DNA from: Ignavibacteria bacterium
GTDB lineage: Bacteria; Bacteroidota; Ignavibacteria; DATCTW01
DNA length: 64,000 nt
Assembly: GCA_036567745.1 (NCBI GenBank)
Contig: DATCTW010000054.1
Coordinates: 37,488 to 101,487, forward strand
Direction of reading: 5' to 3'
The translations under genes were made by a program, and so were the position numbers. This document shows positions 1 through 64,000 of this stretch, piece by piece (the stretch's first letter is position 1; the number at the start of each line of letters is the position of its first letter). The notes beneath the pieces were generated by a model. It did no database searches and was not told the DNA's origin. It worked only from the letters and a program-made list of their open reading frames with translations.

Positions 1-26
1 AATTTATATTAAAGTCAAGTTTTAAT

Positions 27-1784
27 TTGCAATCGATTGGTGATTTTTATGAGAAGGTACTAAGTATAAAGTTCAAGTTTAAAAATAAAAGGATTAAAGT
101 TGTTTTTGATAATTCTTTAAGAAAGCAAAAGGGTGTTTTTTATACGCCTCAATCAATCGTTGAGTTAATGATATCTGAGGTTTTAAAAGATAAGAAAAAC
201 TCTAATAATAAATTATACCTAAAAGTCTTTGACCCGTCATGTGGAACAGGAAATTTTTTAGTGGAATTTTTTAATAAATTTCTCACACAGAATAATGAAA
301 AGAAAACTTTAAAAAATTTATCAAAAAAACAAATATCTCTTTTTAATGATGAAATAATAAAGAATGAAATATCTTTAAAGGAGAAAAAAAATATAATTAA
401 AGAATTTATATTTGGTATTGATGTTGATCCAATAGCTATTAGGCTTTTAAAAACAATTTTTTTATTGAAGCTTTATGAAAATGAGAAAAACTTTAAAATT
501 GATAAAAGCTTAATAAAAATTCTGGATAAAAATTTGATAACCGGTAACTTCTTAAATTCAATTGAAAATGAAAAAGATAATATTCTAAACAAAAATTATA
601 AAAAAGGTTTTGATGTTATTATAGGCAATCCTCCATGGGTTACGATAAGGAAAAATGAAATTGGGAAAAGGAAATGGGATGAGTTGCGAAAACAGTATAA
701 ATCAGTTTCTATCTTTAAATTTAATTTATTCCCGATTTTTCTTGAAAAGTGCATAAGTATGATGAAAAAAGATACTATGATATCTTTTATTATACCTCAA
801 AGATTGCTTGATGCTCCAAGTTATTTTCATTTAAGAAATATTATGATTGATCAAAAATTGATTAGAAGAATCTTGAAAATTAATTCAAACAATTTTGATG
901 GTGTTGTTGCTGATTCGGTAATAATATTTCTTGATAAGGTAGAAAAAAGTTTTATTGAGATTAAGAATTATGATGCAAATAATACTCTTTTGAGTATAGA
1001 TAAACTAAATTATGAAAGCATAAAATCAAGTAATTATAAAATTAATATTTCTACATCTACTCGTCATAAAGGATTAATTACAAAGATTGAAAAGCAAAGC
1101 AAGGAATTGAAAAATTATTTTTCTGTTCATGTAGGAATGATGGTTAAAAAAAGAAAAGATATGTTAAAAAACTTTGATGTAGGTGAGCCAATTATTACTT
1201 CCAAGTGTTTTTATGATTATTCCGCAATAAAACCCAAATTTCTAGATTTATCAAAAGCTAAAATATATGGTGGTCTAAAAGATTTTAAAAAGCATTCAAT
1301 AACACCTAAACTAATTATAAAAAAAACCGGCAACAAAATAATATCTACATTAGAGCCTTATGGTTCTTTAGTTGAACAATCATGTTATTTATTACTTCCA
1401 AAGTCTAAGATCGATATATTCTTTTTCTTGGCACTACTTAATTCAAAATTAATTAATTTTTATTATAGAGTTAATCTCATAACTAATCCAGTTTCATTCC
1501 CATATATTCAACATTATGATTTAGAAAAACTACCATTATTTGATATTGAAAAAATAGTTAATAAAAAAGAATTAATTGAAGAAATTTCAAATGAATCAAA
1601 AAAAATTATAACATTGGAACAGACATTTTTACAGAAAGAAAAGAACAGGAGTAAAATAGTGATTGAAAAAAAGAAGGATAATATTAATGAAATGATTTAT
1701 AAATTATATGATTTATCTCAATCTGAAGTAAATGAAATAAATATGTTTGAAAAAAATTATTTTTTAAGTAAATCAGATACTTGA
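27..1784 (+). CDS. N6-adenine DNA methyltransferase (gamma-class) with C-terminal target-recognition domain; reading frame is open to the window edge, so the 5' end may lie upstream
   Basis: Motif I-like 'FDPSCGTGNFL' and catalytic 'GNPPW' (NPPY/W-type) seen in the translation; C-terminal 'LLNSKLINFYY' resembles TaqI/Eco57I-type TRDs; first in-frame start is TTG at 27 with no upstream stop before position 1. Confidence 0.8.
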   Translation: MQSIGDFYEKVLSIKFKFKNKRIKVVFDNSLRKQKGVFYTPQSIVELMISEVLKDKKNSNNKLYLKVFDPSCGTGNFLVEFFNKFLTQNNEKKTLKNLSKKQISLFNDEIIKNEISLKEKKNIIKEFIFGIDVDPIAIRLLKTIFLLKLYENEKNFKIDKSLIKILDKNLITGNFLNSIENEKDNILNKNYKKGFDVIIGNPPWVTIRKNEIGKRKWDELRKQYKSVSIFKFNLFPIFLEKCISMMKKDTMISFIIPQRLLDAPSYFHLRNIMIDQKLIRRILKINSNNFDGVVADSVIIFLDKVEKSFIEIKNYDANNTLLSIDKLNYESIKSSNYKINISTSTRHKGLITKIEKQSKELKNYFSVHVGMMVKKRKDMLKNFDVGEPIITSKCFYDYSAIKPKFLDLSKAKIYGGLKDFKKHSITPKLIIKKTGNKIISTLEPYGSLVEQSCYLLLPKSKIDIFFFLALLNSKLINFYYRVNLITNPVSFPYIQHYDLEKLPLFDIEKIVNKKELIEEISNESKKIITLEQTFLQKEKNRSKIVIEKKKDNINEMIYKLYDLSQSEVNEINMFEKNYFLSKSDT

Positions 1785-1831
1785 CATTCTCAATTATTCT
1801 AAATATATTCCAAACAAAAATTTTTGGAGTT

Positions 1832-3373
1832 ATGCTTTCCACTATTTTAAGTTGTACCACGTATGGGATAAATGCCTATATCGTAAAAGTCGAGACTCAT
1901 ATTGAATCTGCAAGTTTTGGGTATTTCAATATAGTGGGTTTGCCGGATACTTCTGTTAAAGAAAGTAAGGATAGAGTTGTTTCGGCGATAAAGAATTGTG
2001 GTTTTAGTTTACCTATAAGGCGAATAGTAGTAAATCTGGCTCCCGCAGATATTAAGAAAGAGGGCTCCGGATTTGATTTACCTATAGCGTTAGGTATAAT
2101 TGCTGCTCAAAATGAAGAGTTATTAGAGAGAATAAAAGATTATGTTTTTGTTGGTGAATTATCACTTGATGGGAAGTTGAGACCTGTAAAAGGTGCTCTT
2201 TCTATGGCTATTGAAGCAAAGAATCAGAATGTTAAGGGAATTATTCTTCCAATTTCAAATGCTAGAGAAGCAGGTATAGTAAAAGGGTTAAATGTATACC
2301 CTATGGAAAATTTTAATAATGTAATTGATTTTTTAAATAATCAAATAAATATAAGCCCAATTGAAATAAATGTTGAGGAGATTTTTAAAAGTGATTCAAA
2401 ATATAATTTAGATTTTGCTGATGTTAAAGGTCAGGAGAATGTTAAAAGATCTCTAGAGGTAGCAGCTGCTGGTGCGCATAATGTTATTATGATTGGTCCT
2501 CCGGGCTCCGGAAAAACAATGCTAGCAAAAAGAATTCCTTCGATATTACCTCCTTTAACTTTTGAAGAAGCAATAGAAACTACTAAAATTCATTCTATAG
2601 CAGGTTTATTACCACATAATTCAACAGTGCTTACAACCAGGCCATTTAGATCACCTCATCATACGATTTCTGATGCTGCTCTTGTTGGTGGTGGTCAGGT
2701 TCCTCGACCCGGAGAAATATCACTGGCACATTTTGGTGTATTATTCCTTGATGAATTACCTGAATTTGCAAGAAATGTTCTTGAAGTGTTACGTCAACCG
2801 CTTGAAGATTCACATGTAACAGTAAGTAGGTCCAAGCTTTCTATTGACTACCCGGCTAATTTTATGCTTGTTTGTGCTATGAATCCTTGTCCCTGTGGTA
2901 ACTATGGAAATCCAAATCAAGAATGTACATGTACAAATCAACAGATACAAAAATATATTTCTAAAATATCTGGTCCACTTATGGATAGAATTGATATTCA
3001 TATTGAGGTTGCCAGTGTTAAATATAAAGAACTTTCAGATAAAAGACATGGAGAACCATCATCAATGATAAGAGAAAGAGTAATAAAAGCACGGGAGATA
3101 CAAAGAAAAAGATTTGAAAATTATAAAAGTGTTTTTACCAATGCCGATATGCAATCAAAAGAAATTAGAGAGTTTTGTAAATTAGATGATAAGTGTGAAA
3201 TTTTATTAAATAATGCCATGACTAAGTTAGGACTATCTGCACGGGCTTATAGTAGAATTTTAAAAGTTTCAAGAACAATAGCTGATTTAGATTCTTCGGA
3301 TAATATAAGAGCTGATCATATAAGTGAAGCTATACAATATAGAAGTCTTGATAAAAATATTTGGTTATCATAA
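1832..3373 (+). CDS. comM: YifB/ComM family Mg-chelatase-like AAA+ ATPase
   Basis: Walker A 'GPPGSGKTML', Lon-like N-terminal region and ChlI-like C-terminal region; start chosen at internal ATG (M18 of the ORF) preceded by GGAG. Confidence 0.85.
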   Translation: MLSTILSCTTYGINAYIVKVETHIESASFGYFNIVGLPDTSVKESKDRVVSAIKNCGFSLPIRRIVVNLAPADIKKEGSGFDLPIALGIIAAQNEELLERIKDYVFVGELSLDGKLRPVKGALSMAIEAKNQNVKGIILPISNAREAGIVKGLNVYPMENFNNVIDFLNNQINISPIEINVEEIFKSDSKYNLDFADVKGQENVKRSLEVAAAGAHNVIMIGPPGSGKTMLAKRIPSILPPLTFEEAIETTKIHSIAGLLPHNSTVLTTRPFRSPHHTISDAALVGGGQVPRPGEISLAHFGVLFLDELPEFARNVLEVLRQPLEDSHVTVSRSKLSIDYPANFMLVCAMNPCPCGNYGNPNQECTCTNQQIQKYISKISGPLMDRIDIHIEVASVKYKELSDKRHGEPSSMIRERVIKAREIQRKRFENYKSVFTNADMQSKEIREFCKLDDKCEILLNNAMTKLGLSARAYSRILKVSRTIADLDSSDNIRADHISEAIQYRSLDKNIWLS

Positions 3374-3465
3374 TAAATATTTTCTTTGCCATTGCAAATT
3401 AAAATAAAATAATATATCTTTTTTATTATAAGTTTTTTAACAATTGATTTAAGGAGATGAATAAT

Positions 3466-4482
3466 ATGAAATTGAGGATTTCATATCTAAGCTATTTTGC
3501 GTTTCTTTTGATTTTTATTGTTTTGGGTTGTGGTGAAAAGAAACCCGAAATAAAACCAGTACCTGAGTTAACAGAATATAAAGATCCTAAATTTGCATTT
3601 TCTATACAGAGACCAAAAGATTGGGTTTCAAGTAGCACTGTTGGAAACGCAAGATTTATTTCTAGTGAAGCCGGAGTAAATAATTTTATTGATCCCTTTA
3701 ATGCAACTAAAGCAAAAGATGCAAGAATACAATTAATTGCTTTTAAAACAGGTGAAACAGCTCAGGATTTAGCAAAAGCTTTTAAAGATACTTCCCTTGC
3801 TGAAGGTAAAATAGTCGATAAAGAAGAAGATATTGAACTTGGTGGAGTAAAAGGTAAAAAAGTTACTATAAGTGCAAACTATGGAAAAGATAAAAAAATG
3901 AAATCATTTAGAGTTTTCTTCGTAAAAGATAGCCTTGCACATATAGTAGATTTTGCTGCTTTTAATGCTGGATACGAAGAGTGGGGACCTACTTTTGATG
4001 CAGTTTTAAAGACAATAAAATTTGGTGTTATTCCTGGTTCAAAGGCAACTGCTGGGGTTATTAAACCTTCAGATACATATGATAATTATTCTACACAGTA
4101 CTTTACAGTTCAATATCCTGATAATTTCAATTTCTCATCTCCTCCAAAAGGTAAAAATGATCTTTCAGTTGAAATGAAGGGCGATAGATTAGATTGTACT
4201 GTAAGAATAGATGTTTTTGGTGCTCAGAAATTAGATGTAGATAAAGTTGTTGCTCAAAATAAAGGTAAATATGTTGGTGCTGGCAATCCTGTTAAAACAA
4301 CTATTGATGGCAATCCTGCTTATTATATTCCATATTCACCAGCAAAGAATATTACAAGTAGAGCATATTTCGTAGTAAAGAATGATAAAGTTATTAGAAT
4401 TACTCTTAATTGGTATACTCCTGAAACTGACACTTATAAACCTGCTTTTGAAAAAGTTGTTGCTTCATTGAAACTTAAGTAA
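3466..4482 (+). CDS. hypothetical lipoprotein
   Basis: Lipoprotein signal peptide ending 'LGCGEK'; start moved to second ATG, which has proper spacing from AGGAG; no recognisable catalytic motif. Confidence 0.55.
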   Translation: MKLRISYLSYFAFLLIFIVLGCGEKKPEIKPVPELTEYKDPKFAFSIQRPKDWVSSSTVGNARFISSEAGVNNFIDPFNATKAKDARIQLIAFKTGETAQDLAKAFKDTSLAEGKIVDKEEDIELGGVKGKKVTISANYGKDKKMKSFRVFFVKDSLAHIVDFAAFNAGYEEWGPTFDAVLKTIKFGVIPGSKATAGVIKPSDTYDNYSTQYFTVQYPDNFNFSSPPKGKNDLSVEMKGDRLDCTVRIDVFGAQKLDVDKVVAQNKGKYVGAGNPVKTTIDGNPAYYIPYSPAKNITSRAYFVVKNDKVIRITLNWYTPETDTYKPAFEKVVASLKLK

Positions 4483-4494
4483 TTGTTTATTGTG

Positions 4495-4532
4495 AAAAAT
4501 CCCAATTTTTAAAATTGGGATTTTTCTTTTTT
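4495..4532 (+). terminator. rho-independent terminator (hairpin plus T-run)
   Basis: Inverted repeat aaaatcccaatttt / aaattgggatttt followed by tcttttttaa. Confidence 0.6.
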
Positions 4533-4558
4533 AATGACTTACCTTTTTATAATCGTTT

Positions 4559-5152
4559 ATGAAAACTCAAATAGTATTAGCAACACAGAACCAACACAAA
4601 GTAAAAGAAATAAAAAGTATACTTTGTGATTTAGATAATATTGAAGTATTGGATTTAAGTTACTTTCCTGAAATGGGACCCGTTAATGAAGATGGAAAAA
4701 CCCTTGAGGAAAATGCTATGAAAAAAGCTAAAGCTGTTTTTGAACATACTCAAGTTCTATCTCTTGCTGATGATACCGGCTTATTTGTTGATTATCTTTT
4801 AGGTGAACCAGGGGTTTACTCTTCAAGATATGCTGGAGAAAATGTAACTTATGAAGATAACAATAAAAAGTTATTAAATGCCTTAAAAGGTGTACCACCT
4901 AGAAAAAGAACAGCTCGTTTCAAATGTTGTGTCGCTTTATGTGGTAAAGAAATACAAAAAACATTTATTGGTGTAACAGAAGGGAAGATACTTTTTAGCC
5001 CCAGAGGTGAAAATGGTTTTGGATATGATCCTATTTTTTTACCAGATGGTTATGATAAAACTTATGCTGAAATGAGCGAAGAAGAAAAGAATAAAGTTAG
5101 TCATAGATATAAAGCCTTACTATTAGCAAAAGATTTTTTGAAAAGTATATAA
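4559..5152 (+). CDS. rdgB: non-canonical purine NTP pyrophosphatase (RdgB/HAM1, dITP/XTPase)
   Basis: N-terminal 'IVLATQNQHKVKEI' and 'FGYDPIF' signatures of the Ham1/RdgB family; about 197 aa. Confidence 0.85.
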   Translation: MKTQIVLATQNQHKVKEIKSILCDLDNIEVLDLSYFPEMGPVNEDGKTLEENAMKKAKAVFEHTQVLSLADDTGLFVDYLLGEPGVYSSRYAGENVTYEDNNKKLLNALKGVPPRKRTARFKCCVALCGKEIQKTFIGVTEGKILFSPRGENGFGYDPIFLPDGYDKTYAEMSEEEKNKVSHRYKALLLAKDFLKSI

Positions 5153-5183
5153 AAAAAGCTACTCATATGAGTAGCTTTTTTTA
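5151..5183. terminator. bidirectional rho-independent terminator between convergent rdgB and rpsU
   Basis: Perfect palindrome agctactcatatgagtagct flanked by an A-run on one side and a T-run on the other. Confidence 0.65.
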
Positions 5184-5196
5184 AAGATAAGAATTA

Positions 5197-5391
5197 TTAA
5201 GATTCTTCAAGAGACATTCTCTGAGCTCTTCGAATTGCTTTAACTTTCTTCATCCTTTTTTTTACGGATGGTTTTGTATAGAAAGTTCTCTTTTTAAATT
5301 CTTTTAGAACTCCTGATCTCTCGTACTTCTTCTTGAAACGTTTGATAGCCTTATCAATAGCTTCGTTTTCCTGTACGATAATACCTACCAA
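5197..5391 (-). CDS. rpsU: 30S ribosomal protein S21
   Basis: 64-aa basic protein 'VQENEAIDKAIKRFKKKYERSGVLKEFKKRTFYTKPS' matching the S21 family pattern. Confidence 0.9.
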   Translation of the reverse strand: MVGIIVQENEAIDKAIKRFKKKYERSGVLKEFKKRTFYTKPSVKKRMKKVKAIRRAQRMSLEES

Positions 5392-5420
5392 AAAATATCA
5401 CCTCACTTTGTTTTGTTTTT

Positions 5421-5939
5421 TTAAGTTTCTTCTATGTTTGTACTTTCTTGTCCGTGTTCTGTATTTTCTTGTTCACTATCCTCATTCACAGTATCGTGTT
5501 CAATGTTTGAATCTAAAGATTCTGTTGGAATAGATGTGGTTTCACTCATAATAATTTCAGTTGATTCTTCTTCGATTTTGAGATTTTCTACAAGTTTTTT
5601 TACACCGGAATTTTTGAATCTTACTACTATAACACTATTACCATTAGAAATAATTTCTTTTGATTCTACTAGACCAACATCATCCCATTCAGCATGAAAA
5701 ATACCATCACCAGGAGAATACTCTTTTAGAGGAGAGTACTCTATACAATTTTCTTTTTCTGGAATTTCCTTTGATTCTTTTTTTTCTTCGTTAATAGTAT
5801 TTAAATCTATACAAAAAGAATGATGGCATCGCGTACATTCGAACCAGCCTTTATTTTCTTCCGGTTCTTTTAAAATGACCATTTTGGTCACTTTTTTACA
5901 TGATGGACAATTTATTTCTTTAAATTTACTTTTAGCCAT
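5421..5939 (-). CDS. hypothetical zinc-ribbon protein with acidic C-terminal tail
   Basis: Two CxxC pairs (CPSCKK ... CTRCHH) near the N-terminus, Glu/Asp-rich C-terminus; immediately upstream of rpsU on the same strand. Confidence 0.5.
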   Translation of the reverse strand: MAKSKFKEINCPSCKKVTKMVILKEPEENKGWFECTRCHHSFCIDLNTINEEKKESKEIPEKENCIEYSPLKEYSPGDGIFHAEWDDVGLVESKEIISNGNSVIVVRFKNSGVKKLVENLKIEEESTEIIMSETTSIPTESLDSNIEHDTVNEDSEQENTEHGQESTNIEET

Positions 5940-6551
5940 ATTTTAATATAATATTATTTTTTAAAACAATCAAGTTAGTTTTTTTAATCTTTGTTATTTT
6001 GTCAAAAAAAACTTTCTAATATAATTTTATCATACTAATTAAAATAATGGATATTTTATTACCTTATGTTTATTATATGAAAAATATTACTTAAATTTAA
6101 ATTGCTTTATGATTATTTTAAGTGGTTAAAAAGTATGTTCAATTAGTTCGTTATAATTCTATTCTCCAACCATGAAATTACTGAATTAGGTTCTTCAAAA
6201 AGCTAAGTAATTAAATTTAAATAATTTTTAATTTCTAATAATGTTTTTTTGATTCTTGATACAAAACAGCATATAATTAAAATAATCAATATGCTATTAA
6301 ATTTATTATTTATGCCTTTTTATGGTATTGCTTTTAAGAATGAAATTGCGAATATTATAGTCAGTATTGTAATAATTTTACTACAGTATAGAGTAAAAAA
6401 TGTATTTTAAATTATACAAAAGTTTATAAAACTTATGCAAATATTTAATTTATTGTAAAATAATAATTTAAATATATTGATAATCCGTTATTTTAAAAAA
6501 AATTATGGCATATTTTTTGAAGTTTTATTGGTAGGAAAAACGGAGGTTATT

Positions 6552-7526
6552 ATGAAAAAGTTTAAAAATTTAATTATTGTGCTAGCATTCTTATCTATTG
6601 CTTCTTTTTTAAATGGATGCTATACACAAATTAGCACAGTAAGAGATGATGATAGCGATAGATATTATTCAACAAGTGATCCATTATATAATTACACAGG
6701 CACTGATTCAACCAGGCCAAACACAATAATCAATAATTATTATATGGATTATCCTCGATATCGTTACTCATTTAATTATTACTACCCTTATAGATTTTAC
6801 AGCTATGATCCATGGTGGGATTTTGATTATGTGTTTTCTTTTAGTTGGGCATTTGGATGGAATACTTGGTATTACCCATACTATCCTTATCCTTATTATT
6901 ACTCACCCTACTACTATCATCCTTTAGTATTTCACTATCCATATAATTGGTATTATAGAGATAGGGATTATTATAGATGGGGGAATGATACTCGATATTT
7001 TGGAAGTACAAGAGGTGGGTCTTCTAGATCATCGGGTGTATCAAGAACTGGAAGTAACTATCCTGGTGTGAATATTAATAGAACGAATGTTAATACAGAA
7101 GTTGATAGAGGTACAAGGACGGGTACAAATGTAAGAACAGATGAATCTACAAGGGGAGCAAGAACTGGTACGGGTGATAATGATAGAAGTGGAGTTAGAT
7201 CTAATAATACTCGAAATAATGAAAATACAAGAAACTCTGGCAACACTAGAGGTAATAGATACGAAAACATATACAACCAAAATACAAACCCTCAACCAAT
7301 TATTAAGGATAATAACAGAAATTTAACACCAGTTCAAATACAACCGAATCCTTCTTCTAGAATTGGAAGGAGTAGTGGTTCGGGTTATAATTATGATCAT
7401 AGCAGTTCAGGAAGTAGATCTTCATCAAGTTCTGGTAATTCAGGAAGAAGCTCTGGTAATTCTGGTGGTTCAAGTAACTCTGGTGGAGGTAATCGAAGTA
7501 GTGGCGCAACAAGAGGAAATAGATAA
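6552..7526 (+). CDS. low-complexity lipoprotein: Tyr/Trp/Pro-rich aromatic block followed by Arg/Gly/Ser/Asn/Thr-rich tail
   Basis: Lipobox 'FLNGC'; 'YYPYYPYPYYYSPYYYHP' block; repeated TRG/RGG/SGNSG motifs; start placed at internal ATG preceded by GGAGG (ORF track starts at 6477). Confidence 0.5.
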   Translation: MKKFKNLIIVLAFLSIASFLNGCYTQISTVRDDDSDRYYSTSDPLYNYTGTDSTRPNTIINNYYMDYPRYRYSFNYYYPYRFYSYDPWWDFDYVFSFSWAFGWNTWYYPYYPYPYYYSPYYYHPLVFHYPYNWYYRDRDYYRWGNDTRYFGSTRGGSSRSSGVSRTGSNYPGVNINRTNVNTEVDRGTRTGTNVRTDESTRGARTGTGDNDRSGVRSNNTRNNENTRNSGNTRGNRYENIYNQNTNPQPIIKDNNRNLTPVQIQPNPSSRIGRSSGSGYNYDHSSSGSRSSSSSGNSGRSSGNSGGSSNSGGGNRSSGATRGNR

Positions 7527-7553
7527 ATTTTAATATATTTTGAAAGAACCGAT

Positions 7554-8156
7554 ATGAAAACAAAGCATTTTATATTATTTGTATCATTTGTGATACTTAT
7601 CTCAGGTTGTTATACAGTTTTAAGGCATCCAGAAGTTCCGAATCAGGATGAAATGGGTAATGTATATCATCAAAATATTGATACAAGAGATAATTGTTAT
7701 AGTTGTCATTCTCAAAGAAATGACCAAATTTATGACTATGAACGATATATGAATTATTATACTGATTATGGGAATGAACACAATTACTATCCACAAAGTA
7801 GATGGGATAGTTATTATAATGTTCCATGGTGGTTTACTCCTCCAAAAGTAACAGTTGGGGTTGGTTCAACTCCAAAACAAGAAACAAATGTTAATAAGTC
7901 AACATCTAATCAAGATAACAATAGTGTTAGAACAAGTGGTTCATCAAGAGGTAGTGATGTAAAAATATCAGCTCCTGCTCCTACAAGAGGAACTACAGGA
8001 AATAGCAATAATACTAGTTCTTCAAACACAAATAATAATAATAATGTAAGTAATTCAAATACTAGAAGCACAAATAGCAATGGTAATAAAACAGATTCTT
8101 CAAATTCAAATAATAATAATGATAAAAGAAATACTGGTTCAACAAGAGGGAAATAG
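7554..8156 (+). CDS. low-complexity lipoprotein (Tyr-rich N-terminal half, Asn/Ser/Thr-rich tail); composition paralog of the upstream gene
   Basis: Lipobox 'ISGC'; 'YYTDYGNEHNYYP...YYNVPWWF'; poly-N/S tail ending 'STRGK' like the upstream protein. Confidence 0.5.
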   Translation: MKTKHFILFVSFVILISGCYTVLRHPEVPNQDEMGNVYHQNIDTRDNCYSCHSQRNDQIYDYERYMNYYTDYGNEHNYYPQSRWDSYYNVPWWFTPPKVTVGVGSTPKQETNVNKSTSNQDNNSVRTSGSSRGSDVKISAPAPTRGTTGNSNNTSSSNTNNNNNVSNSNTRSTNSNGNKTDSSNSNNNNDKRNTGSTRGK

Positions 8157-8162
8157 GTAATT

Positions 8163-9572
8163 ATGAAAATAAAATCTTTTATTTTAGCAATATCGCTTTT
8201 ATTATTAATAAGCGCTTCATCTTATTCTCAATTTATTGAAGATGCACTTAGATTTCTTCAACCCAATACTGGAACGGGCGCAAGATCCCTTGGTATTGGT
8301 GGCGCTTATACTGGTGTAGCAGATGATTTTACAGCTGTATGGTGGAATCCTGCGGGTTTGGGTCAAATTAAAAAGTTTGAATTAACGGGTGGTATTTCAA
8401 ATTATAATTATAGTGATGATGCAGATTTTTTAGGAAATACGAAAAATTATTCTAATAGTTCTACTACTTTAAATAATCTCGGTTTTGTTTTTCCATTTCC
8501 TACTGTAAGAGGTAGTCTTGTATTTGCATTAGGGTATAATAGAACAAATAATTTTACTACAGGAATGTCTTTTAATGGTTTTAATACAATTAGTTCAATA
8601 ATACCTTCTCTAATTCGAAATAATAAAGAATATAATATTCCTTATCAAATATTCTTGACTGATAACTCAGGTTTTTATACACCTCTAACAAAAAATTTAA
8701 ATCAAAGAGGTGATGTACTAGAATCTGGCTCATTAGGTAATTGGGCATTTTCTGGTGCCTTAGAAGTCGCTCCAAATTTATTTACAGGTATATCTCTTCA
8801 TATTGCTACAGGTTCATATAATTATGATAGAAGTTATATTGAAGAAGATACGAGGAATTACTATACTTTTCTTGATACATTACATTATTCAAGTATAGAT
8901 TTTACCAGACTCGATTTATCTGATAAAATTAGTGGAGATTATTCTGGTTTTGGGGCTCAGTTAGGTATTTTATATAAGTTTTCAGATAAACTTAGATTTG
9001 GATTAACTATTAAAACACCATTTAAGTATAATATCAAAGAAGATTTTTCAACCAAAGGCACTTCATATTTTGATAATGGTGATTCTTATTCTTATAAAAC
9101 TACTGGTTCTGGTGAATATGATGTAACAACACCTTTTGTTTTCAGTACCGGTATATCTTATTCAATAAAAGGAATATTACTTTCCGGTGATATTGATTGG
9201 ATTGATTATACTCAACTTGAGTTTAGCAATGCAAATGAAGATGTTGAAGACTTAAATAGAGATATTAAATCATATTTAAGGTCGGTAGTTAATTTTAGAG
9301 GGGGAATTGAATATACAATACCTAATATAGATTTGAAAGTGAGAGGTGGTTATGCTGTTTATCCTTCACCTTTCAAAGATGATCCTTCAGAGTATAACCA
9401 GAAAATTTTATCCTTTGGATTAGGATATCTTGTTGAAGAAAGCTTAATGATAGATGCAACTTATAGTATTAATTCATTTACTACAAGAAGAGTAAATTAT
9501 GATTATACCTCTCAAACTATTGAAAAAGTTAAAGCAAGTAATTTACTGGTAACTTTGTCGTTTAGATTTTAA
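8163..9572 (+). CDS. outer-membrane beta-barrel protein, FadL/OMPP1/TodX-like (PorV-like not excluded)
   Basis: Signal peptide; N-terminal 'GARSLGIGGAYTGVADDFTAVWWNPAGL' resembles the FadL-family N-terminal hatch motif; C-terminal 'SFRF' aromatic terminus typical of OMPs. Confidence 0.6.
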   Translation: MKIKSFILAISLLLLISASSYSQFIEDALRFLQPNTGTGARSLGIGGAYTGVADDFTAVWWNPAGLGQIKKFELTGGISNYNYSDDADFLGNTKNYSNSSTTLNNLGFVFPFPTVRGSLVFALGYNRTNNFTTGMSFNGFNTISSIIPSLIRNNKEYNIPYQIFLTDNSGFYTPLTKNLNQRGDVLESGSLGNWAFSGALEVAPNLFTGISLHIATGSYNYDRSYIEEDTRNYYTFLDTLHYSSIDFTRLDLSDKISGDYSGFGAQLGILYKFSDKLRFGLTIKTPFKYNIKEDFSTKGTSYFDNGDSYSYKTTGSGEYDVTTPFVFSTGISYSIKGILLSGDIDWIDYTQLEFSNANEDVEDLNRDIKSYLRSVVNFRGGIEYTIPNIDLKVRGGYAVYPSPFKDDPSEYNQKILSFGLGYLVEESLMIDATYSINSFTTRRVNYDYTSQTIEKVKASNLLVTLSFRF

Positions 9573-9591
9573 TCAGAGATATTATTTAAAT

Positions 9592-9625
9592 AAAAGCCAT
9601 CGATAATACTCGATGGCTTTTTTAT
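9592..9625 (+). terminator. rho-independent terminator
   Basis: Hairpin gccatcga-taatac-tcgatggc followed by ttttttat. Confidence 0.65.
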
Positions 9626-9707
9626 TGCACTTCACCTTGATTTAATCAATAATATTCAATATATTTGTACAATTTAATTTTACATTTCATAATTTCCGAG
9701 GAGATTT

Positions 9708-10694
9708 ATGGCTAATATATTAGATGAAATCAAAGCAAAAGCTAAAAGCAACAAGAAACATATTTTATTACCTGATGCTCTTGATGAAAGATCAATTCAG
9801 GCTGCAAGAATACTGGTTGATGAAGGTATTGCTTCAATTTCATTAGTAGGCAATGAAAATCAAATAAGAGAAAAGGCTGAAAAGCTTAATGTAAAACTTA
9901 ATGGTATTTTTATTATTGATCCTGAAAAGCATTCAAAGCTTCAGAGTTTTGCAAATGAGTTTTACAATGCAAGGAAGGCTAAAGGCAAAGAAGTAAGCTT
10001 CGAAGAAGCAACAAATACTGTTAAAAATCCACTTTTCTTTGCTGCTATGTTTGTTAAAGCTGGTCTGGCTGATGGTAGTGTAGCAGGTTCATTATCTACT
10101 ACCGGAGATGTAATGCGTGCTGGAATATTAGGAATTGGTACAATGCCAGGAATTTCCATTGTTTCGAGTTTCTTCCTTATGATTATGCCGGATAAATTAT
10201 ATGCATTCGCTGATTGTGCTGTAGTTCCTAATCCAGATTCAAAACAATTAGCTGATATTGCTATCTCTACTGCAGATAATTTCAAAAAATTAACAGGTCA
10301 AGAGCCTAAAGTAGCAATGCTTTCCTTTTCAACAAAAGGTAGTGCTAAACACGAATTAATTGATAAAGTGATTGAAGCAACAAAAATAGCACAATCTAAA
10401 AGACCAGATCTACTTATTGATGGTGAACTTCAACTTGATGCAGCTATTGTACCTAAAGTTGCTGCTCAGAAGTGCCCAGGTAGTAAAGTTGCTGGTGATG
10501 CAAATGTTTTGATATTCCCTGATTTAAATGCTGCTAATATTGGTTATAAAATGGCTCAAAGAATCGGTAAAGCTGAGGCTATTGGACCTGTCGTTCAAGG
10601 ATTAAGCAGACCATTCTTTGATTTATCCAGAGGTTGCAGTGTTGATGATATTGTTAATACTGTAGCAATAAATTCTGTTATGGGTGCCGTATAG
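9708..10694 (+). CDS. pta: phosphate acetyltransferase (short-form Pta; phosphate butyryltransferase not excluded)
   Basis: About 328 aa with Pta/Ptb-family features ('HILLPDALDERSIQAA', 'SLSTTGD', C-terminal 'GLSRPFFDLSRGCSVDDIVN'); GGAGA RBS. Confidence 0.75.
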   Translation: MANILDEIKAKAKSNKKHILLPDALDERSIQAARILVDEGIASISLVGNENQIREKAEKLNVKLNGIFIIDPEKHSKLQSFANEFYNARKAKGKEVSFEEATNTVKNPLFFAAMFVKAGLADGSVAGSLSTTGDVMRAGILGIGTMPGISIVSSFFLMIMPDKLYAFADCAVVPNPDSKQLADIAISTADNFKKLTGQEPKVAMLSFSTKGSAKHELIDKVIEATKIAQSKRPDLLIDGELQLDAAIVPKVAAQKCPGSKVAGDANVLIFPDLNAANIGYKMAQRIGKAEAIGPVVQGLSRPFFDLSRGCSVDDIVNTVAINSVMGAV

Positions 10695-10702
10695 AATTAA
10701 TT

Positions 10703-10732
10703 ATATGGCTGATTTTTAAAATCAGCCATATT
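10703..10732. terminator. hairpin terminator between convergent genes
   Basis: Inverted repeat atggctgattttt-aaaatcagccat followed by a T-rich run. Confidence 0.55.
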
Positions 10733-10734
10733 CA

Positions 10735-11304
10735 TTATTTTAAGGTATAATTTAATAAAATAGATAATTCGGGTAAAGTATTTATCTTGAGCTCCAAATC
10801 GAGGTACTTAAGTATTTTTATCCCTTCTGAAATTTCAAAATAAATATTCTTTTTATTTTTTGAAAAATCATATTTAGCTCCTACACTAATAATTGGATCC
10901 TTAAAAGATAATAAGTTCTCAATTTCATAAAATTTTATTTGGCCATTTTCTGAGATAATTTTATAACTATCAGAGAATGAAGAAAAAGTTGTTTGTAAAA
11001 ATTCCGAATTATATAAACTTAAAACATTTATCATATCTTTTTCTTTTTTTATTTCGATTATATTTCGATCCTTTTCAATTTGTTTTATTTTTACCGAATC
11101 AAGTTTTTGATGTTTAATCACTTTAGGTTTTTTATTCTTCATTTTAATATTGGATTTTTCTTTTTCCCATTTCTGAAAAATTAAAGTATCTCTTACTATT
11201 TCTGTAAAATCGGATTTTCCAGTTGATTTAATATCATTTAATAAGTAACCTAAATAAAATATCAAGACTGAATATATTATAAATAAAATAATTTTAGAAT
11301 TCAT
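10735..11304 (-). CDS. hypothetical membrane-anchored protein
   Basis: N-terminal hydrophobic helix 'IILFIIYSVLIFYLGYLL'; Lys-rich; no recognisable motif. Confidence 0.4.
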   Translation of the reverse strand: MNSKIILFIIYSVLIFYLGYLLNDIKSTGKSDFTEIVRDTLIFQKWEKEKSNIKMKNKKPKVIKHQKLDSVKIKQIEKDRNIIEIKKEKDMINVLSLYNSEFLQTTFSSFSDSYKIISENGQIKFYEIENLLSFKDPIISVGAKYDFSKNKKNIYFEISEGIKILKYLDLELKINTLPELSILLNYTLK

Positions 11305-11305
11305 T

Positions 11306-11899
11306 TTATTCCCTGAAAGATATAAATCCTTTTAATTTCAACCAACCAAATTTATTTACAGCTCTTTTTTTAATAAAAACACCATCATTAGAATTATCTT
11401 CATTAGAGGTATTGCCTTCTAAAGTGATTATATAATTATTGTGATATTCAAGTAAAAAAGCTGTATGCCCCCAAATACTATTTGTTTTTTCAAAAATGAC
11501 CCAATCGCCATATTCGGGTTTTAAATAACTTTTTATTCCATGTTTTGAAACATAATTAAAAAGCAAAAGTGATTGGCCAGTTTTTAGCAAATTAAATTTA
11601 GTAAATAGCTCTGATGCAGCAGTTCTATATGCCCATTGACAAAAAGCAACACACCAAGCATTACCACTTTTCAGTTCTATTGAGTTTAGGAAGATATCAA
11701 TCCATTTACCTGAATTACTTTTTGGAGGAGTTTCTACTATACCTATCATATTTTTTGCTTTTTGCATCCCATTTTTTATTATTTCTTGAGAATTCTTTTG
11801 TTGAATAACATATTTAATTTGCGCCAAGCACAAATCCGACAAGCAAACAAATACCAGTAAAAGTAATTGCTGCAGAAATATTATTTTTAGATATCTCAT
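11306..11899 (-). CDS. CHAP/NlpC-P60-like amidase-fold protein (putative)
   Basis: Conserved Cys context 'GNAWCVAFCQW' and downstream 'WGHTAFLLEY' consistent with a Cys-His hydrolase; N-terminal signal-like segment. Confidence 0.45.
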   Translation of the reverse strand: MRYLKIIFLQQLLLLVFVCLSDLCLAQIKYVIQQKNSQEIIKNGMQKAKNMIGIVETPPKSNSGKWIDIFLNSIELKSGNAWCVAFCQWAYRTAASELFTKFNLLKTGQSLLLFNYVSKHGIKSYLKPEYGDWVIFEKTNSIWGHTAFLLEYHNNYIITLEGNTSNEDNSNDGVFIKKRAVNKFGWLKLKGFISFRE

Positions 11900-12146
11900 T
11901 TGTAAAGTTTACTCCTTTAAAATCGAATGTTTTAATTAAATATACAGTGCCACCACCTAACGATAAGTTAATAAGTTTGACTGATAGCATTTCAATTGTA
12001 AGCTCACCACTTAACAAAGCAATTAATAAAATGATGAGAGCAAATAATCCTAAAATATAATAAATTAAATATTCTCTTTTAAGCAACTCGTTAAGTTTAA
12101 TTGAGAATATTACACTCTTACTTTTTGCTACTGATAGAATTTTCAT
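11814..12146 (-). CDS. small integral membrane protein
   Basis: 110 aa with two predicted TM helices; overlaps the start of the downstream ORF by 86 nt, so one of the two starts may be misplaced. Confidence 0.4.
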   Translation of the reverse strand: MKILSVAKSKSVIFSIKLNELLKREYLIYYILGLFALIILLIALLSGELTIEMLSVKLINLSLGGGTVYLIKTFDFKGVNFTNEISKNNISAAITFTGICLLVGFVLGAN

Positions 12147-12343
12147 ATTACTTCCTTATTTAATTAAGCGATGGTAATATAAAAATAAATGTCTATGTTT
12201 GTTTGTCAAAAATTGTCAAAATACAATAATTAAATGAAACTTTTTAAGAAAGGAATAGATTGGTATTAGAAACTTTTGTTTAAATACAATATATTAATGA
12301 ATATTTTTAGAATATAAAAATTATTGTAAAGTATTTGATATGA

Positions 12344-14662
12344 CTATTCAATCTTTGAGGTTTTTATTTTAACATTATCAAGTGGATATGTAAATAGTTC
12401 ATCAACTGAAAAAACATTTGAAAAATCTTCAGCTGTAAAGAAAACTTTTAATTTATCAGCCATTTCAAACAATCTATTTTGATAGTATTCGATACTTTCA
12501 TCTCTAAAATTTGGGTTCCATTCTGAAGCTAATTTTAAGTTCTCACAACCGAAATAAATATCTTTAGGATTAATTTTTGTATCTAAAATTCCATGTGTAA
12601 GATTTTGCATTCTTTGAATTACTTCTTTATCAATATTTAATCTTTTATGAACTGCTTCATCACTAATAACGTAAAAAGAAATTTTATCATTAATTTTATA
12701 ATTTTTCCCAGTTGAAAGTGCAAGTTGGTAGTGGGGAATTATGTTCTTTTTATCATTTTTTACTTTAAAATTATAATCGCTTAAAGATTCTTTTATTATC
12801 TCTGTACGCATAAAATCAGAAATATCAAGTTTTCGATCTCTAATATCATTATAGTAAGATACAAATAGATTATGAATCTCTTGAATTTTATTATTTAAAA
12901 TATAATCTATACATTGTAGTAAAAATTTTCTGGCAAAATTTTCTAAATTATGAGGGAAAAGTAAATTCGTTTTCATTAAAATTTTGTTGTTATAGAGTAG
13001 AAAAGCCATATTTTTCTTTTTGTAGCTCAGTACTCGTCTTGCCCTAAATTTATACTCTATCCCTTCAACTTCTACCATTTTTTTTGAAAGCATCGAAACA
13101 TAGGATTTTTCAAGATCTTCATTAGTAACATCTCTTGGAGGAACAAATATTATCTCATTACCATCAACTTGAACAGGAATGCCCCCAGTATAAGATATAT
13201 ATTTTGTAATTTTTTCCATCAATTCTTTTGCTAGTTGAAAAACATTTTCGCCATATTCTTTCGAATTATAAATAACCCATGGTGTGTTAAGATATGAAAA
13301 AAAAGAATGTGAAAAGTTTTCAAGAGCTTTTTTAAAATCGGGTTCAAAGTTTTCTCTATCGCTTTCATTATCAGAACTTGATTCTGAAACTTCTTCAGGT
13401 TTAACGATATTCATTATATCTTGAAGCATTTTTTTAAATAAATCCAACGGATCTTTTTCTGATTTAAATTCTGATTTAAGAATAGCATTTTGATATAGCT
13501 TTATTACTTCGCATACAATTATTGGACCTAAAACCCCAGTATAGTATATTTCACTTATTTGACCTATAGATGGATCTGTTTTATCTGGTAAAGGTAAAGA
13601 ATATCTTTGTTTTAGATATTCACGGTATAAGATAGAATCTATTTTTTGTGCATTAGTTAATTTTAAAACTCTTCCTAAATTGTAAGAAATTAATCTGTTT
13701 AAATAAAAAACGGATGGTAAAAGTTTTTCGCAAATTTCATTTATAATGATGCAATTATTAAAAGGTTTTTCTGGTTCATCATTTGAAATTTTATCGTCGA
13801 TTTTAATATTAAATAAATTGATTATATTATTTAAAGATCCAATATCTTGTAACTTTTTTATTACATCGAACTGTAAAACAAGATCATTGATGTCAACAAA
13901 ATGTCTACCCGGAATTACAATTTTATTTTTTTCAAAGTCATAGTCATACTTGAAAAATCTTTCTTGTTTTTTAATGGGCAAAGAGTTCCTACCAATATTT
14001 AATTCAATATTAAACTCTTCACATTTTTTTATTAAAAAATCTAATGTATATGAATACAAATTATAACCCGCAATAATATCAGGGTCTTTTTCAATAATGA
14101 TTGATATGAATTCTTGTATTTTTTGAGCGTCATTTTTTCTATTGTCTTGAATAATTTTTTTCCAACCTTTATTATCTGTCAAAATAATTGCAGAAATTTC
14201 CTGATGTTTATCTTTTGTACTCTTTTTTGTGATAAGTTCTATATTAATTCTATATAAATCGGAAAAATTAAGACCTTTAAATAGTGTTTTACCGTACTCG
14301 ATAAGATATTGGCCAACAGGATCATTTTTAATACTAATTTCAATGAAATCTTTTTCAGAAATATTTTTTTTCTTTCTAATTGTATCAAATGCAAAATTAT
14401 AAGCATTTTTTAAATCATTCCAATTTTGAAAAACACATAAATATTTATAATAATTATTACCTTGCAATTTCTTTTTTAAAGGTTGAGGATTAAATTCTTC
14501 AAGTAATGAAATATCTGATATAAAGAAAAATGGATAAAACTCTCTATCTTCGTATGATACTATATTATTTATTTTTTTATAAACTCTAATAGTTTTTTCA
14601 TTTAGTTGATAACAGGCAATTATGTTTTGTTCAGGGTCTGAACCAAATAGAAAAGAAGTCAT
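12344..14662 (-). CDS. family-B DNA polymerase-like protein with degenerate catalytic motifs
   Basis: Exo II-like 'GYNLYSYTLDFLIKK' (cf. PolB 'GYNIQNFDLPYLI'); inter-domain 'LLPSVFYLNRLISY...ILYREYLKQRYSLPLPDK' resembling the archaeal PolB 'LSRLIGQ...LLRKAYERNELAPNK' stretch; Y-GG-like 'YYTGVLGP'; motif A-like 'CEVIKLYQNAI' (Asp to Glu); motif C-like 'VQVDGNEI' (DTD to DGN); KxY-region-like 'SKKMVEVEG'. Confidence 0.55.
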   Translation of the reverse strand: MTSFLFGSDPEQNIIACYQLNEKTIRVYKKINNIVSYEDREFYPFFFISDISLLEEFNPQPLKKKLQGNNYYKYLCVFQNWNDLKNAYNFAFDTIRKKKNISEKDFIEISIKNDPVGQYLIEYGKTLFKGLNFSDLYRINIELITKKSTKDKHQEISAIILTDNKGWKKIIQDNRKNDAQKIQEFISIIIEKDPDIIAGYNLYSYTLDFLIKKCEEFNIELNIGRNSLPIKKQERFFKYDYDFEKNKIVIPGRHFVDINDLVLQFDVIKKLQDIGSLNNIINLFNIKIDDKISNDEPEKPFNNCIIINEICEKLLPSVFYLNRLISYNLGRVLKLTNAQKIDSILYREYLKQRYSLPLPDKTDPSIGQISEIYYTGVLGPIIVCEVIKLYQNAILKSEFKSEKDPLDLFKKMLQDIMNIVKPEEVSESSSDNESDRENFEPDFKKALENFSHSFFSYLNTPWVIYNSKEYGENVFQLAKELMEKITKYISYTGGIPVQVDGNEIIFVPPRDVTNEDLEKSYVSMLSKKMVEVEGIEYKFRARRVLSYKKKNMAFLLYNNKILMKTNLLFPHNLENFARKFLLQCIDYILNNKIQEIHNLFVSYYNDIRDRKLDISDFMRTEIIKESLSDYNFKVKNDKKNIIPHYQLALSTGKNYKINDKISFYVISDEAVHKRLNIDKEVIQRMQNLTHGILDTKINPKDIYFGCENLKLASEWNPNFRDESIEYYQNRLFEMADKLKVFFTAEDFSNVFSVDELFTYPLDNVKIKTSKIE

Positions 14663-14941
14663 ATAAATTTATTTTTTTTGTTCTTGTTTATAATGAACTT
14701 TTCATTTTTTAAAATAATGAAAAATAATCTAATTGAATTACGTTAGATTATTTAAAAAATATAATATTTTCAATCTTCAAAAGCAATTACTAATTTAAAT
14801 CTTAAAGATTTTTCTTGACTGTATTTTTCTGGGATAAATTTAATTTATATTTTTATTTTTTTGTAATAATAATTTTATATTTGAATTAAATAAAAAATAT
14901 TGTAAATTATAAAATAGAATAATAAAATAAGGAAAATCATT

Positions 14942-16504
14942 TTGAAGAAGTTTGTAAGTTTAATTTTATTTGTTATACTATTTGTACCTCTTTATGCTCA
15001 ATATGGAATAAATGAAATAAAGAAAAATTTAGATACTAATAATATAAAAGCCGATGAATACTTTCTTGCTTCAGATGAGTTGGAGGGTAGAGAGATTACC
15101 GAAAGAGGCCAAAAAGTAGCTGCATTATATATTAAAACACAATTCGAAAAAATTGGATTAAAGCCTGTAAATGGGAGCTATTATCAAAAAGTAAAAGTTT
15201 TAAAAATTAACCCTCCAAAAAATCCTGAATTACTCGTAACTAATGATACCATAATCTCAGCAAAATTAATGGAAGAGTTTTATCCTTCTTCAGAAGGAAG
15301 AATAATTCCTGAAGTTAGTGGCGAGGTGGTTTTTGCTGGTTATGGTATTACTGCTCCAGATTTTAATTATGATGATTATAGAGATATTGATGTAAAAGGC
15401 AAAATTGTATTAATTTTAGCTCAATTTCCTGAGGATAGCAAAATTAGTAAATTTAATAAAACAAAATTTGCTGACTATAGAAGTACTAGATATAAAGTAC
15501 AGAATGCCTTAGAACATGGAGCCATAGCTGTTCTTATAATGAATGAAATTAATAGACCATTTGATCTTTTAATAAAATCATTGGGTAGAATGTTATCTAA
15601 ACCTGTTTTCAGATTACAGGAAAAAGACTCAAAAGAATCTATACCCTTTGCATATGTATCAAAGAAATTATCAGATATAATTTTAAAAAAATCAGGTCTT
15701 AAAACTGATGTTATAAAAGATTCAATTGATAATAACTATAAAAGTTTTTCTTTCGAAATTCCAAATACTTCTGTTAAATTAAGACATGGTATTGAAAGGA
15801 ATATTGAAGAAACAGAAAATGTGGTTGGTTTATTGGAAGGTGTTGATAAAAAATTAAAGGATGAGTATATAATAGTATCCGCTCATTACGATCATGAGGG
15901 CGTAATAAATAATAATATTTATAACGGAGCAGATGATAACGCTTCAGGTACAACAGGTGTTTTAAATGTTGCAAGAATATTATCAAAATTAAAACCAAAA
16001 CGAAGTATACTATTCATTGCTTTTACTGGAGAAGAAAAAGGTTTATTCGGTTCTACATTTTATGAAAGTAATCCCTTAATAGATTTCAATAAAACCAAAG
16101 CTGCTATAAATATTGACATGATTGGACGCAAAGATGAAAAATATGAAAATAGCGATACTTCTTTTTACATTTATGCCATTGGTCCAAAAATTATGGGTGG
16201 TAATTTGCCTTCGATACTCGAGTCTGCAAAAAAAATCAATAATATGTATATCGATTATCAATTTGATACTTTAGAAGATATGAATATGTTCTATTCTAGA
16301 AGTGATCATTATGCTTTTGCTAAACAAGGAATACCTTCTACATTCTTTTTTAATGGTGAGCATAAAGATTATCACAAGCCTACAGATAAAGTAGATAAAA
16401 TTATTTTTACTTTGTTATATAAAAGAATTGAAATGATCTCTTATTTTACTTTTTTACTTGCAAATAGTAACGAAACAGTAAAAATAGAAAGGCCAATTCC
16501 TTAA
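14942..16504 (+). CDS. secreted M28-family aminopeptidase with PA domain
   Basis: Signal peptide; 'SAHYDHEG', 'NGADDNASGTTGVLNVARIL', 'GEEKGLFGS', 'NIDMIG' zinc-ligand blocks. Confidence 0.8.
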   Translation: MKKFVSLILFVILFVPLYAQYGINEIKKNLDTNNIKADEYFLASDELEGREITERGQKVAALYIKTQFEKIGLKPVNGSYYQKVKVLKINPPKNPELLVTNDTIISAKLMEEFYPSSEGRIIPEVSGEVVFAGYGITAPDFNYDDYRDIDVKGKIVLILAQFPEDSKISKFNKTKFADYRSTRYKVQNALEHGAIAVLIMNEINRPFDLLIKSLGRMLSKPVFRLQEKDSKESIPFAYVSKKLSDIILKKSGLKTDVIKDSIDNNYKSFSFEIPNTSVKLRHGIERNIEETENVVGLLEGVDKKLKDEYIIVSAHYDHEGVINNNIYNGADDNASGTTGVLNVARILSKLKPKRSILFIAFTGEEKGLFGSTFYESNPLIDFNKTKAAINIDMIGRKDEKYENSDTSFYIYAIGPKIMGGNLPSILESAKKINNMYIDYQFDTLEDMNMFYSRSDHYAFAKQGIPSTFFFNGEHKDYHKPTDKVDKIIFTLLYKRIEMISYFTFLLANSNETVKIERPIP

Positions 16505-17280
16505 TGATCTCTAAAGAAGATATATTAAAAGGACTGGAGACAGAGGTTTTTGCTAAAAAAGTTTTTACATTTGATACTATTGATTCAACAAATGATTGTG
16601 CTAAAGTTCTTGCTACAAACAACCAACCTGCGGGTAGTTTAATTATTAGTGAATACCAAACTAAAGGTCATGGAAGGTTTAAAAGACAATGGCTTTCTGA
16701 GCCGGGGAAGAATCTTTTATTTTCATTGATACTTAAACCTGATTTAGATGAAAGATATCATCATTTGTTAACTTTTTTTATTGCTAATTGTATAGCTGAT
16801 GTTATTGAGACGCTATATAAAATAAAAGTGATGGCGAAATGGCCAAATGATTTACTTATAAATGAAAGAAAATTTTGTGGAATTTTGCTAGAAACTGTAA
16901 AAAAGGATGACATTTTTGCAATTATTTGTGGGGTAGGGATAAATGTGAATCAAACCGTATTTCATGAAAACTTAATTAATGTTACTTCTTTAAAAAGAGA
17001 AATACACAATGAAGTTGATAGGTTGTTACTGTTAAAAAGTATATTAAAAAAGCTCGATAGCAATTATAAGCATTTTATTGAAAATCCCAAAAATGAAATT
17101 GAATTATGGAAAGAGAGGGATATTTTAAAAGGAAAAAGTGTTCATGTATTCTTTAATCAGAATAATTATTTTGGACATGTAATTGATATTGATTCAGATG
17201 GTTATCTTGTTTTGCGAACTGATGGTAAAAAAAGATTGAAATTTTATTCAGGAGATGTATCTTTAAAGTCCAAGGAGTAG
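16504..17280 (+). CDS. birA: biotin--[acetyl-CoA-carboxylase] ligase (no HTH domain)
   Basis: 'GHGRFKRQWLSEPGKNLLFSLIL' biotin-binding loop and C-terminal SH3-like region; start overlaps the upstream stop (TAATG). Confidence 0.8.
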   Translation: MISKEDILKGLETEVFAKKVFTFDTIDSTNDCAKVLATNNQPAGSLIISEYQTKGHGRFKRQWLSEPGKNLLFSLILKPDLDERYHHLLTFFIANCIADVIETLYKIKVMAKWPNDLLINERKFCGILLETVKKDDIFAIICGVGINVNQTVFHENLINVTSLKREIHNEVDRLLLLKSILKKLDSNYKHFIENPKNEIELWKERDILKGKSVHVFFNQNNYFGHVIDIDSDGYLVLRTDGKKRLKFYSGDVSLKSKE

Positions 17281-17300
17281 AATTAAAAAAAAATGATGAT

Positions 17301-18074
17301 ATGAAAAATTTTCTTGCTATTGATATAGGAAATACTCATATTACAGTTGGGGCTTATGAGGGGGAAAGGCTAATATTGGTTTTTAGTGTTAATTCTATAC
17401 TTGAATACTCTGAAAATGAATATTACCTTATATTTGAAGAAAATTTTAATAAGTATAATTTTTTATCATTAGATTTTGTTGGTTGTGGTATTTCATCAGT
17501 TGTTCCAGAATTAACAAATAAGGTTAAAAGAGCGATAGAAAAACTTTTAAAAATTGAGTCCAAAATTATTCATTCGGGTTTGAAGTTAAATTTTAACAAT
17601 AAATATAAGGAACCAACTAAATTAGGAATAGATCGTATTTGCTCAGTTTCTGCGGGTGTAAATAAATATGGTCATTCTTTAATTATTGGTGATTTTGGAA
17701 CAGCAACTACAATCGAAGTAGTTAACAAAAATTTTGATTATTTAGGTGGTATTATAATGCCTGGATTAAAAACTATGGTGGATTCATTGCATACAAAGAC
17801 ATCTCAATTACCAGAAGTTGACATAAATTTCCCCGAATCTATTATTGGAAATAGCACTGATTCCTGTATAAAATCTGGTGTGTTATATGGCTCACTTTTT
17901 GTATTTGAAGCATTCATAAAAAAATTTCAGGAAGAACTAGGGTATAAATGTAAAATAATTGTAACGGGTGGGTTTTCAAATCTTATTTCTTTAAAAACAA
18001 AAAAGATAGATTTTATTGAAAAATATCTTGTTTTAGATGGTATAAGGGTTATTTATAATTATAATTTTATTTAA
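17301..18074 (+). CDS. coaX: type III pantothenate kinase
   Basis: 'LAIDIGNTHITVG' N-terminal ASKHA motif, 'GIDRI' and 'GTATTIE' motifs; birA-coaX adjacency is common. Confidence 0.85.
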   Translation: MKNFLAIDIGNTHITVGAYEGERLILVFSVNSILEYSENEYYLIFEENFNKYNFLSLDFVGCGISSVVPELTNKVKRAIEKLLKIESKIIHSGLKLNFNNKYKEPTKLGIDRICSVSAGVNKYGHSLIIGDFGTATTIEVVNKNFDYLGGIIMPGLKTMVDSLHTKTSQLPEVDINFPESIIGNSTDSCIKSGVLYGSLFVFEAFIKKFQEELGYKCKIIVTGGFSNLISLKTKKIDFIEKYLVLDGIRVIYNYNFI

Positions 18075-18202
18075 TTTTTTTATTTTTTTTTCTTGATTTA
18101 TTAAGAAAATTTGTTTAATATTGAAATAAGAAACATTTAATTAATGCGAATTAACACTCTCGAAAAAAATTTTTTAAAAATAAATAGTCAGGGGCAATCC
18201 TA

Positions 18203-18937
18203 ATGAAATTGTATTTATTAATGTATCTTTTTTTTGCTGAATCATCTAAAGATCCTTTAATTAACTATCTAAATCAACTTGGGAAAGAATTTAATAAATT
18301 CTTTCCTTATGTAAATATTTTTCTTATTTTATGCCTTTTCGTGTTTATTTTTGGTATATTTCTTTTTCATAGTACTTTTGTGATATCTTTTGCAAGTAAA
18401 CTAACTAAAATGGTTAGTAAAAAGTTCTCTAAAGATTTAGAAGAGCTTTCACTTGCATTAAGTAAAAAGGGAAATTATTTGGGCTATAAATGGTTGAAAG
18501 AAAAAAATGAAGAAGAACTTACTAGTAGAAAAATATTTGAAGATTGGATGCAAAATGTATTTACTCAAGAATATTTTAATAATGTAACTGCATTTGCCTA
18601 TTTTGGTGCTTCAATACTTATTTTTATTATCGGGTTGCGTGGAATAAGAATATTTATAACATCAGAAACTCCGATGTTAGTAATTTTTGGTATTATGCTT
18701 GAGTTTAGTATGCTTATACTTTTAGCCTTTACACAATTTTATACACCTGAAACACTTGAATCGGAAAAAGAAGAAAAGGGTCCAATAATTGAAAATCTTG
18801 TAAAAGAGGTCAATAAGTTAAAAGGTACTTTAGGAATAATTGAAAAAGAATTAGAAGATGCTAAAAAATTAGTAAGGGATGCTCAAGATTCTCTTGATAA
18901 TAATACTGATCAGGAATTCTGGAGAGTAAAACGTTAA
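18203..18937 (+). CDS. inner-membrane protein with three TM segments and a C-terminal cytoplasmic coiled coil; MotA/TolQ/ExbB- or GldL-like topology (hypothetical)
   Basis: Hydrophobic segments at about aa 34-63, 126-150 and 156-180; Glu embedded in the last helix ('GIMLEFSMLILL'); charged heptad-like tail 'IENLVKEVNKLKGTLGIIEKELEDAKKLVRDAQDSL'. Confidence 0.45.
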   Translation: MKLYLLMYLFFAESSKDPLINYLNQLGKEFNKFFPYVNIFLILCLFVFIFGIFLFHSTFVISFASKLTKMVSKKFSKDLEELSLALSKKGNYLGYKWLKEKNEEELTSRKIFEDWMQNVFTQEYFNNVTAFAYFGASILIFIIGLRGIRIFITSETPMLVIFGIMLEFSMLILLAFTQFYTPETLESEKEEKGPIIENLVKEVNKLKGTLGIIEKELEDAKKLVRDAQDSLDNNTDQEFWRVKR

Positions 18938-18955
18938 TCACAAAGAGGCTATAAA

Positions 18956-19726
18956 ATGAATCAAAAAGGAAATAATGGTGGTAGTAAGCTTTGGATAGTG
19001 TTGTTTGCTGTAGCTCTTATTGAATTTTTGTATATAGTATTTATGCAACCAAAGCCTATACCTTGCCCAATAAAAATTGAAGGTAAAGTTGAAGATTATT
19101 TAAAAAATTCAGCATCCCCTATTTTAGCAGCATTACCTAATAAGGTAATTGTTTTTCCAGTGGATGCTCAAGATAATACTGGTAAAGTGATTTCTAAAAA
19201 TGGTGACTATGAGACTACAATAAACATTTCTTTACCTTATTATTATGATTCAAAAGCTCTTGAAACATTAAAAGAAACAGTTTCTTTAGAAAATGTTGTT
19301 TATATACCTCAAAAGGGTAAAGAAGCACAAAAACCAACCAAAAGTGATGAAGAAATCATTCAAATTCTAAATAACTCCTCTGAGGTGGAAAACAATCTTT
19401 TTAGTATAGATAAAGGGAATATTGTAGCTAATAGTAATAGTAATGAAATATTAATTCCTGTTAAGTTTAAAATTTACAATACAGGTTTATATAAATTTAA
19501 ATTAAATGGTAAATTAGAGAGAGCTTCATTAGTAAATAATAGTGGAGAAGAAAAGTTAAAAATTGCAAATGGTTATTTTGATATAAACAATAACGAACAG
19601 TTAAAATCTAATATTCTCTCAAATTGGAACAGGTTTTCACAAAACTTTTATATTATGGTTATGGATGCAACAAAACCTGAAGTTCCAGGAGTGTTAGCTC
19701 CTAAGGTAGAAGTACATCCAAAGTAA
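18956..19726 (+). CDS. single-pass membrane protein, periplasmic domain (paralog A of pair)
   Basis: N-terminal TM 'LWIVLFAVALIEFLYIVF' with embedded Glu; shares 'YNTGLYKFKLNGKL' and C-terminal 'PKVEVHPK' with the next gene. Confidence 0.45.
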   Translation: MNQKGNNGGSKLWIVLFAVALIEFLYIVFMQPKPIPCPIKIEGKVEDYLKNSASPILAALPNKVIVFPVDAQDNTGKVISKNGDYETTINISLPYYYDSKALETLKETVSLENVVYIPQKGKEAQKPTKSDEEIIQILNNSSEVENNLFSIDKGNIVANSNSNEILIPVKFKIYNTGLYKFKLNGKLERASLVNNSGEEKLKIANGYFDINNNEQLKSNILSNWNRFSQNFYIMVMDATKPEVPGVLAPKVEVHPK

Positions 19727-19747
19727 ATAATCGGGAGTAAGAATTAA

Positions 19748-20590
19748 ATGAGCAAATCTAGTAGTAATACATATAAAATTTATTTTATACTTTATTTAGC
19801 AGTAATTTTAGAATTGCTTTTAGTGATTGTTGAAAGAGATGACGCAGAAGATGATTTAAAAAAACAGAAGAGTAATATTGAGCAGGCTTTTGTTACATTT
19901 TTGACTGGCCTTGCTCAACCTCCTGAAGCAACTACAAGACAGGAAGTCTTAAAGATTTATGCTGATGCTGATGAAGCAAGCGGTTTGATTAATAAAAAGA
20001 CTTTCTCTGATACAAGCTTTTATATTACAATCCGTGGTGTGCATGATCTGGAAACTCTTAAGAATATCGAACTAATTCAAACTTTAATGGTTCCATTATC
20101 AGGTAAGGCATCCAGAGAGCCAAGGCCTGATAGTATAGTCAAACGGGAACTTGATTTAGCAAAAGACAGTTTAAATCATAATTATGTAAAAATTCATTTT
20201 GATAGAAGATTTTTAGAGCTTGATGGGAAAGATACTGTACTGAGAGTTCCGGTAACAATTAATTTTGATAGAACAGGTTTTTATAAATTTAAATTTGATT
20301 ATTATCTTGATAAATTAACTTTTGTACCAAATGCCAATAATCCTGATTCAATTAAGTTAGGTAATATTACTGCTGCTTTTCACATTGTTTATAATATGGA
20401 AAGGTTTACTAAGTTAGGTCCCAAAATTCTTGAAGGAGAGAAAAACTATCAACCAGCTAAACTAGAAGCTATTGTAAAGGAACTAAACAATCAATGGAAC
20501 AGGGCTGAAAATATTTTAATTTTACAAATAATTGATTCTAGCATTCCTGAGCCAGAACGGCCACCTAAAGTTCAGGTTCATACTCCATAA
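19748..20590 (+). CDS. single-pass membrane protein, periplasmic domain (paralog B of pair)
   Basis: N-terminal TM 'IYFILYLAVILELLLVIV' with embedded Glu; 'DRTGFYKFKFDYYLDKL' and C-terminal 'PKVQVHTP' match paralog A. Confidence 0.45.
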   Translation: MSKSSSNTYKIYFILYLAVILELLLVIVERDDAEDDLKKQKSNIEQAFVTFLTGLAQPPEATTRQEVLKIYADADEASGLINKKTFSDTSFYITIRGVHDLETLKNIELIQTLMVPLSGKASREPRPDSIVKRELDLAKDSLNHNYVKIHFDRRFLELDGKDTVLRVPVTINFDRTGFYKFKFDYYLDKLTFVPNANNPDSIKLGNITAAFHIVYNMERFTKLGPKILEGEKNYQPAKLEAIVKELNNQWNRAENILILQIIDSSIPEPERPPKVQVHTP

Positions 20591-20633
20591 ACAACTAATA
20601 TGTTTAATATGGCAAAATTTTAGGAGATTTAAA

Positions 20634-21755
20634 ATGAATATAAAAAGGTTTGTTGAAATAGTACTTTTAGTTATATATTTTTGTTTTGCGTTAATGGCTC
20701 AAGTACCAGATACTCGTACAGGTATTGAAGTTGAATCACCAATTAAGACATACATAGCTGCTAAAGACAATTGGAAAACAATTCCTTTTGTTGTTTCAAA
20801 TGCTAAAAAAGCATCAGCAAAATCACCGATAATTGAATCTTTAAGTGGAGCTGAGATTGTTAAATTTGATAGTCAAACAGTAAATAAAGTTATTGGAGAG
20901 AAAATAATAACAAATGATCCCAATGCTGTTGCAAATCAGGAAGGACAAAATTTTGAATATAGGTTTATACCTCGTGAAGCTGGCGACTATAAAATCACTT
21001 TAATAGGTTATGATGCTTCTAGACCAAATGATAGAGATGGAATAGGAGAAAAAGAAGTAAGATTGAAAGTTGTATATCCATTTTTCAAAGATATTGGTGT
21101 AGCTCCACCTTTACAGGCTTATGAAGGGGAAGATTTATTTATAAACTTTTTTGTTAATGGTCTTGAAAATGGAAATGAGTATAAAATAGTTAGAACATGG
21201 AAAGAAAAAACAGATACAATTCCTGGCTCAATATTTGAAATGACAGAAGAAAAAGGTAATCAAATTGCGAAAGGTGATGCAGGGCAAGTTTTAAAACTTG
21301 TAGTGTTATATCAAGGAAGTATATTTTACTATCTTGAGGGAGATAGTGCAAGTTTGGAAAATGCAGAAGAAGGACAGAAAATTAATATTGCAACTTTACA
21401 ACCAAAACCTTCAATTTTTAATATACCTGTAGTAAAACAAGCTCCTCAGGTTACGATTCCAAGAAATGATGTTCCTTATGGTGAGCGTATCGAGTTTACT
21501 GCATATTATAAAGGTGCGGAAAGAGGTGAACCTGTTCAGTTAAATGAAATAGAAAGACCAAGAGTCATAAATTTAAAAAATAATCAGAATATTTATCAAA
21601 AGCATGAACAACTTTCACCAGGTAAATTTGCTATCTATGTTAAAACAGGGCTTACTATTCCAAAAGATGGTCTCCCTATAAAAGTGATTGTAAAAGTACG
21701 TGGACAGGGGAAAGAATTTAATCAAAGTATAAAATTAGTCAAAAAGAAAAAGTAA
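20634..21755 (+). CDS. secreted/periplasmic hypothetical protein
   Basis: Signal peptide 'LLVIYFCFALMAQ'; start set at internal ATG with AGGAG RBS (ORF track begins at 20532); no known motif recognised. Confidence 0.45.
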   Translation: MNIKRFVEIVLLVIYFCFALMAQVPDTRTGIEVESPIKTYIAAKDNWKTIPFVVSNAKKASAKSPIIESLSGAEIVKFDSQTVNKVIGEKIITNDPNAVANQEGQNFEYRFIPREAGDYKITLIGYDASRPNDRDGIGEKEVRLKVVYPFFKDIGVAPPLQAYEGEDLFINFFVNGLENGNEYKIVRTWKEKTDTIPGSIFEMTEEKGNQIAKGDAGQVLKLVVLYQGSIFYYLEGDSASLENAEEGQKINIATLQPKPSIFNIPVVKQAPQVTIPRNDVPYGERIEFTAYYKGAERGEPVQLNEIERPRVINLKNNQNIYQKHEQLSPGKFAIYVKTGLTIPKDGLPIKVIVKVRGQGKEFNQSIKLVKKKK

Positions 21756-21804
21756 TTTAAGATACAATCTTAAATCATTATGTAGATGTTTTGGGAGATA
21801 AGAT

Positions 21805-23844
21805 ATGATAAAATTAAAATCTACTATTTTCATGGTTTTGTTTCTTTTTTTGTTTAGCGAAGGATTTTCTCAGAATATAAATGATAATATTCAGAAGTTG
21901 GATAGTTTAGCCTCAAAGCTAACTCAAAAAAATAAAGTTATTCGTGATGTAGCTACTTATAAAGTATTTCCTGAGAATAGTGATAACATCACAGATAATG
22001 GATATCTTTATACTAAAATGAATGGTTATCAACTTCCTTTAAACCATCCTTTAGTAAAATTATTGGATGAAATTTTTTATAATGAAGATCAAAATGGAGT
22101 AGTTGTATCAAATGATAAAGCTATAGGTTATAGAAAGGATGGACAGGATAAAACTTATAAAAGAGGCAATCTTTTCAGAGAAGATTCAACTATTGGAGTA
22201 AACGTTTATTATGCGCAGAAACCAAAATCACAAATGAATACAAGTGTTACAAAACGTTTTGAAATAGCTGAGATATTAATTCTTAAGAAGACAAATATAC
22301 CAGATGTTGATCAATCTGAAGAAGAGGAAGAAACTGGTACCAGAAGACGTACAAGGACTAAAACCACAAAATATATACAATATCCAAAAAATATGTGGTA
22401 TTCACTTTCAGGAACAAATTTAAAGAAAGCATTAGAAGGTTATGATAAAAATTTATATAATCAGATATTACGTTTATATGATGAGAGAATCGATGATTTA
22501 AATTTGAGCCCTTATTTCCCATTACCTAAAAGAGGTCCATTCCTTGTATCTGACTCTCTTGGTATAAATACTTTTACCAGTTATTTTACTAATACTCCAA
22601 TCTTCACTCCTCCTTCACCTGAAGAAACTATTAATAATTTACCTGAAGTTACTGGATTAGATCCTAACTCATTAGATGTTACTGCTTTTTCACCTTTTAT
22701 TAATGTCAAAGCAGGTGTAGATAATATTACAACAATACCTATTTCGAATAGATCAAAAAATCCAATAAAAATTGAGCAAGTTTCTTTAGAAAAACCAGAT
22801 CCTGTATGGAAAATTAAGAGTGCGGTATCAGTATTAGAACCTGAAAATTCATCAGAAATTGAGGTTGTATATAATCAATCTAAACCTGATAAAGAAGATA
22901 GGAATAATCTTATAATAAAGTGGTCTGAAGAGGGAGTTAAAACTGGAACTACTGTTGTACCTATAGCTGGAAAGACATCTCCTGAACCCCCGAGAATCTT
23001 TATAGATTTTTCACCACTATATTTTTCAGGTATATTTAGATTTGCAAATGATTGGAATTTTTCTTTTAAATTAGGTGATAAAGAAATAAATTATCCTTTC
23101 TGGTCAACAGGTAATTTAAGTTTACTTGCTGGATATCAGAATATTGTTAAGTTTGGTGTTGTATTACCTGCTAATTTTACAAATGGTGAAACCTTTGATG
23201 TTGGTTCAATAGTTGCTCCTCAGAGAAAACTTCATGGTACTGTAGGTTTGGCAGTTGAATTTAATTTGCAACCCACAGTGATGAGAAGTATTAATGAAGC
23301 TTTTGCTTTAGGTGGATATTTCTATTATGGTAAAATTAAAGATGGTAAAGAATATAGTAAGAAACCTCTAAATATTAATAATGATTTTTATTATGTGCCA
23401 ATTATAGCTCAAGTTTACTATCCTCTTATATTTAAGGATCTGGAGAAAAACCCTAAGAACATATTTCAAGTAAAAGCTGGTTTTAGTTACCATCAGGTTA
23501 AAAGAGAGCATATAATAACTAAATCGGAAATAGGACAAATGTTTTATGGGAAAGAAGAAAGATTAGTAACAAAGGATGATGTTGGCAAAGTGTATGAAGT
23601 AGAACTTATTAAGAAAGTTCCTTCACCTCTTGTTAGAATAGAATATATGAATCTTAATTCAGGTAATCAATTTGGTTTTGGTTTCCAGTTTGTTAATAAC
23701 ATTGCTAATTTTGATGCATGGCTTGAAGTTACAAAATGGTTGAGGATAGAAGCTTCGTACGTTCAACCTTTGAGAGATGCTGAAGAATGGGAAAATTCTG
23801 CTTTCTTCTGGATTTCACCGAGAATTTATTTCCCAATACCATAA
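21805..23844 (+). CDS. secreted hypothetical protein, probable outer-membrane component
   Basis: Signal peptide 'MVLFLFLFSEGFSQ'; C-terminal half rich in alternating aromatic/hydrophobic beta-strand-like segments. Confidence 0.4.
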   Translation: MIKLKSTIFMVLFLFLFSEGFSQNINDNIQKLDSLASKLTQKNKVIRDVATYKVFPENSDNITDNGYLYTKMNGYQLPLNHPLVKLLDEIFYNEDQNGVVVSNDKAIGYRKDGQDKTYKRGNLFREDSTIGVNVYYAQKPKSQMNTSVTKRFEIAEILILKKTNIPDVDQSEEEEETGTRRRTRTKTTKYIQYPKNMWYSLSGTNLKKALEGYDKNLYNQILRLYDERIDDLNLSPYFPLPKRGPFLVSDSLGINTFTSYFTNTPIFTPPSPEETINNLPEVTGLDPNSLDVTAFSPFINVKAGVDNITTIPISNRSKNPIKIEQVSLEKPDPVWKIKSAVSVLEPENSSEIEVVYNQSKPDKEDRNNLIIKWSEEGVKTGTTVVPIAGKTSPEPPRIFIDFSPLYFSGIFRFANDWNFSFKLGDKEINYPFWSTGNLSLLAGYQNIVKFGVVLPANFTNGETFDVGSIVAPQRKLHGTVGLAVEFNLQPTVMRSINEAFALGGYFYYGKIKDGKEYSKKPLNINNDFYYVPIIAQVYYPLIFKDLEKNPKNIFQVKAGFSYHQVKREHIITKSEIGQMFYGKEERLVTKDDVGKVYEVELIKKVPSPLVRIEYMNLNSGNQFGFGFQFVNNIANFDAWLEVTKWLRIEASYVQPLRDAEEWENSAFFWISPRIYFPIP

Positions 23845-23888
23845 ATGAAAATATGAAAATAAAAATAAAGATGTGGAGTTCGATTATT

Positions 23889-25388
23889 ATGAAAAAAATA
23901 TTATTTACCGGTTTTGCAATACTCTATATCCTCTTTTCTTTTAATTTATATGCTCAAAAAAAAGATAGTTTGAGTTTGGTTAGATCTCAAATTGAACCTA
24001 CAGAAAAGAGAATAGTTAACCCGGTTAACACTTTTTGGGATGAATTAAATTCACTCAGAGATAAAACTCCTGATCAACTATCAGTAGATGATATAAAAAA
24101 TATTGAAAATAAGATAGCGTATTTGGAAACTGAAAATAAAAGGTTGGATATTATTTTAAATGCTATTACTGAACTCAACCCTTTTTTCAGAGAATATCTT
24201 CCTCAATATATAGTTGAAGATGAAGAAATGCAAATAAGAATTGTTAATCAACTAAGGATGTATTTTGGGTTAAGTGAACCGGAGATGAATAGGCTTAAAA
24301 GTGAGATTAGGGGTGGAAAAATTAAAATAAGAGTTATTCAGAAACCTCTTACAGAAGAGGAACTTCAAGAAGAAGAACCAGAAAGAGCTTTAATTGGTAT
24401 ATATCTTGACCAGTATAAAATTGTTGGAAGCCAAGCTTTAACTGCTACCTTAGGTGAAGATTTATATAATAAACTTTTAGCTGATGTAGATAAATTTAAA
24501 ATAAAAACAGGTTCAGGCCCACTTTATAAAGAGCCTAAATTTGCTACTACAGATATTTCTATTTCAGGTGGTGCTTTAGCACTTAACTTACAAGCAGATA
24601 CTGCTCTCATTCAAATAGGTGCAAATGTAGCAATTGGTTATGATATTCTTAATTTACCTTTCTGGTATGGTGCTGTATGGAATGTTTCTGCTTTTTATCG
24701 ACCCGATCCAGATCAATATTATATGCTTGGAACACTTATTCCTTTTAGACCTGGTGATTCAGAAGTTGATTTAGTTGGGCCAATTCAATTAAAATCAAGA
24801 AAACTTAATGGCACTTATGGTATTTCTGCTGAGTTTGGTAAAAAACTTTTTGATATTTTACTAAAAGAAGATGAATGGGAAGGAAATAGTACTCTTGGAA
24901 TTTATATTGGTGGTAGTTTCAGTTATAGTGATTTAAAGAAGAGAGGGGATGAAATACTTGTTGATATAAATAGCAATAAAATAGGTTATTTGAATAACAA
25001 TCCTTTCTATTATATTGGTGCACATTATATTGGTTTTCTTGGATTTGAAGCACCAGCTTTATTGAAAGGTTTGCATTTTAATATTGGTTATGGTGCTTTT
25101 GCTGTTCACAAGACTGTAGTAGAAAAAGATGGTGAATCATTAAAGAAACTATCAAAGACAACAATATCTGATTTATATGCTAAACTTACATATGCACACG
25201 AAGGTATTACTGATTATACAATCTCTGCACAATATTTTAATCAATCACTTATGCTTTCTGGAATATTAAAAGTTTTTTCATGGCTCGGTCTTGAAGTTAA
25301 ATATGCAAGAGTCGTTGGAAGAGATCCTGATCCTTATGAATATCGAGATTACGTAACTGTTAGTCCTAGATTTTCATTTAGTTTCTAA
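23889..25388 (+). CDS. outer-membrane beta-barrel protein (hypothetical)
   Basis: Signal peptide 'AILYILFSFNLYAQ'; C-terminus 'SPRFSFSF' with terminal Phe typical of OMP barrels; start moved to ATG with GGAG RBS (ORF track 23787). Confidence 0.5.
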   Translation: MKKILFTGFAILYILFSFNLYAQKKDSLSLVRSQIEPTEKRIVNPVNTFWDELNSLRDKTPDQLSVDDIKNIENKIAYLETENKRLDIILNAITELNPFFREYLPQYIVEDEEMQIRIVNQLRMYFGLSEPEMNRLKSEIRGGKIKIRVIQKPLTEEELQEEEPERALIGIYLDQYKIVGSQALTATLGEDLYNKLLADVDKFKIKTGSGPLYKEPKFATTDISISGGALALNLQADTALIQIGANVAIGYDILNLPFWYGAVWNVSAFYRPDPDQYYMLGTLIPFRPGDSEVDLVGPIQLKSRKLNGTYGISAEFGKKLFDILLKEDEWEGNSTLGIYIGGSFSYSDLKKRGDEILVDINSNKIGYLNNNPFYYIGAHYIGFLGFEAPALLKGLHFNIGYGAFAVHKTVVEKDGESLKKLSKTTISDLYAKLTYAHEGITDYTISAQYFNQSLMLSGILKVFSWLGLEVKYARVVGRDPDPYEYRDYVTVSPRFSFSF

Positions 25389-25416
25389 AACTTAACTAAT
25401 AAATTATAATTAATTT

Positions 25417-25461
25417 AAGCCGTTAATTTGTTTATGAACAGATTAACGGCTTTAGATTTTT
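25417..25461 (+). terminator. rho-independent terminator
   Basis: Hairpin gccgttaatttg-tttatgaa-cagattaacggc followed by tttagattttt. Confidence 0.6.
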
Positions 25462-25465
25462 AAAT

Positions 25466-26788
25466 ATGATAAAAATGATTAAATATTTTAATATAGTTTT
25501 TTTCTTATTATTAATTATTACTTCTTTTTCTTTTGGACAAACTCCTAAATCAAAACTATATGTGGTAGGCGATAAAGTTAAACTTATTCCCAATGAATAC
25601 GAAAAAAATATCCAGGTATTTAATGTTGATATTAGCAACTTTCCTGAAATAAATTTAATTATGAAAGTATCACCTAACTATCTATCAAGGTTAAAGAATA
25701 AAAATCTCAAATTATACCAAGATGGGAAAGAACAAAAAATACTTTCAATTGAAAAAACTACTTATAAGAATAAAATTCCTGTTGATATAGTTATTGTAAT
25801 TGATAAAACTGGAAGTATGATAGATTATATTGATAAGATAAAACTTAATATTCAGAACTTTATTCAAAATATTTTGATGAAAGGAATTGATTACAAAATT
25901 GGAATAGTCACATTTTCTGATATTGTTGATTCTGTATATCAATTTACTCGTAATATTGATGAAATAGAGAAAAATTTAGCAAGTATAAAAGCAATTGGGG
26001 GTAACGATAAAAATGAGAATGCTTTAGAAGGTCTTAATGCAGCATATAATTATAATTTTAGACCAGATGCCAAAAAAATTATCCTGATTTTTACTGACGC
26101 TTTATTCCATTACAAAGGATTTTGTGGAGATGGAAAGACAGATTTAACACTTGAAGAAGTTATTGATTTAATGAAAAAGAAAAATATTAATGTTTATACG
26201 GTTGTTCCTCTTATGTACGACCAATACAAAAAATTATCAAAAAACACAGGAGGTAAAACTTATAATATTACTGATAATTTTAATTCATTATTAGAAACTT
26301 TTAGTGATGAAATAAGCCAATATTATACTGTTAGATATTTATATAATGAAAACTATATTAGTGATTCAATAGAAGTAGAATTATACGATAAAAAACACGA
26401 TGAATATCTGGTATCAAATAATGTTTCATTTTTAGATTTGAATAAAATGATGGTAATTAGCAACGATATATTATTTGATTTCAATAAATCAGAAATAAAA
26501 CCAATTTATTATAAAAATCTTAAAAATCTAACAAAATTTTTAAAGTTGCGAAATAGTATAGAGATTTCAATCAATGGTCATACTGATAATATCGGTTCTG
26601 ATGAATATAATAATAAACTTTCTTTAGATAGAGCTAATTCAGTAAAAGAATTTTTAATTAAAAATGGTGTTTCTGCAAGTAGATTAACTATCTATGGTTT
26701 TGGAAAAACTAAACCAATAGCTTCAAATGATACAGAACAGGGTAGGCAATTAAATCGTAGAATTGAAATTTTTATTACAAAAAAATAA
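25466..26788 (+). CDS. von Willebrand factor A domain protein with C-terminal OmpA-like peptidoglycan-binding domain
   Basis: MIDAS-like 'VIVIDKTGSM'; C-terminal 'NGHTDNIGSDEYNNKLSLDRANSVKEFL...RRIEIFI' OmpA_C signature; signal peptide. Confidence 0.75.
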   Translation: MIKMIKYFNIVFFLLLIITSFSFGQTPKSKLYVVGDKVKLIPNEYEKNIQVFNVDISNFPEINLIMKVSPNYLSRLKNKNLKLYQDGKEQKILSIEKTTYKNKIPVDIVIVIDKTGSMIDYIDKIKLNIQNFIQNILMKGIDYKIGIVTFSDIVDSVYQFTRNIDEIEKNLASIKAIGGNDKNENALEGLNAAYNYNFRPDAKKIILIFTDALFHYKGFCGDGKTDLTLEEVIDLMKKKNINVYTVVPLMYDQYKKLSKNTGGKTYNITDNFNSLLETFSDEISQYYTVRYLYNENYISDSIEVELYDKKHDEYLVSNNVSFLDLNKMMVISNDILFDFNKSEIKPIYYKNLKNLTKFLKLRNSIEISINGHTDNIGSDEYNNKLSLDRANSVKEFLIKNGVSASRLTIYGFGKTKPIASNDTEQGRQLNRRIEIFITKK

Positions 26789-26811
26789 CTGTTTTAAATT
26801 TATCTAAAAAC

Positions 26812-27507
26812 CTATAGTATACCCTTATTTATAAGCTCTTCTTTAACTTGATATAATTTCCACCATGGTTTATCTGGTCTATAGTGATGTTCATAATGAT
26901 AACCAAAAAAGTAACAAGATATAAAAGCCAACAAATGATTCTTTCTTTGAGTTCTTGAATTATAAGGTTGCATTTCTTCTGTATGTGGTAATTTGTGAGG
27001 TCTGTAAGTTCCAAAATAGAATAATTGAAAAGTAGAAAGTATTGCTGGAACAACCCAAAATGACCATATAGATAGTTCAGTAAATTTTATTTTTAATAAG
27101 TTGAATATAATTGCCATTATAATAATTTGTGTAAAACTTAGATATCTATACATAAAAAAGGCAAACCACAAGAATGGATTTTGATGTTTCGTACTATAAT
27201 CTGGATCATTTTCTGAACCAACAAAAGCATGGTGTTTTTTATGGTTATTTACAAGCTTTTTATATGATAATCCTGCAAATAAAAAACTGGATATATAACC
27301 AATCAACTTATTTATTATTCTATTAGATGAAATAGCATTATGCATTGCATCATGGCCTGTAATAAATAGTCCTGTAAATAGAAAAATCTGAAGAAGAAAA
27401 TGGAAATAAAATGAAAAAGAGAACAAATTGATATTTACATAAGATAAGGAATATATTAAATTAAATATCCATAAAACAATAATAATTATTGAAATTACTA
27501 CACCCAT
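26812..27507 (-). CDS. crtW: beta-carotene ketolase, CrtW-type di-iron membrane oxygenase
   Basis: Three His boxes 'HDAMH', 'HKKHHAFVGSENDPDY', 'FGYHYEHHYRPDKPWW' matching the CrtW pattern; sits in the carotenoid operon. Confidence 0.7.
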   Translation of the reverse strand: MGVVISIIIIVLWIFNLIYSLSYVNINLFSFSFYFHFLLQIFLFTGLFITGHDAMHNAISSNRIINKLIGYISSFLFAGLSYKKLVNNHKKHHAFVGSENDPDYSTKHQNPFLWFAFFMYRYLSFTQIIIMAIIFNLLKIKFTELSIWSFWVVPAILSTFQLFYFGTYRPHKLPHTEEMQPYNSRTQRKNHLLAFISCYFFGYHYEHHYRPDKPWWKLYQVKEELINKGIL

Positions 27508-27512
27508 AAGAT

Positions 27513-28433
27513 TTAAGTTTCTTTTAATATTTTGTTATTAGAAATTATGTTATTGTTTTTTGAAAAGGCTGCTTTGATAAAATAGTTCATACTATAAAAT
27601 ATTTTTTCAAATGTAGAAAGATATATTCTTTTACTAAACACATTATAATTAGCTTTTTCAATTTTATTTAAAATTGCAGAATATGTTTTAGCCATTATTA
27701 TTACGGTTGAACGGGATCCATCATTAGTTAAATAAGGAAATCCATTTAAGCCATCCTGGTAAAAAGATCTTGCTCGTTCAATCTGGAATTTCATTAGGTT
27801 GATGAAGTTATTATTAATTATTTTGTTTTTTAGTTCTTCTTTTGAATAATTAAATCTTTTTAAATCTTCAGCAGGTAAATAATATCTATCCATTTCAGTA
27901 TCTTCTTTTATATCTCTTAGTATGTTTGTAAGTTGCATTGCAATGCCTAATGATTCAGCATATTTTAGAGCCTCGATAGATGTTATGCTAAAAATATGAG
28001 TCATTATCAAACCAACAATAGAAGCTACATGATAACAGTATTTCCTTAATTCTGAAAAAGTTTCAAAAGAAACTTTTTTATTATCGAATTCTAATCCAAT
28101 TAGTAAATCATAAAAGTATTTATTTGGTATATTATAATAGTTTACTACATAAGATAGAGAATAAAATCTATCATCTTTTTCAAGATCTCCGGTATATATT
28201 TTATCTATTATTTGCTTCAATTCTAATATCTTTTTTGATTTTTCTGTTGTAGATAAGTTTGAACTATCCATTATATTATCAGAATATCTACAGAAATCAT
28301 AAACTGAATAAGCTGCGTATCTTTTATCTTTAGGCAAAAAAAAGGAAGAGAAATAAAAGCTTTTTGCATAATATCTGGTCGTTTCTTTACTTTTATTAAA
28401 TGAGAGCTGCAGTGCTTTATCTTTCGTATTCAA
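27513..28433 (-). CDS. crtB: phytoene synthase
   Basis: Squalene/phytoene synthase signatures 'YAKSFYFSSFFLP', 'YDFCRYSDNIMD', 'LGIAMQLTNILRDIKED'. Confidence 0.85.
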   Translation of the reverse strand: MNTKDKALQLSFNKSKETTRYYAKSFYFSSFFLPKDKRYAAYSVYDFCRYSDNIMDSSNLSTTEKSKKILELKQIIDKIYTGDLEKDDRFYSLSYVVNYYNIPNKYFYDLLIGLEFDNKKVSFETFSELRKYCYHVASIVGLIMTHIFSITSIEALKYAESLGIAMQLTNILRDIKEDTEMDRYYLPAEDLKRFNYSKEELKNKIINNNFINLMKFQIERARSFYQDGLNGFPYLTNDGSRSTVIIMAKTYSAILNKIEKANYNVFSKRIYLSTFEKIFYSMNYFIKAAFSKNNNIISNNKILKET

Positions 28434-28465
28434 TGAAATACCCTTTCGGATTAAAAACTTATGTT

Positions 28466-29965
28466 TTAATTTGTTATTATTAATCTTTCTACAATTTTAG
28501 CAGAAGAAATTACACCTGGCAACCCTGCTCCAGGGTGAGTTCCTGCACCAACAAAAAACAAGTTTTCAATATCTTCACTTTTATTATGAGGTCTAAACCA
28601 AGCGGATTGAGTTAATGTTGGTTGAAAAGAAAAAGCAGACCCCAAATAACAATTATAATGATTTCTGAAGAATACTGGATCAATGTGAAATTTAACAGAT
28701 ATATTATTTTTTAAGTCTGGTAAGTAATTTTTCTCCAGAAAATCAATTATTTTTTCAGAGTATTCTAAAGATACTTTATTCCAATTAATATCTGCTTTAA
28801 GATTTGGAACAGGAGATAATGCATAAAAAAGTGAAGTGCCATGAGGAGCTATAGATTTATCATGTTTAGTTGGCATATAAACATAAAGTGAAAAATCATC
28901 TGGTAAACTCTTCCCATTAAATATTTCGTTAATTAATTCCTTATAGCGTTTCGATAAAATAATATTATGGTGTTCGAGAGTAGAATCAGAATAATCTTTA
29001 TTTGCACCAAAGTAAAGAACAAATAGGGACATACTATGTTTCATTTTATCAATTTTTGTGCTTGAATATTTTTTTAATACTCTTTGATTTACCATATTTA
29101 GATAAGTATAAGAAATGTCAGAATTTGCGATAATGTAATCTGCATTAATAATTTTACCATCAAATAATTTGATACCCTGTGCTCTTTTGCCCTGTAGAGT
29201 TATTTCTTTTACTTCAGTATTATATTCTATCTTGCCACCTAAATCATAGATTAGCTTTTCAAGAGCTTTGACAAGTGCACCCAAACCTCCTTCTGCATAG
29301 TGAACACCCCACCTACGTTCGAGATAGTGAATCAGCGAATAAATTGAGGAGGTATTGAACGGATTTCCTCCTATAAGTAATGGATGAAAAGTAAAACATC
29401 TTCGCAAAAATTCGTTTTCTATGTAACTTGATACATACTTATAAACACTTTTGTATGATTTCAACCAAATAAGATGTGGTGCAACCTTTAGCATGTCGGA
29501 GAATTTTAAAAATGGTTTATCTGCTAATTCTACAAAACCTTTTTCAAAAATTGGCTTAGTTTTTTCAATAAATTTATCATATCCATATATGTCGTTATAA
29601 TTAAACTTTGAGATTTGAGCATGAATAAAATCATCTTCTGAATTGTATTCAAAGTATTTACCATCTTCATTAAATATTCTATAAAAAGGGTTAAGAGGTT
29701 TAAGAGATACATAATTATTAATATCTTTATCAGCTAAACTAAAAAGTTCCTCTAACAAAAAGGGAGCGGTAATGACTGTTGGGCCAGCATCAAACTTGAA
29801 TCCGTTTTTTTCAAATACGTACGCTTTTCCACCTGGTTTATTTTGTTTTTCAAATATCGTTACGTCATAGCCACGGGCAAGCAATCTGATAGCTACAGAT
29901 AATCCCCCAAAACCACTACCAATAATTACTATTTTTTTGGACATTTTTTCTTCGAGTACTCCCAA
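28466..29965 (-). CDS. crtI: phytoene desaturase
   Basis: N-terminal FAD fold 'IVIIGSGFGGLSVAIRL...GGKA'; C-terminal 'FFVGAGTHPGAGLPGV' typical of CrtI. Confidence 0.85.
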   Translation of the reverse strand: MGVLEEKMSKKIVIIGSGFGGLSVAIRLLARGYDVTIFEKQNKPGGKAYVFEKNGFKFDAGPTVITAPFLLEELFSLADKDINNYVSLKPLNPFYRIFNEDGKYFEYNSEDDFIHAQISKFNYNDIYGYDKFIEKTKPIFEKGFVELADKPFLKFSDMLKVAPHLIWLKSYKSVYKYVSSYIENEFLRRCFTFHPLLIGGNPFNTSSIYSLIHYLERRWGVHYAEGGLGALVKALEKLIYDLGGKIEYNTEVKEITLQGKRAQGIKLFDGKIINADYIIANSDISYTYLNMVNQRVLKKYSSTKIDKMKHSMSLFVLYFGANKDYSDSTLEHHNIILSKRYKELINEIFNGKSLPDDFSLYVYMPTKHDKSIAPHGTSLFYALSPVPNLKADINWNKVSLEYSEKIIDFLEKNYLPDLKNNISVKFHIDPVFFRNHYNCYLGSAFSFQPTLTQSAWFRPHNKSEDIENLFFVGAGTHPGAGLPGVISSAKIVERLIITN

Positions 29966-30231
29966 ATTATTAAATTAAAGTATATTAAACTGAACCCAAA
30001 CAAAAAATCTTCTACAGGTATGCTAAAAATTCTTAAGCCTAGATTGAAATCAGAATTGTAGAGAACTATTGGTCTACTTGTTAAGTAGCCATTTACAATA
30101 AGCATAAAAATAATCATTACTAACCAAAAAATTGCAAAACTTCTTTTTCTAAACAAAAAAGTTTTAAGTTTTAGATCCAGTAAAAAAGCTATAAAAGTTG
30201 ATATTATTGTTAAAAAAGTATACTCTTTCAA
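29929..30231 (-). CDS. lycopene cyclase domain protein (heterodimeric CrtYcd-type subunit)
   Basis: About 100-aa membrane protein with 'PVEDFLFGFSLIYFNLIIWE' (PxE(E/D) motif); adjacent paralogous half. Confidence 0.7.
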   Translation of the reverse strand: MKEYTFLTIISTFIAFLLDLKLKTFLFRKRSFAIFWLVMIIFMLIVNGYLTSRPIVLYNSDFNLGLRIFSIPVEDFLFGFSLIYFNLIIWEYSKKKCPKK

Positions 30232-30536
30232 TTCTCTTTAGTATAATATTTTACACTTTCCCAAACGAATAAAGATACAAAAGGTATAATTATAAAAAAT
30301 AAAATTTCTTCAATCGGTATATTAAATACAAAAATATTAACAATTTTATCTAAAGCAAAGTTCCAATGGCCCCTTTGAATTGCAAAATAATCCCAAGTGA
30401 GATATAAAATTAAAGGTATAATAATAGAAAAAAATAATGGTTGTAAGTTACGATAGAATTTTAGTTCTTTACTAAAACTCATTATCAGTGGAATAATTAA
30501 AGTAAATCCTAATACTAAAAGATATTCATATTGCAT
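30228..30536 (-). CDS. lycopene cyclase domain protein (second CrtYcd-type subunit)
   Basis: About 102-aa membrane protein with 'PIEEILFFIIIPFVSLFVWE'; overlaps neighbours by a few nt (operon). Confidence 0.7.
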   Translation of the reverse strand: MQYEYLLVLGFTLIIPLIMSFSKELKFYRNLQPLFFSIIIPLILYLTWDYFAIQRGHWNFALDKIVNIFVFNIPIEEILFFIIIPFVSLFVWESVKYYTKEN

Positions 30537-31323
30537 CTTTATACTTTCTTTTAATTGTCCTTATTACTGAAATCATAAGTAAAAAACCAGCTAAAGTATA
30601 AAGCCAGTATCCATTTGCTAAATTAATAATTAAAAATTGTAAAATTAAAATTATCATTAGCAATGAAGGTAAAGAAATAATATTAAAATTATTCAATGGT
30701 AGAAATTTTATGCTTCTATTTAACATATAAACAAAAGTAAAACCCATTATAAACCATGTAAGAAAGTTTTGAAACGGTATAAAATTATTTTTCCAGATCC
30801 AATATTTATTTATAAAAGAACCAAAAGGTTCTAACATAATATCAAAAGATAAAATGATAAAAGCAGCACTTAAAGGAATTGTAAAACTATTTTTAGGATT
30901 AGGTATTAAATATCGACAAATCAAGAAAGAATTTATCACAATATAAAGCCATGATAGAGTTATTGCAAGAGGAACAGAGCCTGGTAGAAAAGGGATAAAA
31001 TATTCTGAATAGTAATACTCACCAAAAAGGTACCCGGTTTTTAAACCAATTGCTTCAAGAGCTGTAGAAAGTATAAATATAGCACCAACAAAAAAAATAC
31101 TTGTGATCTTTTCTGTTATCGAAACGAAATAAAGTATCGAAATAACTGCTATTATTGATAAATATAAGGATGCCACCCAAAAGAAATTTTCAGTTATTAA
31201 ACCTCTTAACATAAAAATTATACCAAAAGGAAATAAGATAAGGAGTAGAATAAATAGGAACTTAATTGTTATAGCTAATATTCGATTATTATTTGGAATT
31301 ATTATATTCAGTATAGAATTCAT
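30526..31323 (-). CDS. polytopic membrane protein in the carotenoid operon (candidate CruF-like carotenoid 1',2'-hydratase)
   Basis: Six to eight predicted TM helices; functional guess rests on position in the operon only. Confidence 0.35.
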   Translation of the reverse strand: MNSILNIIIPNNNRILAITIKFLFILLLILFPFGIIFMLRGLITENFFWVASLYLSIIAVISILYFVSITEKITSIFFVGAIFILSTALEAIGLKTGYLFGEYYYSEYFIPFLPGSVPLAITLSWLYIVINSFLICRYLIPNPKNSFTIPLSAAFIILSFDIMLEPFGSFINKYWIWKNNFIPFQNFLTWFIMGFTFVYMLNRSIKFLPLNNFNIISLPSLLMIILILQFLIINLANGYWLYTLAGFLLMISVIRTIKRKYKDAI

Positions 31324-31837
31324 TAATCACCTTTTCAAAAAAAATATTCATATCTTCTTCAAGTTTATCTCGCATTTTATTGCTAATAAAATTTTGACCT
31401 AATAGTGGTGCTAAAAAATGTATATCACTCCCTTTTTCACGTACAGTTTTAATTATCATCTTAATCTTTAATTCGGTTTTATTTATATCAATTTGAGTAA
31501 GTGATGCCTGGCAAAACATATAATCATTACTATTATTTAAAGTCTCATAAATTAAAACACCTTTTTGAGGACTTCTTTCTTCTAAAATATAAGTGGTTTT
31601 GTAATTTTTTGAAAGAGGCATATCAATTTCGTAAGTCCAGGATGTTCTTTTATTGTCTATCCTTTTTACATCTATCATCCCTGGATAATATTTTTGATAA
31701 ATTGATAAGTCTCGTAGTTTAAGATCAAGGTAATCATAAGGTAAATTGATAATTTGAGATTTTTCAACTTCAGCGTAAATTGTAAAACTGTTTGTACAAA
31801 GAAAGAATAGATTTAAAATTATTAACAAGCAATTCAT
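31289..31837 (-). CDS. hypothetical secreted protein in the carotenoid operon
   Basis: Signal peptide; no recognisable motif. Confidence 0.35.
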   Translation of the reverse strand: MNCLLIILNLFFLCTNSFTIYAEVEKSQIINLPYDYLDLKLRDLSIYQKYYPGMIDVKRIDNKRTSWTYEIDMPLSKNYKTTYILEERSPQKGVLIYETLNNSNDYMFCQASLTQIDINKTELKIKMIIKTVREKGSDIHFLAPLLGQNFISNKMRDKLEEDMNIFFEKVINEFYTEYNNSK

Positions 31838-31839
31838 AA

Positions 31840-32976
31840 TTATTTTATTTTATAGTTTCGATTTTTCCAATTAGTTTTACCATAAAAAACAGTTAAATAA
31901 AAAGATCTTGTTGCTAGTATAAGCATTACAAGTATTCCAATTGGATGCAAAAAAATTGAAAAGAAACTTTGTTTAAATCTTATATACAATAATAATCTCA
32001 TTATATAGATAATAAAAATTTGTATTAAAAGCAAATAAAAAATTGTAGAATCAAAAATTTGGTATAAAAAGTAGATAAATATACCAACAAATGGATAAAC
32101 AAAAAGAAATAAATTTACAAGGCACATTACAATTAAAATTGTAAACGAATTTCCAATACCTGCAGAAATGTTTTTTGAAAAGCCAATAATTATATCTTTC
32201 ATACTAGAATACATTCTACAAGAAATTAGATCTACACCATCCAGCAATCTCAATTTAAGGTTATTTTCTTTAATTTTTCTTGCGAGATGAATATCCTCAA
32301 TAATAGATGATTTTACAGATATGTGTCCACCAATTTTATCGTAAGCTGACCTTTTAAATAAAAGATATTGCCCAATTGAAGCAGAAAACCTTGGAAACCG
32401 ATTATATTTTAACATAAACATCGGAAGAAATACAAATAATACAAAGTAAAGAAGAGGAACAAGTAATTTTTCCGATAAAGAAGTCATTTCTTGTCTAGGT
32501 ATTACTGATAAAAGGTCTGCATTCGTTAATTTTGAATACTCAACTATCTTTTTTAAAGATTGTGGATGGTGAACTGTATCTGCATCTGTAAATAGCAAAT
32601 AGTTTCCTGAAGCATGATCAGATAATATTTTACAAGCGTAATTTTTACCAATCCATCCTTCAGGAAGTGAGTGATTTTCAATAATTTTTATTTTTTGATT
32701 ATTACTGAACTTTTTTAATATTTCACCTGTATTATCTTCAGAGTCGTCATTTAAAACTATGATTTCATATTTTGAGTAATCTAATGAAAGGAGAGATTTT
32801 ATACATTTTTCTGCATTTTTTTCTTCATTTCTCATTGGTACTAAAATTGATACGAAAGGATATTCAAAAAGTTTACAGGATATATTTATTCCTCTTTTTA
32901 TTAAGAATAAATTCCAAATTAGAATAGTTAAAAATGAAAAGAGAAAAACAATAATTAAAATATTAAAGTATAGCAT
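31840..32976 (-). CDS. family 2 glycosyltransferase, membrane-bound (CruC-like carotenoid glycosyltransferase candidate)
   Basis: GT-A signatures 'ISILVPMRNEE', 'IIVLNDDSEDNTGEIL', 'FTDADTV'; C-terminal TM helices; operon context. Confidence 0.7.
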   Translation of the reverse strand: MLYFNILIIVFLFSFLTILIWNLFLIKRGINISCKLFEYPFVSILVPMRNEEKNAEKCIKSLLSLDYSKYEIIVLNDDSEDNTGEILKKFSNNQKIKIIENHSLPEGWIGKNYACKILSDHASGNYLLFTDADTVHHPQSLKKIVEYSKLTNADLLSVIPRQEMTSLSEKLLVPLLYFVLFVFLPMFMLKYNRFPRFSASIGQYLLFKRSAYDKIGGHISVKSSIIEDIHLARKIKENNLKLRLLDGVDLISCRMYSSMKDIIIGFSKNISAGIGNSFTILIVMCLVNLFLFVYPFVGIFIYFLYQIFDSTIFYLLLIQIFIIYIMRLLLYIRFKQSFFSIFLHPIGILVMLILATRSFYLTVFYGKTNWKNRNYKIK

Positions 32977-32986
32977 ATAGAATTAA

Positions 32987-33721
32987 TTAGTCAATTACAC
33001 TTTTTCTTCTAAAGTTGTGGAAGGAATTACTTATTGATGTTTTTCCTTTAATTATTTCTAAGTATTCGTCAAACTTTTTGTTTGAAATATTATTTTTTTG
33101 CAATTCGAGATCATCAACTAAAATATTAAGTAATTTATTTGTCAATAGTTTGTGATTGAAATTTGGATTTATAAATTCTACAGGTTTTGAAATTGAAATA
33201 AAAATTTCTGGTCTCTGCTCTTCGATAAATTCATAATGAAATGTTATAGGTATTGCTTGAACTTTAGATGTTTTGTTGATAATTCTTGCAATCCCTGTAT
33301 AAAACCTGATAGGCCTATATTGAGAGGGTAACATTTCACCTTGAGGAAAAATCCATATTGCATTGTTTCCATTATTTAAAATTTGAGCTGCAAAATCTAT
33401 ACTTTTAAGAGCGCTACGTGCGTTATTTCTATCAATTGAAAAGGTACCAAACTTTGAAAAAAATGGGTATTTTTTTAGTTGAACTATATCCATAATAGCA
33501 TAGCCATTCAATCTCCATCTTATTACAGATAAATAAAAGACAATTATTGGATCCCACCAGCAAGAATGATTCATATAAAATATAATTGGATATTTGTTTA
33601 TAATGTTTTTTATTTTTTCTTCTCCTCTTAAGTGCAATTTTGCGAAATGTTTTTTTAATATCATAATTACATAAAATGAAAATAATTTTTGTAGAAATCT
33701 ATTTTTTTGAGGGTAAATCAT
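32987..33721 (-). CDS. lysophospholipid/PlsC-family acyltransferase (CruD-like carotenoid-glycoside acyltransferase candidate)
   Basis: HX4D acyltransferase motif 'NHSCWWDP' and 'FPQGE' block; first gene of the carotenoid operon. Confidence 0.65.
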   Translation of the reverse strand: MIYPQKNRFLQKLFSFYVIMILKKHFAKLHLRGEEKIKNIINKYPIIFYMNHSCWWDPIIVFYLSVIRWRLNGYAIMDIVQLKKYPFFSKFGTFSIDRNNARSALKSIDFAAQILNNGNNAIWIFPQGEMLPSQYRPIRFYTGIARIINKTSKVQAIPITFHYEFIEEQRPEIFISISKPVEFINPNFNHKLLTNKLLNILVDDLELQKNNISNKKFDEYLEIIKGKTSISNSFHNFRRKSVID

Positions 33722-33811
33722 AATTTTAATTATGAAATTGATATTAATAAAATATTTTTTTATTTTTTAAAATAAGGAAAAAAAGTAATATTATCAAGAA
33801 AAGAGATTTTT

Positions 33812-35464
33812 ATGACAACAAAATCAATTTCTGCACCGCGTGGTATAAAATTAACTTGCAAAGGATGGCTACAAGAAGCTGCATTGAGAATGCTGATGAA
33901 TAATCTTGATCGAGAAGTAGCTGAAAAACCTGAAGAGTTAATTGTATATGGTGGCAAAGGTAAAGCTGCCAGAAATTGGGAATGCTATGAGGCTATAATT
34001 AAAGCTTTAACAGACCTCGAAAATGATGAGACTTTATTGATTCAATCAGGAAAACCCGTAGGAATTTTTAGAACTCATTTAGATGCCCCAAGAGTAATAA
34101 TCTCAAATTCTATGCTTGTTCCTGCCTGGGCTAATTGGGATGAATTTCGAAGACTTGAGAATTTAGGGTTAACTATGTACGGTCAAATGACTGCAGGAAG
34201 TTGGATTTATATTGGCTCTCAGGGTATATTACAGGGGACTTATGAAACTTTTGCTGCTTGTGGAGAAAAATATTTTAAAGGAGATTTATCCGGAAAAGTA
34301 ATTGTATCCTCTGGACTTGGGGGGATGGGAGGTGCTCAACCTTTAGCTGCAACTATGAATGGTGCAATATTTCTTGGAATTGAAGTAGATGAAGAAAGAA
34401 TAGAAAAGCGATTAAAAACAAAATATGTAGATTTTAAATCAAATGATCTTGATGAAGCACTGGTTTTAATTAATAAAGCTAAAGAAAAGAAAGAAGCAAT
34501 TTCGATTGCTTTACTTGGTAATGCAGCTGATATTATCCCAGAACTGGTTAAAAGAAATTTTGTACCTGATATTCTAACCGATCAAACATCTGCCCATGAC
34601 ACTTTAAATGGTTATGTGCCTAATGGCTTGCCATATAAAGAAGCATTACAACTTAGAAAAGAAAACCCTCAGAAATATATTGCACTTGCCAAACAGTCGA
34701 TAGTAACTCATCTGAAAGCAATGCTTGAATTACAAAAAAGAGGAGCTATTACTTTTGATTACGGTAATAATATTAGGGGTGAGGCAAAAGCTAATGGAGT
34801 TGATAATGCTTTTGATATACCAGGGTTTGTTCCAGAGTATATTAGGCCATTATTCTGTGATGGGAAAGGGCCATTCAGATGGGTAGCTTTAAGTGGAAAT
34901 CCTGAAGATATTTATAGGACTGATCAGGCAATTATTGATACATTCCCTGAAAATAAATCTTTAATAAGATGGATTGAAAAAGCACAAAAATTAATTACCT
35001 TCCAGGGCTTACCTGCAAGAATTTGTTGGTTAGGTTATGGTGAAAGAGCTAAAATGGGTAAAATTTTTAATGATCTTGTTGCAAGTGGGGAAGTATCTGC
35101 TCCTATAGTTATTGGGCGTGATCATTTAGATTGCGGTTCTGTTGCTTCACCAAATAGGGAAACCGAAAAAATGCTTGATGGTAGTGATGCTATAGCAGAT
35201 TGGCCTATTTTAAATGCACTTCTAAATGCAATTGGAGGCGCAAGTTGGGTTTCAGTTCATCATGGGGGTGGTGTTGGAATAGGACTCTCCATTCATGCTG
35301 GAATGGTTATAGTGGCTGACGGTACAAAAGAAGCAGAAAAAAGACTTGAAAGAGTATTAACTTATGATCCGGGAATGGGTATTATTAGACATGCTGATGC
35401 AGGTTACGAAAAAGCTATTTCTAATGCCAAAAAGTTTAATATAAAAATTCCAATGTTAAAATAA
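33812..35464 (+). CDS. hutU: urocanate hydratase
   Basis: Full-length match to the urocanase pattern ('[22 protein letters not shown]', '[15 protein letters not shown]', NAD-binding GGMGGAQP). Confidence 0.9.
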
Positions 35465-35476
35465 ATTTGATATATT

Positions 35477-35505
35477 TAATTGTGCCCGATTTACTCGGGC
35501 ACAAT
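35477..35505. terminator. hairpin between convergent genes (possible bidirectional terminator)
   Basis: Inverted repeat aattgtgcccga-tttac-tcgggcacaatt; T-run weak. Confidence 0.4.
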
Positions 35506-35516
35506 TATGATGAAAA

Positions 35517-38500
35517 TTATTTAATAAACATCATTTTTCTTGTTTGAGAAAAGTTGTTTACTTTCAAAATATAAAAATATACTCCGCTTGTAAGATCTTT
35601 TGGTATAAAATCAATTGAATAAGTGCCAGCAGGTTTGTATTCATTAACTAATTCTTCAACTTCTCTTCCATAGATATCAAATAGTTTTAGAGATACAAAT
35701 CCATTTTCTTTTATAGCATAATATATTCTTGTACTAGGATTAAATGGATTGGGATAATTTTGTTTTAACTCGTAACTTAAAGGTATCTCATTTTTATCGT
35801 TTACCTGAACGTTGGTTGTGGCTTCAGCTAAAATTACAATTTCATTATTTGATGTAATATCATTTGATAAAACTTTGATTTTTGCATCTTTTACACCAAT
35901 TGTTTTTGCTGTAAATTTTACTGTTACACTATCACTTTGACCTTCAGCTATATTATAGGGGTATGTTTTGTTTATTATTTCAAATTCAGAAGCATTATTA
36001 CCTGTTACCGTTATTCCAGATATTGTAAGAATTGCATTCCCAGAATTACCTATTCTAAAACCACTATACTTAATGTTATCTTTCATCACTTTTCCGAAAT
36101 CAACCTTTTGAGAAAGAATCATATTAGGTGCTGCTCCTAAACCAAATAAAGGTATTAACTTTTCAGGAATATTGGGGTCATTTGTTTTTAATTTTAAAAC
36201 AGAACTATAATTCTTTGGCTCATTAGGTGAAAACTTTATTACAATTATTTTTTCTTCTGCGGGTTGAATTTGAATTGGTAATGGAATATAGTTAACAAAA
36301 AATCCATCTGCGTTTATAAGTGAAACTGAGTCAACAATAAGAGTAGATAATCCATTATTTCTAATTTTTAAAGTTTTAATAGAACTATCTTTAACATTTA
36401 CTTTATTGAAATTAAAAGCAGAATCTGATAGTGTCATGATTGGGAATGATGAGTTGCCATTTAACAATATCTCGAAAATTGGTTTTTGTAAATCATTACT
36501 TTTAATTCTTAAAATTGCATTTGCTTGAGATAAACTTGATTGATATCTTATTACAATATTATCTGATTCACCAGCTAATAATGTAAAAGGAACAGATTTA
36601 CCGATTATTGAGAATCTATTCTTATTAGTGCCAATAATGTTCAATGAATCTATCACAAGAGGGGCATTCCCATTATTTTTGATAGAAATAATAGTATCTT
36701 TATAAAATCCAGTATTGACATATCCAAAATCTATTATGTTATAAGCTAAATAAAGAGAAGGTAATGAAGCTGTTTTTCCTGTACCTTTCAAAATGATATA
36801 ATCTTCTGGTTTATTTTGGTCATTACTTGTTATTACGAGTCTAGCGTATCTTAAACCAGTATCAGAGGGGATAAAGCTTACCTTGATATTTTTTTCTTCA
36901 TTTGGAGCTAAAACTATGTTATTGTAATTTGCTCCTAAAATAAAATCAGTATAAAATGCACCATCAAGATATATATTACCAATTTCAAGATTAGAGTTTC
37001 CATTATTTTTTATTACTATTTCAGTATCAGATTTTCCACCAATATCAGTTGTATTGTATTGAATTGTACTGACATATTTATATAAAGATGCATATTTAAC
37101 GTTGGCAATAATTGGTATGTTTAATATACTTAACGATGGATCATTTGAGTTTATACTAAGTTGTGCACTCTTATTTCCTCCAGGTAACGATGCATTAAAT
37201 CTAAATTTTACTGTATCAGATTGATTGAAAAGTAATGTTTTTGGAGAGTTATTAATGATAAACCCAAAACTTGAGTTATCACTTCCAGTGAATGAAAAAG
37301 ATGATAATATTAAATCGAGGTTGCCTGTATTTGTAATGATGAGAGTTGTATCTTTATATTTGCCTGCAACGCAGTCTCCCAGATTTATTGATGAATAATT
37401 TGTAGAAATTACAGCTTTGCCTCCTCCAAAACCAGTTAAGTTGATAGTTCTTATTGGAGTAAGATCATTACTTGTAATTGTGAGTGTTGCGTTTTTTATG
37501 CCGGCTGTATGAGGATAAAATAGTATTTGAACTGTATCATTAGCACCACTCTGCAATGATACATTAGTTTTTTTATTTAATATCTTAAAAGAAACTGTAT
37601 CCCCTGTGATAACTTTATCAAATAATGTAACAGTTACATTTGTTTTATTAAATGATGACTGTTTTAGTAAAGTTGAGGAGTTGTGGATTATCAAGTTTAA
37701 AGTCTTGCTTACCTGACCAATAAAAGTGCTATCAAAATTGATTGAAGAAGGTGTAAAAGTTAAATATGATTGTTGAACATTTGCGCTTACTGTAATAGTA
37801 AAACTAGTGTTATTCTTTGAGTTATTGTTGATTGTAATAGTTCCTGTTTTTACACCTAAAATATTAGGTTTTAACCTTATTGTGATGTAATATTTTTCGG
37901 ATGGATTTAGGATTACACCACTTGAAGGTAATGTAGTTGTAATTTCAAAGGAAGAGTCAGCAGTTGCTAATCCCACAGAGAATATTTTAAGTTTATAAGA
38001 ACCAGTGTTTGTTATTTCAATTGTAGAATCTTTATTGCCCGAACCTATTCCTACGACCCCAAAATTAATTGTAGTTTTATTTGCAGCTATTATCGAACCA
38101 AATACTTTTCCAGTTACATTCAAATTTGCTGTAGGTTGATTGCCTGAATTATTGTTGAAAGTGATTGTTCCTGAAAAAGTGCCAACAGAATCAGGGTTAA
38201 ATCTTATTTTAATATTTTTACTGCTATTAGGTGATACTTTAATAGGTAACGTTTCATTTAGTGAAAACTTATTGTTACCTCCTGTATATACTACAGATGT
38301 GATAACTAATGAATCAGTTAATGATGTGTTTGTAATTAACAGTAAAGAATCACTTGGCGTAGACAAAAATCCTAATGAATCAAAGTTTATTGTGGTTTTA
38401 TTTTGACTCCAGACTGAGCTACTTGCAATTCCATTACCACTTAAAGGCACATTCAAAGTCGCCCCGGCACCACCATAAGAAATTATTAGGTTTGCACTTT

Positions 38501-40889
38501 TTGAGCCTATACTAACTGGAGAAAATCTAATTGTTATAACCTGATTTGATGATGGAGTAATTGTAAGAGGTAATGTGGGTGGAGATACTAAATGAAAAGA
38601 AGAAGTATCTGTTCCGGAAAATGTAAAACTATTTATTATTAAATTAGCTAAACCAGAGTTTGTAATAGTTATTGTTTTATCGCTATATTGTGATGTTTTT
38701 ACGTCACCATAAGATAGCGATGTTGGGTTTACACTTATAGCAGCTAAAGGTGTGGCTGTAAAATTTGCAGTAGTTTGATTAGCACTTAGATTAGTATAAT
38801 TTCTACTCGAAGGTGAAAAGCTATAATTCGTTTTGGATGGTGTTAATGTATAGCTTCCACCTGCAGAAAGATTTGAAAAAGTAAATACACCTGATGAATT
38901 TGTAGTTGTTGAACCAGAAGAGCTACCTGAAAGTGTTACTGTTACTCCACTTATAGGGTTATTACTACCATCTTTTATTGTCCCACTTATAGAATATGTA
39001 ACAGGTGAAGATGTAGACCAACCCATATCCGCCATTTGATTTAGTACAATAGAACCTGGAGAATGTATGGCTTCTCCGTTAGCAAGTGCATAAGTCATTA
39101 AATTATTTCCGCTACCGGGTGGATATGTTGATTCATCAAGGTGATAAATTGAAGATCCACCTGACCATGCTGCAGGTGCATACAATCTTGCAGTTCCAGT
39201 GTTTGGTCCATTCCACCATAAATTATTTCCTGTTAGTTGATTTCCTAAATCTGTAGAAGGGTTAAAAAATATACCGGTATTAATCAGTAGTTGGCTTGAA
39301 CCATTATAAATAAATCTATCGAATATGTAGGGATAGTGATAAGTTGGATCCCCCCACGAACCTACGCCTCCGGAATAGCTAAAGGAGCCAACATAACCTA
39401 AACCATGACATAACTCGTGCAATACTACTGATACAAAATCATATTTTGTAAATGGAGTATTGCCATCTGTCCCGAAGTACCAATTGGAAAAATCACTGTT
39501 AAAATTAGCATTTATATCTGGATTTGTGTTTAAGTTTAATCTATCACCATTAATTTTTTCAGCAAGTGCAACAGGATACCATGTATTAGCATAAGGTTGA
39601 TTATTAAAACCTGTATAAGATGTAGAGGGTCCTGCACTACCCAGTATTCCTGAACCTAATGAGGTGTATGTTGCATTTACACGAATTGGAACTGACGAGG
39701 TTATGAGAGAAGCCCATATATCAATAGCATATTGAAATGCTGCTTGTGCTTCGGCACTAAATCCTGTATATGTTACAATTATTGTAGCTGCATTGGTTTT
39801 ATTTTGTTTATTCTTATAAAATTCAATTGGTGGAGGTAAATAATATCTTTGAATTTCGTCTGAGGCTTTAACATACATATATCTATCATTGGGTCTGGCA
39901 ACAATTAATTTTTTGGGTAGTTCAATCCAATTAATACCGCCATCGGTAGATTTAAAAACAGAACCAGAAGATGAACCAGCAATAATATTATTTTTCTTAA
40001 AAGAAATAAATTCAGCTGATCTTATTGAATAATCGAAATTTGTTTTTTTCCATACATCTCTTTCTTCATCAAGTATATACAATCCATTATCATAAGTAGA
40101 GAGAAAAACTTTGCCATTAATATCTGTAGTAATAAATTTTATTTTTTTAGTTCCTAACCCATCATTCAAGGCTGTGATTGTAGTACCACCATCTTTAGAA
40201 ATAAAAATACCATTGTTAAAGGTTGTAAAATATAAAGTGTTATTATAGTTTTTGATATCAGTAATATTTTCTCCGCTTATAAAATTGTTTATTTTGATCC
40301 ACGATGAACCTTTATCGTATGATTCATATAAACCTTTTTCTGTACCTACAATTATTTTTTTATTCAAAGAGGTGATTGGAGCAATAAGAATTTTTTCAGG
40401 TAAGGTACTAACTTTCTGCCAGTTTTTTCCTCCGTCTTGTGATTTATAAACTATTCCATTATCATCAACTAGAATCAAATCATTATCAACTTGGATGATA
40501 TTCCTATAAGCATTATTTTTTGGTAAGTTAGAAATTATTTGCCAGTATTGCGATGAATTGTCAAAAGAATATATACCTAAACCTGTAATTGCAAAGAGTT
40601 TGTTATTGCTATCTAAGAATAATTTACGGATATCATAAGATTCTAATCCTTCACTGACCCTAAACCACAATATCCCTTCATCAGTTGATTTCCATATACC
40701 TGCACCCCAGGTGCCAGCAAAAATTTCTCCATACTGATTCACTACGGTTGAATATAAAGGGCGAAATTGAAGTTCTCTTCTTAACTCTTCAATATTTTGC
40801 TGCGAAAAAGAAATCACAACAAAAGTTAAAGTTAATAAAAGAGAATATTTAAATAATTTCGTAAAATTATAAATCATCTCAAACCCCAC
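35517..40889 (-). CDS. giant T9SS-secreted surface protein: N-terminal BNR/Asp-box beta-propeller, HEXXH zinc-metallopeptidase-like domain, many Ig-like beta-sandwich repeats, C-terminal Por sorting domain
   Basis: Signal peptide; repeated 'S-x-D-G-G-x-x-W' BNR boxes; 'VVLHELCHGLGY' (coded around 39395-39420); repetitive T/S/N-rich beta-sandwich modules; C-terminus 'GVYFYILKVNNFSQTRKMMFIK' typical of T9SS CTDs. Confidence 0.8.
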   Translation of the reverse strand: MGFEMIYNFTKLFKYSLLLTLTFVVISFSQQNIEELRRELQFRPLYSTVVNQYGEIFAGTWGAGIWKSTDEGILWFRVSEGLESYDIRKLFLDSNNKLFAITGLGIYSFDNSSQYWQIISNLPKNNAYRNIIQVDNDLILVDDNGIVYKSQDGGKNWQKVSTLPEKILIAPITSLNKKIIVGTEKGLYESYDKGSSWIKINNFISGENITDIKNYNNTLYFTTFNNGIFISKDGGTTITALNDGLGTKKIKFITTDINGKVFLSTYDNGLYILDEERDVWKKTNFDYSIRSAEFISFKKNNIIAGSSSGSVFKSTDGGINWIELPKKLIVARPNDRYMYVKASDEIQRYYLPPPIEFYKNKQNKTNAATIIVTYTGFSAEAQAAFQYAIDIWASLITSSVPIRVNATYTSLGSGILGSAGPSTSYTGFNNQPYANTWYPVALAEKINGDRLNLNTNPDINANFNSDFSNWYFGTDGNTPFTKYDFVSVVLHELCHGLGYVGSFSYSGGVGSWGDPTYHYPYIFDRFIYNGSSQLLINTGIFFNPSTDLGNQLTGNNLWWNGPNTGTARLYAPAAWSGGSSIYHLDESTYPPGSGNNLMTYALANGEAIHSPGSIVLNQMADMGWSTSSPVTYSISGTIKDGSNNPISGVTVTLSGSSSGSTTTNSSGVFTFSNLSAGGSYTLTPSKTNYSFSPSSRNYTNLSANQTTANFTATPLAAISVNPTSLSYGDVKTSQYSDKTITITNSGLANLIINSFTFSGTDTSSFHLVSPPTLPLTITPSSNQVITIRFSPVSIGSKSANLIISYGGAGATLNVPLSGNGIASSSVWSQNKTTINFDSLGFLSTPSDSLLLITNTSLTDSLVITSVVYTGGNNKFSLNETLPIKVSPNSSKNIKIRFNPDSVGTFSGTITFNNNSGNQPTANLNVTGKVFGSIIAANKTTINFGVVGIGSGNKDSTIEITNTGSYKLKIFSVGLATADSSFEITTTLPSSGVILNPSEKYYITIRLKPNILGVKTGTITINNNSKNNTSFTITVSANVQQSYLTFTPSSINFDSTFIGQVSKTLNLIIHNSSTLLKQSSFNKTNVTVTLFDKVITGDTVSFKILNKKTNVSLQSGANDTVQILFYPHTAGIKNATLTITSNDLTPIRTINLTGFGGGKAVISTNYSSINLGDCVAGKYKDTTLIITNTGNLDLILSSFSFTGSDNSSFGFIINNSPKTLLFNQSDTVKFRFNASLPGGNKSAQLSINSNDPSLSILNIPIIANVKYASLYKYVSTIQYNTTDIGGKSDTEIVIKNNGNSNLEIGNIYLDGAFYTDFILGANYNNIVLAPNEEKNIKVSFIPSDTGLRYARLVITSNDQNKPEDYIILKGTGKTASLPSLYLAYNIIDFGYVNTGFYKDTIISIKNNGNAPLVIDSLNIIGTNKNRFSIIGKSVPFTLLAGESDNIVIRYQSSLSQANAILRIKSNDLQKPIFEILLNGNSSFPIMTLSDSAFNFNKVNVKDSSIKTLKIRNNGLSTLIVDSVSLINADGFFVNYIPLPIQIQPAEEKIIVIKFSPNEPKNYSSVLKLKTNDPNIPEKLIPLFGLGAAPNMILSQKVDFGKVMKDNIKYSGFRIGNSGNAILTISGITVTGNNASEFEIINKTYPYNIAEGQSDSVTVKFTAKTIGVKDAKIKVLSNDITSNNEIVILAEATTNVQVNDKNEIPLSYELKQNYPNPFNPSTRIYYAIKENGFVSLKLFDIYGREVEELVNEYKPAGTYSIDFIPKDLTSGVYFYILKVNNFSQTRKMMFIK

Positions 40890-40905
40890 AAAATAATTAA
40901 AAAAA

Positions 40906-42552
40906 TTAATTTCTCATTTTGGAAAACTCACTTGTAAATTTCCATTGAGGTTTACTTTTCTCATTAGCCAACCTATAACCAGTAAGGAAAAAAACTTTTA
41001 CATTTTTGGACATACCTTTGAAATCCCACCATGGTTCAACTTCGTCGCTAGGTTGATGATAATTCTTTTCGCTCCATTTTTCCATAATTTTCGAACCCCA
41101 ACCTTTTGGCTTACCAACAAAATCCTCACCGTTAGAAATATAAATACTTGGAATACCTACTTTAGCAAAATTAAATTGATCAGATCTATAGAATGAACCT
41201 TGTTCAAGGTTTTGATCCATTACACCATACATGTTTAACTTTCTTGCTTCTTCATCAACAATTTTAAATAAGTTTGAATGCTCTCCACCAATAATTTCAA
41301 TATTTTTCGGTTCTCCAAAAATGTTTACTGCATCAATATTAATGCAGGCAATAATTTTATCGAGTGGATAAGTTGGATTTTGAACAAAATAATCTGATCC
41401 AAGTAAACCCTCTTCTTCACCTGCAGTAGCTATAAAAATAATACTTCTTTTAGGTTTTACTTTTAGGCTATTAAAAGCTTTAGCCATAGTAATTAGTGAA
41501 CTTATACCTGTTGCATTATCCAATGCACCATTATAAATTGAGTCGTTATTTATAGCTTTGCCAATTCCTAAATGATCAAAATGAGAAGTATAAACAACAG
41601 CTTCTTCCTTTAATTCTTTATCACTTCCTTCAAGAATTCCTATAACGTTTCGAGTGTTCACTTCTCTTATTGAAGATTTCATTTCTATACTAATTTTTAT
41701 GCCAAGGTTAATTGGGTAAAAATCTCTGCTTTCGGCCTTATTAAAAAGATCGTCTAAATTGAAACCTCCTAAAGATACAAATTTTTGAGACGCTTCTTTA
41801 GTTAACCATCCCTGTAATTTTACTTTAGGTGATTTATTATCTTTTAAATCAAATTGTTCTCCTACCCAGGACGATTGAATAACCTGCCAACCATATCCTG
41901 CTGATTCATCTGTATGAATTATAATAGCACCTAAAGCACCTTTTTTAGCCGCCTTATCAAACTTATAATCCCATCTACCATAATATAAACGCTTTTTACC
42001 TTCAAAAAGTTTCGGATCTTTTGAAGGATCGTTATTGATTATTAGCAAAACTTTGCCTTTCATATCTATATTTTTATAGTCATTCCATTCATATTCAGGA
42101 GCCTCTATCCCATAACCAACAAAAATAACATCAGCATCTTGAATTTTAATCTCTTTTTCTCTAATACCACTAAATCCAATAAATTCAGTATAAAAATTGA
42201 AATCTATACTTTTATCTTTAGTATAAGCTTTAAGAACCATATCGTTATTCATTTCAACTCCAACCAGAGTCATTTCCTGAAAATAGCTTTTACCATTTTC
42301 TATCCCTGGTTTTAGACCATAAGATTGGAATTGTCTGGCAATATATTGAGTTGCTATTTTTTCCCCGAATGAACCAGATTTCCTTCCTTGAAGGAGGTCA
42401 TCTGCTAAAAAAAGAACGTGTGCTTTTAATTCAATAGAATCAATTTGATTGAGTGCATTTGATAACTCTTTATTAATTTTTTGTGAATAGCCAAAAGAAT
42501 AAAATATGAATATTATAATAAAAAATAATTTTACTTTCATTTTAACTCCCAT
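40906..42552 (-). CDS. secreted M28-family peptidase with PA domain
   Basis: 'YTSHFDHLGIG', 'NGALDNATGISSLITMAKAF', 'AGEEEGLLGSDYF', 'INIDAVN'; signal peptide. Confidence 0.8.
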   Translation of the reverse strand: MGVKMKVKLFFIIIFIFYSFGYSQKINKELSNALNQIDSIELKAHVLFLADDLLQGRKSGSFGEKIATQYIARQFQSYGLKPGIENGKSYFQEMTLVGVEMNNDMVLKAYTKDKSIDFNFYTEFIGFSGIREKEIKIQDADVIFVGYGIEAPEYEWNDYKNIDMKGKVLLIINNDPSKDPKLFEGKKRLYYGRWDYKFDKAAKKGALGAIIIHTDESAGYGWQVIQSSWVGEQFDLKDNKSPKVKLQGWLTKEASQKFVSLGGFNLDDLFNKAESRDFYPINLGIKISIEMKSSIREVNTRNVIGILEGSDKELKEEAVVYTSHFDHLGIGKAINNDSIYNGALDNATGISSLITMAKAFNSLKVKPKRSIIFIATAGEEEGLLGSDYFVQNPTYPLDKIIACINIDAVNIFGEPKNIEIIGGEHSNLFKIVDEEARKLNMYGVMDQNLEQGSFYRSDQFNFAKVGIPSIYISNGEDFVGKPKGWGSKIMEKWSEKNYHQPSDEVEPWWDFKGMSKNVKVFFLTGYRLANEKSKPQWKFTSEFSKMRN

Positions 42553-42558
42553 TAGAAT

Positions 42559-43737
42559 TTATATACAAATATCACCAAGTATTACTGCTTCTTTAGCGCC
42601 AGTTGTACGAGGAACATTAGATGGGTTTCCACTTATTGTTTCATTTGCTAAAATTGCAAAGCAGATAGCTTCTTTTGCATCAGAAGAATAACCATATTCT
42701 TCAATTTTCATAACTTTTGTTTTCCCAAAATATTTTTGAAGTAATTCCATCAAGAATTTATTATGCGCACCACCACCACTTACTAAAAGTTCATCAATTT
42801 CTGTTTCTGACTTCATAAAGTTATCGTAACTGAAAAATACAGACCATGCTGTAATTTCAGTTACGGTTCTTATAATATCTTCTTTTGGTATATCTCCAAA
42901 AAGTTGTAAAATTCTATCAATATATTTTTCACCAAAAATTTCTCTTCCTGTTGATTTGGGTGGTTTTATATAATAATACTCGTGACCTTTTAAAAACTCA
43001 AATAAATTGTTATTCAACTTGCCTTTCGAAGCAATTTCCCCATCTTTGTCGAAATTCAAAGAAAAAAGTTTTTTCATTAGACCATCAATAATCATATTTC
43101 CTGGCCCACAATCAAAAGCTAGAACATCTTTGACGGTGCAATTTTTTGGTAGTACTGTCATATTAGAAATACCACCAATATTAAGTAAGCCTCTACTATT
43201 TTTGTCTGAAGAAAAAATAATATAATCAAAATATGGTACTAAAGGTGCTCCTTGGCCACCAACTGCCATATCTGCTGTTCGAAAGTTACCGACTGTTACT
43301 ACTCCGGTTAACTTAGCTAATGCAGAATTATCACCAATCTGTAATGTAGAAGTAACTGTATGTCCAAACATTTCGTATGGTTTTGGAAGATGATGAATAG
43401 TTTGACCGTGATTGCCGATTAGAGCAATTTGTGAAATATCAACACCTGCCTTTTTGCATAACTTAAATATTGCTTCTGCATAAAGTTTAGGATAAAGCAT
43501 ATGTAATCTACAAATATCTTCTACATTGCTTGTGTCTTTAATTGAGTTTTTTAATACAAATTCTTTCATTCCTTCTGGAAATGGATAAGTATCAAATTCA
43601 ATTTGTTCAAACTTGGTGTTTCTGCCATTTCCATGAACTTTTAATAATACTACGTCAATTCCATCTACTGATGTGCCAGACATTAAACCTATTATAAGTT
43701 TAGGATCTTTTTTAAATAATTCTTCTAATTTTTTCAT
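42559..43737 (-). CDS. anmK: anhydro-N-acetylmuramic acid kinase
   Basis: N-terminal 'IGLMSGTSVDGIDVVLL' and overall AnmK-family layout. Confidence 0.85.
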   Translation of the reverse strand: MKKLEELFKKDPKLIIGLMSGTSVDGIDVVLLKVHGNGRNTKFEQIEFDTYPFPEGMKEFVLKNSIKDTSNVEDICRLHMLYPKLYAEAIFKLCKKAGVDISQIALIGNHGQTIHHLPKPYEMFGHTVTSTLQIGDNSALAKLTGVVTVGNFRTADMAVGGQGAPLVPYFDYIIFSSDKNSRGLLNIGGISNMTVLPKNCTVKDVLAFDCGPGNMIIDGLMKKLFSLNFDKDGEIASKGKLNNNLFEFLKGHEYYYIKPPKSTGREIFGEKYIDRILQLFGDIPKEDIIRTVTEITAWSVFFSYDNFMKSETEIDELLVSGGGAHNKFLMELLQKYFGKTKVMKIEEYGYSSDAKEAICFAILANETISGNPSNVPRTTGAKEAVILGDICI

Positions 43738-43791
43738 TTTATTTTATTAAATTAGTTTGTATTATATTTTTTAAAATTATTTAGTTTCTTT

Positions 43792-44646
43792 ATGAAAACA
43801 TTACTATTAGGTGCTCATTGCTCAACAGAAGGTGGCCTTCATACCGCATTTGATAGAGCAGAAAAAATTCAAGCAACAGCCATTCAAATTTTTACTCAAA
43901 ATGCCAGACAGTGGCATGCTTCGACTATTGAACCATATCAAGTTGAAATTTACAAATTAAGAAAATTAAAGTCAAAGGTTAAAATTATTATATCTCATGA
44001 TAGCTATTTAATAAATTTGTGTGCTAAAGATAATAATGTTCATAAAAAATCTGAGATAGCTTTTAAAAATGAAATAATTAGATGTAATTTGTTAGATATT
44101 AGATTGCTTGTGTTTCATCCAGGGTCACATTTAGGCCAGGGTGAAGAATATGGATTAAAAAAGATTGCAGATACCTTAAATAAACTTCATCAAGAAACAA
44201 AGAATTGTAATGTAATTTCAGTTGTAGAAACTACTTCTGGACAGGGTACGAATTTAGGTTATAAATTTGAACACATTAATCAAATTATTGAGATGATAGA
44301 AAATAAAAGCAGAATAGGTGTGTGTATAGATTCTTGCCATATTTTTTCTGCGGGTTATGATATTCGAGATGAAAAAAAATATTCAATGACCATAAAATTA
44401 TTTGACGAAATAATAGGATTGAAATACCTAAAGGTAATTCATCTTAATGACTCAAAAAGTGATTTTGGTTCAAGAGTTGATAGACATGAACATATTGGAA
44501 AAGGAAAAATTGGAGTAAAACCATTTTCATATTTCATGAATGATAAAAGATTTATAAATATCCCAAAGATTATTGAGACACCAAAAGGTAAGGATTTAAA
44601 AGAGGATATAGTAAATTTAAAATTATTAAGTAAATTGATTAAATAG
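43792..44646 (+). CDS. nfo: endonuclease IV (AP endonuclease, TIM barrel)
   Basis: 'LLGAHCSTEGGL...AIQIFTQNARQWH' and His/Asp/Glu metal-ligand blocks of Nfo. Confidence 0.85.
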   Translation: MKTLLLGAHCSTEGGLHTAFDRAEKIQATAIQIFTQNARQWHASTIEPYQVEIYKLRKLKSKVKIIISHDSYLINLCAKDNNVHKKSEIAFKNEIIRCNLLDIRLLVFHPGSHLGQGEEYGLKKIADTLNKLHQETKNCNVISVVETTSGQGTNLGYKFEHINQIIEMIENKSRIGVCIDSCHIFSAGYDIRDEKKYSMTIKLFDEIIGLKYLKVIHLNDSKSDFGSRVDRHEHIGKGKIGVKPFSYFMNDKRFINIPKIIETPKGKDLKEDIVNLKLLSKLIK

Positions 44647-44663
44647 AAAGCAAATTTTTAAAT

Positions 44664-45065
44664 TTAAAAAATCATTTTTACATAAAATCTAATCATAAAT
44701 GCTTGATTCATATTACTATCTAATACCAAAGCTCTTATCTCTTTATTTTTTGGATCAAACACATATAGGTATTTGTTCCCAACATCGCTCGTAACAGTAT
44801 AAATCCATACATTGTTTTTTTCATCATAAGTTTTTTTGTCTACATAATATGTTGATTTAATATCTTCAGTAGTGTGGGTAAACATTGTTTCGCTTTTATT
44901 CATAACAAAAAGCGAAGATTCCTCATAACCTTTGCAATTATCAAAATTTTTTTCTTCGTTGTTCCATTCACATATTTCCCTATAATAACAACTAAATGAA
45001 ACCTGTGCTTTCGAATGTAAACTAAAAACTATAAGAGTAATTATTACAAAAAATAAGTGTTTCAT
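44664..45065 (-). CDS. small secreted hypothetical protein
   Basis: Signal peptide 'VIITLIVFSLHSKAQ'; no motif. Confidence 0.4.
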   Translation of the reverse strand: MKHLFFVIITLIVFSLHSKAQVSFSCYYREICEWNNEEKNFDNCKGYEESSLFVMNKSETMFTHTTEDIKSTYYVDKKTYDEKNNVWIYTVTSDVGNKYLYVFDPKNKEIRALVLDSNMNQAFMIRFYVKMIF

Positions 45066-45305
45066 AATTTACCTCTAATTTTTTTATAAAAAAAATCAAA
45101 TATATTTCTATGTAGTAAATTATTATAATTTTTTCTCGCTTCTTAAAAAATAATTTAATATATTTTTTTTATAAAATCAAACTCTTTTTGATTTTTTTTT
45201 ACTTTTTTTACTTAGTACCTGATATTAGCAAATTGATAATTTTTTCAAATTACATTGATTTATTTTTTAATAGGTCTTATTTTAATAAAAAATGAGGACA
45301 AAATT

Positions 45306-45884
45306 ATGAAAAAAAGTGGTATATTAATTTTGTTTTTCTTTTTAATATTTATTTCATGTTCAAAAAAGAAAGAGCAATCCAATTATTACGAGGAGAATAA
45401 TTTAACCCAAAAAGAAACAAATTTTGTAGGTAATACTTCGAAATTAATTTCTATAAAAGGAAGCTTGTATAATAATGATATACCGGAGTTTTCATGGATA
45501 AATGAAAAAAATGAAGAAATTAATATCAAAAATTATAAAGGTAAACTTATAATTTTAAATTTTTGGGCTACGTGGTGCTCACCCTGTAAAAAAGAAATAC
45601 CAGATTTTGTAAGAGTTTATAATAAATATAAATATCAAGGTTTAGAAATTCTTGGTATTTCAGTTGATTCAGAAATGAGTCTTAATGAGATAGCAGAATT
45701 TGTTGGAGAAAATGATATAAATTACCAGATCATTTTAGATAATGGTTTATTGGAAAATGCTTTTGGTAAAATTGAAGCAATTCCCACAACTTTTATTATT
45801 GGTAAAGATTTTAAATTACATAATAAGATAGTTGGTTCAATAACTGAAGAAGAGTTAGAAAAGATTGTTAAATCAGAATTATGA
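45306..45884 (+). CDS. TlpA/ResA-like thiol:disulfide oxidoreductase (thioredoxin fold) lipoprotein
   Basis: 'FWATWCSPCKKEIPDF' CxxC active site; lipobox 'FISCSK'; start at internal ATG (ORF track 45255). Confidence 0.75.
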   Translation: MKKSGILILFFFLIFISCSKKKEQSNYYEENNLTQKETNFVGNTSKLISIKGSLYNNDIPEFSWINEKNEEINIKNYKGKLIILNFWATWCSPCKKEIPDFVRVYNKYKYQGLEILGISVDSEMSLNEIAEFVGENDINYQIILDNGLLENAFGKIEAIPTTFIIGKDFKLHNKIVGSITEEELEKIVKSEL

Positions 45885-45907
45885 AAAGCAGGTTATACCT
45901 GCTTTTC
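45885..45907. terminator. hairpin terminator between convergent genes
   Basis: aaaagcaggt-tat-acctgctttt inverted repeat. Confidence 0.5.
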
Positions 45908-45923
45908 ATATTCAGTATAATTT

Positions 45924-48326
45924 TTAAAGGTTTTCTGTAGTCTTTTTAAGTGAAGCAGAGGTTTCAAAGAATTCTTTCATTGTTAAACTCTTCAAATATA
46001 CAATACCTCTTGTTGCTCGATAAAGAGGATGCTTATTCTCATAGAAAAATTCTCTACCTAAACACCTTTTAATAGTTTGATATTGTTCTACTTGTATTTC
46101 TTGAGCTAATTCAGAAAATGGGCCATCATGTTCATAACTTGGGAAAGAAGCACCTTTTTGAGAAGCAAAGGCATTCATAAACGAGTTTTCTAAAACAGCA
46201 AACATGTTCAATGATACAGGTACATATAAGTTTGCTTCTGATGGATGAAACCTAAACCAAACATTTCTATAACCCCAAATTTCAATATCATCTCTTCCTG
46301 TTTCCTGTTGATAAAGTTTAAGGGCTTCAGTAATTACTTGCAATACTTTGTAATGTGTATCAGGCCCGCTTGCTTCAGGATCTAATGCAAGAGAAACTAC
46401 ATTGGGATTTACCTCTCTTAAAAGATTTAAGAAAGGTATAACATCACGATCAACTGTTGGTTCTTCTGTAAAAATATCCCCTTTGTAGAAACCTAATCTT
46501 AGATGATGAATTGAAGAAGAATTAAAACCAAGATAGCCCCATAAACAATCAGCTTCCCATTCTCGAATCATTCCTTTTAGTCTTTGAATATGAGGTAAAT
46601 CTTTTTTACCAGGATATTGCGTCTGAAAGTAATTCATTAATTCAACTATTCTATTTTTCAGATTGTCAATATTATCGTCTTCAAAAATACAAAATAAAAT
46701 TGAGAGTAATCTTCTGGCTTCTCCTTCATCTTTCATTATTTCTTTATTTGCTGCTACTCCATCAAGATATTGCCAAACATCTCTATTTCTGCCATTTGTA
46801 TTTTTAGGATTGAAGTAACCCTCATTTATTAATTTATCGAATGTGCCTTTTTCAAGAAATTTTTTTAGTTTTAATAAAAGATTATATACATGATTATTAG
46901 TAACAGCATTAAATCCACTTGTTAAGGTTGCAAAGTGATGTGTGTTTGATGAATCCCTTGTATTTCTGACGATATATGCTAAATATCCTAACATCAAATC
47001 ATCATGATGAGGTTCTGTATGCAGAAAAACCTGATTTTTTCTTGGGAATGCACCTCTTTCAAACTTTGAAATAATTCTTTCAGTAACAAATTTATTGAGG
47101 GTTTTATAGCTTTCTCCTCTTTTACTTAATATGGTTGAGCAAAAACGATTGCTTTCATAGTCATTTAATGTTAAATCATTAATTCTTTTATTTTTCTCTA
47201 AAGCTAAATCAATAACATATTGCTCTACCATTTCATCAGTAATTGTATCAAGTTTTGTAAGATTCTCATATTGTCTTTCGACTAATTTTACGGCTGCCCC
47301 TTTAGTTAGATAAAATCTTGCATTATCCAGGTCTTGTAAAACAGTTGCAGGGTAGTGAATATGTTTTTTGTTTTGGATTGCATTTGCAACAACTTTTGCT
47401 TTTGCTTCTCCTGCTGCAATTATGATTGCTGTACAGTTTTGATTGTAAGTAATAGTTGAAAGACCGATAGTAATCACCAAACGTTTTCGCGATACTTCGA
47501 TACCACCCAGATCGCCTGCTGCTGCAGCTTGAGTCTCATAGTTCGTAGGTGTTAATCTTGTGGTTGAAAAGAAATCAGAACCTTGAACATTGAACCCTAT
47601 ATGTCCATCAGGACCAATACCACCAAGAAAGAAACCTAACCCTCCTAAATTTCTTATTCTTTCTTCATATTCTGCACACCATTGATCGACATTTTCTAAC
47701 ACTTGTTTTTGTAGTCTTTCAAGATTTGTTTTGCCATGTCTATAACGTAAAGATAGATCCACAGTCTGATCTGGCCATACATCATCAAGATCTATACCTT
47801 TTGGTAAACCAATTTTATTGCAATCAATGAGCAATGATTTAGCTTTATCAAACCCAAAACCATCTATATAAAATTTGTTTACATAATAATAAAAACTGTT
47901 GTGATGTTGAGGATGTATTGGATAAAATTCATCTATTTGTACAAAGTGAAGACTATGAAAATCAGGTTTAGTAGAAGGATCAATACCTTCAGTTTCTAAT
48001 TCTTTTTGAACTTCAGGTTTATCCCAGTTATTTTTATAATATGTTACCCATTTTATGAAATGTTCTGGTGTTTTACCAGTAGGTAAAGAAACAACTCCAC
48101 CTCTATTTTGTTGAACCCATTCAATAAACCTTAAAGCTGTTAATTTTCCCAAAGAAGGGAAATTATCTACAACAATTACTCCGATTTTCTCAGTAGGTGA
48201 ATAAATTAATTTTTGATTTGATCGATTTAACGCGTTTTGTTCAACTATTGAATTTGTATTCTGTGAATTCATTTTTTTCCTTAAAAAATATTTAACATTT
48301 TTTATTAATTTAAAAAAAATTAACAA
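45924..48326 (-). CDS. fused glucosamine-6-phosphate deaminase-like (NagB fold) / PIG-L (LmbE-like) deacetylase-domain protein
   Basis: N-terminal 'GVVSLPTGKTPEHF' NagB/6-phosphogluconolactonase-type motif; downstream 'LHTEPHHDDLMLGY' resembling the PIG-L 'HPDDE' zinc site; 800 aa. Confidence 0.6.
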   Translation of the reverse strand: MLIFFKLIKNVKYFLRKKMNSQNTNSIVEQNALNRSNQKLIYSPTEKIGVIVVDNFPSLGKLTALRFIEWVQQNRGGVVSLPTGKTPEHFIKWVTYYKNNWDKPEVQKELETEGIDPSTKPDFHSLHFVQIDEFYPIHPQHHNSFYYYVNKFYIDGFGFDKAKSLLIDCNKIGLPKGIDLDDVWPDQTVDLSLRYRHGKTNLERLQKQVLENVDQWCAEYEERIRNLGGLGFFLGGIGPDGHIGFNVQGSDFFSTTRLTPTNYETQAAAAGDLGGIEVSRKRLVITIGLSTITYNQNCTAIIIAAGEAKAKVVANAIQNKKHIHYPATVLQDLDNARFYLTKGAAVKLVERQYENLTKLDTITDEMVEQYVIDLALEKNKRINDLTLNDYESNRFCSTILSKRGESYKTLNKFVTERIISKFERGAFPRKNQVFLHTEPHHDDLMLGYLAYIVRNTRDSSNTHHFATLTSGFNAVTNNHVYNLLLKLKKFLEKGTFDKLINEGYFNPKNTNGRNRDVWQYLDGVAANKEIMKDEGEARRLLSILFCIFEDDNIDNLKNRIVELMNYFQTQYPGKKDLPHIQRLKGMIREWEADCLWGYLGFNSSSIHHLRLGFYKGDIFTEEPTVDRDVIPFLNLLREVNPNVVSLALDPEASGPDTHYKVLQVITEALKLYQQETGRDDIEIWGYRNVWFRFHPSEANLYVPVSLNMFAVLENSFMNAFASQKGASFPSYEHDGPFSELAQEIQVEQYQTIKRCLGREFFYENKHPLYRATRGIVYLKSLTMKEFFETSASLKKTTENL

Positions 48327-48641
48327 ATTAACAAGTCAGTTATATTTTACCTATTAAATTTCTAATTTATAGATTATTAGCATTAATTATACACAGTATA
48401 CAATATTTTTTATTAGTGATTAAAAAAATATAATCTCATTTTAGCATTTTTATAAAAGTAAGGTAAATTTAAGCTCTTTTACTCGCTTAATATAAATTTC
48501 ATTTTATATCATAGTAAACTGGGAAATAAAAATAAGTAAGTTTTAAAAAATAATAATAGTTGTTGTAAGCAAAATTGTTAATAAAAGAGTATAACTTTAA
48601 CCTTGAACTTTATGAATATAATGAATAAATTTAAATTAAAT

Positions 48642-48715
<74 letters not shown>

Positions 48716-48719
48716 CAAT

Positions 48720-48822
48720 GAGGTCAAGTCCTGTGCAATTAAGAGTTGCCAAACCCCGTCAGGTCCGGAAGGAAGCAGCGGTAGGCAAATTTCTAATGTG
48801 ACGCAGGTAAACTTGGCCTCTT
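48720..48822 (+). ncRNA. ffs: small signal recognition particle RNA (4.5S-type)
   Basis: Contains conserved domain IV core 'GTCAGGTCCGGAAGGAAGCAGC'; 5' GAGGTCAAGT pairs with 3' ACTTGGCCTC to close the hairpin; followed by an 8-T run. Confidence 0.7.
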
Positions 48823-48955
48823 TTTTTTAATTAATTTTTATTAAATTATTTACGATGAAATTATCTCTTGAAAAAGAGCATTATTTTTTTTAAGTTTTTA
48901 TTATTAATTCAAAACAAAGTGGAAATTATTTAAAGTTTTTGTTTATTATAGGCTG

Positions 48956-50572
48956 TTGATGAAAAAGGAAATAATAATTAATGATACTGGTGAAGAAGTA
49001 AGAATAGCTATTATCGAAGATGGGAAGCTAGCAGAGTTTTTTATTGAAGGTTATGAAAAAGAACGAATGCTTGGCAATATTTATCTTGGTAAGGTAGCAA
49101 GGGTTATTCCTGGAATAAAAGCTGCTTTTATCGATATTGGTTTAAAACAAGATGCATTCCTTCATTTTTCTGATGTTGGTAATAAGCTTGAAGAATATTC
49201 TTCTTTAATTGGGGATGATACTGATGTTGATACTACAGATTTTGATCATGAAAGCGAAGAGGAAAAACCTATTACTTTATTAGAGGATTCAGAGCTTTTA
49301 TCGAAAGCTAAAAGCGAATTCAAAGACCGAAAAAGTCATCATATACAAAGTCCTGCTCATCAATTACAAAAAGGGCAAGAAATTCTAGTTCAAGTTATAA
49401 AAGAGCCTATTGGTAATAAAGGTGTAAGAGTTACATCTGAGGTAAGTTTACCAGGAAGATATTTAGTTATTATGCCCTTTGATAATAAAATTGGGGTTTC
49501 AAAGAAAATTACAAATTTTAAAGAGAAGAAAAGATTAAAGAGAATAGTTAAAAGTATTTTACAAGAAGGTTTTGGAGCTATTATTCGAACCGTAGCGGAA
49601 GGTGTAGATGAAGAAGCTCTTAAATCTGATTTACATCAATTGCTTAATATCTGGAAAAAAATAGAAGATAAATTAAGGGTTGTAAAACCACCAGCACTTC
49701 TTTACAAAGATATGTCAACTACCTCAAGCGTTATAAGAGATTTGTTTAACCATGATGTTACCAGAGCTGTTATTGACTCAAAAAAATTATTCAAAGAAAT
49801 TAAAGAATATGCAATAAATGCAGCCCCTTTAATTTCTGATAAAATTGAATTATACAAAGGTAAATTGCCAATTTTCGAGTATTTTAATATAGAAAATGAA
49901 ATTGAAGGATTATATTCAAAGAAAGTGTATTTAAAAAGCGGTGGTTATATATATATTGAACATACTGAAGCAATGGTTGTAATAGATGTTAATAGTGGAA
50001 GATATTATGCCCAAGTTGAACAGGAATTAAATTCTCTAAAAACAAATCTTGAAGCAGCAAGAGAAATTGCCAGACAATTACGTTTAAGAGATATTGGAGG
50101 AATGATCGTTGTAGATTTTATTGATTTAGAAGATGAAAAGAATAAAAAGAAAATTTATGATGAGCTAAAAAAGGAATTTAAAAAAGATAGAGCTAAATCA
50201 ACCATATTACCTATGACAGAATTTGGTTTGGTGCAAATAACCAGACAAAGAGTAAGGCAAAGTCTTTTTCATTCAGTTAAATCTCCTTGTCCATTTTGTG
50301 GTGGTAGTGGTGTTATAACTACAAAATCTAATGTTATAAGTAGAGTAGAGTCGTGGATTAGAAAATATATGTCATCTACTTCTGAAAGAAAATTTAAACT
50401 AAGAGTAAATCCCAGTGTTTATAATTATCTAACAGAGGGTTTTATTAACACTTTATGGAAATTGAGAGTAAAATACTTTGCCTGGATATCATTAGAACCC
50501 GATTCTACTTTATTACCAGATGAAATTAAAGTTTATTCAACCAAGCAAAACAAAATAATAACTAATTTTTAA
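48956..50572 (+). CDS. rng: ribonuclease G/E family endoribonuclease
   Basis: N-terminal S1 domain 'GNIYLGKVARVIPGIKAAFIDIG', 'AIIRT' and 'DVNSG' catalytic region, 'MIVVDFID' block. Confidence 0.8.
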   Translation: MMKKEIIINDTGEEVRIAIIEDGKLAEFFIEGYEKERMLGNIYLGKVARVIPGIKAAFIDIGLKQDAFLHFSDVGNKLEEYSSLIGDDTDVDTTDFDHESEEEKPITLLEDSELLSKAKSEFKDRKSHHIQSPAHQLQKGQEILVQVIKEPIGNKGVRVTSEVSLPGRYLVIMPFDNKIGVSKKITNFKEKKRLKRIVKSILQEGFGAIIRTVAEGVDEEALKSDLHQLLNIWKKIEDKLRVVKPPALLYKDMSTTSSVIRDLFNHDVTRAVIDSKKLFKEIKEYAINAAPLISDKIELYKGKLPIFEYFNIENEIEGLYSKKVYLKSGGYIYIEHTEAMVVIDVNSGRYYAQVEQELNSLKTNLEAAREIARQLRLRDIGGMIVVDFIDLEDEKNKKKIYDELKKEFKKDRAKSTILPMTEFGLVQITRQRVRQSLFHSVKSPCPFCGGSGVITTKSNVISRVESWIRKYMSSTSERKFKLRVNPSVYNYLTEGFINTLWKLRVKYFAWISLEPDSTLLPDEIKVYSTKQNKIITNF

Positions 50573-50590
50573 ATAAACTAAGAGTAAACT

Positions 50591-51250
50591 ATGAAGTTTT
50601 TTATTGATACTGCAAATATTGAAGAGATTAGAGAAGCCTCAAAATTAGGTGTTCTTGATGGTGTTACTACTAATCCAAGCTTAGTAGCTAAAGAAAATAG
50701 AGATTATTTTAAATTGTTGGAAGAGATTTGTGAGATAGTTGATGGCCCTATAAGTGCAGAGGTAATTTCAACTGATTATGAGGGAATTATTAAAGAAGGT
50801 GAAAAATTATCAAAAATTAATAAAAATATTGTTATTAAAGTTCCAATTATTAAAGAGGGATTAAAAGCTGTAAAAACTTTTACTGAAAAAGGTATCAAAA
50901 CGAATGTTACTTTATGCTTTTCTGCAAATCAAGCACTCTTAGCAGCAAAAGCAGGTGCTACTTATATTTCTCCATTTATTGGTAGACTTGATGATATTTC
51001 ACAACCAGGTATGGAACTAATTTCACAAATACTGACAATTTATAGAAATTATGGTTTTCAAACTGAAGTGTTAGTTGCCAGTGTAAGACATCCTGTTCAT
51101 GTTTTAGAAGCGGCTATGTTAGGTGCTGATGTAATTACTATGCCATTTAAAGTTATAGACCAATTAATAAATCATCCGCTAACCACTATTGGTTTAGAAA
51201 AATTTTTATCAGATTGGAAAAAACAAGAAAGAGCCAATCTAATTGCATAA
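50591..51250 (+). CDS. tal: transaldolase / fructose-6-phosphate aldolase (short TalC/Fsa type)
   Basis: '[13 protein letters not shown]', 'GVTTNPSL', Schiff-base Lys block 'IVIKVP'; about 219 aa. Confidence 0.8.
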
Positions 51251-51271
51251 TAAATTTTTAAGGATAATATA

Positions 51272-52354
51272 ATGAAAAAGACCCCTTTTTATGAAATTCA
51301 CAAAAAATTGGGAGCAAAAATTGTAGAATTTGCTGGTTTTTATATGCCCATTCAATATGAAGGTATTATATCAGAGCATAAAAGAGTTCGTGAATCTGTT
51401 GGTGTTTTTGATGTAACACATATGGGCGAAATAGAAATAAAAGGTAAAAATGCTTTGAGTTTTATCCAAAAAATTACAACTAATGATGCATCTAAACTTA
51501 CTGAAGGGAAAGTACAATATTCTTCAATGTGCTATCCTGATGGTGGTATTGTTGATGATTTACTGGTTTATCATTGTGGTTCATATTATATGTTAGTTGT
51601 TAACGCTTCTAATAAGGATAAAGATTTTAACTGGATGCTGGAAAATAAAATTGATGATGTTGAGATTATAGATAAAAGTGATGAAGTATCATTATTAGCA
51701 GTGCAAGGTCCAAATTCATTAAAAGTTGTTCAAAAAATTATTGATGTTGATATTACTGGTTTAAAATATTATCATTTTTTAAGGGGTAAGGTCGCTGGAG
51801 TATCTGCAATAATTTCTCGAACAGGTTATACAGGTGAATTGGGTTTTGAACTCTATTTTGATTCCAGCATTGATTCTGCTGAAAAAGTATGGAATGCACT
51901 TTTCGATGTTGGTAAAGAGTTTAATATTGCTCCTATTGGGTTAGGTGCAAGAGATACTTTGAGACTGGAAATGGGTATGTGTCTTTATGGTAATGATATT
52001 GATAATACTACTAATCCACTTGAAGCAGGGTTAGGTTGGATTACAAAATTTGATAAGGGGGATTTTGTTGGAAAAGATGCATTATTAAAAGTGAAGAGTG
52101 AAGGTCTTAAAAGGAAATTAGTTGGCTTTACGATAAATGATAAGCTCGTACCAAGACACGGTTATGATATTAATGTTAATGGTATCAAGGTTGGTAATGT
52201 TACTAGTGGCACTTTTTCTCCAATTTTAAATTACTCAATCGGTATGGGCTATGTTAATATTGAATATGCTGATGAAGGGAAAAATATTGATATTATTATT
52301 AGAAATAAACCTGTTAAAGCAACCATTACAAAACCACCTTTTATAAAAAAATAA
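51272..52354 (+). CDS. gcvT: glycine cleavage system aminomethyltransferase T protein
   Basis: 'TPFYEIHKKLGAKIVEFAGFYMPIQYEG...VGVFDVTHMGEIEIKG' canonical GcvT N-terminus. Confidence 0.9.
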   Translation: MKKTPFYEIHKKLGAKIVEFAGFYMPIQYEGIISEHKRVRESVGVFDVTHMGEIEIKGKNALSFIQKITTNDASKLTEGKVQYSSMCYPDGGIVDDLLVYHCGSYYMLVVNASNKDKDFNWMLENKIDDVEIIDKSDEVSLLAVQGPNSLKVVQKIIDVDITGLKYYHFLRGKVAGVSAIISRTGYTGELGFELYFDSSIDSAEKVWNALFDVGKEFNIAPIGLGARDTLRLEMGMCLYGNDIDNTTNPLEAGLGWITKFDKGDFVGKDALLKVKSEGLKRKLVGFTINDKLVPRHGYDINVNGIKVGNVTSGTFSPILNYSIGMGYVNIEYADEGKNIDIIIRNKPVKATITKPPFIKK

Positions 52355-52362
52355 GTATACTA

Positions 52363-54795
52363 ATGTCAGCAAGAATAAAAAATAAAAACGAAAAAACTAA
52401 AGATAAACAATCTTCTTCTGAAAAAAAACTTCAAATTATTGGAATATTAATGATAGTTGCATCATTATTGATATTCCTTTCTATCATATCTTATTCTTCT
52501 GTTGATGAAGCGAATACTGATATTAGTATTGGTGATTTGTTTAGTATTATCTTTGGTCCTGATAGTGATTTACAGGTAAAAATTGATAAAACATCAAATT
52601 GGTTGGGTATTATTGGTGCTTTAATTTCTGGTTTTATGATAACATCTACAATAGGTTATTTTTCAATAATCTTTCCAATTTTAGGAGGCGCATGGGGTTG
52701 GTTTATTTTTCGTAAGCTTGATCGAAAGAAACTTTTATATATAACAAATATCACAATTATTTTTGGTTTATTAATTTCTTCTTTTATTGGCTTAATCAAG
52801 AATATAAATCTTTTTCATTTTTTTGGTACTGAGTGGTATGGTTCAATAGGTGCATATATTGCAAGTGTTCTCTCAAGATTATTTGGCCAGGTTGGTGGTA
52901 TCATTTTAATTCTTACCGGTATATTAATTATGTTAATAATATCTATTGATTTAGATTTACATCAAACAATCAATAGAATAAAATTATGGATTGCAGAAAT
53001 AAAGGATTGGTGGATTAATAAAAGAGAAGAAAAGCTTGATTCTGTTACTGCTGAAAAACCAAGAAGAACCAAAGCAAAACCGGCGCTTAGTGCAGATACA
53101 GAAAAAGAAGTAGAATTAAAAATAATTAGAGGGGATGAGAACAACGACAAAAAAATTGACAGCGAGAAAAAAACCGATGAAGAAGATATTGATACCCCAA
53201 TTATTAAACCACAGAAAAAAACACCTGTTATTCAACCAAAAGTAGATGACGTGATCGTTGATGAAGTTGATAATTCAAATAGAATTCCTATTGAAGATGA
53301 AATAATTGATTATCATTTTCCACCTGTAGATTTATTAGATACCCCTGTAAACATTGATAAAGTAAGTGATGAAGAGTTAAAAACTAATGCTACTTTATTA
53401 AGAACTAAGCTTGGTGAATTTGGAATAAGCATTGATGATATTTCCGTTCAACCAGGACCAGTGGCAACTTTGTATGAAATTGTACCTTCTTCTGGAATTA
53501 AAATTTCTCAGATAACAAATCTTGCCGATGATATTCAATTAGCTTTAAAGGCAAAAGGAATTAGAATTGTAGCCCCTATGCCCGGAAAGGGTACCGTTGG
53601 AGTTGAAATAGTGAATACAAAACCTTCAATGGTTCATATAAAAAGCATTATAAATTCAGCAAACTTTAAAGATAATAAACTTACCCTTCCAATAGCTATG
53701 GGCAAAACAATTATTGGTGATGTTTTTTGTGCTGATCTTGCCACATTACCACATTTGCTTGTTGCAGGTGCTACAGGTTCTGGCAAAAGTATCGGTATAA
53801 ACACCATAATAGTAAGTTTGCTTTATAAAATGCACCCATCTGATGTTAAAATGGTAATTATTGATCCCAAAAAAGTAGAATTGACTTTATACGAAAAATT
53901 GAAAAATCATTATCTTGCTGTCTGTCCTGATATAAAAGATGAGATCATTATTACTACTCCTCAAAATTCCGTTACTATATTAAAAAGTATAGAAATGGAA
54001 ATGGATAGAAGATACACTTTGCTTTCAAAATGCGCTGCACGTAATATTCGTGAATATAATGAAAAAGTATTAGCGGGCAAAACAAAAGATACTGACGAAA
54101 TTAAACATAGAAAATTACCTTATATTGTTGTTCTTATAGATGAGTTAGCTGATTTGATGATTACTGCTGCAAGAGAAGTGGAAGAGCCAATAGCTCGTAT
54201 TGCTCAACTTGCTCGTGCAGTTGGCGTTCATCTTGTTGTTGCAACTCAACGACCGTCTGTTGATGTGTTAACAGGAACTATCAAAGCTAATTTCCCTGCA
54301 AGAATAGCATATCAGGTAGCATCAAGAATTGATTCGAGAACAATTTTAGATACAAATGGAGCTGAACAACTTATTGGAAAAGGAGATATGCTACTTCTTT
54401 CTTCTATGAGTCCTAAACCAATGAGAATGCAAAATGCTTATATTTCTACTGAAGAAGTTGAAAGAATAGTTGATTTTATTGGAAATCAACAAGGTTATAG
54501 TAGACCCTACGAATTACCTTCAATCCAGGAGAAGAAGAAATCTAATGGCGGTTCTGGTGGTCTTGATGATAGGGATGAGCTATTTGAGGAAGCAGCAAGA
54601 CTGATTGTAAGACATCAACAAGGCTCTGTATCGTTACTTCAAAGGAGACTGAAGATTGGGTATAGCCGTGCTGCCAGAATTGTTGATGAGTTAGAAATGG
54701 CAGGTATTGTAGGTCCATTTGATGGGAGCAAAGCTCGACAGGTTCTTGTAGAAACAGAAGAAGAATTAAATGAAATATTAGATGCTTTATTATAA
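52363..54795 (+). CDS. ftsK: DNA translocase FtsK
   Basis: N-terminal TM helices, linker, motor domain with Walker A 'AGATGSGKS', Walker B 'IVVLIDELADLM', C-terminal winged-helix gamma domain. Confidence 0.9.
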   Translation: MSARIKNKNEKTKDKQSSSEKKLQIIGILMIVASLLIFLSIISYSSVDEANTDISIGDLFSIIFGPDSDLQVKIDKTSNWLGIIGALISGFMITSTIGYFSIIFPILGGAWGWFIFRKLDRKKLLYITNITIIFGLLISSFIGLIKNINLFHFFGTEWYGSIGAYIASVLSRLFGQVGGIILILTGILIMLIISIDLDLHQTINRIKLWIAEIKDWWINKREEKLDSVTAEKPRRTKAKPALSADTEKEVELKIIRGDENNDKKIDSEKKTDEEDIDTPIIKPQKKTPVIQPKVDDVIVDEVDNSNRIPIEDEIIDYHFPPVDLLDTPVNIDKVSDEELKTNATLLRTKLGEFGISIDDISVQPGPVATLYEIVPSSGIKISQITNLADDIQLALKAKGIRIVAPMPGKGTVGVEIVNTKPSMVHIKSIINSANFKDNKLTLPIAMGKTIIGDVFCADLATLPHLLVAGATGSGKSIGINTIIVSLLYKMHPSDVKMVIIDPKKVELTLYEKLKNHYLAVCPDIKDEIIITTPQNSVTILKSIEMEMDRRYTLLSKCAARNIREYNEKVLAGKTKDTDEIKHRKLPYIVVLIDELADLMITAAREVEEPIARIAQLARAVGVHLVVATQRPSVDVLTGTIKANFPARIAYQVASRIDSRTILDTNGAEQLIGKGDMLLLSSMSPKPMRMQNAYISTEEVERIVDFIGNQQGYSRPYELPSIQEKKKSNGGSGGLDDRDELFEEAARLIVRHQQGSVSLLQRRLKIGYSRAARIVDELEMAGIVGPFDGSKARQVLVETEEELNEILDALL

Positions 54796-54804
54796 AAATT
54801 TAAA

Positions 54805-55467
54805 ATGAGAATCGAAATGATTAAGCGAATAAACTTTTTGTTAATAATATTTTTTCTTTTTTTTGAAATATCTTTTGCTAATAAATTTTATGATATAACA
54901 GCAAAAGAAATTATTGAGAAAGTACAGGCTAAATATAAAAAGACAAACACGTTGATTGCAAAGTACACTCAAACTTCGAAATTTAAATTAACAAAATTTG
55001 AACAAAATATTAATGGTACTTTATATTTAAAGAAAGAAAAAAAATATAGAATTGAAACTAATGACCAAGTATTTATTACAGATGGAATTACGTCATGGGC
55101 TTATACAAACAAAACAAACCAACTTGTAATTGATAATTTTAAAGAAGATAAGAATTCAATCTCACCAGAAAAATTTTTAGTTGAATACCCTGAGGATTAT
55201 TATTCAAGTCTTGTGGGTAAATCAAAAGTAAATAATCAAGAAGTATATGAATTAAAATTAGTACCAAAATCTGCTAATAATTTTATCAAATCTTTGAAGG
55301 TGTGGGTTGATGATGACGAATGGTTCATACGAAAAGTTGAGTTAATTGATATAAATGATAATGTTACTATATATACGATAAAAAAAGTTGATGTTAATGT
55401 TGAAATAAGTAATGATAAGTTTCAGTTTAAACCCGGGAAAGATGTTCAAGTCATTGATTTAAGATAG
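54805..55467 (+). CDS. LolA-like outer-membrane lipoprotein carrier family protein
   Basis: Signal peptide; about 220 aa; position immediately downstream of ftsK as in many bacteria; weak motif support. Confidence 0.55.
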   Translation: MRIEMIKRINFLLIIFFLFFEISFANKFYDITAKEIIEKVQAKYKKTNTLIAKYTQTSKFKLTKFEQNINGTLYLKKEKKYRIETNDQVFITDGITSWAYTNKTNQLVIDNFKEDKNSISPEKFLVEYPEDYYSSLVGKSKVNNQEVYELKLVPKSANNFIKSLKVWVDDDEWFIRKVELIDINDNVTIYTIKKVDVNVEISNDKFQFKPGKDVQVIDLR

Positions 55468-55490
55468 ATTTATAACTAATTCGGTTTTAT

Positions 55491-56495
55491 ATGAAAACAA
55501 AAAACTTTTTAAAGTACCTACTCGGGTTTATTTTAGCTATAACCTTTCTTTATTTTGCTTTTAAGGGGATTAATTTTCAAGAGTTATTAAATACTTTATC
55601 TAATGCTAATTATTTTTGGCTTTTAGTTTTTTTTATTATTCAAATTATCAGTCATATAATAAGAGCATGGAGATGGAAATATCTTTTGAATCACATTAAG
55701 GAAAAAATTTCCATTCGGAATTTATTTTCAAGTATCATGATTGGGTATATGGTTAATAATTTTATACCCCGTGGTGGAGAAATAGCAAGGCCTTATGCAC
55801 TTGGGAAGCTTGAAAATATTTCTATCTCCTCATCATTAGCTACTGTTATTGTTGAAAGAGTATTAGATGTTCTCACATTATTAGTTTTGGTGATCTTTGT
55901 ATTGATTTATAATTATGAAATCTTAATCTACAATTTCCCGTGGTTAAAAATTGCTGTTATCGTTTCTTTAATAATAAGTGTTTTGGGTTTTGCAGTTTTT
56001 ATTTTACTTTCACTCAAAACTGAATTTGCTTTTAAGATTATTAAAAGACTAGTCTCATTTTTACCTGAAAAAATTTCATTAAAGATTGAATCTTTGCTAA
56101 AATCATTTGTTGAGGGTTTATTAATTATTAAAGATCCAAAAAATTACTTTTTTATTTTTGTTTCTACTTTGCTATTATGGTTTGCATATACAATTCAATG
56201 GTATATTCCTTTTTACTCATTTAATATGGTTGATGATTATTCATTGACAATTATTTCAGCTTTGATATTAAATGTTATTGTGGCAATAGGTATTATGATC
56301 CCCGTACCTGGTGCTACTGGCACATATCACGCATTTTGTATACAAGCTTTAACAGGTTTATTTTTTGTAAATAAAGCTACTGCTGCTGCTTATGCAACGG
56401 TAACCCATGCAGTAGGCTTAATAGGTATTAGTATTGTAGGATTTTATTTTTTTATACGCGATAACATAAAATTATCTTCAATAACTGAAAAATAA
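55491..56495 (+). CDS. UPF0104/MprF-like flippase-domain integral membrane protein
   Basis: Eight predicted TM helices; 'RAWRWKYLL' and 'PRGGEIARPYAL' blocks characteristic of the lysyl-PG synthase TM-region family. Confidence 0.6.
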   Translation: MKTKNFLKYLLGFILAITFLYFAFKGINFQELLNTLSNANYFWLLVFFIIQIISHIIRAWRWKYLLNHIKEKISIRNLFSSIMIGYMVNNFIPRGGEIARPYALGKLENISISSSLATVIVERVLDVLTLLVLVIFVLIYNYEILIYNFPWLKIAVIVSLIISVLGFAVFILLSLKTEFAFKIIKRLVSFLPEKISLKIESLLKSFVEGLLIIKDPKNYFFIFVSTLLLWFAYTIQWYIPFYSFNMVDDYSLTIISALILNVIVAIGIMIPVPGATGTYHAFCIQALTGLFFVNKATAAAYATVTHAVGLIGISIVGFYFFIRDNIKLSSITEK

Positions 56496-56509
56496 TATTA
56501 GGAATTAGT

Positions 56510-58690
56510 ATGAAACAGGTAGCTCAAAATATCAAAACAGGAGAAATTAGAGTTGATGAGGTTCCACCTCCAAATCTTTTTAAAAATGCCTTATTAGTAA
56601 AAAACTATTATTCTGTAATTAGTGCTGGAACAGAAAAAACAAGTATTGATATGGGTAAAATGAGCATGTTCCAAAAAGCTAAATCACGACCTGAAGATGT
56701 AAAAAAAGTCCTTAAAGAGATAAGGCAACAGGGTATCATGGCTACTTATAAAAAAGTGATGAATAAACTGGATACACCTAAATCACTTGGATATAGTACA
56801 GCTGGAGTAGTACTTGCCGTTGATGAAGATGTTGATGAGTTTAAACCTGGAGATAGAGTTGCCTGTGCTGGTGCCGGTTATGCTTTACATGCTGATATAG
56901 TTGCTGTTCCTAAAAATTTATGTGTAAAAATACCTGATTCTGTAAGTTTTGAAGAAGCAGCATTTACTACTGTTGGCGCTATAGCTATGCAAGGCTTAAG
57001 GCAGGCAAATCCAACACTTGGTGAAAGAGTGGTTGTTATTGGGTTGGGTTTGATTGGCCAATTAACAGTTCAAATGTTGAAAGCTAATGGTTGTTTTGTT
57101 ATTGGAGTGGATCTGGATGATAAACCTATAGAAAATGCACTTAAAATATCAGGTGCTGACATTGCATTATCGGGGAAAAAACAAGATGTAAAGAGCATAG
57201 TAATGGAAATTACAAAAGGGTTTGGAGCTGATGCAGTTATAATTACTGCTGCTACTTCTTCCAACGATCCTATTAAATTAGCTGGAGAAATATCTCGTGA
57301 TAAAGGTAGAGTAATATTGGTTGGTGATGTTGGTTTGACTTTACCGAGAGCTCCTTACTATATGAAAGAATTGGATTTTAAACTTTCTCGTTCTTATGGC
57401 CCTGGTAGATATGACTATAATTATGAAGAGAAAGGTAATGACTATCCGTTTGGTTATGTTAGGTGGACTGAAAAAAGAAATATGGAGTCTTTCCTTGAAC
57501 TAATTCAAAATAAGAAAGTAAATGTAAAAAGTATTACAACTCATACTTTTTCAATAGATGAAGCTGCTAAAGCCTATGACTTGATTTCAGGTGAGAAAAA
57601 GGAATATTATATCGGAATACTATTAAAGTATTCTGAAATTGAAGATGATGGTGCTGAAAAGTATTTTCAGAAAATTAATATCAATGAAAGTGATGTTCGA
57701 GTAAGTGAAATTAATATAGGTTTTATTGGTGTTGGTAGTCATGCGCAAACAAATCTTTTGCCTCATATTGAGAGTGCAGGAGCCCATATTTTAGGCGTTT
57801 GTGATTCTCAGGGAATGGTGGCAAAATTCATTGCTGAAAAATATAAATCTAATTTTTGCACATCAAATGCAGATGATATTTTCAGTAATGAAAAAATAAA
57901 TACAGTTTTTGTATCTACACGTCATAATTCTCATGCTGAATATGTTATTAAATCATTACAAAACGATAAAAATATATTTGTAGAAAAACCATTATGTCTA
58001 AAGTATGAGGAGCTCGAGGAAATAACAAGAATATATAATGAAAAAATTAGTTCTGGGAAGAATATAAATCTATTGGTAGGTTTTAATAGAAGATTTGCTC
58101 CTTTGATGAAAAAAACAAAAGAATTTTTTAGTGATGTTGTTGATCCAATAATTGTAAACTTCAGAGTGAATGCTGGTTTTATTCCAAAATCACATTGGGT
58201 TCAGGATCCAGATGAAGGTGGTGGAAGAATAATGGGTGAAGTATGTCATTTTGTTGATGTTATTCAATATTTAACTGATTCTTATCCAATTTCTGTTTTT
58301 GCACAATCTATAAGTTCACAAAATTCAATGATTACAGATTTCGATAATATAAATGTTACTTTAAAGATGAAAAATGGCTCTCTTGGGATTATTACTTATT
58401 TAGCAAACGGTGATAAAGGAGTCAATAAAGAGCGAATGGAGGTAACAGGTGGGAATCTATATGCTATATTAGATAATTTTGAAGAGCTTTCACTTTATAA
58501 AAAGGAGAATAAAACTATAATTAAAAACAAAGGAATTGATAAAGGCTGGAAACAGGAGATCTTTGAATTTTTAGATGGTATAAAAAAGGGTAAAAGCCCT
58601 ATAGAGTATAATAGCATTAGAATTACTACATTAACTACTTTAAAAATTCTTGAATCATTAAGAACAAATGAATTAGTAGAAATAAAATGA
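56510..58690 (+). CDS. bi-domain oxidoreductase: MDR (zinc-ADH-like) domain fused to Gfo/Idh/MocA dehydrogenase domain
   Basis: Rossmann 'VVVIGLGLIGQL' in N-terminal half; second Rossmann 'IGFIGVGSHAQTNLLPHI' with Gfo/Idh/MocA layout in C-terminal half. Confidence 0.7.
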   Translation: MKQVAQNIKTGEIRVDEVPPPNLFKNALLVKNYYSVISAGTEKTSIDMGKMSMFQKAKSRPEDVKKVLKEIRQQGIMATYKKVMNKLDTPKSLGYSTAGVVLAVDEDVDEFKPGDRVACAGAGYALHADIVAVPKNLCVKIPDSVSFEEAAFTTVGAIAMQGLRQANPTLGERVVVIGLGLIGQLTVQMLKANGCFVIGVDLDDKPIENALKISGADIALSGKKQDVKSIVMEITKGFGADAVIITAATSSNDPIKLAGEISRDKGRVILVGDVGLTLPRAPYYMKELDFKLSRSYGPGRYDYNYEEKGNDYPFGYVRWTEKRNMESFLELIQNKKVNVKSITTHTFSIDEAAKAYDLISGEKKEYYIGILLKYSEIEDDGAEKYFQKININESDVRVSEINIGFIGVGSHAQTNLLPHIESAGAHILGVCDSQGMVAKFIAEKYKSNFCTSNADDIFSNEKINTVFVSTRHNSHAEYVIKSLQNDKNIFVEKPLCLKYEELEEITRIYNEKISSGKNINLLVGFNRRFAPLMKKTKEFFSDVVDPIIVNFRVNAGFIPKSHWVQDPDEGGGRIMGEVCHFVDVIQYLTDSYPISVFAQSISSQNSMITDFDNINVTLKMKNGSLGIITYLANGDKGVNKERMEVTGGNLYAILDNFEELSLYKKENKTIIKNKGIDKGWKQEIFEFLDGIKKGKSPIEYNSIRITTLTTLKILESLRTNELVEIK

Positions 58691-59376
58691 AATATAAAAT
58701 ATTTCTTTTTTTTCTCATACTCCCAATAGCCCTATTTTCTCAAGAAGGGAATAAGGATACTCTTCTTATAAATGAATCAAGGTTTGATATTTCTGCCAGT
58801 ATGGGTTTAAAAATAATAACAGTAAAAGATCTTGTTGATTACATTAATTATTATATTCCATACAATCAAGATGAATTTAAAAGTGTTACAACTTCTCCTG
58901 AATTTATGATAAATGCAGAATACCGTTTTGATGAAAATTATGGATTAAAGCTGGAATATAATTATATTTTAAAATCCTATAATCTAGAAAATACTAAAGA
59001 TTTGCTTTTTCATAATATTTCAATTAATTATAATTATCATTCAACATCTTTATTATTTGATTATATTATTCGGGATCCAGGATATTTGTTAAAATTTGGT
59101 ATAGGACCTAGCTTCTATTATTCATTATTGTATCAAAAGACACCTTTATCAAAAAATGAAGAGGAATTCCATACTTCTGGTTTAGGGTTAAAAACTGATA
59201 TATATGGACATACTCAATTTGGGAAAAATGTATATATGCTAATTGGTTTAAATTTTCAAGTTGGTTGGCTTGGAGATTTAAAGAATAAAAATGGAGATTA
59301 TTTATCACCTAAACAAAAAGTTAGCATGTCTTTTATTTCAGCTGGTGTAAATCTTGGTATGGTATTTTATTTTTAA
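58687..59376 (+). CDS. small outer-membrane beta-barrel protein (hypothetical)
   Basis: Signal peptide; alternating-hydrophobic strands; C-terminal 'GMVFYF'. Confidence 0.45.
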   Translation: MKYKIFLFFLILPIALFSQEGNKDTLLINESRFDISASMGLKIITVKDLVDYINYYIPYNQDEFKSVTTSPEFMINAEYRFDENYGLKLEYNYILKSYNLENTKDLLFHNISINYNYHSTSLLFDYIIRDPGYLLKFGIGPSFYYSLLYQKTPLSKNEEEFHTSGLGLKTDIYGHTQFGKNVYMLIGLNFQVGWLGDLKNKNGDYLSPKQKVSMSFISAGVNLGMVFYF

Positions 59377-60214
59377 TATAGGAGGATTAAAAATTAATAT
59401 TATTGAAGCAATTATTTATGGAATTGTACAGGGGTTAACAGAATTTTTGCCTATTAGTAGTACTGCACATATTCGAATAGTATCTTCTTTTTTCGGTTGG
59501 AATGATCCTGGTGCTGCTTTTACCGCTATAGTTCAAGTAGGAACAATGCTTGCTCTTTTGATCTACTTTATAAATGATATTAAGAATATGATTAAGCATT
59601 TTGTATTAAGCATATTATATAAAAAGATAAACTATAGCATTGAATCAAAACATGCATGGATGATATTGGTCGGCACAATACCCATCGTTATTTTTGGTTT
59701 GATTTTTAAAAATGCAATAGAAACCTACCTTAGATCATTATATGTTATTTCTACTACTTTAATTGTATTAGCTTTAATTTTAGCATTAGCTGAAAAAATG
59801 GCAAAAAAAACAAAAAATGTTCAAGATGTTTCATGGTTAGAATCTCAAATAATGGGAATAGCTCAGGCTTTAGCATTAATACCAGGAGTTTCTAGATCTG
59901 GTGTAACAATAACTGCTGGATTGTTTTCTGGTTTAACTAGAGAAGCTGCTGCAAGGTTTTCGTTTTTGCTTAGTATACCTGCAGTTTTTGCAAGTGGAAT
60001 GTATGAATTATGGGAAGTCAGAAATCAATTAAATTCTGATGGTTTTTTTGTAATAATTATTTCAACTTTAGTATCAGGTATTGTTGGTTATCTCTCAATA
60101 GCTTTTCTTTTGAATTACTTAAAAAAACATAGCACTTTTGTATTCATATATTATAGAATAATATTAGGTTTACTCATAATTTTATTTCTTGCTCTTGGTT
60201 GGTTATCACCTTAA
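59354..60214 (+). CDS. uppP: undecaprenyl-diphosphate phosphatase
   Basis: 'IIEAIIYGIVQGLTEFLPISSTAHI' and 'PGVSRSGVTITAGL' BacA/UppP signatures; annotated start is TTG at 59354, but a GGAGG at 59381-59385 suggests a possible downstream non-AUG (ATT) start. Confidence 0.8.
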   Translation: MVWYFIFNIGGLKINIIEAIIYGIVQGLTEFLPISSTAHIRIVSSFFGWNDPGAAFTAIVQVGTMLALLIYFINDIKNMIKHFVLSILYKKINYSIESKHAWMILVGTIPIVIFGLIFKNAIETYLRSLYVISTTLIVLALILALAEKMAKKTKNVQDVSWLESQIMGIAQALALIPGVSRSGVTITAGLFSGLTREAAARFSFLLSIPAVFASGMYELWEVRNQLNSDGFFVIIISTLVSGIVGYLSIAFLLNYLKKHSTFVFIYYRIILGLLIILFLALGWLSP

Positions 60215-60324
60215 TTTATTCATTATTCAAAATATATTGAAATTATTAATATAAATTTGTAAATTAAAAAGTTTTTAGATGGTTTTTTTAAATTAATCGA
60301 TACTTTTTATTAATTGGGGAAAAT

Positions 60325-60924
60325 ATGAAACATTTACTATTATTTTCAATTTTAGTGATGTTCTTTTCATTCTCTTGCAAAAAAGAACCTCAACCAATTG
60401 AGAGAGAAATAATGGTTATTGAAACCGATTATGGGAATATTAATATAGACTTATTTGAAAATGTTGCTCCTAATCATGTTAAAGTAATAAAAGAGTTAGT
60501 AAATAATAAATTTTATGATGGATTATATTTTCATAGAGTTATACCCGGTTTTGTTGTTCAGGGAGGTGATCCAAATTCAAGAGATAATGATAAATCAAAT
60601 GATGGAATGGGTCAGGATAGTCAACCAACAATTAACGCAGAATTTAGCAAAATATCTCATAAAAGAGGTATAGTATCTATGGCAAGAAAAGGTAATGATA
60701 TAAACTCTGCAACAAGCCAGTTCTTTATTTGTGTAGCAGATATACCTAGTTTAGACAATCAATATTCTGTATTTGGCAAAGTTATTGAAGGTATGGATGT
60801 AGTTGATAAAATTGTTAATGTAGAACGAGATAGAAATGACAATCCCATAAAACCAGTATATATGAAAAAAGTATACTTAAAAAAGATGATGATTGTTCCT
60901 TCAATTGAAAATGAAAAAGAATAG
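60325..60924 (+). CDS. cyclophilin-type peptidyl-prolyl cis-trans isomerase, lipoprotein
   Basis: 'YDGLYFHRVIPGFVVQGGDP', 'GIVSMARKGNDINSATSQFFI'; lipobox 'FSFSC'. Confidence 0.85.
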   Translation: MKHLLLFSILVMFFSFSCKKEPQPIEREIMVIETDYGNINIDLFENVAPNHVKVIKELVNNKFYDGLYFHRVIPGFVVQGGDPNSRDNDKSNDGMGQDSQPTINAEFSKISHKRGIVSMARKGNDINSATSQFFICVADIPSLDNQYSVFGKVIEGMDVVDKIVNVERDRNDNPIKPVYMKKVYLKKMMIVPSIENEKE

Positions 60925-60936
60925 CAAGGAGGTCAG

Positions 60937-62079
60937 ATGAGAAAGTATATAAAATTATTACTACTATTATTTATAATTATGGTTTCGTTAACTAACATAT
61001 ATTCACAAAAAAAATCTACAAAGAAAATGCCTTTACCAGATAAAAATATTCGAGAAGTTGTAGTACTTGAAACAAGTTATGGTAATATTGTTATTGATTT
61101 ATTCGAGCAGATTGCACCAAAGCATGTAGAAAATTTCAAAAATTTAGTAAAAACTAATTTTTATGATAGCACATACTTTCACAGAGTTATACCCGGTTTT
61201 GTAATACAAGGTGGTGATCCAAACACAAAAGATGATGATAGAGAAAATGATGGTTTTGGGAAACCAGATCAACCAACAGTTCCAGCAGAATTTAGCCATT
61301 TAAGTCATAAACGAGGCATTGTATCTATGGCAAGAAAGGGTAATGACATAAATTCTGCTACCAGCCAATTTTTCATTTGCGTTGCCGATGTTCCACAACT
61401 AGATGGAGAATACTCAATTTTTGGAAAGGTTATTGAAGGTATGGATGTTGTTGATAAGATTGTATCTGCGCCAAGAGATGGTAAGGATAATCCGAAAGAG
61501 CATATCTATATTTTGAAAGCCTATACTAAAGAAATGGATATCCCTAATCCTCAAGAAAATGTTAAACCTACAAACCCAGAATGTAACACTAATGAAATTG
61601 CTGTATTGGAAACATCATTGGGGATAATAAAGTTTGGTTTTTACGATAAAATAGCCCCAAAACATACTGAACAAATTAAAAAATTAATTAGTGAAAAATT
61701 TTATGATGGATGTACTTTTCATAGAGTAATACCTAATTTTATGATTCAAGGAGGAGATCCTTATTCTAAAGATGAAGATAGATCTAATGATGGAATGGGT
61801 AACTCGCACTTACCAAATATTCCTGCTGAGTTCAGTGATTTACATCATTTAAGAGGTACTGTGGCAGCAGCAAGAGCAAATGATCCAAATTCAGCTAATT
61901 GCCAATTTTTTATAAATGTAAATGATAATTTCTTCCTTGATAATCAATACACGGTTTTTGGTAATGTAATAGAAGGTATGGATGTAGTTGATAAAATTGT
62001 AAATGTTCCTAGAGATGAAAGGGATAACCCTTTAGAGAAAGTAGTTATAATTAAAGCTTATTTACAAAAAAGTAAATAG
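60937..62079 (+). CDS. periplasmic tandem (two-domain) cyclophilin-type peptidyl-prolyl isomerase
   Basis: Two complete cyclophilin domains ('FHRVIPGFVIQGGDP' and 'FHRVIPNFMIQGGDP'); first domain nearly identical to the upstream gene. Confidence 0.85.
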   Translation: MRKYIKLLLLLFIIMVSLTNIYSQKKSTKKMPLPDKNIREVVVLETSYGNIVIDLFEQIAPKHVENFKNLVKTNFYDSTYFHRVIPGFVIQGGDPNTKDDDRENDGFGKPDQPTVPAEFSHLSHKRGIVSMARKGNDINSATSQFFICVADVPQLDGEYSIFGKVIEGMDVVDKIVSAPRDGKDNPKEHIYILKAYTKEMDIPNPQENVKPTNPECNTNEIAVLETSLGIIKFGFYDKIAPKHTEQIKKLISEKFYDGCTFHRVIPNFMIQGGDPYSKDEDRSNDGMGNSHLPNIPAEFSDLHHLRGTVAAARANDPNSANCQFFINVNDNFFLDNQYTVFGNVIEGMDVVDKIVNVPRDERDNPLEKVVIIKAYLQKSK

Positions 62080-62081
62080 AT

Positions 62082-63098
62082 ATGGGTAAAATTGCTGCGG
62101 AAAAAATATTAAGTATCTCTCAGATAATAAAAGATATTGAAAAAAAGAAGTTTTCCCCTATTTATCTTTTTTATGGGATCGAGCAATATATTATTGAAGA
62201 AATAATTAATTTAATTATTCAAAAGGCAGTAGACCCATCTTTAAAACAATTAAATGTTGAAAAATATTATTGTCCAGAAACAGATTCTGAAACAATAGTT
62301 ACTTCTGCACTTTCTATACCGATGTTATCTGACCGAAAGGTTATTGTTGTAAGAGATTATGAAAAAATTAATGACTCTAAAGCAATCAGGCATTATTTAG
62401 AACATCCATCTCAATCAACAATATTGATTTTATCTGCAAACACTATTGATAAAAGAAAGAGTATTTTTTCTCTATTAAGCAAAAATGGTGTTGTTGTTAA
62501 ATGTGAAAATCTAAAAAGAGATGAACTTTCTCAATGGATTAAGAAAAGAGTAAACTTATACCAAAAAGAAATTTCAGAAACTGCTGTAGAAATGCTGTTT
62601 GATTTAAAAGGGGATTCTTTACAGGATATTTATTCTGAAATTGAAAAGATTGTAACTTTTGTAGGAGAGAAGACTAAAATTGAAGAAAAAGATATTTTAA
62701 CTGTTACCGGAGCTACAAAAGAATTCAATATTTTTGAATTGATGAATTTAATTGGTAACGGAGAGAAATCAAAAGCAATTTTTATGCTGGATAAACTTCT
62801 TGATCAAAATACTGAACCGATTTTAATTGTAAATTTACTTGCAAGACATTTTATCATTCTTTGGAAAATTCAGAATCTACGTAGAGTTAATCATAATCCT
62901 TCTGAAATATCTTCTATCATGCAGATTAATCCATATTTTATTAAAGATTATATGAGTCAATCAGAAAAGTTTAGTATCGTACGATTAGAACAGTGTATTG
63001 AGTTATTAAAAGAGGCAGATTTACAATTAAAAAGTGTAAGTTTGCCAAAAAAAATCATTTTAGATAATCTTATTTGTAATTTAATTAAACCGTCTTAA
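62082..63098 (+). CDS. holA: DNA polymerase III delta subunit
   Basis: 338 aa; N-terminal 'PIYLFYGIEQYIIEE' and overall HolA layout. Confidence 0.7.
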   Translation: MGKIAAEKILSISQIIKDIEKKKFSPIYLFYGIEQYIIEEIINLIIQKAVDPSLKQLNVEKYYCPETDSETIVTSALSIPMLSDRKVIVVRDYEKINDSKAIRHYLEHPSQSTILILSANTIDKRKSIFSLLSKNGVVVKCENLKRDELSQWIKKRVNLYQKEISETAVEMLFDLKGDSLQDIYSEIEKIVTFVGEKTKIEEKDILTVTGATKEFNIFELMNLIGNGEKSKAIFMLDKLLDQNTEPILIVNLLARHFIILWKIQNLRRVNHNPSEISSIMQINPYFIKDYMSQSEKFSIVRLEQCIELLKEADLQLKSVSLPKKIILDNLICNLIKPS

Positions 63099-63110
63099 TA
63101 TTTAAAAAAA

Positions 63111-63698
63111 ATGATTGATTATCACAAAACGAACGACGAAGATTTGATGAATTTATTTCAGAAAGGAGATAATTTTGCTTTTGATGAATTGGTAAAACGT
63201 TATAAACAGCCACTGGCAAATTTTGTTTATAGATTTACTTCAAATTATGATGATAGTCTTGATATTGTTCAGGATACTTTTGTTAAGGTTTTCAATTATA
63301 AAGATCATTATCAAAATGTTGCAAAATTTTCGACATGGCTATATACTATTGCTTCAAATTTAGCAAAAACAAGTATTAGAAGAAAAAAGAGATTCAAACT
63401 GTTTTCAAGTAATTTATTCAAGAATAAAGATGAAGATTTGGAAATAGAATACCCTGATAATGATATTAAACCTGATGAAAATACAGATAATAAGTTGAGA
63501 GCAGAACTTATTCAAAAAGCGTTGAGTAAAATTGCTCTACATTATCGCGAAGTTGTAATTTTGAGAGATATAATGGAACTTTCTTATGATGAAATTAGTG
63601 AAATAACAAAGCTGCCAAAGGGTACTGTAAAATCTAGAATAAATAGAGGAAGATTATACCTGAAAGAATATTTAATAAAATTTTCAAAAGACTTTTAA
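63111..63698 (+). CDS. ECF-subfamily RNA polymerase sigma-70 factor
   Basis: Region 2 'DIVQDTFVKVF...FSTWLYTIASN' and region 4 HTH 'SYDEISEITKLPKGTVKSRINRG'. Confidence 0.8.
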   Translation: MIDYHKTNDEDLMNLFQKGDNFAFDELVKRYKQPLANFVYRFTSNYDDSLDIVQDTFVKVFNYKDHYQNVAKFSTWLYTIASNLAKTSIRRKKRFKLFSSNLFKNKDEDLEIEYPDNDIKPDENTDNKLRAELIQKALSKIALHYREVVILRDIMELSYDEISEITKLPKGTVKSRINRGRLYLKEYLIKFSKDF

Positions 63699-63710
63699 AT
63701 AGTAATCACA

Positions 63711-64000
63711 ATGATAAGAAAAGAAAAAATAAATCCCGATATAAACGAAGAAGAATTTAACGATATAATTAAAGAGTTAAAGTCTCTTCCTGATATTCCT
63801 TTACCACAGGATTTTGAAAGTAAACTGAGAAATAGAATAGCGCTTTCAAATCAGAAAAAAAGTTCAAGCAATTTAGCTTTTGGTAATTATTATAAATATC
63901 TGGTTTATGGAGGATCGTTTATAGTTGTTGTTTGCATTGTCTTATTTTTTGTTTTTATATTTAATGGGACTCATAATATAGATCAATTTAAAGGAACTAT
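63711..64000 (+). CDS. putative anti-sigma factor (partial; continues beyond the window end)
   Basis: ATG 12 nt after the sigma-factor stop; translation contains a single TM helix 'GGSFIVVVCIVLFFVFIF'; call rests on position next to the ECF sigma. Confidence 0.4.
   Translation, partial: MIRKEKINPDINEEEFNDIIKELKSLPDIPLPQDFESKLRNRIALSNQKKSSSNLAFGNYYKYLVYGGSFIVVVCIVLFFVFIFNGTHNIDQFKGT

Follow-up and report, generated by a model that had tools for sequence, protein, structure and literature searches.

The window, a stretch of 64,000 nucleotides from an Ignavibacteria bacterium, opens inside a reading frame that carries DNA methyltransferase motifs. The locus therefore raises the question of whether this frame is the clipped remainder of a larger defence enzyme with partner genes lying upstream, or belongs to a methyltransferase that is complete in itself. 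The former had been proposed in an earlier, sequence-only reading, in which the frame was taken as possibly part of a larger restriction-modification (R-M) or BREX-type protein. The evidence given below points strongly to the latter. The feature is very probably the 3' five-sixths of a gene for a 706-aa Ignavibacteria DNA N6-adenine methyltransferase, complete and stand-alone, that is nuclease-less, solitary and kept at a fixed locus.

Recovery of the 5' end and assignment of the start codon

The product of yifB (window 1832-3373) was used for an exact look-up, which returned three public contigs, and the DNA upstream of the window was recovered by this route. Positions 8170-13348 of contig L001 (Logan SRR2059973_4751, 23.5 kb) were 100% identical to window positions 1-5179, and the contig added 8,169 bases upstream. 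The methylase reading frame in L001 started with TTG (TTG-GAA) at position 7833, which corresponds to window position -336 and lies 339 nt before base 3. An in-frame TAA was present at L001 7782-7784, 17 codons upstream of this start. The window edge hides 113 codons, and the complete methylase comprises 706 aa. This protein was identical to GenBank HEY9188308.1 ("MAG TPA: N-6 DNA methylase [Ignavibacteria bacterium]"), and its neighbours were found under consecutive accessions. A further copy of the methylase with 97% identity (P0121) was located on a 1.5-Mb JGI contig.

The Met-Glu start was kept in four lineages (TTG-GAA in L001, L005 and L006; ATG-GAA in L004), and an in-frame stop was found 6-21 codons upstream of the start across the four. 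The TTG at window position 27 was rejected as the start because it falls within LQSIGDFYEKVL, a motif that is conserved in the helical domain. The alternative TTG at L001 7821 was rejected because it was not kept in L005 or L006. The sequence-only reading was thus correct that the frame runs off the 5' edge, since L001 extends it by 113 codons. The clipping of a larger R-M or BREX-type protein was not borne out: these 113 residues are all that is missing, and they belong to a helical connector, not to a nuclease or to the long N-terminus of a PglX protein. The opposite outcome, which that reading had also named, was a stand-alone methyltransferase with a stop codon and a promoter immediately upstream and a start at 27. 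In substance this is what was found, with the start at the upstream TTG and not at 27.

Domain layout and sequence motifs

The features of the methylase gene were assigned as follows. All are on the forward strand; coordinates are those of the window and residue numbers those of the full-length protein unless otherwise indicated.

3 to 1784 (+): visible part (aa 114-706 plus the stop codon) of the stand-alone N6-adenine methylase gene (from the translation, L001 and HEY9188308.1)
3 to 107 (+): C-terminal end of an all-helical connector domain, full-length aa 1-148 (from alignment A1, the AlphaFold2 model and the layout of BpuSI)
108 to 1013 (+): predicted gamma-class N6-adenine methyltransferase catalytic domain, aa 149-450 (Pfam N6_Mtase, Eco57I and MmeI_Mtase)
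225 to 260 (+): motif I, AdoMet binding, VFDPSCGTGNFL, aa 188-199, with the core DPSCGTGNFL at 231-260
618 to 638 (+): motif IV, catalytic, IIGNPPW, aa 319-325, with NPPW at 627-638
1014 to 1553 (+): target recognition domain (TRD), with a TaqI_C core at 1230-1538 (visible aa 410-512)
1557 to 1775 (+): three long C-terminal helices with a YxLYxLTxxEI-type motif common to Type IIG relatives (from the alignment and the AlphaFold2 model)

Frame 3 of the forward strand was open from base 3 to a TGA at 1782-1784, a translation of 593 codons without a stop. At 24% GC each codon has a stop probability of 0.10, and 593 codons in a row would stay open by chance with a probability of approximately 2e-28. 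The visible part of the methylase scored above the cut-offs of the Pfam models Eco57I (85.8 bits; cut-off 25.3), N6_Mtase (60.4 bits; cut-off 20.4), MmeI_Mtase (31.7 bits; cut-off 27) and TaqI_C (52.1 bits; cut-off 26.5). A KGVFYTP motif was found at visible aa 43-49 (nt 129-149). Residues D190, G194, G196 and F198 of motif I, and N322, P323 and P324 of motif IV, were unchanged across 94 relatives. Within the 706 residues motif I (aa 188-199) was followed by motif IV (319-325) and then by the TaqI_C match (523-625). The protein was assigned to the gamma class on the basis of this order, in which motif I precedes motif IV and the recognition domain is C-terminal. Judged by Pfam scores and motifs, it is predicted to be a gamma-class N6-adenine DNA methyltransferase, and on this point, as on the C-terminal TRD and the positions of the motifs, the sequence-only reading held.

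From these matches we infer catalytic activity and specificity for adenine. By homology, the recognition domain would bind a specific sequence, the target adenine would flip into the NPPW pocket, and the AdoMet bound at motif I would give its methyl group to the N6 position of the adenine.

An AlphaFold2 model of P0001, a relative with 94% identity, had a mean pLDDT of 86.4 and a pTM of 0.84. Residues 1-132 of the model were nearly all helical, without an alpha/beta nuclease core. On the alignment, the N-terminal connector is homologous to the linker that joins nuclease and methyltransferase in Type IIG relatives.

The nuclease domain in relatives and in this clade

The nearest relatives outside the clade in alignment A1 (P0004-P0012; 31-36% identity, 880-1003 aa) were Type IIG proteins, and kinship to enzymes of this type, which had been proposed earlier, was therefore upheld. 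In A1, P0004-P0012 bear an additional N-terminal segment of approximately 190 aa with the motif ...D-Y-x-F...K-F-F-L-E-A-K..., which is the PD-ExK signature known from Pfam HSDR_N. In the same alignment P0001-P0003, close relatives of the window protein, and the window protein itself (706-721 aa) begin at the helical linker, exactly where the nuclease domain ends. More generally, most relatives at 25-36% identity were proteins of 850-1000 aa with an HSDR_N nuclease domain.

Of the 120 best relatives, 82 were matched by a profile HMM of the nuclease segment, and none of these was shorter than 842 aa (median 922 aa). The HMM gave no match in P0001-P0003 or in the window protein. Six-frame translations of approximately 99 kb (13.3 kb of L001, the 64-kb window and 22 kb of L004) likewise gave no match to this HMM, with a best E-value of 1.1. 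The order of helical connector, gamma methyltransferase and TRD that is expected of a Type IIG enzyme was present in the methylase. An endonuclease domain on the same polypeptide was absent, as judged by the alignment, the HMM and the N-terminus of the AlphaFold2 model. Membership of the Type IIG class fails despite the relatedness, since this is the defining domain, and without it the protein could modify DNA but could not cut it.

Models of individual defence families were also scored. The top PADLOC profile was REase_MTase_IIG (7.2e-37); its match was confined to positions 322-710 of 1011, a stretch that lies downstream of the profile's nuclease region. The NCBIfam models of the BREX methyltransferase MTaseX all scored far below cut-off: BREX-1 (60.7 bits; cut-off 500), BREX-2 (28.3; 400), BREX-5 (17.5; 900) and BREX-6 (42.2; 900). 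The model of the MADS methyltransferase MAD2 (NF047738) gave 61.2 bits against a cut-off of 720, and that of the Alw26I/Eco31I/Esp3I-type methyltransferases (TIGR02987) 93.2 bits against 353.5.

Profile scans of genome and metagenome contigs were carried out with the clade alignment, and the generic IIGNPP(W) pattern apparently swamped the matches. Among the matches listed in these scans local identity was 35% or less, and 28% or less for those of near-full length.

Neighbouring genes and transcription signals

Genes on either side of the methylase were examined in L001 and in the window. Two window features bear on the downstream side.

1785 to 1831 (+): 47-nt spacer between the methylase gene and yifB, with GGAG before the ATG of yifB (consensus match only)
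1832 to 3373 (+): yifB/comM-type Mg-chelatase-like AAA ATPase gene (TIGR00368, 687 bits), the conserved downstream neighbour

Upstream, L001 carried genes for a 775-aa protein in divergent orientation (referred to below as GH-like), an M1 aminopeptidase with HEAT repeats, a 485-aa terminase-like ORF, a 124-aa ORF and a sugar-nucleotide enzyme. The partner defence genes that had been suspected upstream were not found in this part of L001; the GH-like gene, the M1 peptidase and the terminase-like ORF were found instead. Downstream of the methylase were yifB and genes for a PsbP-like protein, Ham1/RdgB, S21, Toluene_X and a PTA_PTB-family protein (phosphate acetyl/butyryltransferase). Apart from the GH-like neighbour, the flanking genes are housekeeping genes. 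PADLOC gave no meaningful defence match in ten flanking proteins, with two weak generic ones only (HEAT repeat and AAA). PglZ, BrxC, BrxA, BrxB, BrxL and other BREX genes were absent from the approximately 20 kb of flanks, and no gene for a cognate endonuclease was found within approximately 8 kb upstream (L001) or 10 kb downstream. The methylase is accordingly classed as solitary ('orphan') in an operational sense, that is, with no adjacent endonuclease, as judged on approximately 72 kb of this genome.

The 775-aa neighbour had no Pfam match and was the sole candidate for a cryptic endonuclease. More than 200 full-length members of its family, at approximately 40% identity, were found in Ignavibacteria, KSB1 and Bacteroidota, and GH76 or GH88 Pfam domains are present in a few of these members; the 775-aa protein itself gave a weak PDB match to alpha-1,6-mannanase. 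In three other lineages members of the family lay among aminotransferase, amidohydrolase, BNR/sortilin, PfkB, heparinase and GH38 genes, and no methylase was found near them there. The candidate was rejected as a hidden endonuclease on account of this large GH76/GH88-like family of sugar-utilisation clusters. On its family relationships it is predicted to be a carbohydrate-active protein and not an R-M partner.

A TAtATTTt/gCAA element was located approximately 35 nt upstream of the methylase start and was kept in four lineages. It resembles TAnnTTTG, the -7 promoter motif of Bacteroidetes. A sigma-70-like sequence, TTGACA-17-TATATT, at nt 1781-1809 overlaps the methylase stop codon ahead of yifB and is a consensus match only. 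The sigma-70 scan returned 18 promoter-like sites against 24.6 expected in shuffled sequence, and in DNA as AT-rich as this such matches carry no information. A terminator scan found no terminator-like site after the methylase gene. The transcription signals around the methylase are suggestive only.

Conservation, selection and the amber allele

Contig L004 (178 kb, JGI) was used for comparison of the locus with a diverged relative. The order GH-like (reverse strand), methylase, YifB, a protein of 338-342 aa, Ham1, S21 (reverse strand), further genes, Toluene_X and PTA was kept. The methylase is fixed in the chromosome between the GH-like gene and yifB, and the synteny with L004 shows the persistence at one locus across diverged relatives that is looked for in an orphan methylase. 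Identity to the L004 orthologue was 39% for the methylase, 57% for the GH-like gene and 70-89% for most of the other neighbours; the methylase is by far the fastest-evolving gene of the syntenic block and the GH-like gene the second fastest. In each genome the methylase was also the gene of the block with the lowest GC content (here 22%, the others 28-35%; in L004 33%, the others 33-42%).

Values of dN/dS (Nei-Gojobori) for the methylase were 0.28 in a comparison at 94% identity and 0.19 at 82% identity. These values are 5-8 times the yifB value of 0.04. Within the catalytic and recognition domains dN/dS was 0.14-0.20 (82%-identity comparison). By region, the recognition domain was the best conserved relative to the L004 orthologue (54% identity) and the connector the worst (19%); the dN/dS of the connector was near 0.9 in this comparison, which is saturated. 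An intact reading frame of 706-721 aa was present even between lineages whose methylases are only 39% identical. The methylase is under moderate purifying selection yet fast-evolving, and this combination of maintenance by selection with fast evolution fits a formerly mobile R-M-type gene that is now fixed at one locus.

One codon of the gene is a stop in some contigs.

288 to 290 (+): CAG (Gln) in the window, TAG (amber) in three contigs (L087, L174 and L175)

The amber alleles came from three samples, had 98.2-98.4% DNA identity and carried no other disruption. They end the methylase just after motif I. Database entries of 469 aa had been considered as contig-end artefacts; this was rejected, as these truncated entries go back to a real CAG-to-TAG change in the three contigs. 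The amber allele in one sublineage indicates that the methylase is dispensable in at least that sublineage. Taken together, the fast evolution, the lowest GC and the amber allele suggest that the methylase may be dispensable or decaying.

Interpretation

The simplest reading of the methylase is that it descends from a Type IIG-like R-M lineage and is without the endonuclease domain, which would have been lost. Other explanations of the locus were weighed against this. The proposal that the window clips a large protein, either a bifunctional Type IIG enzyme or a BREX PglX, and that partner defence genes lie upstream of it draws on REase_MTase_IIG as the best PADLOC model (7.2e-37) and on the HSDR_N domain of most 25-36%-identity relatives, which are 850-1000 aa long. 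It is extremely improbable, as the full ORF is 706 aa with its start and upstream stops kept in four lineages, no nuclease domain was found in the protein or in the six-frame translation of approximately 99 kb, and BREX PglX models scored 17.5-60.7 bits against cut-offs of 400-900. The flanks, moreover, hold no PglZ, BrxC, BrxL or other defence genes. On the strength of the upstream DNA, the alignment, the HMM for the nuclease and the cut-offs of the NCBIfam models, the Type IIG/PglX reading was rejected. Little more credence is given to the methylase as one half of a two-gene R-M system whose endonuclease is unrecognisable and adjacent, or is encoded elsewhere in the genome. Restriction endonucleases often have no detectable domains, the 775-aa neighbour has no Pfam match and is the second fastest-evolving gene (57% identity), and there is partial similarity (93 bits) to the Alw26I/Eco31I/Esp3I methyltransferase family of Type IIS systems. 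The neighbour, however, falls in a GH76/GH88-like family of more than 200 members that elsewhere has no methyltransferase nearby, the TIGR02987 score of 93 is far from the cut-off of 353.5, and an amber methylase allele would be lethal beside an active cognate endonuclease unless that had been lost also. This explanation is therefore very unlikely.

If the gene were without function, left over from a former Type IIG system and with decay still to come, this would account for its having the fastest evolution and the lowest GC within the block, for the amber allele in three samples, and for a connector that is 19% identical to that of the L004 orthologue with a (saturated) dN/dS near 0.9. Such a remnant is nevertheless very improbable: the ORF is intact at 706-721 aa down to 39% identity, overall dN/dS is only 0.19-0.28, with 0.14-0.20 for the catalytic and recognition domains (82% comparison), all catalytic motifs are kept, and no region is better conserved than the recognition domain. 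A further and unlikely possibility is that this nuclease-less Type IIG descendant has been domesticated as a lineage-specific epigenetic methylase in the Ignavibacteria clade, in the manner of CamA. Were this so, methylation could serve to regulate genes, or as a DNA mark in some process connected with YifB/ComM, and the amber allele in three samples would be a natural off-variant. The proposal of domestication cites the position of the methylase directly upstream of yifB/comM, the lack of a terminator-like site between the two genes, and the recognition domain as the best conserved region.

The preferred interpretation remains the complete, solitary and nuclease-less methylase at a fixed locus. 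It is an ordinary solitary methyltransferase that had already been annotated automatically; GenBank lists the gene as an N-6 DNA methylase, and the result matters little beyond correct annotation. The locus illustrates that an ORF with Type IIG-like motifs can run off the edge of a sequence without being a clipped defence enzyme. Should a conserved target and a part in regulation be shown for the methylase, it would be another nuclease-less, Type IIG-related orphan epigenetic enzyme, from a poorly studied phylum, and as such a modest finding.

Comparison with known systems

Likeness to CamA and M.BseCI came from a fold search and not from the PDB sequence search, which returned only weak local matches (E 1e-4 or worse) and did not return CamA at E <= 0.01. 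Foldseek against the PDB placed CamA first (E 2e-24; TM 0.72-0.74 normalised to CamA; 18-20% identity), followed by M.BseCI and then by BrxX/PglX, MmeI, DrdV, M.TaqI and BpuSI.

CamA is an orphan N6-adenine methyltransferase of Clostridioides difficile, solitary, encoded in the core genome and without an associated endonuclease (PMC8187626; PDB 7lni/7lt5). Like the window protein, it is a stand-alone methyltransferase with a C-terminal recognition domain and no associated endonuclease. The alignment of the two extended over at most approximately 650 columns including gaps, and the CamA chains have 537-576 residues, so that part of the window protein, probably the N-terminal connector, has no counterpart in CamA. 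The resemblance is one of architecture only and does not show that target or role are shared, and some strains here carry a nonsense allele.

BREX PglX/BrxX proteins share the gamma methyltransferase core and a TaqI-like TRD with the window protein (Foldseek E 1e-15 to 1e-18). They differ from it in their size of approximately 1200 aa, in their large additional N- and C-terminal regions and in the PglZ, BrxC and further BREX genes that accompany theirs. M.TaqI and M.BseCI, Type II gamma-class N6-adenine methyltransferases from classical R-M systems, share the catalytic fold, the NPPY/W motif and a TaqI_C-type recognition domain, but their genes adjoin that of a cognate endonuclease and they are without the N-terminal helical connector.

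The layout of BpuSI comprises a nuclease (residues 6-174), a helical connector (175-289), a methyltransferase (293-579) and a TRD (580-876) (PMC3185434). Type IIG/IIL enzymes (BpuSI, MmeI and DrdV; Pfam Eco57I, MmeI_Mtase and TaqI_C) differ from the window protein in an N-terminal PD-(D/E)xK endonuclease domain of approximately 190 aa, whereas the window protein starts at the connector; as it has no endonuclease domain, no cleavage function is expected of it. In the remainder these enzymes and the window protein are alike, with a connector, a gamma methyltransferase, a TaqI-like TRD and C-terminal helices in the same order.

Allelic variation in the methylase gene

The glutamine codon CAG at window 288-290, within the gene for the stand-alone N6-adenine DNA methyltransferase (methylase), was replaced by the amber codon TAG in three public contigs that are 98% identical to the window and come from three different samples (L087, at 212-214; L174; L175). 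In these alleles the methylase is cut off after motif I. The remainder of the gene in the TAG-bearing contigs carries no second disruption. The contigs may represent a natural knock-out sublineage, which, if true, would help to assign a methylation motif.

An unaligned first segment was seen in L173 (JGI 3300011965 contig), in which positions 208-1800 were 98.6% identical to window 308-1900 and positions 1-207 did not align to the window. The methylase call on this contig (P0134, 497 aa) differs at its N-terminus. Rearrangement, insertion or chimeric assembly might account for this.

Composition and divergence

The methylase gene (window 3-1784) had a GC content of 22%, the minimum of the syntenic block, compared with 28-35% for its neighbours. 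It was also the most diverged gene of the block relative to L004, the contig of a diverged relative with the same gene order, at 39% identity against 57-89% for neighbouring genes.

Surrounding features

One terminase-like ORF was located upstream of the window, on the contig that is identical to window 1-5179 (L001). It is listed below together with features further along the window.

L001 898-2731 (roughly 5.4-7.3 kb before window base 1): 485-aa ORF, nuclease domain of the terminase large subunit (Terminase_6C, E 3.6e-6; T7-type RNaseH-like, 8.7e-6)
12344-14662, minus strand: 772-aa ORF, weak DNA polymerase B exonuclease-domain match only (E 6.4e-7)
35517-40889, minus strand: 1790-aa protein with many Ig-like repeats (ASH, Cep192_D4, HYDIN/VesB-like, DUF1573) and a CarboxypepD_reg domain
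48642-48715, plus strand: tRNA gene
48722-48821, plus strand: small bacterial SRP RNA (74 bits), beginning 6 nt after the tRNA gene

The terminase-like ORF, with a 124-aa ORF ahead of it and housekeeping-type genes on either side, may be an isolated prophage remnant. The 1790-aa product is a giant protein, probably located at the cell surface or secreted. No Pfam match at E <= 1e-5 was returned for three large ORFs of 679, 533 and 800 aa (window 21805-25388, plus strand, and 45924-48326, minus strand).

Promoter and ribosome-binding signals

No Shine-Dalgarno sequence was found for the methylase; the downstream gene yifB has GGAG. Approximately 35 nt 5' of the methylase start, a TAtATTTt/gCAA element was conserved in four lineages (L001 7790-7805, with equivalents in L004 and in the further methylase lineages L005 and L006), which resembles the Bacteroidetes-type -7 promoter motif.

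Follow-up and report, generated by a model that had tools for sequence, protein, structure and literature searches.

What do two lipoproteins of extreme, low-complexity composition do beside an outer-membrane barrel? The question is raised by three adjacent genes in a 64,000-nucleotide stretch of Ignavibacteria DNA (referred to below as the window), which encode two lipoproteins, here called A and B, and a FadL-family barrel. Another protein encoded in the window carries a T9SS sorting tail, which indicates an FCB-type source organism. The explanation that we find best, and to which we give nearly an even chance, is that the barrel serves as an anchor of the FCB type, as do BamG, PorV and PorQ, and that A and B would dock on it by their CYT tails, their basic disordered tails staying free. 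In the Bacteroidota-type BAM complex, the unit to which the trio probably corresponds, as Ignavibacterial counterpart or as paralogue, is BamG-BamH. BamG, the FadL-like subunit, and its lipoprotein partner BamH were first found in 2025. Here, throughout a bacterial class, the lipoprotein slot beside a BamG-like barrel is taken by either a single protein or a pair, which appear almost fold-less and combine an invariant three-residue lipidated tail with a co-evolving short arginine motif.

Gene order and selection at the locus

The first-pass annotation had described two consecutive lipoproteins, each with an aromatic block and a basic R/G/S/N/T tail that closes on TRG, and after them a FadL-family barrel. 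This arrangement is present as claimed, and the strings quoted from it (YYPYYPYPYYYSPYYYHP, WYYRDRDYYRW and YYNVPWWF) were all found. The features of the locus are listed in Table 1. For gene A, the mechanical ORF begins at a TTG (6477), and the 324-aa protein used here is the call of gene callers on identical contigs. The gap between A and B is 27 nt, and that between B and the barrel gene is 6 nt. The region upstream of A is common to A and a divergent zinc-ribbon gene (5421-5939) and is presumably the promoter region; a sigma-70 scan of this AT-rich DNA gave no informative promoter call. The hairpin downstream of the barrel gene is supported by folding and is absent from the output of the terminator scan.

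Table 1. Positions of features at the A-B-barrel locus (numbering of the window)
Feature	Position	Strand	Description
Intergenic region, 612 bp, upstream of A	5940..6551	+	AT-rich, GC about 17-25%
Gene A	6552..7526	+	324-aa lipoprotein precursor; ATG preceded by GGAGG
Lipidated Cys23 and N-terminal tail CYTQIST of A	6618..6638	+	Y+1 and T+2 invariant in 75/75 A proteins
Aromatic block of A, aa 63-147	6738..6992	+	51% Y/W/F, 11% P; family motifs YYYP, YDPW
Basic low-complexity tail of A, aa 148-324	6993..7523	+	pI 11.6; 61% G/S/T/N
Gene B	7554..8156	+	lipoprotein precursor, 200 aa
CYSCH (CxxCH) motif of B, aa 48-52	7695..7709	+	clade-specific
Barrel gene	8163..9572	+	FadL-family outer-membrane beta-barrel, 469 aa; signal peptide aa 1-22
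Mature N-terminal tail QFIEDALRFLQPNTGTG of barrel	8229..8279	+	conserved; invariant Q23, D27, A28, L29, R30
N62-P63-A64 in WNPAG, hatch segment	8346..8354	+	FadL-superfamily NPA motif, invariant
Intrinsic-terminator-like hairpin and T-run	9592..9627	+	12-bp stem, dG -16.9, z -4.4; closes three-gene unit

Word-indexed homologue searches gave 4 proteins for A and 14 for B; barrel synteny and an exhaustive profile search were used instead. Synteny with the FadL-like gene, which had been proposed earlier as a check, was strongly positive and is class-wide: the gene trio is kept in every Ignavibacteria-type genome examined, and among the species-level loci with sufficient flanking sequence, 74/74 have an A-type gene upstream of the barrel gene, whereas B accompanies it in 25 and is missing from 49. 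The lipoprotein genes that adjoin the barrel gene in Ignavibacteria loci are A and B only. Together with the short intergenic gaps and the single terminator, these counts argue that the three genes would form one outer-membrane module.

The extreme composition of A and B might suggest that they are not real proteins and instead are spurious low-complexity ORFs or decaying pseudogenes, and an apparent frameshift does split A in one MAG contig only (L007, the same as L014), the naming of which suggests a long-read assembly. The first-pass annotation had itself allowed for a degraded pseudogene with frameshifts in close relatives. Instead, the A and B reading frames are intact and their lipoprotein signals present in about 75 diverged species covering a wide GC range, and several motifs are invariant. 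The profile search with A retrieved 601 homologous clusters at 50% identity, the best 150 of which are mostly of a consistent length of about 300-400 aa, although the source names of family members ('hypothetical protein', 'YgcG') are uninformative. Synonymous changes between strains exceed non-synonymous ones in both A (8:2) and B (3:1), and the sole indel is in frame. A and B are thus under purifying selection between strains, and the chance that they are not real proteins is negligible, this reading being effectively refuted.

Composition and motifs of A and B

The composition of both lipoproteins is as rare as had been claimed and is covered by no Pfam or NCBIfam family. Neither A nor B has a Pfam or NCBIfam match, a set of 10 diverse members of the two families scanned against both collections yielded nothing credible, and searches of the A and B profiles against the PDB gave only signal-peptide matches, plus a sub-threshold CcoO match for B. 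The highest Y+W fraction over any 60 aa is 0.47 for A and 0.25 for B, and none of the remaining 50 ORFs in the window exceeds 0.17; the tails are 76% R+G+S+N+T over 100 aa (at most 0.62 elsewhere in the window). These low-complexity regions are not featureless, as they carry the invariant or co-varying motifs CYT, YYYP, YDPW/PWW and RxxGxxR.

In A, a signal peptide with the lipobox FLNG-C (aa 1-23) is followed by an invariant C-Y-T-Q tail, an acidic linker, the Y/W/F block and a basic disordered tail. RxxGxxR occurs in this last part at aa 148, 159, 227 and 315, and the fourth copy (aa 315-321 of 324) is close to the C-terminus. B has the lipobox LISG-C (Cys19), a mature start of CYTVLRH with an invariant CYTV tail, a Y-rich N-terminal part extending to PWW (aa 91-93), and a basic N/S/T tail of pI 11.0, with RxxGxxR at aa 126 and 192. 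The AF2 model of B predicts no fold (mean pLDDT 48, pTM 0.14). Judged against 5000 shuffles, [ST]RG is found 4 times in A (expected 0.81, P 0.008) and 3 times in B (expected 0.16, P 0.0004). The RxxGxxR count of 4 in A, with 0.35 expected, was reached by no shuffle, and that of 2 in B, with 0.04 expected, has a P of 0.0002. The C-terminal end of both proteins is RxxGxTRG(N/K).

Across both A and B, invariance is limited to G-C-Y-T at the mature N-terminus, with C-Y-T invariant in 75/75 A proteins and all B proteins, which is the pattern expected of a shared docking peptide. In a profile-profile comparison of A with B, only the signal peptide and the CYT segment align (97.6% probability). The wording of RxxGxxR co-varies between the A and B of the same genome, and this points to one common partner of the two proteins. 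A and B as tandem paralogues is a description that we do not adopt as established, homology being supported solely over the signal peptide and CYT.

Tyr-rich and Arg/Gly-rich segments within one chain are also found in FUS-family prion-like and RGG proteins, and a predicted lack of stable fold (B pLDDT 48) is common to A and B, the FUS family and CsgF (PMC10133297). The likeness is compositional and does not reflect homology: A and B are lipid-anchored envelope proteins, and their aromatic block is Pro-rich and position-specifically conserved and does not follow the G/S-Y-G/S pattern of the FUS family. In a concrete form of the roles suggested in the first-pass annotation, A and B could be surface material (a Tyr/Arg adhesive, matrix or condensate) or an eDNA or LPS polyanion binder, with the barrel acting as exporter and/or surface anchor, which we consider rather improbable. 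Besides the FUS-like grammar of Tyr block and Arg/Gly tail, the placement of acidic residues speaks for this possibility. [quoted passage not shown] The partners of BamG are surface proteins, as are those of PorV and PorQ. A precedent for surface condensates is provided by CsgF (PMC10133297). Against generic surface material, the position-specific conservation of the aromatic block and motifs favours specific contacts over generic stickiness, and FadL-fold barrels are plugged, with polypeptide translocation not known for them. This possibility also overlaps with the barrel being an anchor and does not exclude it.

The CYSCH motif of B, on which the first-pass annotation had not remarked, is a possible haem c or metal site. 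C48, C51 and H52 are nearly invariant inside B's own subclade, and Pfam, NCBIfam and PDB searches all weakly indicate the haem-binding stretch of CcoO/FixO, with which B shares the local pattern CYxCHSQ…D..ERY..Y. B could then be a c-type cytochrome, small and lipid-anchored, in a module for redox chemistry at the outer membrane, for instance the transfer of electrons or the peroxidative cross-linking of Tyr residues in A; a multihaem protein is encoded downstream in two of the loci (L010 and L011). This we regard as very unlikely. The match spans ~35 residues only, is not B-family-wide and is below every threshold (13.4 bits for FixO with a cutoff of 29.6; E about 1.8 for CcoO in the PDB). 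CxxCH is missing or degenerate in many B proteins, being absent from those of Ignavibacteriaceae and from P0134 and degenerate in L029, and B itself is missing from 49 of the 74 loci. No distal haem ligand is conserved, and B has no predicted fold.

The barrel and its relatives

The barrel had been described as FadL/PorV-like, and the first half of this description is firm: it matches Pfam Toluene_X (PF03349) at 67.3 bits (cutoff 29.7, E 1.2e-18), the domain is present in all 120 barrel homologues listed except P0111, and the fold is a FadL-type beta-barrel with an N-terminal hatch. The likeness to PorV, in contrast, is limited to the N-terminal tail. The matches to PorV_fam (NCBIfam NF033709; 44.7 bits, cutoff 90) and PorV2 (39.8 bits, cutoff 325) are confined to the N-terminal 50-60 residues and fall far under the full-length family cutoffs, and the fold is closer to FadL and BamG than to PorV. 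PorV-type T9SS function was set aside on these grounds. PorV and PorQ do provide a likeness of another kind, as both are FCB-specific FadL-fold barrels of the T9SS, with shuttle and anchor roles, that hold partners at the surface, PorV serving as anchor for PorU and PorQ for PorZ. The C-termini of A and B, in contrast, look by eye like short G/S/R-rich stretches and not like a folded T9SS sorting domain.

The mature N-terminus is the most conserved stretch of the barrel. Compared with E. coli FadL it has ~11 additional residues, mature residue 11 of FadL corresponding to about mature residue 22 here in an HMM alignment. W61, N62, P63, A64 and G65 of the hatch segment are invariant in 30 homologues and align to the NPA motif of FadL. 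At the other end, the barrel and its family stop at the last strand with …(S/Y)(F/Y)RF, which is …SFRF in the window.

Membership in PF03349 above threshold, the barrel fold, the N-terminal hatch and the invariant NPA motif are all shared with the FadL/TodX/TbuX channels. The barrel could accordingly be a true FadL-type lateral-diffusion channel for fatty acids, quinones, carotenoids or aromatics, with the aromatic blocks of A and B, at 51% Y/W/F in A, able to bind hydrophobic or aromatic ligands and to capture or hand over substrate. We consider this unlikely, though a serious alternative. The N-terminus gates the channel in FadL, whereas in this barrel it is displaced by the conserved extension of ~11 invariant residues; the N-terminal tail resembles the PorV/PorV2 and not the FadL models. 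Unlike those channels, the barrel has an obligatory synteny with lipoproteins (two here) and no substrate-related gene context, and we know of no FadL transporter that needs partner lipoproteins. Basic RG tails with co-varying motifs also have no obvious role in uptake.

Proposed docking of A and B on the barrel

In BamG, an N-terminal extension of ~10-12 conserved residues sets the barrel apart from FadL channels and contacts the conserved lipidated tail of BamH (PMC12578637; PMC12611786; PDB 9hiv, 9hj3, 9hjm and 9n2d). The barrel described here shares the FadL fold and a conserved N-terminal extension (~11 residues) with BamG, and its gene likewise adjoins a lipoprotein gene encoding a conserved lipidated N-terminal tail. 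The genes for BamG and BamH lie side by side in many FCB genomes; such genes are listed for Ignavibacterium album (IALB_1455, IALB_1454) and five other FCB genera (PMC12611786, Supplementary Table 1). A literature full-text search, the I. album genome paper with its supplements and an exact-sequence cluster look-up of I. album-like MAG genes did not link IALB_1455/IALB_1454 to the barrel/A family.

By analogy with BamG and BamH, a likely parallel that the first-pass annotation had not drawn, we propose that the FadL-fold barrel anchors partner proteins in the membrane and is not a fatty-acid channel. A and B would dock on it via their lipidated Cys-Tyr-Thr-(Gln/Val)-hydrophobic N-terminal tails, akin to the lipidated tail of BamH lying in the groove of BamG beside its extended N-terminus. 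The Tyr/Trp-rich blocks would then be placed at the interface of barrel and membrane, and the long basic disordered tails would reach away from it, where the repeated RxxGxxR(G/D/N) may bind some anionic or acidic partner common to both proteins. The role of the module would be in outer-membrane or cell-surface biogenesis, possibly in association with BAM.

Several observations count against an anchor of this type. The NPA hatch motif, which matters for FadL transport, is invariant in the barrel, and AF2 is unsure of its N-terminal tail (pLDDT 55-61). There is no detectable sequence similarity to the solved BamG or BamH chains: the barrel profile, searched against every PDB chain with E values up to 10 allowed, retrieved TbuX, FadL and the PorV N-terminus only, without BamG, and a PDB search with the barrel N-terminus as query matched neither BamG nor BamH. 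BamG has a conserved C-terminal extension, or C-tail, that contacts BamD, whereas the barrel has none. BamH is a folded two-domain protein with a CBM-like proximal domain and is a single partner. In contrast, the partners here are two, are predicted to be mostly disordered and Tyr-rich/RG-rich, with no folded domain predicted for B, and have displaced acidic residues.

If the link to BamG and BamH is true, the smallest conserved part of the contact between barrel and lipoprotein would be identified, and there would be a hint that flexible Tyr-rich segments are functional parts of such machinery, for comparison with a Tyr-rich loop in Bacteroidota BamA, EL3, that is itself unexplained. If it is false, A and B still make up an unannotated family of outer-membrane lipoproteins with at least 600 clusters, whose composition is found elsewhere mainly in phase-separating proteins of eukaryotes. 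A bolder proposal, which we hold to be decidedly improbable, is that A and B are a new class of lipid-anchored disordered polymers made of a Tyr block plus an RG tail, whose multivalent Tyr-Arg and RxxGxxR contacts would build a gel-like or condensate layer nucleated on the FadL-fold barrel. Such a layer would be a membrane-tethered counterpart of FUS-type phase separation, would work as an ATP-independent holdase or organiser outside the cytoplasm, and would take the place of the folded BamH canopy in Ignavibacteria.

The A-B-barrel gene unit

Two lipoprotein genes, A (Tyr/Trp-rich) and B, lie directly upstream of a gene for a FadL-family outer-membrane β-barrel, with 27 nt separating A from B and 6 nt separating B from the barrel gene. 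The 612 bp of intergenic DNA 5' of A are very poor in GC, and a 12-bp hairpin with a T-run is found 3' of the barrel gene (folding dG -16.9 kcal/mol, z -4.4). Given the tight gaps, the upstream intergenic region and the downstream hairpin and T-run, the three genes form a unit. The GC content of the window is low, at about 17-37% across the first 16 kb. The ATG of A is preceded by GGAGG, and gene prediction on identical contigs in public databases likewise yields a 324 aa product.

Features of the A-B-barrel unit and of other gene groups in the window
Feature	Position	Strand	Description
Gene A	6552-7526	+	324 aa; lipoprotein signal FLNG|C
Gene B	7554-8156	+	200 aa; lipoprotein signal LISG|C
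CYSCH (CxxCH) motif in B	7695-7709	+	aa 48-52
Barrel gene	8163-9572	+	469 aa
172-aa protein gene	5421-5939	-	divergent from the operon; N-terminal CxxC…CxxC zinc ribbon, highly acidic tail
Six consecutive ORFs and VWA/OmpA-domain gene	18203-26788	+	ORFs of 244, 256, 280, about 374, 679 and about 503 aa
Carotenoid gene cluster	26812-33721	-	FA_desaturase-type enzyme, phytoene synthase, CrtI-type desaturase, two 100-aa lycopene cyclase halves; also Caroten_synth (CruF-like), GT2 glycosyltransferase, acyltransferase
T9SS cargo gene	35517-40889	-	1790 aa; many Cep192/HYDIN/ASH-type Ig-like repeats, DUF1573, Por_Secre_tail
M28 peptidase gene	40906-42552	-	just downstream of the T9SS cargo gene, same strand

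The first-pass annotation had described aromatic blocks and Arg/Gly-rich tails in two consecutive lipoproteins. Every string it quoted is present in A or B, and the observation is confirmed and extended here. Its claim of an extreme composition is borne out within the window: the best 60-aa window reaches a Y+W fraction of 0.47 in A and 0.25 in B, versus at most 0.17 in the other 50 ORFs. Y, W and F make up 51% of A residues 63-147, and the tails of A and B each reach up to 76% R+G+S+N+T, with a pI of 11-11.6. Relative to shuffled sequences, both [ST]RG (4 copies in A, P 0.008; 3 in B, P 0.0004) and the arginine motif RxxGxxR (4 in A, P < 0.0002; 2 in B, P 0.0002) are strongly enriched, and each protein has one RxxGxxR copy at its C-terminal end or close to it. 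The roles proposed in the first-pass annotation from this composition, a surface matrix, adhesive or condensate, are compatible with the docking model described below, and we regard them as unlikely; a lipid-anchored, condensate-forming envelope layer built on Tyr and Arg would be a rather improbable reading of the same features. The earlier interpretation is thus supported in part.

Anatomy and conservation of the lipoproteins

In the A family, the signal peptide and lipobox are followed by C-Y-T-(Q)-(L/V/I/M)-(A/G/S)-T, in which Y+1 and T+2 are invariant in 75/75 proteins. Acidic residues follow, with two or more D/E at +7 to +14 in 64/75 but at +1 to +6 in only 1/75. The aromatic block (median 91 aa, 41% Y/W/F) carries the motifs (I/V)NNYY, YPRYR, F.YYYPS and YDPW, and is followed by a nearly invariant R-x5-R-x4-R segment (…TRDFGSTRGG.xR). 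The basic tail has a median length of 175 aa (16% R/K, 5% D/E, 60% G/S/T/N/P) and a G/S-rich C-terminus finishing in …RGGR(R).

The layout of B parallels that of A: a lipobox, C-Y-T-(V/I/Q), and a Y-rich part, shorter than that of A, which closes with an invariant P-W-W. Thereafter come R-x2-G-x2-R, a 'PPPT' patch and an N/S/T-rich tail with a final second RxxGxxR or NGGR. When the two families were compared profile to profile, the alignment was limited to the signal peptide and the CYT (Cys-Tyr-Thr) segment at the mature N-terminus, and common ancestry beyond these segments is unproven. An AlphaFold2 (AF2) model of B from 15 sequences had a mean pLDDT of 48 and a pTM of 0.14, and contained no secondary structure except the signal helix.

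The CxxCH motif of B, missed in the first-pass annotation, would suit a redox module. Its surroundings (CYxCHSQ…D..ERY..Y) weakly resemble the haem site of the cbb3 oxidase subunit CcoO/FixO; however, the resemblance is sub-threshold (Pfam E 0.054; PDB E about 1.8) and the motif is conserved in one B subclade only, and we consider a redox role very improbable.

The wording of RxxGxxR differs between lineages and shifts alike in the A and B of the same genome. The window has GSTRGG / GSSRGS, whereas elsewhere A and B of a locus share one wording: GATRGGD in locus L017, DGP.R in L068, LRNNDGGRN in L072, and G.TRD in L031, L053 and L071. This co-variation indicates either that A and B have a common, co-evolving binding partner or that gene conversion has occurred between them.

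The barrel has 864 homologues at E ≤ 1e-5, the best named relative being from an Ignavibacteriota MAG (54% identity). Sampling each species by a single genome gave 80 loci, which mostly bear the titles Ignavibacteria, Ignavibacteriota, Ignavibacteriales or 'Bacteroidota bacterium', together with a few co-assembly MAGs labelled Chitinophagales or Chlorobiaceae and one Candidatus Kryptonium. HMMs built on the loci were used to count A and B where enough upstream sequence was available: an A-type gene lies 5' of the barrel gene in 74/74 loci, and a B-type gene lies between the two in 25/74. Directly 5' of A, 67 loci also carry a gene for a secreted protein of roughly 257 aa (e.g., L009:2622-3395, L011:2545-3345 and L041:3837-4610), which is missing from the window and its closest relatives. 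This conserved protein falls into no Pfam or NCBIfam family; it weakly resembles the transmembrane barrel of OmpA (E 0.036), and its match to the N-terminal part of YjbH stays below threshold.

A search with the A profile retrieved 601 clusters (50% identity) at E ≤ 1e-3, 240 of them at E ≤ 1e-10, and the best 150 of the 601 mostly match over their full length (300-400 aa). Source annotations name these proteins 'hypothetical protein' or, spuriously, 'YgcG'. Pfam and NCBIfam searches with the window's A and B and with ten diverse relatives matched no model. A and B thus represent a conserved, unannotated lipoprotein family.

Pseudogene decay, named in the first-pass annotation as something that would refute its reading, is contradicted by conserved reading frames and by mostly synonymous changes between strains. 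Against the strain-level relative L001, codon changes in A are synonymous in 8 cases and non-synonymous in 2; the corresponding counts are 3 and 1 in B, which also differs by an insertion of two codons in frame, and 7 and 0 in the barrel gene. The sole apparent frameshift in A occurs in one MAG contig (L007:3093-4065, the same contig as L014; two frames, break near 3640) and is probably an assembly or sequencing error, since the contig naming of this MAG suggests a long-read assembly. The idea that A and B are non-genes is effectively refuted.

The barrel and the comparison with BamG and BamH

The barrel scores clearly above the Pfam Toluene_X threshold and yields a confident AF2 barrel (pLDDT 85.9). 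A Foldseek search of the PDB retrieved Bacteroides thetaiotaomicron BamG first (9hiv_F, 5.1e-19), with E. coli FadL close behind (5.5e-18); BamG of P. gingivalis and F. johnsoniae also ranked high, and PorV was clearly further off. Sequence searches of the PDB detected only TbuX and FadL, plus PorV through the N-terminus. Of the earlier label 'FadL/PorV-like', the FadL part stands on domain and fold, whereas the PorV part holds only for the N-terminal tail, where the match is weak. The modelled fold cannot by itself discriminate a channel from a BamG. Conservation within the barrel family is highest at the mature N-terminus, QF.EDALR…, which starts about 11 residues ahead of that of E. coli FadL in the HMM alignment and accounts for the weak PorV and PorV2 matches. 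The hatch carries an invariant NPA motif, and the protein ends on its last strand without a C-terminal extension.

The BAM complex of Bacteroidota includes BamG, an essential FadL homologue distinguished by an N-terminal extension, conserved and about 10-12 residues long, that is threaded through the lateral opening, and BamH, a surface lipoprotein whose conserved lipidated N-terminal tail sits in a BamG groove beside that extension; the paralogues BamG2 and BamH2 form a putative operon (PMC12578637, PMC12611786, both of 2025). Adjoining BamG/BamH genes have been tabulated for Chitinophaga, Salinibacter, Fibrobacter, Gemmatimonas and Caldithrix, and the Ignavibacterium album entries are IALB_1455 and IALB_1454 (PMC12611786, Supplementary Table 1). 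Across the Ignavibacteria loci, among them L041 from a MAG labelled I. album, A and B are the sole lipoprotein genes adjoining the barrel gene, and the downstream genes vary. It is therefore plausible that the module is what was listed as BamG/BamH for that phylum.

The module parallels the BamG-BamH pair in arrangement and differs in the nature of its lipoproteins. We considered A and B as canonical BamH proteins and ruled this out: the canonical acidic export signal is missing from positions +1 to +6 of A and B, and neither has sequence similarity to solved chains. As for a folded domain, AF2 predicts none in B, and neither the A nor the B profile matches a solved structure.

From the observed architecture, conservation, motifs and fold, we infer contacts, a topology, a BAM association and a ligand as follows. 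The barrel would serve as an FCB-type anchor to which the CYT tails tether A and B, placing the aromatic blocks at the barrel/membrane interface; the basic tails would extend outward, where the RxxGxxR motifs could bind a shared anionic partner, and the unit would probably act together with BAM or in a BAM-like way. Taken as a whole, we hold this docking model tentatively, at slightly below an even chance.

Other genes in the window

The 172-aa zinc-ribbon protein could not be assigned to a family and is kept beside the operon in close relatives L001-L003. A 772-aa protein (12344-14662, minus strand) matches only the exonuclease domain of family-B DNA polymerases, and that weakly (E 6e-7); a CHAP-domain ORF and small ORFs adjoin it (10735-12146, minus strand), and this block is conserved in L001 and L002.

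The six consecutive ORFs retrieved no Pfam match whatever and are followed by the VWA and OmpA-domain protein (25466-26788); this region may be an uncharacterised envelope gene cluster. The gene content of the carotenoid cluster suggests a glycosylated, acylated carotenoid as its product. The T9SS cargo protein, taken with the taxonomic titles of the related barrel loci, is consistent with an organism of the FCB group.

An Eco57I/MmeI/TaqI-type N6-adenine methyltransferase (type IIG/IIL-like R-M component; 27-1784, plus strand) is directly followed by a ComM/Mg-chelatase-like AAA protein (1781-3373, plus strand). A tRNA gene lies immediately ahead of a small SRP RNA gene (48642-48821, plus strand).

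Follow-up and report, generated by a model that had tools for sequence, protein, structure and literature searches.

A conserved family-B DNA polymerase homologue of Ignavibacteria that has probably lost both catalytic centres

The window analysed here is a 64,000-nucleotide stretch of contig DATCTW010000054.1 from an Ignavibacteria bacterium (GenBank assembly GCA_036567745.1). Its minus strand carries a complete open reading frame (ORF) for a 772-aa protein, at the position given in a preliminary description of this DNA. NCBI labels the protein 'hypothetical protein' (HEY9188321.1, Ignavibacteria bacterium MAG). The gene and its flanks are as follows:

12344–14662, minus strand: complete ORF of 772 aa; family-B DNA polymerase (PolB) fold with N-terminal, exonuclease-like, palm, fingers and thumb domains
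14663–14941: upstream divergent intergenic region, 279 bp, AT-rich, common to the M28 peptidase gene
14725–14750: palindrome TAATCTAA-N10-TTAGATTA, inside the upstream intergenic region
12147–12343: downstream AT-rich spacer, 197 bp

The gene had been placed on the opposite strand to its neighbours. This is true of the M28 peptidase gene upstream, but the three genes downstream (11814–12146, 11306–11899 and 10735–11304) lie on the same strand. When sought elsewhere in the window and in the other loci, the upstream palindrome was present in near-identical relatives only. A promoter and terminator scan around the gene returned no intrinsic terminator and is uninformative in DNA this rich in AT. 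In sister lineages (n = 5), a CheY-like receiver gene stands where the window has its downstream spacer, 12–20 bp past the stop codon, and the two genes are probably co-transcribed. The receiver gene is missing at the window locus, and no partner gene was identified in the window.

The locus is chromosomal, syntenic and non-mobile. Genes around the ORF are pta, a FadL-type porin gene, birA, coaX and the M28 peptidase gene, and contigs bearing the identical protein reach 1.5 Mb. Downstream synteny is kept at a second locus (L081), where the protein is 59% identical. A casposon- or pipolin-like self-synthesising element, or a member of an anti-phage defence system or defence-associated polymerase, would be in keeping with the AT-rich flanks and with a GC content (0.20–0.27) slightly below that of the remainder of the window, and PolBs are known from mobile elements in the literature. 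However, no integrase, terminal repeats or tRNA was found near the gene. PADLOC assigned 0 families to six proteins, namely the PolB-like protein, its three downstream neighbours, and the receiver and 137-aa proteins of L081. The closest relatives are, moreover, chromosomal PolBs of FCB-group bacteria. With synteny kept and composition only mildly lower, a mobile element or horizontally transferred island was rejected; we regard this whole set of origins, including the defence-related role offered in the preliminary description, as exceedingly improbable in so syntenic a housekeeping context.

The protein is a genuine PolB homologue, as had been proposed, and the evidence from Pfam, phmmer, Foldseek and its relatives is far beyond chance. 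Pfam profiles gave a divided result. PF03104 (DNA_pol_B_exo1) matched residues 162–262 above its gathering score (E = 6.4e-7; 29.4 bits vs 23), whereas PF00136 (DNA_pol_B) had no match in the protein even at E <= 10. Relatives at <=45% identity carry PF00136, and those matched at E down to 1e-134 have both PolB Pfam domains. Against solved archaeal PolBs, phmmer reached E of about 1e-7, collinear with Pfu and KOD over Exo II and the palm, with the palm part of the alignment weak. An AF2 model (pLDDT 86.7, pTM 0.78) searched with Foldseek had archaeal PolBs as all of its best 50 matches, the 9N, KOD, Pfu and Tgo polymerases among them (E 1e-32 to 1e-26, TM about 0.6). This alignment runs over the full length, in about 820 columns, and model and matches agree on the canonical order of N-terminal, 3'-5' exonuclease-like, palm, fingers and thumb domains.

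The motif register used below was set by a family profile searched against PDB. In that search archaeal B3-type enzymes were best (archaeal PolBs about 1e-61, Pol II about 1e-23), and Pol epsilon was absent among the 60 matches listed. An ordinary Pol II orthologue was rejected. The protein shares the domain order of E. coli Pol II (G1), and NCBIfam Pol II equivalog models match its exonuclease domain weakly and partially, but the scores of 44.5, 22.6 and 21.2 bits lie far under the respective cutoffs of 570, 1103 and 1435.

The word 'orphan' in the preliminary description overstated the case. The protein belongs to a degenerate clade of at least 10 close full-length relatives at 45–99% identity, with hundreds of homologues beyond. 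The best non-degenerate matches are PolBs of Bacteroidota, Ignavibacteria, Kryptonia, Chlorobium, Prosthecochloris and Rhodothermales genomes. The closest intact-type relatives are 26–34% identical (E down to about 1e-140), equal in length and alike in N-terminal/Exo/Pol architecture; in a scan of GTDB representatives, the best locus among the matches listed was 34% identical. Trees were built by neighbour joining, within the family only. On the best reading, the window protein is one of many degenerate versions in a bacterial PolB family of Chlorobi, Ignavibacteria and Rhodothermia, and would descend from the PolBs of these bacteria known as the 'G3' (Pol-epsilon-N-like) group. We base the G3 assignment, which is provisional, on taxonomic distribution and on the Glu upstream of DTD in the relatives.

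In the literature, G3 is the second-largest group of bacterial PolBs and has never been characterised experimentally. [quoted passage not shown] Its E-x-DTD motif C is described as a synapomorphy common to Pol epsilon N and B10, and its exonuclease and polymerase active sites are described as conserved (Kazlauskas et al., 2020, PMC7544198; a 2026 survey of bacterial polymerases, PMC12926913). The nearest relatives of the window protein are G3-type PolBs of Chlorobi, Ignavibacteria, Kryptonia and Rhodothermia, and the intact ones have E-x-DTD. In the window protein, by contrast with G3, neither active site is left, the C-terminal tail and the Glu of motif C are gone as well, and a 31-aa thumb insertion has been gained. 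When the genes neighbouring the ORF in the window and in L081 were compared by tblastn with the fetched loci, 80 of which are G3 loci from genomes, pta was placed about 9 kb away in one locus only (L027), and no linkage to BioY, RecX or ComEC appeared at the loci searched.

Across 20 intact relatives, 16 motif positions are 100% conserved. The window protein keeps four of these (N201, Y390, D500 and K550) and has replaced the other 12. The exonuclease domain contains these features:

14228–14242, minus strand: Exo I remnant I141-E142-L143-I144-T145, where intact relatives have L-D-I-E-T (DIET replaced by ELIT)
14168–14179, minus strand: 'TDNK', residues 162–165, within an 'LSDNxGW' block
14033–14068, minus strand: Exo II remnant GYNLYSYTLDFL, residues 199–210; N201 kept, catalytic Asp replaced by T206
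13745–13768, minus strand: Exo III remnant KPFNNCII, residues 299–306; Tyr replaced by K299, Asp by N303

All five catalytic residues of the Exo I/II/III set (DxE, Nx2-3FD, Yx3D), which are D, E, D, Y and D in 20/20 intact relatives, are replaced. In Exo I, E142 stands for the catalytic Asp and I144 for the catalytic Glu. The preliminary description was right that Exo I is dead, but it read 'TDNK' as the substitute for 'FDIE'; the true site is I141–T145. Most of the family, with the intact enzymes among them, shares the 'LSDNxGW' block around 'TDNK', in which D163 is invariant in alignment A1; the block is not a catalytic motif. The Exo II-like segment and the absence of the Exo III Tyr and Asp had been recognised correctly. 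N303 and C304 are fixed inside the degenerate clade.

The inter-domain and polymerase regions contain the following:

13586–13630, minus strand: inter-domain block LYREYLKQRYSLPLP, residues 345–359; R347, Y349 and P357 invariant
13544–13570, minus strand: degenerate Y-GG region SIGQISEIY, residues 365–373; TTGGYTDIF in intact enzymes
13478–13516, minus strand: motif A remnant VCEVIKLYQNAIL, residues 383–395; catalytic Asp replaced by E385, Y390 kept
13391–13405, minus strand: fingers helix with V420 and E424 in place of an Arg and a Lys invariant in polymerase-intact relatives
13283–13333, minus strand: motif B remnant KKALENFSHSFFSYLNT, residues 444–460; K/N/Y/G of KxxxNSxYG replaced by E448/H452/F455/S456
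13142–13177, minus strand: motif C remnant PVQVDGNEIIFV, residues 496–507; D500-G501-N502 in place of DTD
12998–13030, minus strand: KxY region LSYKKKNMAFL, residues 545–555; K549 and K550 kept, Tyr replaced by M552

The inter-domain block is strongly conserved among dead and intact members and aligns with archaeal 'LLRKAYERNE.APNKP', a resemblance already noted from the DNA. The proposed Y-GG-like element is itself degenerate. Glu for the motif A Asp (within 13481–13513) and 'DGN' for the DTD of motif C (within 13151–13174) were both read accurately in the preliminary description. Motif C also has Q498 (Q498-V-D-G-N) for the Glu that precedes DTD, which 20/20 intact relatives carry as E-[VAL]-DTD. 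Further losses not mentioned there are those of motif B (E448/H452/F455/S456), KxY (M552) and the fingers (V420 and E424). The fingers Arg and Lys contact the triphosphate of the incoming dNTP. V420 and E424 are the equivalents of Pfu R461 and K465, counted on the profile-versus-PDB alignment. Of the conserved K/R columns, 78% are retained, including nearly all those of the palm and thumb (R540, R543, K549, K550, K564, R578, R619, K624, K639, K710 and R730).

We favour, with a probability of roughly 72%, the reading that the gene encodes a pseudo-polymerase which has kept the PolB fold, lost both catalytic centres and taken a non-catalytic DNA-binding or scaffolding role. Excision of 3' ends should be impossible because all three Exo motifs are lost. 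Productive dNTP binding would be lost because V420, E424 and E448 take the places of the fingers Arg/Lys and the motif B Lys, and nucleotidyl transfer is predicted not to be catalysed because E385 stands in for the motif A Asp and N502 for the distal Asp of motif C. Primer-template DNA may still be gripped, because the palm and thumb basic residues and the KKKN segment are retained. Such a protein could serve replication or repair without catalysis, by binding DNA or acting as a scaffold; it might, for example, occupy or mark primer termini or recruit a partner through its new thumb insertion.

Alternatively, the protein could be a still-active, highly divergent DNA polymerase that uses E385, D500 and E503 as non-canonical carboxylates, in parallel with PolB2/Dpo2 or piPolB and their altered motif C. 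D500 is invariant in the clade and residue 503 is without exception Asp or Glu, so that together with E385 in the window protein a non-canonical carboxylate cluster is possible. The steric-gate Tyr of motif A (Y390) is invariant as well, and the palm, too, is under purifying selection. Against this, sister lineages have Ser, Thr or Gly in place of the motif A carboxylate (E/S/T/G clade-wide) and the distal motif C Asp is N, E or D across the clade; with both positions variable, there is therefore no common catalytic set conserved in the clade. All three dNTP-phosphate-binding basic residues are lost, the motif B Lys position being E/K/N/R clade-wide. The fingers are least conserved, with 2% of residues 401–450 invariant vs 16–38% in other blocks, and the KxY Tyr and Y-GG motif are gone. 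Given that the substituted catalytic positions vary even within the clade, we consider activity, which the preliminary description had also raised, unlikely.

Archaeal PolB2 and bacterial G2 are instructive here. The upstream Asp of PolB2 we take to be the motif A Asp. PolB2 was first called inactivated, with a structural role proposed (Rogozin et al., 2008), and, according to a reviewer's remark in PMC2527604, it keeps the upstream Asp and the distal motif C Asp. It was later shown, as PolB2/Dpo2, to be an active TLS extender (PMC8764526), and the overturned predictions of inactivity are discussed in PMC7544198. A reading of the window protein as a dead enzyme is a prediction of the same kind as the one made for PolB2 (PMC2527604, PMC8764526). 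PolB2 and G2, which have a group-specific D(K/R) motif, are conserved PolB paralogues; as in the window clade, their Exo motifs are disrupted and their motif C departs from the canonical form. Unlike them, the window clade conserves the proximal motif C Asp, is variable at the motif A and distal Asp positions and keeps neither of the two PolB2 residues consistently. The sequence neighbours of the window protein are G3-like rather than B2/G2, and no conserved pair of partner genes of the PolB2 mutasome kind was found at the degenerate-clade loci examined.

The gene is under strong purifying selection along its whole length, at about the level of its housekeeping neighbours. Between the window and its L087 relative, dN/dS is 0.081 and uniform along the gene (0.03–0.12), compared with 0.10 for M28, 0.09 for birA and 0.18 for coaX. 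A second sublineage gave 0.10 and 0.09, vs 0.086 for pta. Loss of the residues needed for copying and proofreading, combined with strong purifying selection, makes a non-enzymatic role in DNA binding the most likely one. Profile, structure, alignment and selection analyses all support the proposal in the preliminary description that the catalytic residues are replaced and the protein probably repurposed; of the roles it listed, the structural, non-catalytic one is favoured.

The same data bear on whether the gene is simply decaying, as a functionless incipient pseudogene might in a genome that is low in GC and possibly streamlined. Wholesale loss of catalytic motifs would fit, as would the low GC of the locus and the further losses in the window sublineage, which has neither the C-terminal tail nor the receiver gene next door. 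But every full-length clade member found, across the range of identities given above, has an uninterrupted frame of 765–798 aa, and dN/dS is 0.08–0.10 in two independent pairs. The clade has also gained a conserved insertion, and the upstream intergenic region is 91% identical to the homologous L087 region although dS is 0.68. Decay is largely refuted by the selection analysis, and we hold it to be very unlikely.

Two features near the C-terminus may bear on the role of the pseudo-polymerase:

12545–12637, minus strand: clade-specific thumb insertion NIDKEVIQRMQNLTHGILDTKINPKDIYFGC, about 31 aa, residues about 676–706
12386–12415, minus strand: C-terminal block VFSVDELFTY, residues 750–759; IFSxxDLFGF in most intact relatives

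The insertion is conserved from the window protein to its P0009/P0068 relatives and absent in all other family members. The protein stops 13 residues beyond VFSVDELFTY, without the acidic linker and extreme C-terminal motif of intact relatives. That tail (GIWLD, EEVPF or QxxLF) probably carries a partner or clamp motif in the intact proteins. VFSVDELFTY was itself considered as a clamp motif and downgraded, as intact relatives have the separate extreme C-terminal motif, which the window protein lacks.

A more specific version of the favoured reading has the protein partner another polymerase as a non-catalytic subunit, an adaptor tethered to the clamp or to SSB in the manner of ImuB–DnaE2 or of the inactive half of Pol epsilon at its C-terminus. 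Dead and intact members alike conserve the internal FSxD[DE]LFx[YF] block, and some clade members retain short acidic tails that end in a hydrophobic residue (EEEVF, YFEEIL). The clamp motif reported for G3, and the scaffold roles well documented for inactive polymerase homologues, are consistent with such a subunit. However, the window protein and one relative (P0002) are without the extreme C-terminal tail, and at none of the loci examined is the degenerate-clade gene linked to a gene for a polymerase or a clamp. This version is possible, and we advance it tentatively.

Inactive polymerase homologues with structural functions have been described in other systems. The C-terminal module of Pol epsilon has dead exonuclease and polymerase sites in a PolB fold and is an essential non-catalytic scaffold. 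An active PolB module fused to it, C-terminal domains of the zinc/Fe-S kind and contacts with CMG all set it apart from the window protein, which has none of them; we found no evidence of specific relatedness between the two. ImuB and iPolY are bacterial polymerase homologues without catalytic residues that act as conserved adaptors in multi-protein TLS complexes. They belong to another fold family. ImuB has clamp and RecA-NT motifs and is genetically associated with imuA and dnaE2; no ImuB-like linkage or motif was found at the window locus. The window protein adds a B-family case to ImuB, iPolY and the C-terminal half of Pol epsilon.

Full-length derivatives without exonuclease, dNTP-binding and catalytic residues are kept by strong purifying selection in the window clade and, apparently, in many related lineages. 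Such constraint suggests that a polymerase fold of the replicative type has, in bacteria, a function other than catalysis. One could envision that, across a sizeable radiation of Ignavibacteria, the sole family-B polymerase gene turned non-catalytic, losing the exonuclease first and dNTP binding and catalysis afterwards, while it stayed under housekeeping-level constraint, gained a thumb module and in most lineages acquired a CheY-like receiver as operon partner. This fuller scenario is speculative and rather doubtful as a whole. If true, the selected role of the widespread and uncharacterised G3 PolB in FCB-group bacteria would be at least partly structural or regulatory. Bacteria would then have a counterpart to the half of eukaryotic Pol epsilon, a reported relative of G3, that is inactive yet essential, and phospho-signalling might be tied to replication or repair. 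The family also offers a natural series of exo+pol+, exo-pol+ and exo-pol- proteins for probing G3 PolB function.

Automated annotation divides the degenerate PolBs between 'hypothetical protein', which hides the homology, and 'DNA polymerase', which implies an activity that, judging from the residues present, is almost certainly absent from the protein.

The 772-aa protein encoded at 12344-14662 on the minus strand, in a frame of 772 unbroken codons, is a homologue of family-B DNA polymerases (PolB) over its full length. Its sole Pfam match is to the PolB exonuclease domain (PF03104; residues 162-262, E=6.4e-7, 29.4 bits against a cutoff of 23); the polymerase domain, PF00136, has no Pfam match in it. 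When all PDB sequences were searched with phmmer, the Pfu, KOD, 9N and Tgo PolBs were matched through the Exo II region (E about 1e-7), and residues 437-590 aligned collinearly, though weakly, to the archaeal PolB palm. This palm alignment pairs 'VQVDGNE' of the window protein with 'LYIDTDG', and 'ENFSHSFFSYLN' with 'KLLANSFYGYYG'. With a 29-sequence alignment as input, AlphaFold2 gave a confident model (mean pLDDT 86.7, pTM 0.78), and the best 50 Foldseek matches of this model in the PDB are archaeal family-B polymerases throughout, with about 820 columns aligned, E of 1e-32 to 1e-26 and TM about 0.6. Full-length PolB homology, which had been proposed in the preliminary description, therefore follows from the profile, sequence and structure searches. 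The possibility that this is an ordinary Pol II orthologue is rejected, since its scores on the NCBIfam Pol II equivalog models, 21-45 bits, fall far short of their cutoffs (570-1435).

Among 5.8 billion proteins searched, 67 matched, and they sort into three tiers: the tight clade P0001-P0009, 45-99% identical and mostly without a PF00136 match; about 40 proteins, 27-34% identical, in which both Pfam domains of PolB are found and some of which bear the name 'Bacteroidota bacterium'; and a group at 26% identity, one protein of which is labelled Verrucomicrobiota. Cluster representatives, 1.84 billion in all, were scanned exhaustively with HMMER; of the 834 homologues obtained, P0002 and P0068 alone are close. 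GTDB species genomes hold at least 80 loci, with a best identity of 34% among the matches listed; the loci listed come from MAGs and isolates of Ignavibacteria, Kryptonia, Chlorobium, Prosthecochloris and Chlorobaculum, and further labels include Thermochlorobacter, Rhodothermales, Salinibacteraceae and others. G3, a group of bacterial PolBs, is described as universal among Chlorobi, with members in eight phyla, and as akin to the Pol epsilon N-terminal half; it is marked by a conserved motif C Glu, and its exonuclease and polymerase sites are reported to be conserved and accompanied by a beta-clamp motif (PMC7544198, PMC12926913). Motif C reads E-x-DTDG in all 20 intact family members compared here (the intact relatives). 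From this signature and the taxonomic spread of the relatives, we infer that the family is probably G3.

The register of the catalytic motifs was set by aligning a family profile to the Pfu and P. abyssi PolBs. Sixteen positions were tabulated, each 100% conserved across the 20 intact relatives.

Catalytic motifs of the family (profile against Pfu and P. abyssi PolB), with the residues of the intact relatives and of the window protein
Exo I, family LDIET: intact D and E; window E142 and I144
Exo II, family GHNxxxFD: intact N and D; window N201 (kept) and T206
Exo III, family YALDD: intact Y and D; window K299 and N303
Motif A, family DVESLYPS: intact D and Y; window E385 and Y390 (kept)
Motif B, family KILINSFYGY: intact K, N, Y and G; window E448, H452, F455 and S456
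Motif C, family EVDTDG: intact D (first) and D (distal); window D500 (kept) and N502
KxY, family KKKNYA: intact K and Y; window K550 (kept) and M552

Four of the 16 residues are thus kept (N201, Y390, D500 and K550), and the Y-GG motif is degenerate as well. The alignment bears out three losses read earlier from the sequence: the missing Exo III Tyr and Asp, the Glu in place of the motif A Asp, and the change of motif C from DTD to DGN. The proposed Exo I remnant, 'TDNK', proved to be misplaced. It sits in an LSDNxGW strand that is conserved in intact enzymes too, and the true remnant is IELIT, at 14228-14242.

In the degenerate clade, which comprises the window protein and its closest full-length relatives lacking the catalytic motifs (45-99% identity), the motif A Asp position is occupied by E, S, T or G, the motif B Lys position by E, K, N or R, and the distal motif C Asp position by N, E or D. 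Because the replaced positions vary inside the clade, an alternative catalytic constellation is disfavoured. Two basic residues of the fingers helix, aligned with Pfu R461 and K465, are invariant in all polymerase-intact relatives and are V420 and E424 in the window protein; residues at these positions contact the dNTP triphosphate in family-B polymerases. Residues 401-450 form the least conserved block of the clade, with 2% invariant columns. The main rival to catalytic loss is a non-canonical active enzyme, which is what PolB2/Dpo2 proved to be. PolB2, however, keeps an upstream Asp, taken to be that of motif A, and the distal motif C Asp, and the window clade does not. We disfavour an active enzyme because these Asp residues are not consistently kept, the clade has no conserved catalytic set in common, and all three triphosphate-binding basic residues are lost. 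In a separate pattern, every member of the degenerate clade has N303 and C304, both in the Exo III remnant, and C706, where a thumb insertion ends; intact relatives have none of the three.

Compared with its homologue at locus L087 (89% identical), the window gene shows a dN/dS of 0.081 (dS 0.68), and the ratio lies between 0.03 and 0.12 in every 100-codon block. Values for flanking genes are comparable (M28 peptidase 0.10, birA 0.09, coaX 0.18), and a second sublineage gives 0.10 for P0006 against P0008 and 0.09 for P0005 against P0008, with 0.086 for pta. All full-length clade members span 765-798 aa; P0068 is a 644-aa partial sequence. Of the columns in which 90% or more of the intact enzymes have Lys or Arg, 78% are still basic in the window protein. 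Losses cluster in the fingers, and the basic residues of palm and thumb are essentially all kept (R540, R543, K549, K550, K564, R578, R619, K624, K639, K710, R730). A thumb insertion of about 31 residues (about 676-706) occurs throughout the clade, P0009 and P0068 included, and in no other family member. Dead members and the majority of intact ones share a conserved C-terminal block, FSxD[DE]LFx[YF].

The C-termini of intact relatives carry an acidic linker and, at the extreme end, a short hydrophobic motif: GIWL[DE] in Ignavibacteria-type sequences (e.g. L010, L016, L005, L051), EE[VI]PF in Chlorobi and Rhodothermia (e.g. L019, L080, L042, L064, P0045), and QxxLF or QxxLL in others (P0067, P0050). 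The EE[VI]PF tip strikingly resembles DDDIPF, the tip of bacterial SSB. The sole partner motif mentioned for G3 in the literature is the clamp motif (PMC7544198, PMC12926913). Among the C-termini compared, those of the window protein and P0002 lack both linker and terminal motif, and tail-mediated binding to the clamp or another partner therefore cannot be assumed for the window protein.

The gene lies in an ordinary chromosomal setting. Metagenomic contigs as long as 1.5 Mb encode an identical protein, as does an NCBI MAG, in which it carries the label 'hypothetical protein [Ignavibacteria bacterium]' (HEY9188321.1). Upstream are a divergent M28 peptidase gene, then birA and coaX; downstream are genes for a DUF350-like membrane protein, a CHAP-domain protein and a 189-aa protein, followed by convergent pta and a FadL-type porin. 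Locus L081 is syntenic with the downstream block (PolB-like protein 59%, pta 85% and FadL 79% identical). In the P0003, P0004, P0005, P0006 and P0008 lineages, a stand-alone CheY-like receiver gene begins 12-20 bp past the PolB-like stop.

CheY-like receiver genes next to PolB-like genes (121-123 aa, PF00072)
L081:12344-12709
L086:12324-12692
L088:4089-4460
L089:2798-3169
L090:3289-3660

The short gap suggests that the two genes form one operon in these five sister lineages. The receiver evolves faster than the PolB-like gene (dN/dS 0.23-0.40), and tblastn found no homologue of it anywhere in the window's 64 kb. The 279-bp intergenic region shared with the divergent M28 gene matches its L087 counterpart at 91% identity, even though dS is 0.68. 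It holds a perfect palindrome that occurs once in the window and is a candidate operator:

14725-14750: TAATCTAA-N10-TTAGATTA, about 65 nt upstream of the ATG; arms identical in L087, two changes in the spacer

A defence-related role had been suggested earlier. No PADLOC model matched, the neighbours are ordinary chromosomal genes, and no mobile-element features were seen around the window gene. Selection and context data reject the defence reading, as they do the pseudogene and mobile-element readings.

A pseudo-polymerase is the best-supported reading of the window protein. There is good support for its being a PolB and for its catalytic loss; that it binds DNA, or has any scaffolding role, is what we infer. 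Under this reading, a PolB fold would have lost proofreading, dNTP binding and phosphoryl transfer, retained its duplex-binding surface and acquired a lineage-specific thumb module, and the protein would be kept for a non-catalytic, DNA-associated role. Inactivated polymerase homologues are already known (the Pol epsilon C-terminal half, ImuB, iPolY and eukaryotic B-subunits), and exo-dead PolBs are common. Surveys of bacterial PolBs describe G3 as catalytically intact (PMC7544198, PMC12926913), and our literature search turned up no bacterial PolB of this group described as inactivated at both sites. A bolder possibility is that a bacterial radiation has turned its only PolB into a structural or regulatory factor, perhaps one tied to phospho-signalling; we consider this unlikely.

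Classification of 249 family members at 11 of the motif sites gave 174 with both activities predicted intact (exo+ pol+), 42 exo- pol+, 27 exo- pol- and 6 exo+ pol-, three of the last resembling intein artefacts. Intermediate states occur in some MAGs labelled Ignavibacteria: loci L010, L016 and L017 have dead Exo motifs and intact polymerase motifs; at L065, L067, L070, L055 and L038, motifs A, B or C are degenerate as well as Exo. In distance-based (NJ) trees the window clade groups with these Ignavibacteria-labelled sequences and about 35 further degenerate clusters, a grouping in which long-branch attraction is likely. No two of the at least 80 genome loci listed share an assembly, the MAGs among them being incomplete, which fits weakly with a genome in which the degenerate gene has no second G3 copy beside it. 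P0087, P0091 and P0139 show the reverse pattern, with five intact Exo residues (DEDYD) and degenerate motifs A, B and C, and might serve as proofreading exonucleases on their own, within a PolB shell. P0050-P0066 (about 26% identity; one labelled Verrucomicrobiota) have dead Exo I and III, with ELDRA replacing DEDYD, intact polymerase motifs and a C-terminal QxxLL; by these motifs they are a predicted exonuclease-deficient, G3-like polymerase lineage.

Other features of the window were as follows.

11306-11899, minus strand: CHAP-domain ORF, 197 aa from the first possible start
11814-12146, minus strand: DUF350-like ORF, upstream of the CHAP ORF and overlapping it by 86 nt
35517-40889, minus strand: 1790-aa protein with many Ig-like/ASH/HYDIN-type repeats, DUF1573 and a C-terminal T9SS sorting domain (Por_Secre_tail)
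48642-48715, plus strand: tRNA gene
48722-48821, plus strand: small bacterial SRP RNA, 6 nt further on

At the position of the CHAP ORF, gene callers give only a 102-aa product on near-identical JGI contigs (L083:12517-13144). Because it combines DUF1573 with the C-terminal T9SS sorting domain, the giant 1790-aa protein is likely to be secreted or located at the cell surface.

Follow-up and report, generated by a model that had tools for sequence, protein, structure and literature searches.

Structure of the gene block

A compact gene block in a low-GC Ignavibacteria MAG raises two questions: which carotenoid it makes, and what role is played by the one small protein in it that lacks a family match. 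We addressed these questions in a 64-kb window, meaning the whole stretch of DNA that was analysed. Nine tightly packed ORFs occupy positions 26812-33721 on the minus strand, with the same coordinates as in the initial annotation, and eight of the nine have strong profile matches in Pfam and NCBIfam, far beyond chance; the carotenoid block described there is real. Successive genes, followed in the direction of transcription, are spaced by +10, +2, -35, -11, -4, -37, +32 and +5 nt (the -35 and -37 values vary with the start codon chosen), and no terminator-like site was detected on the operon strand inside the block, which agrees with the earlier view of one transcription unit. From the gene content, we consider it probable that the nine genes form one operon for the pathway to a monocyclic keto-carotenoid glycoside fatty-acid ester. 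A pathway of this kind is already described for Ignavibacterium album; the new element is a protein of 182 aa.

Enzymes of the pathway

The block encodes a phytoene desaturase, CrtI (28466..29965, 499 aa), which matches TIGR02734 at 574 bits (cutoff 238) and carries the dinucleotide-binding motif GSGFGG at residue 16. The gene was called as 492 aa from the ATG at 29944, and this is likely the true start. The protein is distinct from CrtD, as it scores only 211-218 bits on CrtD models, whereas true CrtD paralogs in related loci reach 476-511 bits (NF042421). Phytoene synthase, CrtB (27513..28433, 306 aa), matches PF00494 SQS_PSY at 225.6 bits. Its scores on the CrtB and HpnD equivalogs tie below cutoff (210 bits, cutoff 550, and 209 bits, cutoff 278.6); the assignment as phytoene synthase is based on operon context. 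A predicted di-iron beta-ring 4-ketolase (26812..27507, 231 aa) has three hydrophobic segments, the His boxes HDAMH at 52, HKKHH at 89 and HYEHH at 204, and a PF00487 FA_desaturase match of 91.9 bits. Its near full-length match to CrtW (NF045690, 217.5 bits, model 26-251 of 257) exceeds that to the next family by 165 bits (CrtR, 52.5 bits; DesA, 19 bits). Because the score is below the equivalog cutoff of 350 bits, we file this protein as CrtW-like and not as a certified equivalog. The identities previously proposed for these three genes, CrtI, CrtB and a CrtW-type ketolase, are all retained.

As in a heterodimeric cyclase, two neighbouring genes of about 100 aa encode one lycopene cyclase domain apiece, both above cutoff. 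The CrtYc-type subunit (30228..30536, 102 aa) scores 42 bits on PF18916 and 65.5 bits on TIGR03462, and the CrtYd-type subunit (29929..30231, 100 aa, TTG start) scores 64.9 and 57.8 bits, respectively (cutoffs 27 and 39.4). These scores bear out the earlier CrtYcd-type assignment of both. The start of CrtYd overlaps the stop of CrtYc by 4 nt (TTGA). The crtYd gene was missed by gene callers on L001-L006, yet it is kept at 47-62% identity in related loci that reach this position. We assume that CrtYcd closes a single ring.

The 265-aa integral membrane protein (30526..31323; an alternative start gives 228 aa) has six hydrophobic segments and belongs to the CruF family (PF04240 Caroten_synth, 103.5 bits, cutoff 25, model 8-207 of 209), which settles the choice between CruF and another family. 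The initial annotation had counted it as one of two unassigned genes that might have new carotenoid-modifying or carotenoid-binding functions; it is simply a CruF family member, and only the 182-aa protein still has no family match. We predict that the CruF-family protein is a carotenoid 1',2'-hydratase acting on the psi-end. As the equivalog cutoffs are missed (TIGR03460, 60.7 versus 154.7 bits; NF041333, 45.2 versus 300; NF045693, 39.7 versus 400), substrate and product are not transferable from the archaeal or cyanobacterial equivalogs.

The remaining enzymes are a GT2 glycosyltransferase (31840..32976, 378 aa) and a PlsC-family acyltransferase (32987..33721, 244 aa), and their earlier labels as CruC-like and CruD-like are kept. 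The glycosyltransferase matches PF00535 at 97.4 bits, with the motifs DD at 77 and DAD at 131 and five hydrophobic segments, one N-terminal and several C-terminal; matches to HpnB and CruG (116 bits) are below cutoff. The acyltransferase matches PF01553 at 51.8 bits as well as TIGR00530 and has the HX4D motif (H52-SCWW-D57), and orthologs with 31-44% identity hold the same position in related clusters. In 21 of 27 species loci, its gene and the GT2 gene are linked. We predict 1'-O-glycosylation by the CruC-like protein and fatty-acid esterification of the sugar of the carotenoid glycoside by the CruD-like protein. Curated models exist for neither role, and both are assigned by family and by synteny, which for the CruC-like protein is conserved linkage to cruF and the acyltransferase gene. 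In Chlorobaculum tepidum, CruC and CruD reportedly make OH-gamma-carotene glucoside laurate (Maresca and Bryant 2006); the characterised proteins are CT1987 and CT0967. There too, a GT2 and then a PlsC-family enzyme act on a 1'-hydroxy monocyclic carotenoid, a likeness at the level of family. Unlike the product predicted for the window, that of green sulfur bacteria lacks a 4-keto group.

Predicted product

In the reaction order that we infer, CrtB would make phytoene and CrtI lycopene, and the CrtYc/CrtYd heterodimer would close one end to give gamma-carotene. CruF would then hydrate the remaining psi-end to a 1'-hydroxyl, CrtW would place a 4-keto group on the beta-ring, the CruC-like GT2 would glycosylate the 1'-hydroxyl, and the CruD-like PlsC-type enzyme would acylate the sugar. 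We found no crtD paralog in the operon or the 64-kb window, and no candidate 2'-hydroxylase in the window. Without crtD, the operon is predicted to yield a 4-keto-1'-hydroxy-gamma-carotene glycoside ester; a crtD elsewhere in the genome would make this a deoxyflexixanthin glycoside ester.

The cultured bacterium I. album contains 1'-OH-torulene and deoxyflexixanthin, and probably also their glycosyl fatty-acyl esters (Liu et al. 2012, PMC3362086). It belongs to the same class, and its gene cluster resembles the window operon in comprising crtB, crtI, a lycopene cyclase, cruF, a cruC-like glycosyltransferase, a cruD-like acyltransferase and crtW (PMC3362086). The gene set and these pigments both fit the original reading of an operon for an acylated, glycosylated, monocyclic keto-carotenoid. 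The I. album cluster differs in containing crtD, and its cyclase is named 'crtY', whereas that of the window is a split CrtYc/CrtYd; the paper makes no mention of a START-like gene such as that for the 182-aa protein (PMC3362086).

The initial annotation had also matched the block to the salinixanthin or myxol enzyme set of Salinibacter and Rhodothermus, and this part is not upheld. The salinixanthin pathway of Salinibacter ruber and Rhodothermus marinus likewise leads to a monocyclic 4-keto carotenoid acyl glycoside, with CruF, CruC and CruD acting on the psi-end, and the Rhodothermus operon likewise holds unassigned 'hypothetical' genes (PMC5822342, PMC7414004). In Rhodothermus, CruF is required before CruC and CruD act (PMC7414004). 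Unlike the window, however, these organisms use CrtO and CrtY. In Rhodothermus, CrtO is a ketolase of the CrtI family, CrtY is a single chain, cruF is fused to crtB, and cruC is not linked. In addition, salinixanthin has a 2'-hydroxyl and a 3',4'-double bond, and the window operon lacks candidate genes for either. With no crtD and no candidate 2'-hydroxylase in the window, a salinixanthin- or myxol-type psi-end is not predicted from the operon alone.

Two other readings of the gene set have to be weighed. The main products might be bicyclic ketocarotenoids (echinenone or canthaxanthin) formed by CrtYcd and CrtW, with the CruF, GT2 and acyltransferase branch being minor or acting on acyclic intermediates. 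CrtYcd-type heterodimeric cyclases can form two rings in other bacteria, CrtW accepts beta-rings of either kind, and the sequence is compatible with one ring or two. We nevertheless consider bicyclic main products improbable, as three of the nine genes (cruF, GT2 and acyltransferase) require a free psi-end and I. album makes monocyclic pigments with the same gene set (PMC3362086). In addition, one locus (L025) keeps SRPBCC-CruF-CrtI-CrtB without any cyclase, and this shows the chemistry of the psi-end to be the conserved core. The second reading is that the GT2, the acyltransferase and the 182-aa protein are merely co-located and serve another lipid, hopanoid-like or another membrane glycolipid. 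PlsC-type enzymes are generic and the best NCBIfam match of the GT2 is the hopene-associated HpnB, but at 165 bits this is below the cutoff of 379. The order AT-GT2-SRPBCC-CruF-CrtYcd is kept in MAGs labelled as Ignavibacteria, Chlorobiota, Bacteroidota and Acidobacteriota, with identity of the 182-aa protein down to ~21-24%. No hopanoid genes were detected among the window ORFs scanned with Pfam, and the accepted carotenoid glycosyl and acyl transferases, of the CruC and CruD types, belong to these same families. Another lipid as the substrate is thus hardly credible.

An exported START-fold protein in carotenoid clusters

The 182-aa protein (31289..31837, minus strand) belongs to a small unannotated family that is labelled "hypothetical" in the sources. 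Its assignment by HMM, proposed as a check, gave no family: the window protein has no Pfam match even at E<=10, whereas members of its clade match PF10604 (11 of 33, best E 3.6e-9), PF03364 (5 of 33) or PF06240 (3 of 33). It has the helix-grip fold, a beta-alpha-alpha-beta6 sheet round a long C-terminal helix, and among the proteins closest to it in structure are the aromatase/cyclases ZhuI, TcmN and WhiE. By fold and profile-profile relation, it is a member of the SRPBCC/START/Bet v 1 superfamily that lies beyond the current Pfam models.

The protein had been described as secreted, and the N-terminal hydrophobic leader is real. Codons 1-17 (31787..31837, minus strand) encode MNCLLIILNLFFLCTNS, a signal peptide of the Sec type that may be cleaved between TNS and FT. 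Export was judged by signal-peptide rules applied by hand rather than by a trained predictor. A leader of 17-27 aa is present in 27 of 27 family members compared (the window and 26 of the 27 species loci). All of these leaders have a short hydrophobic core and (-3,-1) sites of the kind LKA-E or AKA-E. Of the 26 that are readable, 23 have K/R in the n-region; the window protein's own leader lacks the K/R n-region. The conserved beta1 strand begins at F18, which matches its start in leaderless relatives whose sequence opens with MFT(I/V)xA. There is no C-terminal hydrophobic segment.

At all 32 leader-bearing loci the neighbours are carotenoid genes: this holds for 27 of 27 GTDB species loci and for all 5 of the divergent metagenome contigs, at 21-24% identity. 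The usual order is AT-GT2-SRPBCC-CruF-CrtYcd. The GT2 gene lies immediately upstream of the START-like gene in 23 of the 27 species loci, and the START-like gene is itself followed directly by cruF, often with an overlap or a gap of a few nt, in 23 of 27 species loci and 4 of the 5 divergent contigs. The exceptions are L027, L028 and L032, where it is away from cruF and beside crtW; the P0027 contig, where its neighbours are crtYc and a gene for a CrtZ-like hydroxylase; and L017, where it follows the GT2 gene and cruF is absent. In the leaderless CoxG-like sister clade, carotenoid genes were not adjacent in the 3 places examined.

CoxG (PF06240) is an SRPBCC protein that shuttles menaquinone for Mo-CO dehydrogenase (Kropp et al., bioRxiv 10.1101/2024.01.09.574806; review PMC13525633), and the START-like protein is related to it (hhalign 98.9%). 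Mycobacterial CoxG is cytoplasmic, has a C-terminal TM anchor and is encoded with coxLMS, whereas in the START-like protein the signal peptide is N-terminal, a C-terminal anchor is missing, and the neighbouring genes are those of carotenoid synthesis and not of CODH. We rejected its identification as CoxG, given the carotenoid neighbours throughout, the missing anchor and the weakness of the few PF06240 matches. START domains that bind carotenoids are known in the Bombyx mori CBP and human StARD3. Both (7ztq and 1em2) show 4-8% identity to the START-like protein in structural alignment and no detectable sequence homology, and their domains are larger (about 210-240 aa) and cytosolic or endosomal. 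A 2026 review of bacterial START proteins gives no example of a carotenoid binder, and the terms 'carotenoid', 'periplasm' and 'signal peptide' do not occur in it (PMC13525633).

Possible roles of the START-like protein

Of the modifying and binding functions suggested earlier for this protein, binding is the better choice, as an exported SRPBCC fold is conserved inside such clusters. We tentatively favour an exported carotenoid-binding carrier, by analogy with CoxG, which lifts menaquinone from membranes, and with silkworm CBP and StARD3, which do so with carotenoids. On the periplasmic side of the inner membrane, the protein would bind the completed carotenoid or a late intermediate, and it would retain the pigment or hand it on, the outer membrane being one possible destination; both ligand and destination are what we infer. 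One point against a carrier is that the donors of GT2 and PlsC-type enzymes are cytoplasmic, so that an exported binder would need a flipping step. Another is that the most conserved residues of the protein (R133, D138, H140 and G147) also occur in the leaderless clade without carotenoid linkage; they give no pointer to a carotenoid-specific site and could indicate catalysis. With somewhat less assurance, we suggest that the leader-bearing clade could represent the first bacterial START-fold carotenoid-binding protein, a periplasmic carrier that would remove carotenoid glycoside esters from the inner membrane and possibly deliver them to the diderm outer membrane. In the literature searched, we found no carrier for moving carotenoid glycoside esters from the inner to the outer membrane. 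If the proposal is true, AT-GT2-SRPBCC-CruF would be a combined 'make and move' unit.

Alternatively, the protein may be an accessory of membrane enzymes, most plausibly CruF or CrtYcd, that lifts or orients the psi-end at the surface of the membrane, so that only one end reacts with the hydratase or cyclase and asymmetry is enforced. The frequent position directly upstream of cruF would suit such a role, hydration needs no cytoplasmic cofactor and could occur at the outer face, and the Rhodothermus study leaves open how asymmetry is controlled (PMC7414004). However, the five loci in which the gene is found away from cruF leave 'carotenoid genes', not CruF, as its only constant partner. The CruF enzymes of other bacteria are not known to need a START-like partner, and we think an accessory role unlikely. 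It is quite improbable that the protein is an enzyme for a step without an assigned gene, such as dehydration, cyclisation or isomerisation. SRPBCC enzymes do exist, including norcoclaurine synthase and the polyketide aromatase/cyclases that are among the top structural neighbours, and the protein has the invariant polar residues R133, D138 and H140, together with the clade-specific E134, Y106 and C109. Nevertheless, the polar core is common to leaderless relatives without carotenoid context. With no evident redox cofactor, the exported domain of 165 aa is unable to provide the missing 3',4'-desaturation or 2'-hydroxylation, and an extra non-redox step is not needed for the pigments reported from I. 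album (PMC3362086).

Occurrence and flanks of the locus

Six independent metagenome contigs carry the nine-gene block at 97-100% protein identity, and HEY9188338.1, from an 'Ignavibacteria bacterium' MAG, is 100% identical to the 182-aa protein. The operon is separated from the divergent hutU (urocanase) gene by an AT-rich intergenic region of 90 bp (33722..33811), the presumed promoter region. Weak sigma-70-like matches occur here on the minus strand, TTGTCA-17-GATAAT (33818-33790) and TTGATA-17-TATTTT (33797-33769).

Gene content of the carotenoid operon

The nine co-directional minus-strand ORFs of the carotenoid operon span positions 26812-33721, exactly as placed by the initial annotation. 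In transcription order, the gaps between the genes are +10, +2, -35, -11, -4, -37, +32 and +5 nt, and other starts, which give CruF of 228 aa and CrtI of 492 aa (from the ATG at 29944), reduce or remove the two large overlaps. We detected no terminator-like sites on the operon strand within the nine-gene block. A 90-bp AT-rich gap separates the first gene from a divergent urocanase gene (33812-35464), and a convergent VWA-OmpA gene stops 23 nt past crtW, the last gene. The GC content of the window is 28.7%. The operon recurs at 97-100% protein identity in several metagenomes, on contigs of up to 1.5 Mb (the 1.5-Mb contig being Ga0528472_000001 of JGI 3300050333), and its 182-aa protein matches HEY9188338.1, from a MAG named 'Ignavibacteria bacterium', at 100% identity.

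The first gene (32987-33721, minus strand) encodes a PlsC-family acyltransferase (PF01553, 51.8 bits) with an HX4D motif at H52..D57. It is followed by a GT2 glycosyltransferase with five hydrophobic segments (31840-32976, minus; PF00535, 97.4 bits), on which the HpnB and CruG models score below cutoff. The 182-aa product of the next gene (31289-31837, minus), initially described as a secreted hypothetical protein, has no family match in HMM searches even at E<=10. The 265-aa membrane protein (30526-31323, minus), for which CruF had been raised as a possibility, is assigned to the CruF family by PF04240 (103.5 bits, cutoff 25), with three CruF equivalog models all below cutoff. Two lycopene-cyclase-domain subunits (30228-30536 and 29929-30231, both minus) each exceed the Pfam and TIGRFAM cutoffs, and are followed by CrtI (28466-29965, minus; TIGR02734, 574 bits) and an SQS_PSY-family synthase that is CrtB by context (27513-28433, minus; PF00494, 225.6 bits). 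The last protein (26812-27507, minus) has three His boxes and matches NF045690 over nearly its full length, at 217.5 bits versus 52.5 for the next family. This favors the proposed CrtW-like ketolase over an unrelated fatty-acid desaturase, yet the score does not reach the equivalog cutoff (350).

The gene for the second cyclase subunit begins with TTG, within a TTGA overlap, and was left uncalled by gene callers on six near-identical metagenome contigs (L001-L006); therefore, it is probably missing from the public annotations of those genomes. Related loci that reach that far retain it, at 47-62% identity. A Pfam scan of 38 of the window's ORFs, covering all but about a dozen of those with 120 aa or more (some of this dozen as long as a GGPP synthase), gave no GGPP synthase gene (crtE).

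Predicted product and precedents

Given these assignments, CrtB would convert GGPP to phytoene and CrtI would convert phytoene to lycopene, from which CrtYc and CrtYd would form gamma-carotene. CruF is predicted to produce the 1'-hydroxy derivative and CrtW to add the 4-keto group, and the last steps would be formation of the 1'-O-glycoside by the GT2 enzyme and of its acyl ester by the PlsC-type enzyme. Because the 64-kb window has no crtD paralog, the product predicted from this operon alone is a 4-keto-1'-hydroxy-gamma-carotene glycoside ester. Were a crtD present elsewhere in the genome, the expected pigment would instead be the glycoside ester of deoxyflexixanthin. In nine related Ignavibacteria loci, crtB is followed by a second paralog of the CrtI family; three of the nine were scored and are CrtD-like, two at 511 and 509 bits on NF042421 (cutoff 500) and the third at 476. 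A metagenome scan with a CrtD alignment placed none of the best 80 of >541 matches on known operon contigs, and no link to the window's organism was established for the low-GC matches among those listed.

The enzyme set had been likened to those of Salinibacter and Rhodothermus. Both of those organisms use CrtO and CrtY, have cruF fused to crtB and cruC unlinked, and add a 2'-hydroxyl. Cultured Ignavibacterium album is the closer precedent, and the pathway is of a known kind because both the cluster and the pigments of this bacterium have been reported (PMC3362086). Specifically, Liu et al. described 1'-OH-torulene and deoxyflexixanthin, and ascribed the complexity of elution to glycosyl and fatty-acyl decoration (PMC3362086). 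As a pathway, the operon merely extends the known Ignavibacteria cluster to an uncultured, very AT-rich lineage. Its useful result is the ninth gene, that of the 182-aa protein, which offers a small, soluble and easily expressed candidate that is cheap to test.

A small family of START-like proteins

A word-indexed search of 5.8 billion proteins returned only four clusters for the 182-aa protein, and an exhaustive profile search of 1.84 billion representatives returned 45 family matches. The family is small. An AlphaFold2 model of the protein, based on a 60-sequence alignment, has a beta-alpha-alpha-beta6-alpha helix-grip topology (pLDDT 91.8, pTM 0.84). The Pfam family Polyketide_cyc2 is reached by 11 of 33 members of the leader-bearing clade (best E 3.6e-9), and hhalign links the clade, with 98.9% probability, to a protein tagged COXG. 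Leaderless relatives of about 161 aa score at most 113 bits on the clade HMM, versus at least 189 bits for clade members. Of the few leaderless relatives with an organism name, most are from Acidobacteriota, and some are labelled CoxG. The source labels of the clade members are all 'hypothetical protein', except for one JGI 'CoxG'. Searches of 72,556 plasmids with two family members (tblastn) gave no match.

A START-like component of carotenoid operons appears to be undescribed so far. A 2026 review of bacterial START proteins (PMC13525633) treats the domains as mostly cytosolic and makes no mention of carotenoids, periplasm or signal peptides. Our literature search, of incomplete coverage, found nothing on SRPBCC/START proteins in carotenoid clusters or on periplasmic carotenoid carriers. 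The small carotenoid operon of Rhodothermus marinus includes, between cruF-crtB and cruD, an unassigned 'hypothetical protein (gene 10)' (PMC7414004), a possible further member of the family.

Linkage to carotenoid genes

We scanned one genome per GTDB species and mapped the operon proteins of the window onto the loci found. This identified 27 species loci, 26 labelled Ignavibacteria, Ignavibacteriota or Chlorobi(ota) and one Acidobacteriota. Among the 32 leader-bearing loci examined that do not come from the species of the window, every one has carotenoid genes next to the START-like (SRPBCC) gene, and in 26 of these 32, from MAGs whose labels span several phyla, it lies inside a glycoside-ester module of acyltransferase (AT)-GT2-SRPBCC-CruF. 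The order GT2-SRPBCC-CruF is found in 22 of the 27 species loci, usually within AT-GT2-SRPBCC-CruF-CrtYc-CrtYd-CrtI-CrtB(-CrtD). Three others (L027, L028 and L032) have the gene directly upstream of crtW, one (L025) has a light-regulator-like MerR/B12 gene followed by SRPBCC-CruF-CrtI-CrtB, and one (L017) has GT2-SRPBCC and then unrelated genes.

Five divergent leader-bearing members, with only 21-24% identity, occur in the same module or in another carotenoid neighbourhood; for the three with contig sequence, GC content is 49-61%. Leaderless relatives had no carotenoid neighbours in the three places checked. Since the leader-bearing loci are linked and the leaderless relatives in these three places are not, the carotenoid linkage is, as judged from gene neighbourhoods, specific to the exported clade, and it has survived very deep sequence divergence. 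An HMM of the START-like gene had no match within the 3-kb flanks of the best 80 of >541 CrtD loci.

Several individual loci have features of their own. On L027 (2422-6488), the SRPBCC-CrtW pair comes right after cbb3 oxidase maturation genes (FixP-, FixG- and FixH-like), an arrangement that puts an O2-dependent ketolase beside aerobic respiration genes. On L025 (1417-2292), the MerR-HTH and B12-binding regulator, of the light-responsive LitR/CarH-like type, is directly upstream of the cluster, which has no adjoining cyclase, glycosyltransferase or acyltransferase; no LitR/CarH-type regulator was found in the window. The Acidobacteriota-labelled locus (L007; JBLMZA010000034.1, a MAG contig of 55% GC) reproduces the nine-gene order of the window down to the terminal crtW, with protein identities of 31-57%. 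Unlike it, the Ignavibacteria loci lack crtW at that terminal position, and nine instead carry the crtD-like gene behind crtB. The pattern points to either cross-phylum transfer or a mis-binned contig.

Predicted export signal

A 17-27-residue N-terminal leader is present in all 27 members compared (the window and 26 of the 27 species loci), with K/R near the N-terminus in 23 of 26 readable leaders. A short hydrophobic core (mean Kyte-Doolittle 2.4-3.8 over 10 residues) precedes (-3,-1) small-residue sites, for example LKA|E and AKA|E, a few residues ahead of the conserved F18 that opens beta1. The leader of the window protein (MNCLLIILNLFFLCTNS) has no basic n-region and a possible TNS|F site. 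By rule-based judgement, not a trained predictor, we read the leader as a cleaved Sec signal peptide. An uncleaved transmembrane anchor is less likely, as the hydrophobic cores are just ~10-14 residues long and precede AXA-like sites in most members. A lipoprotein (Cys14 in LFFLC) was considered and rejected: the Cys is not kept even in homologs of 62-64% identity, and its context is no lipobox. Cleavage at IYA|EV was also rejected. Residues F18-A22 open the conserved beta1, which is present too in leaderless relatives beginning MFTIEA, and cleavage is therefore placed before F18.

Proposed role of the START-like protein

Little is understood of how diderm bacteria handle hydrophobic pigments beyond the cytoplasmic membrane. 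The fold of START/SRPBCC proteins surrounds a hydrophobic cavity. CoxG pulls menaquinone out of the membrane (PMC13525633), and animal StARD3 and BmCBP bind and transfer carotenoids. From this cavity and these precedents, we tentatively propose a carotenoid carrier, a reading to which we give a little less than an even chance: the exported protein would bind, on the periplasmic side of the inner membrane, either the carotenoid or its glycoside ester, and may then retain the pigment or hand it on, perhaps to the outer membrane. However, glycosylation and acylation draw on cytoplasmic donors, so a flipping step would be needed. Moreover, the invariant polar residues R133, D138, H140 and G147 are common to the exported clade and to the sister clade that is not linked to carotenoid genes.

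Gene adjacency favors a rival reading, an accessory of CruF or of CrtYcd, but this explanation is weakened by loci that pair the START-like gene with crtW or a CrtZ-like gene. Alternatively, the protein may be an enzyme; because it has no evident cofactor, though, the exported domain could not supply desaturation or hydroxylation. If the START-like protein does bind carotenoids, it might also find use in pigment extraction as a soluble carrier, a use proposed for silkworm CBP.

Other features of the window

Six consecutive plus-strand ORFs (18203-25388; 244, 256, 280, 407, 679 and 533 aa) match no Pfam family at E<=1e-3, and are followed by the gene for the VWA and OmpA-domain protein (25466-26788, plus). 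At least the three genes nearest the operon also adjoin it in the near-identical contigs L001-L003. On the other side, a 1790-aa protein (35517-40889, minus) contains BNR, CarboxypepD_reg and Ig-like (HYDIN/Cep192) repeats; an ortholog fragment on L005, another near-identical contig, carries a Por_Secre_tail (type IX secretion) signal. Next to the gene of the 1790-aa protein lies one for an M28 peptidase (40906-42552). The only Pfam match of a 772-aa ORF (12344-14662, minus) is weak, at 29.4 bits, and is to a family-B DNA polymerase exonuclease domain. Finally, Rfam identifies, at 48642-48821 on the plus strand, a tRNA gene (RF00005, 65.8 bits) and, no more than 7 nt behind it, a small SRP RNA gene (RF00169, 74.3 bits).
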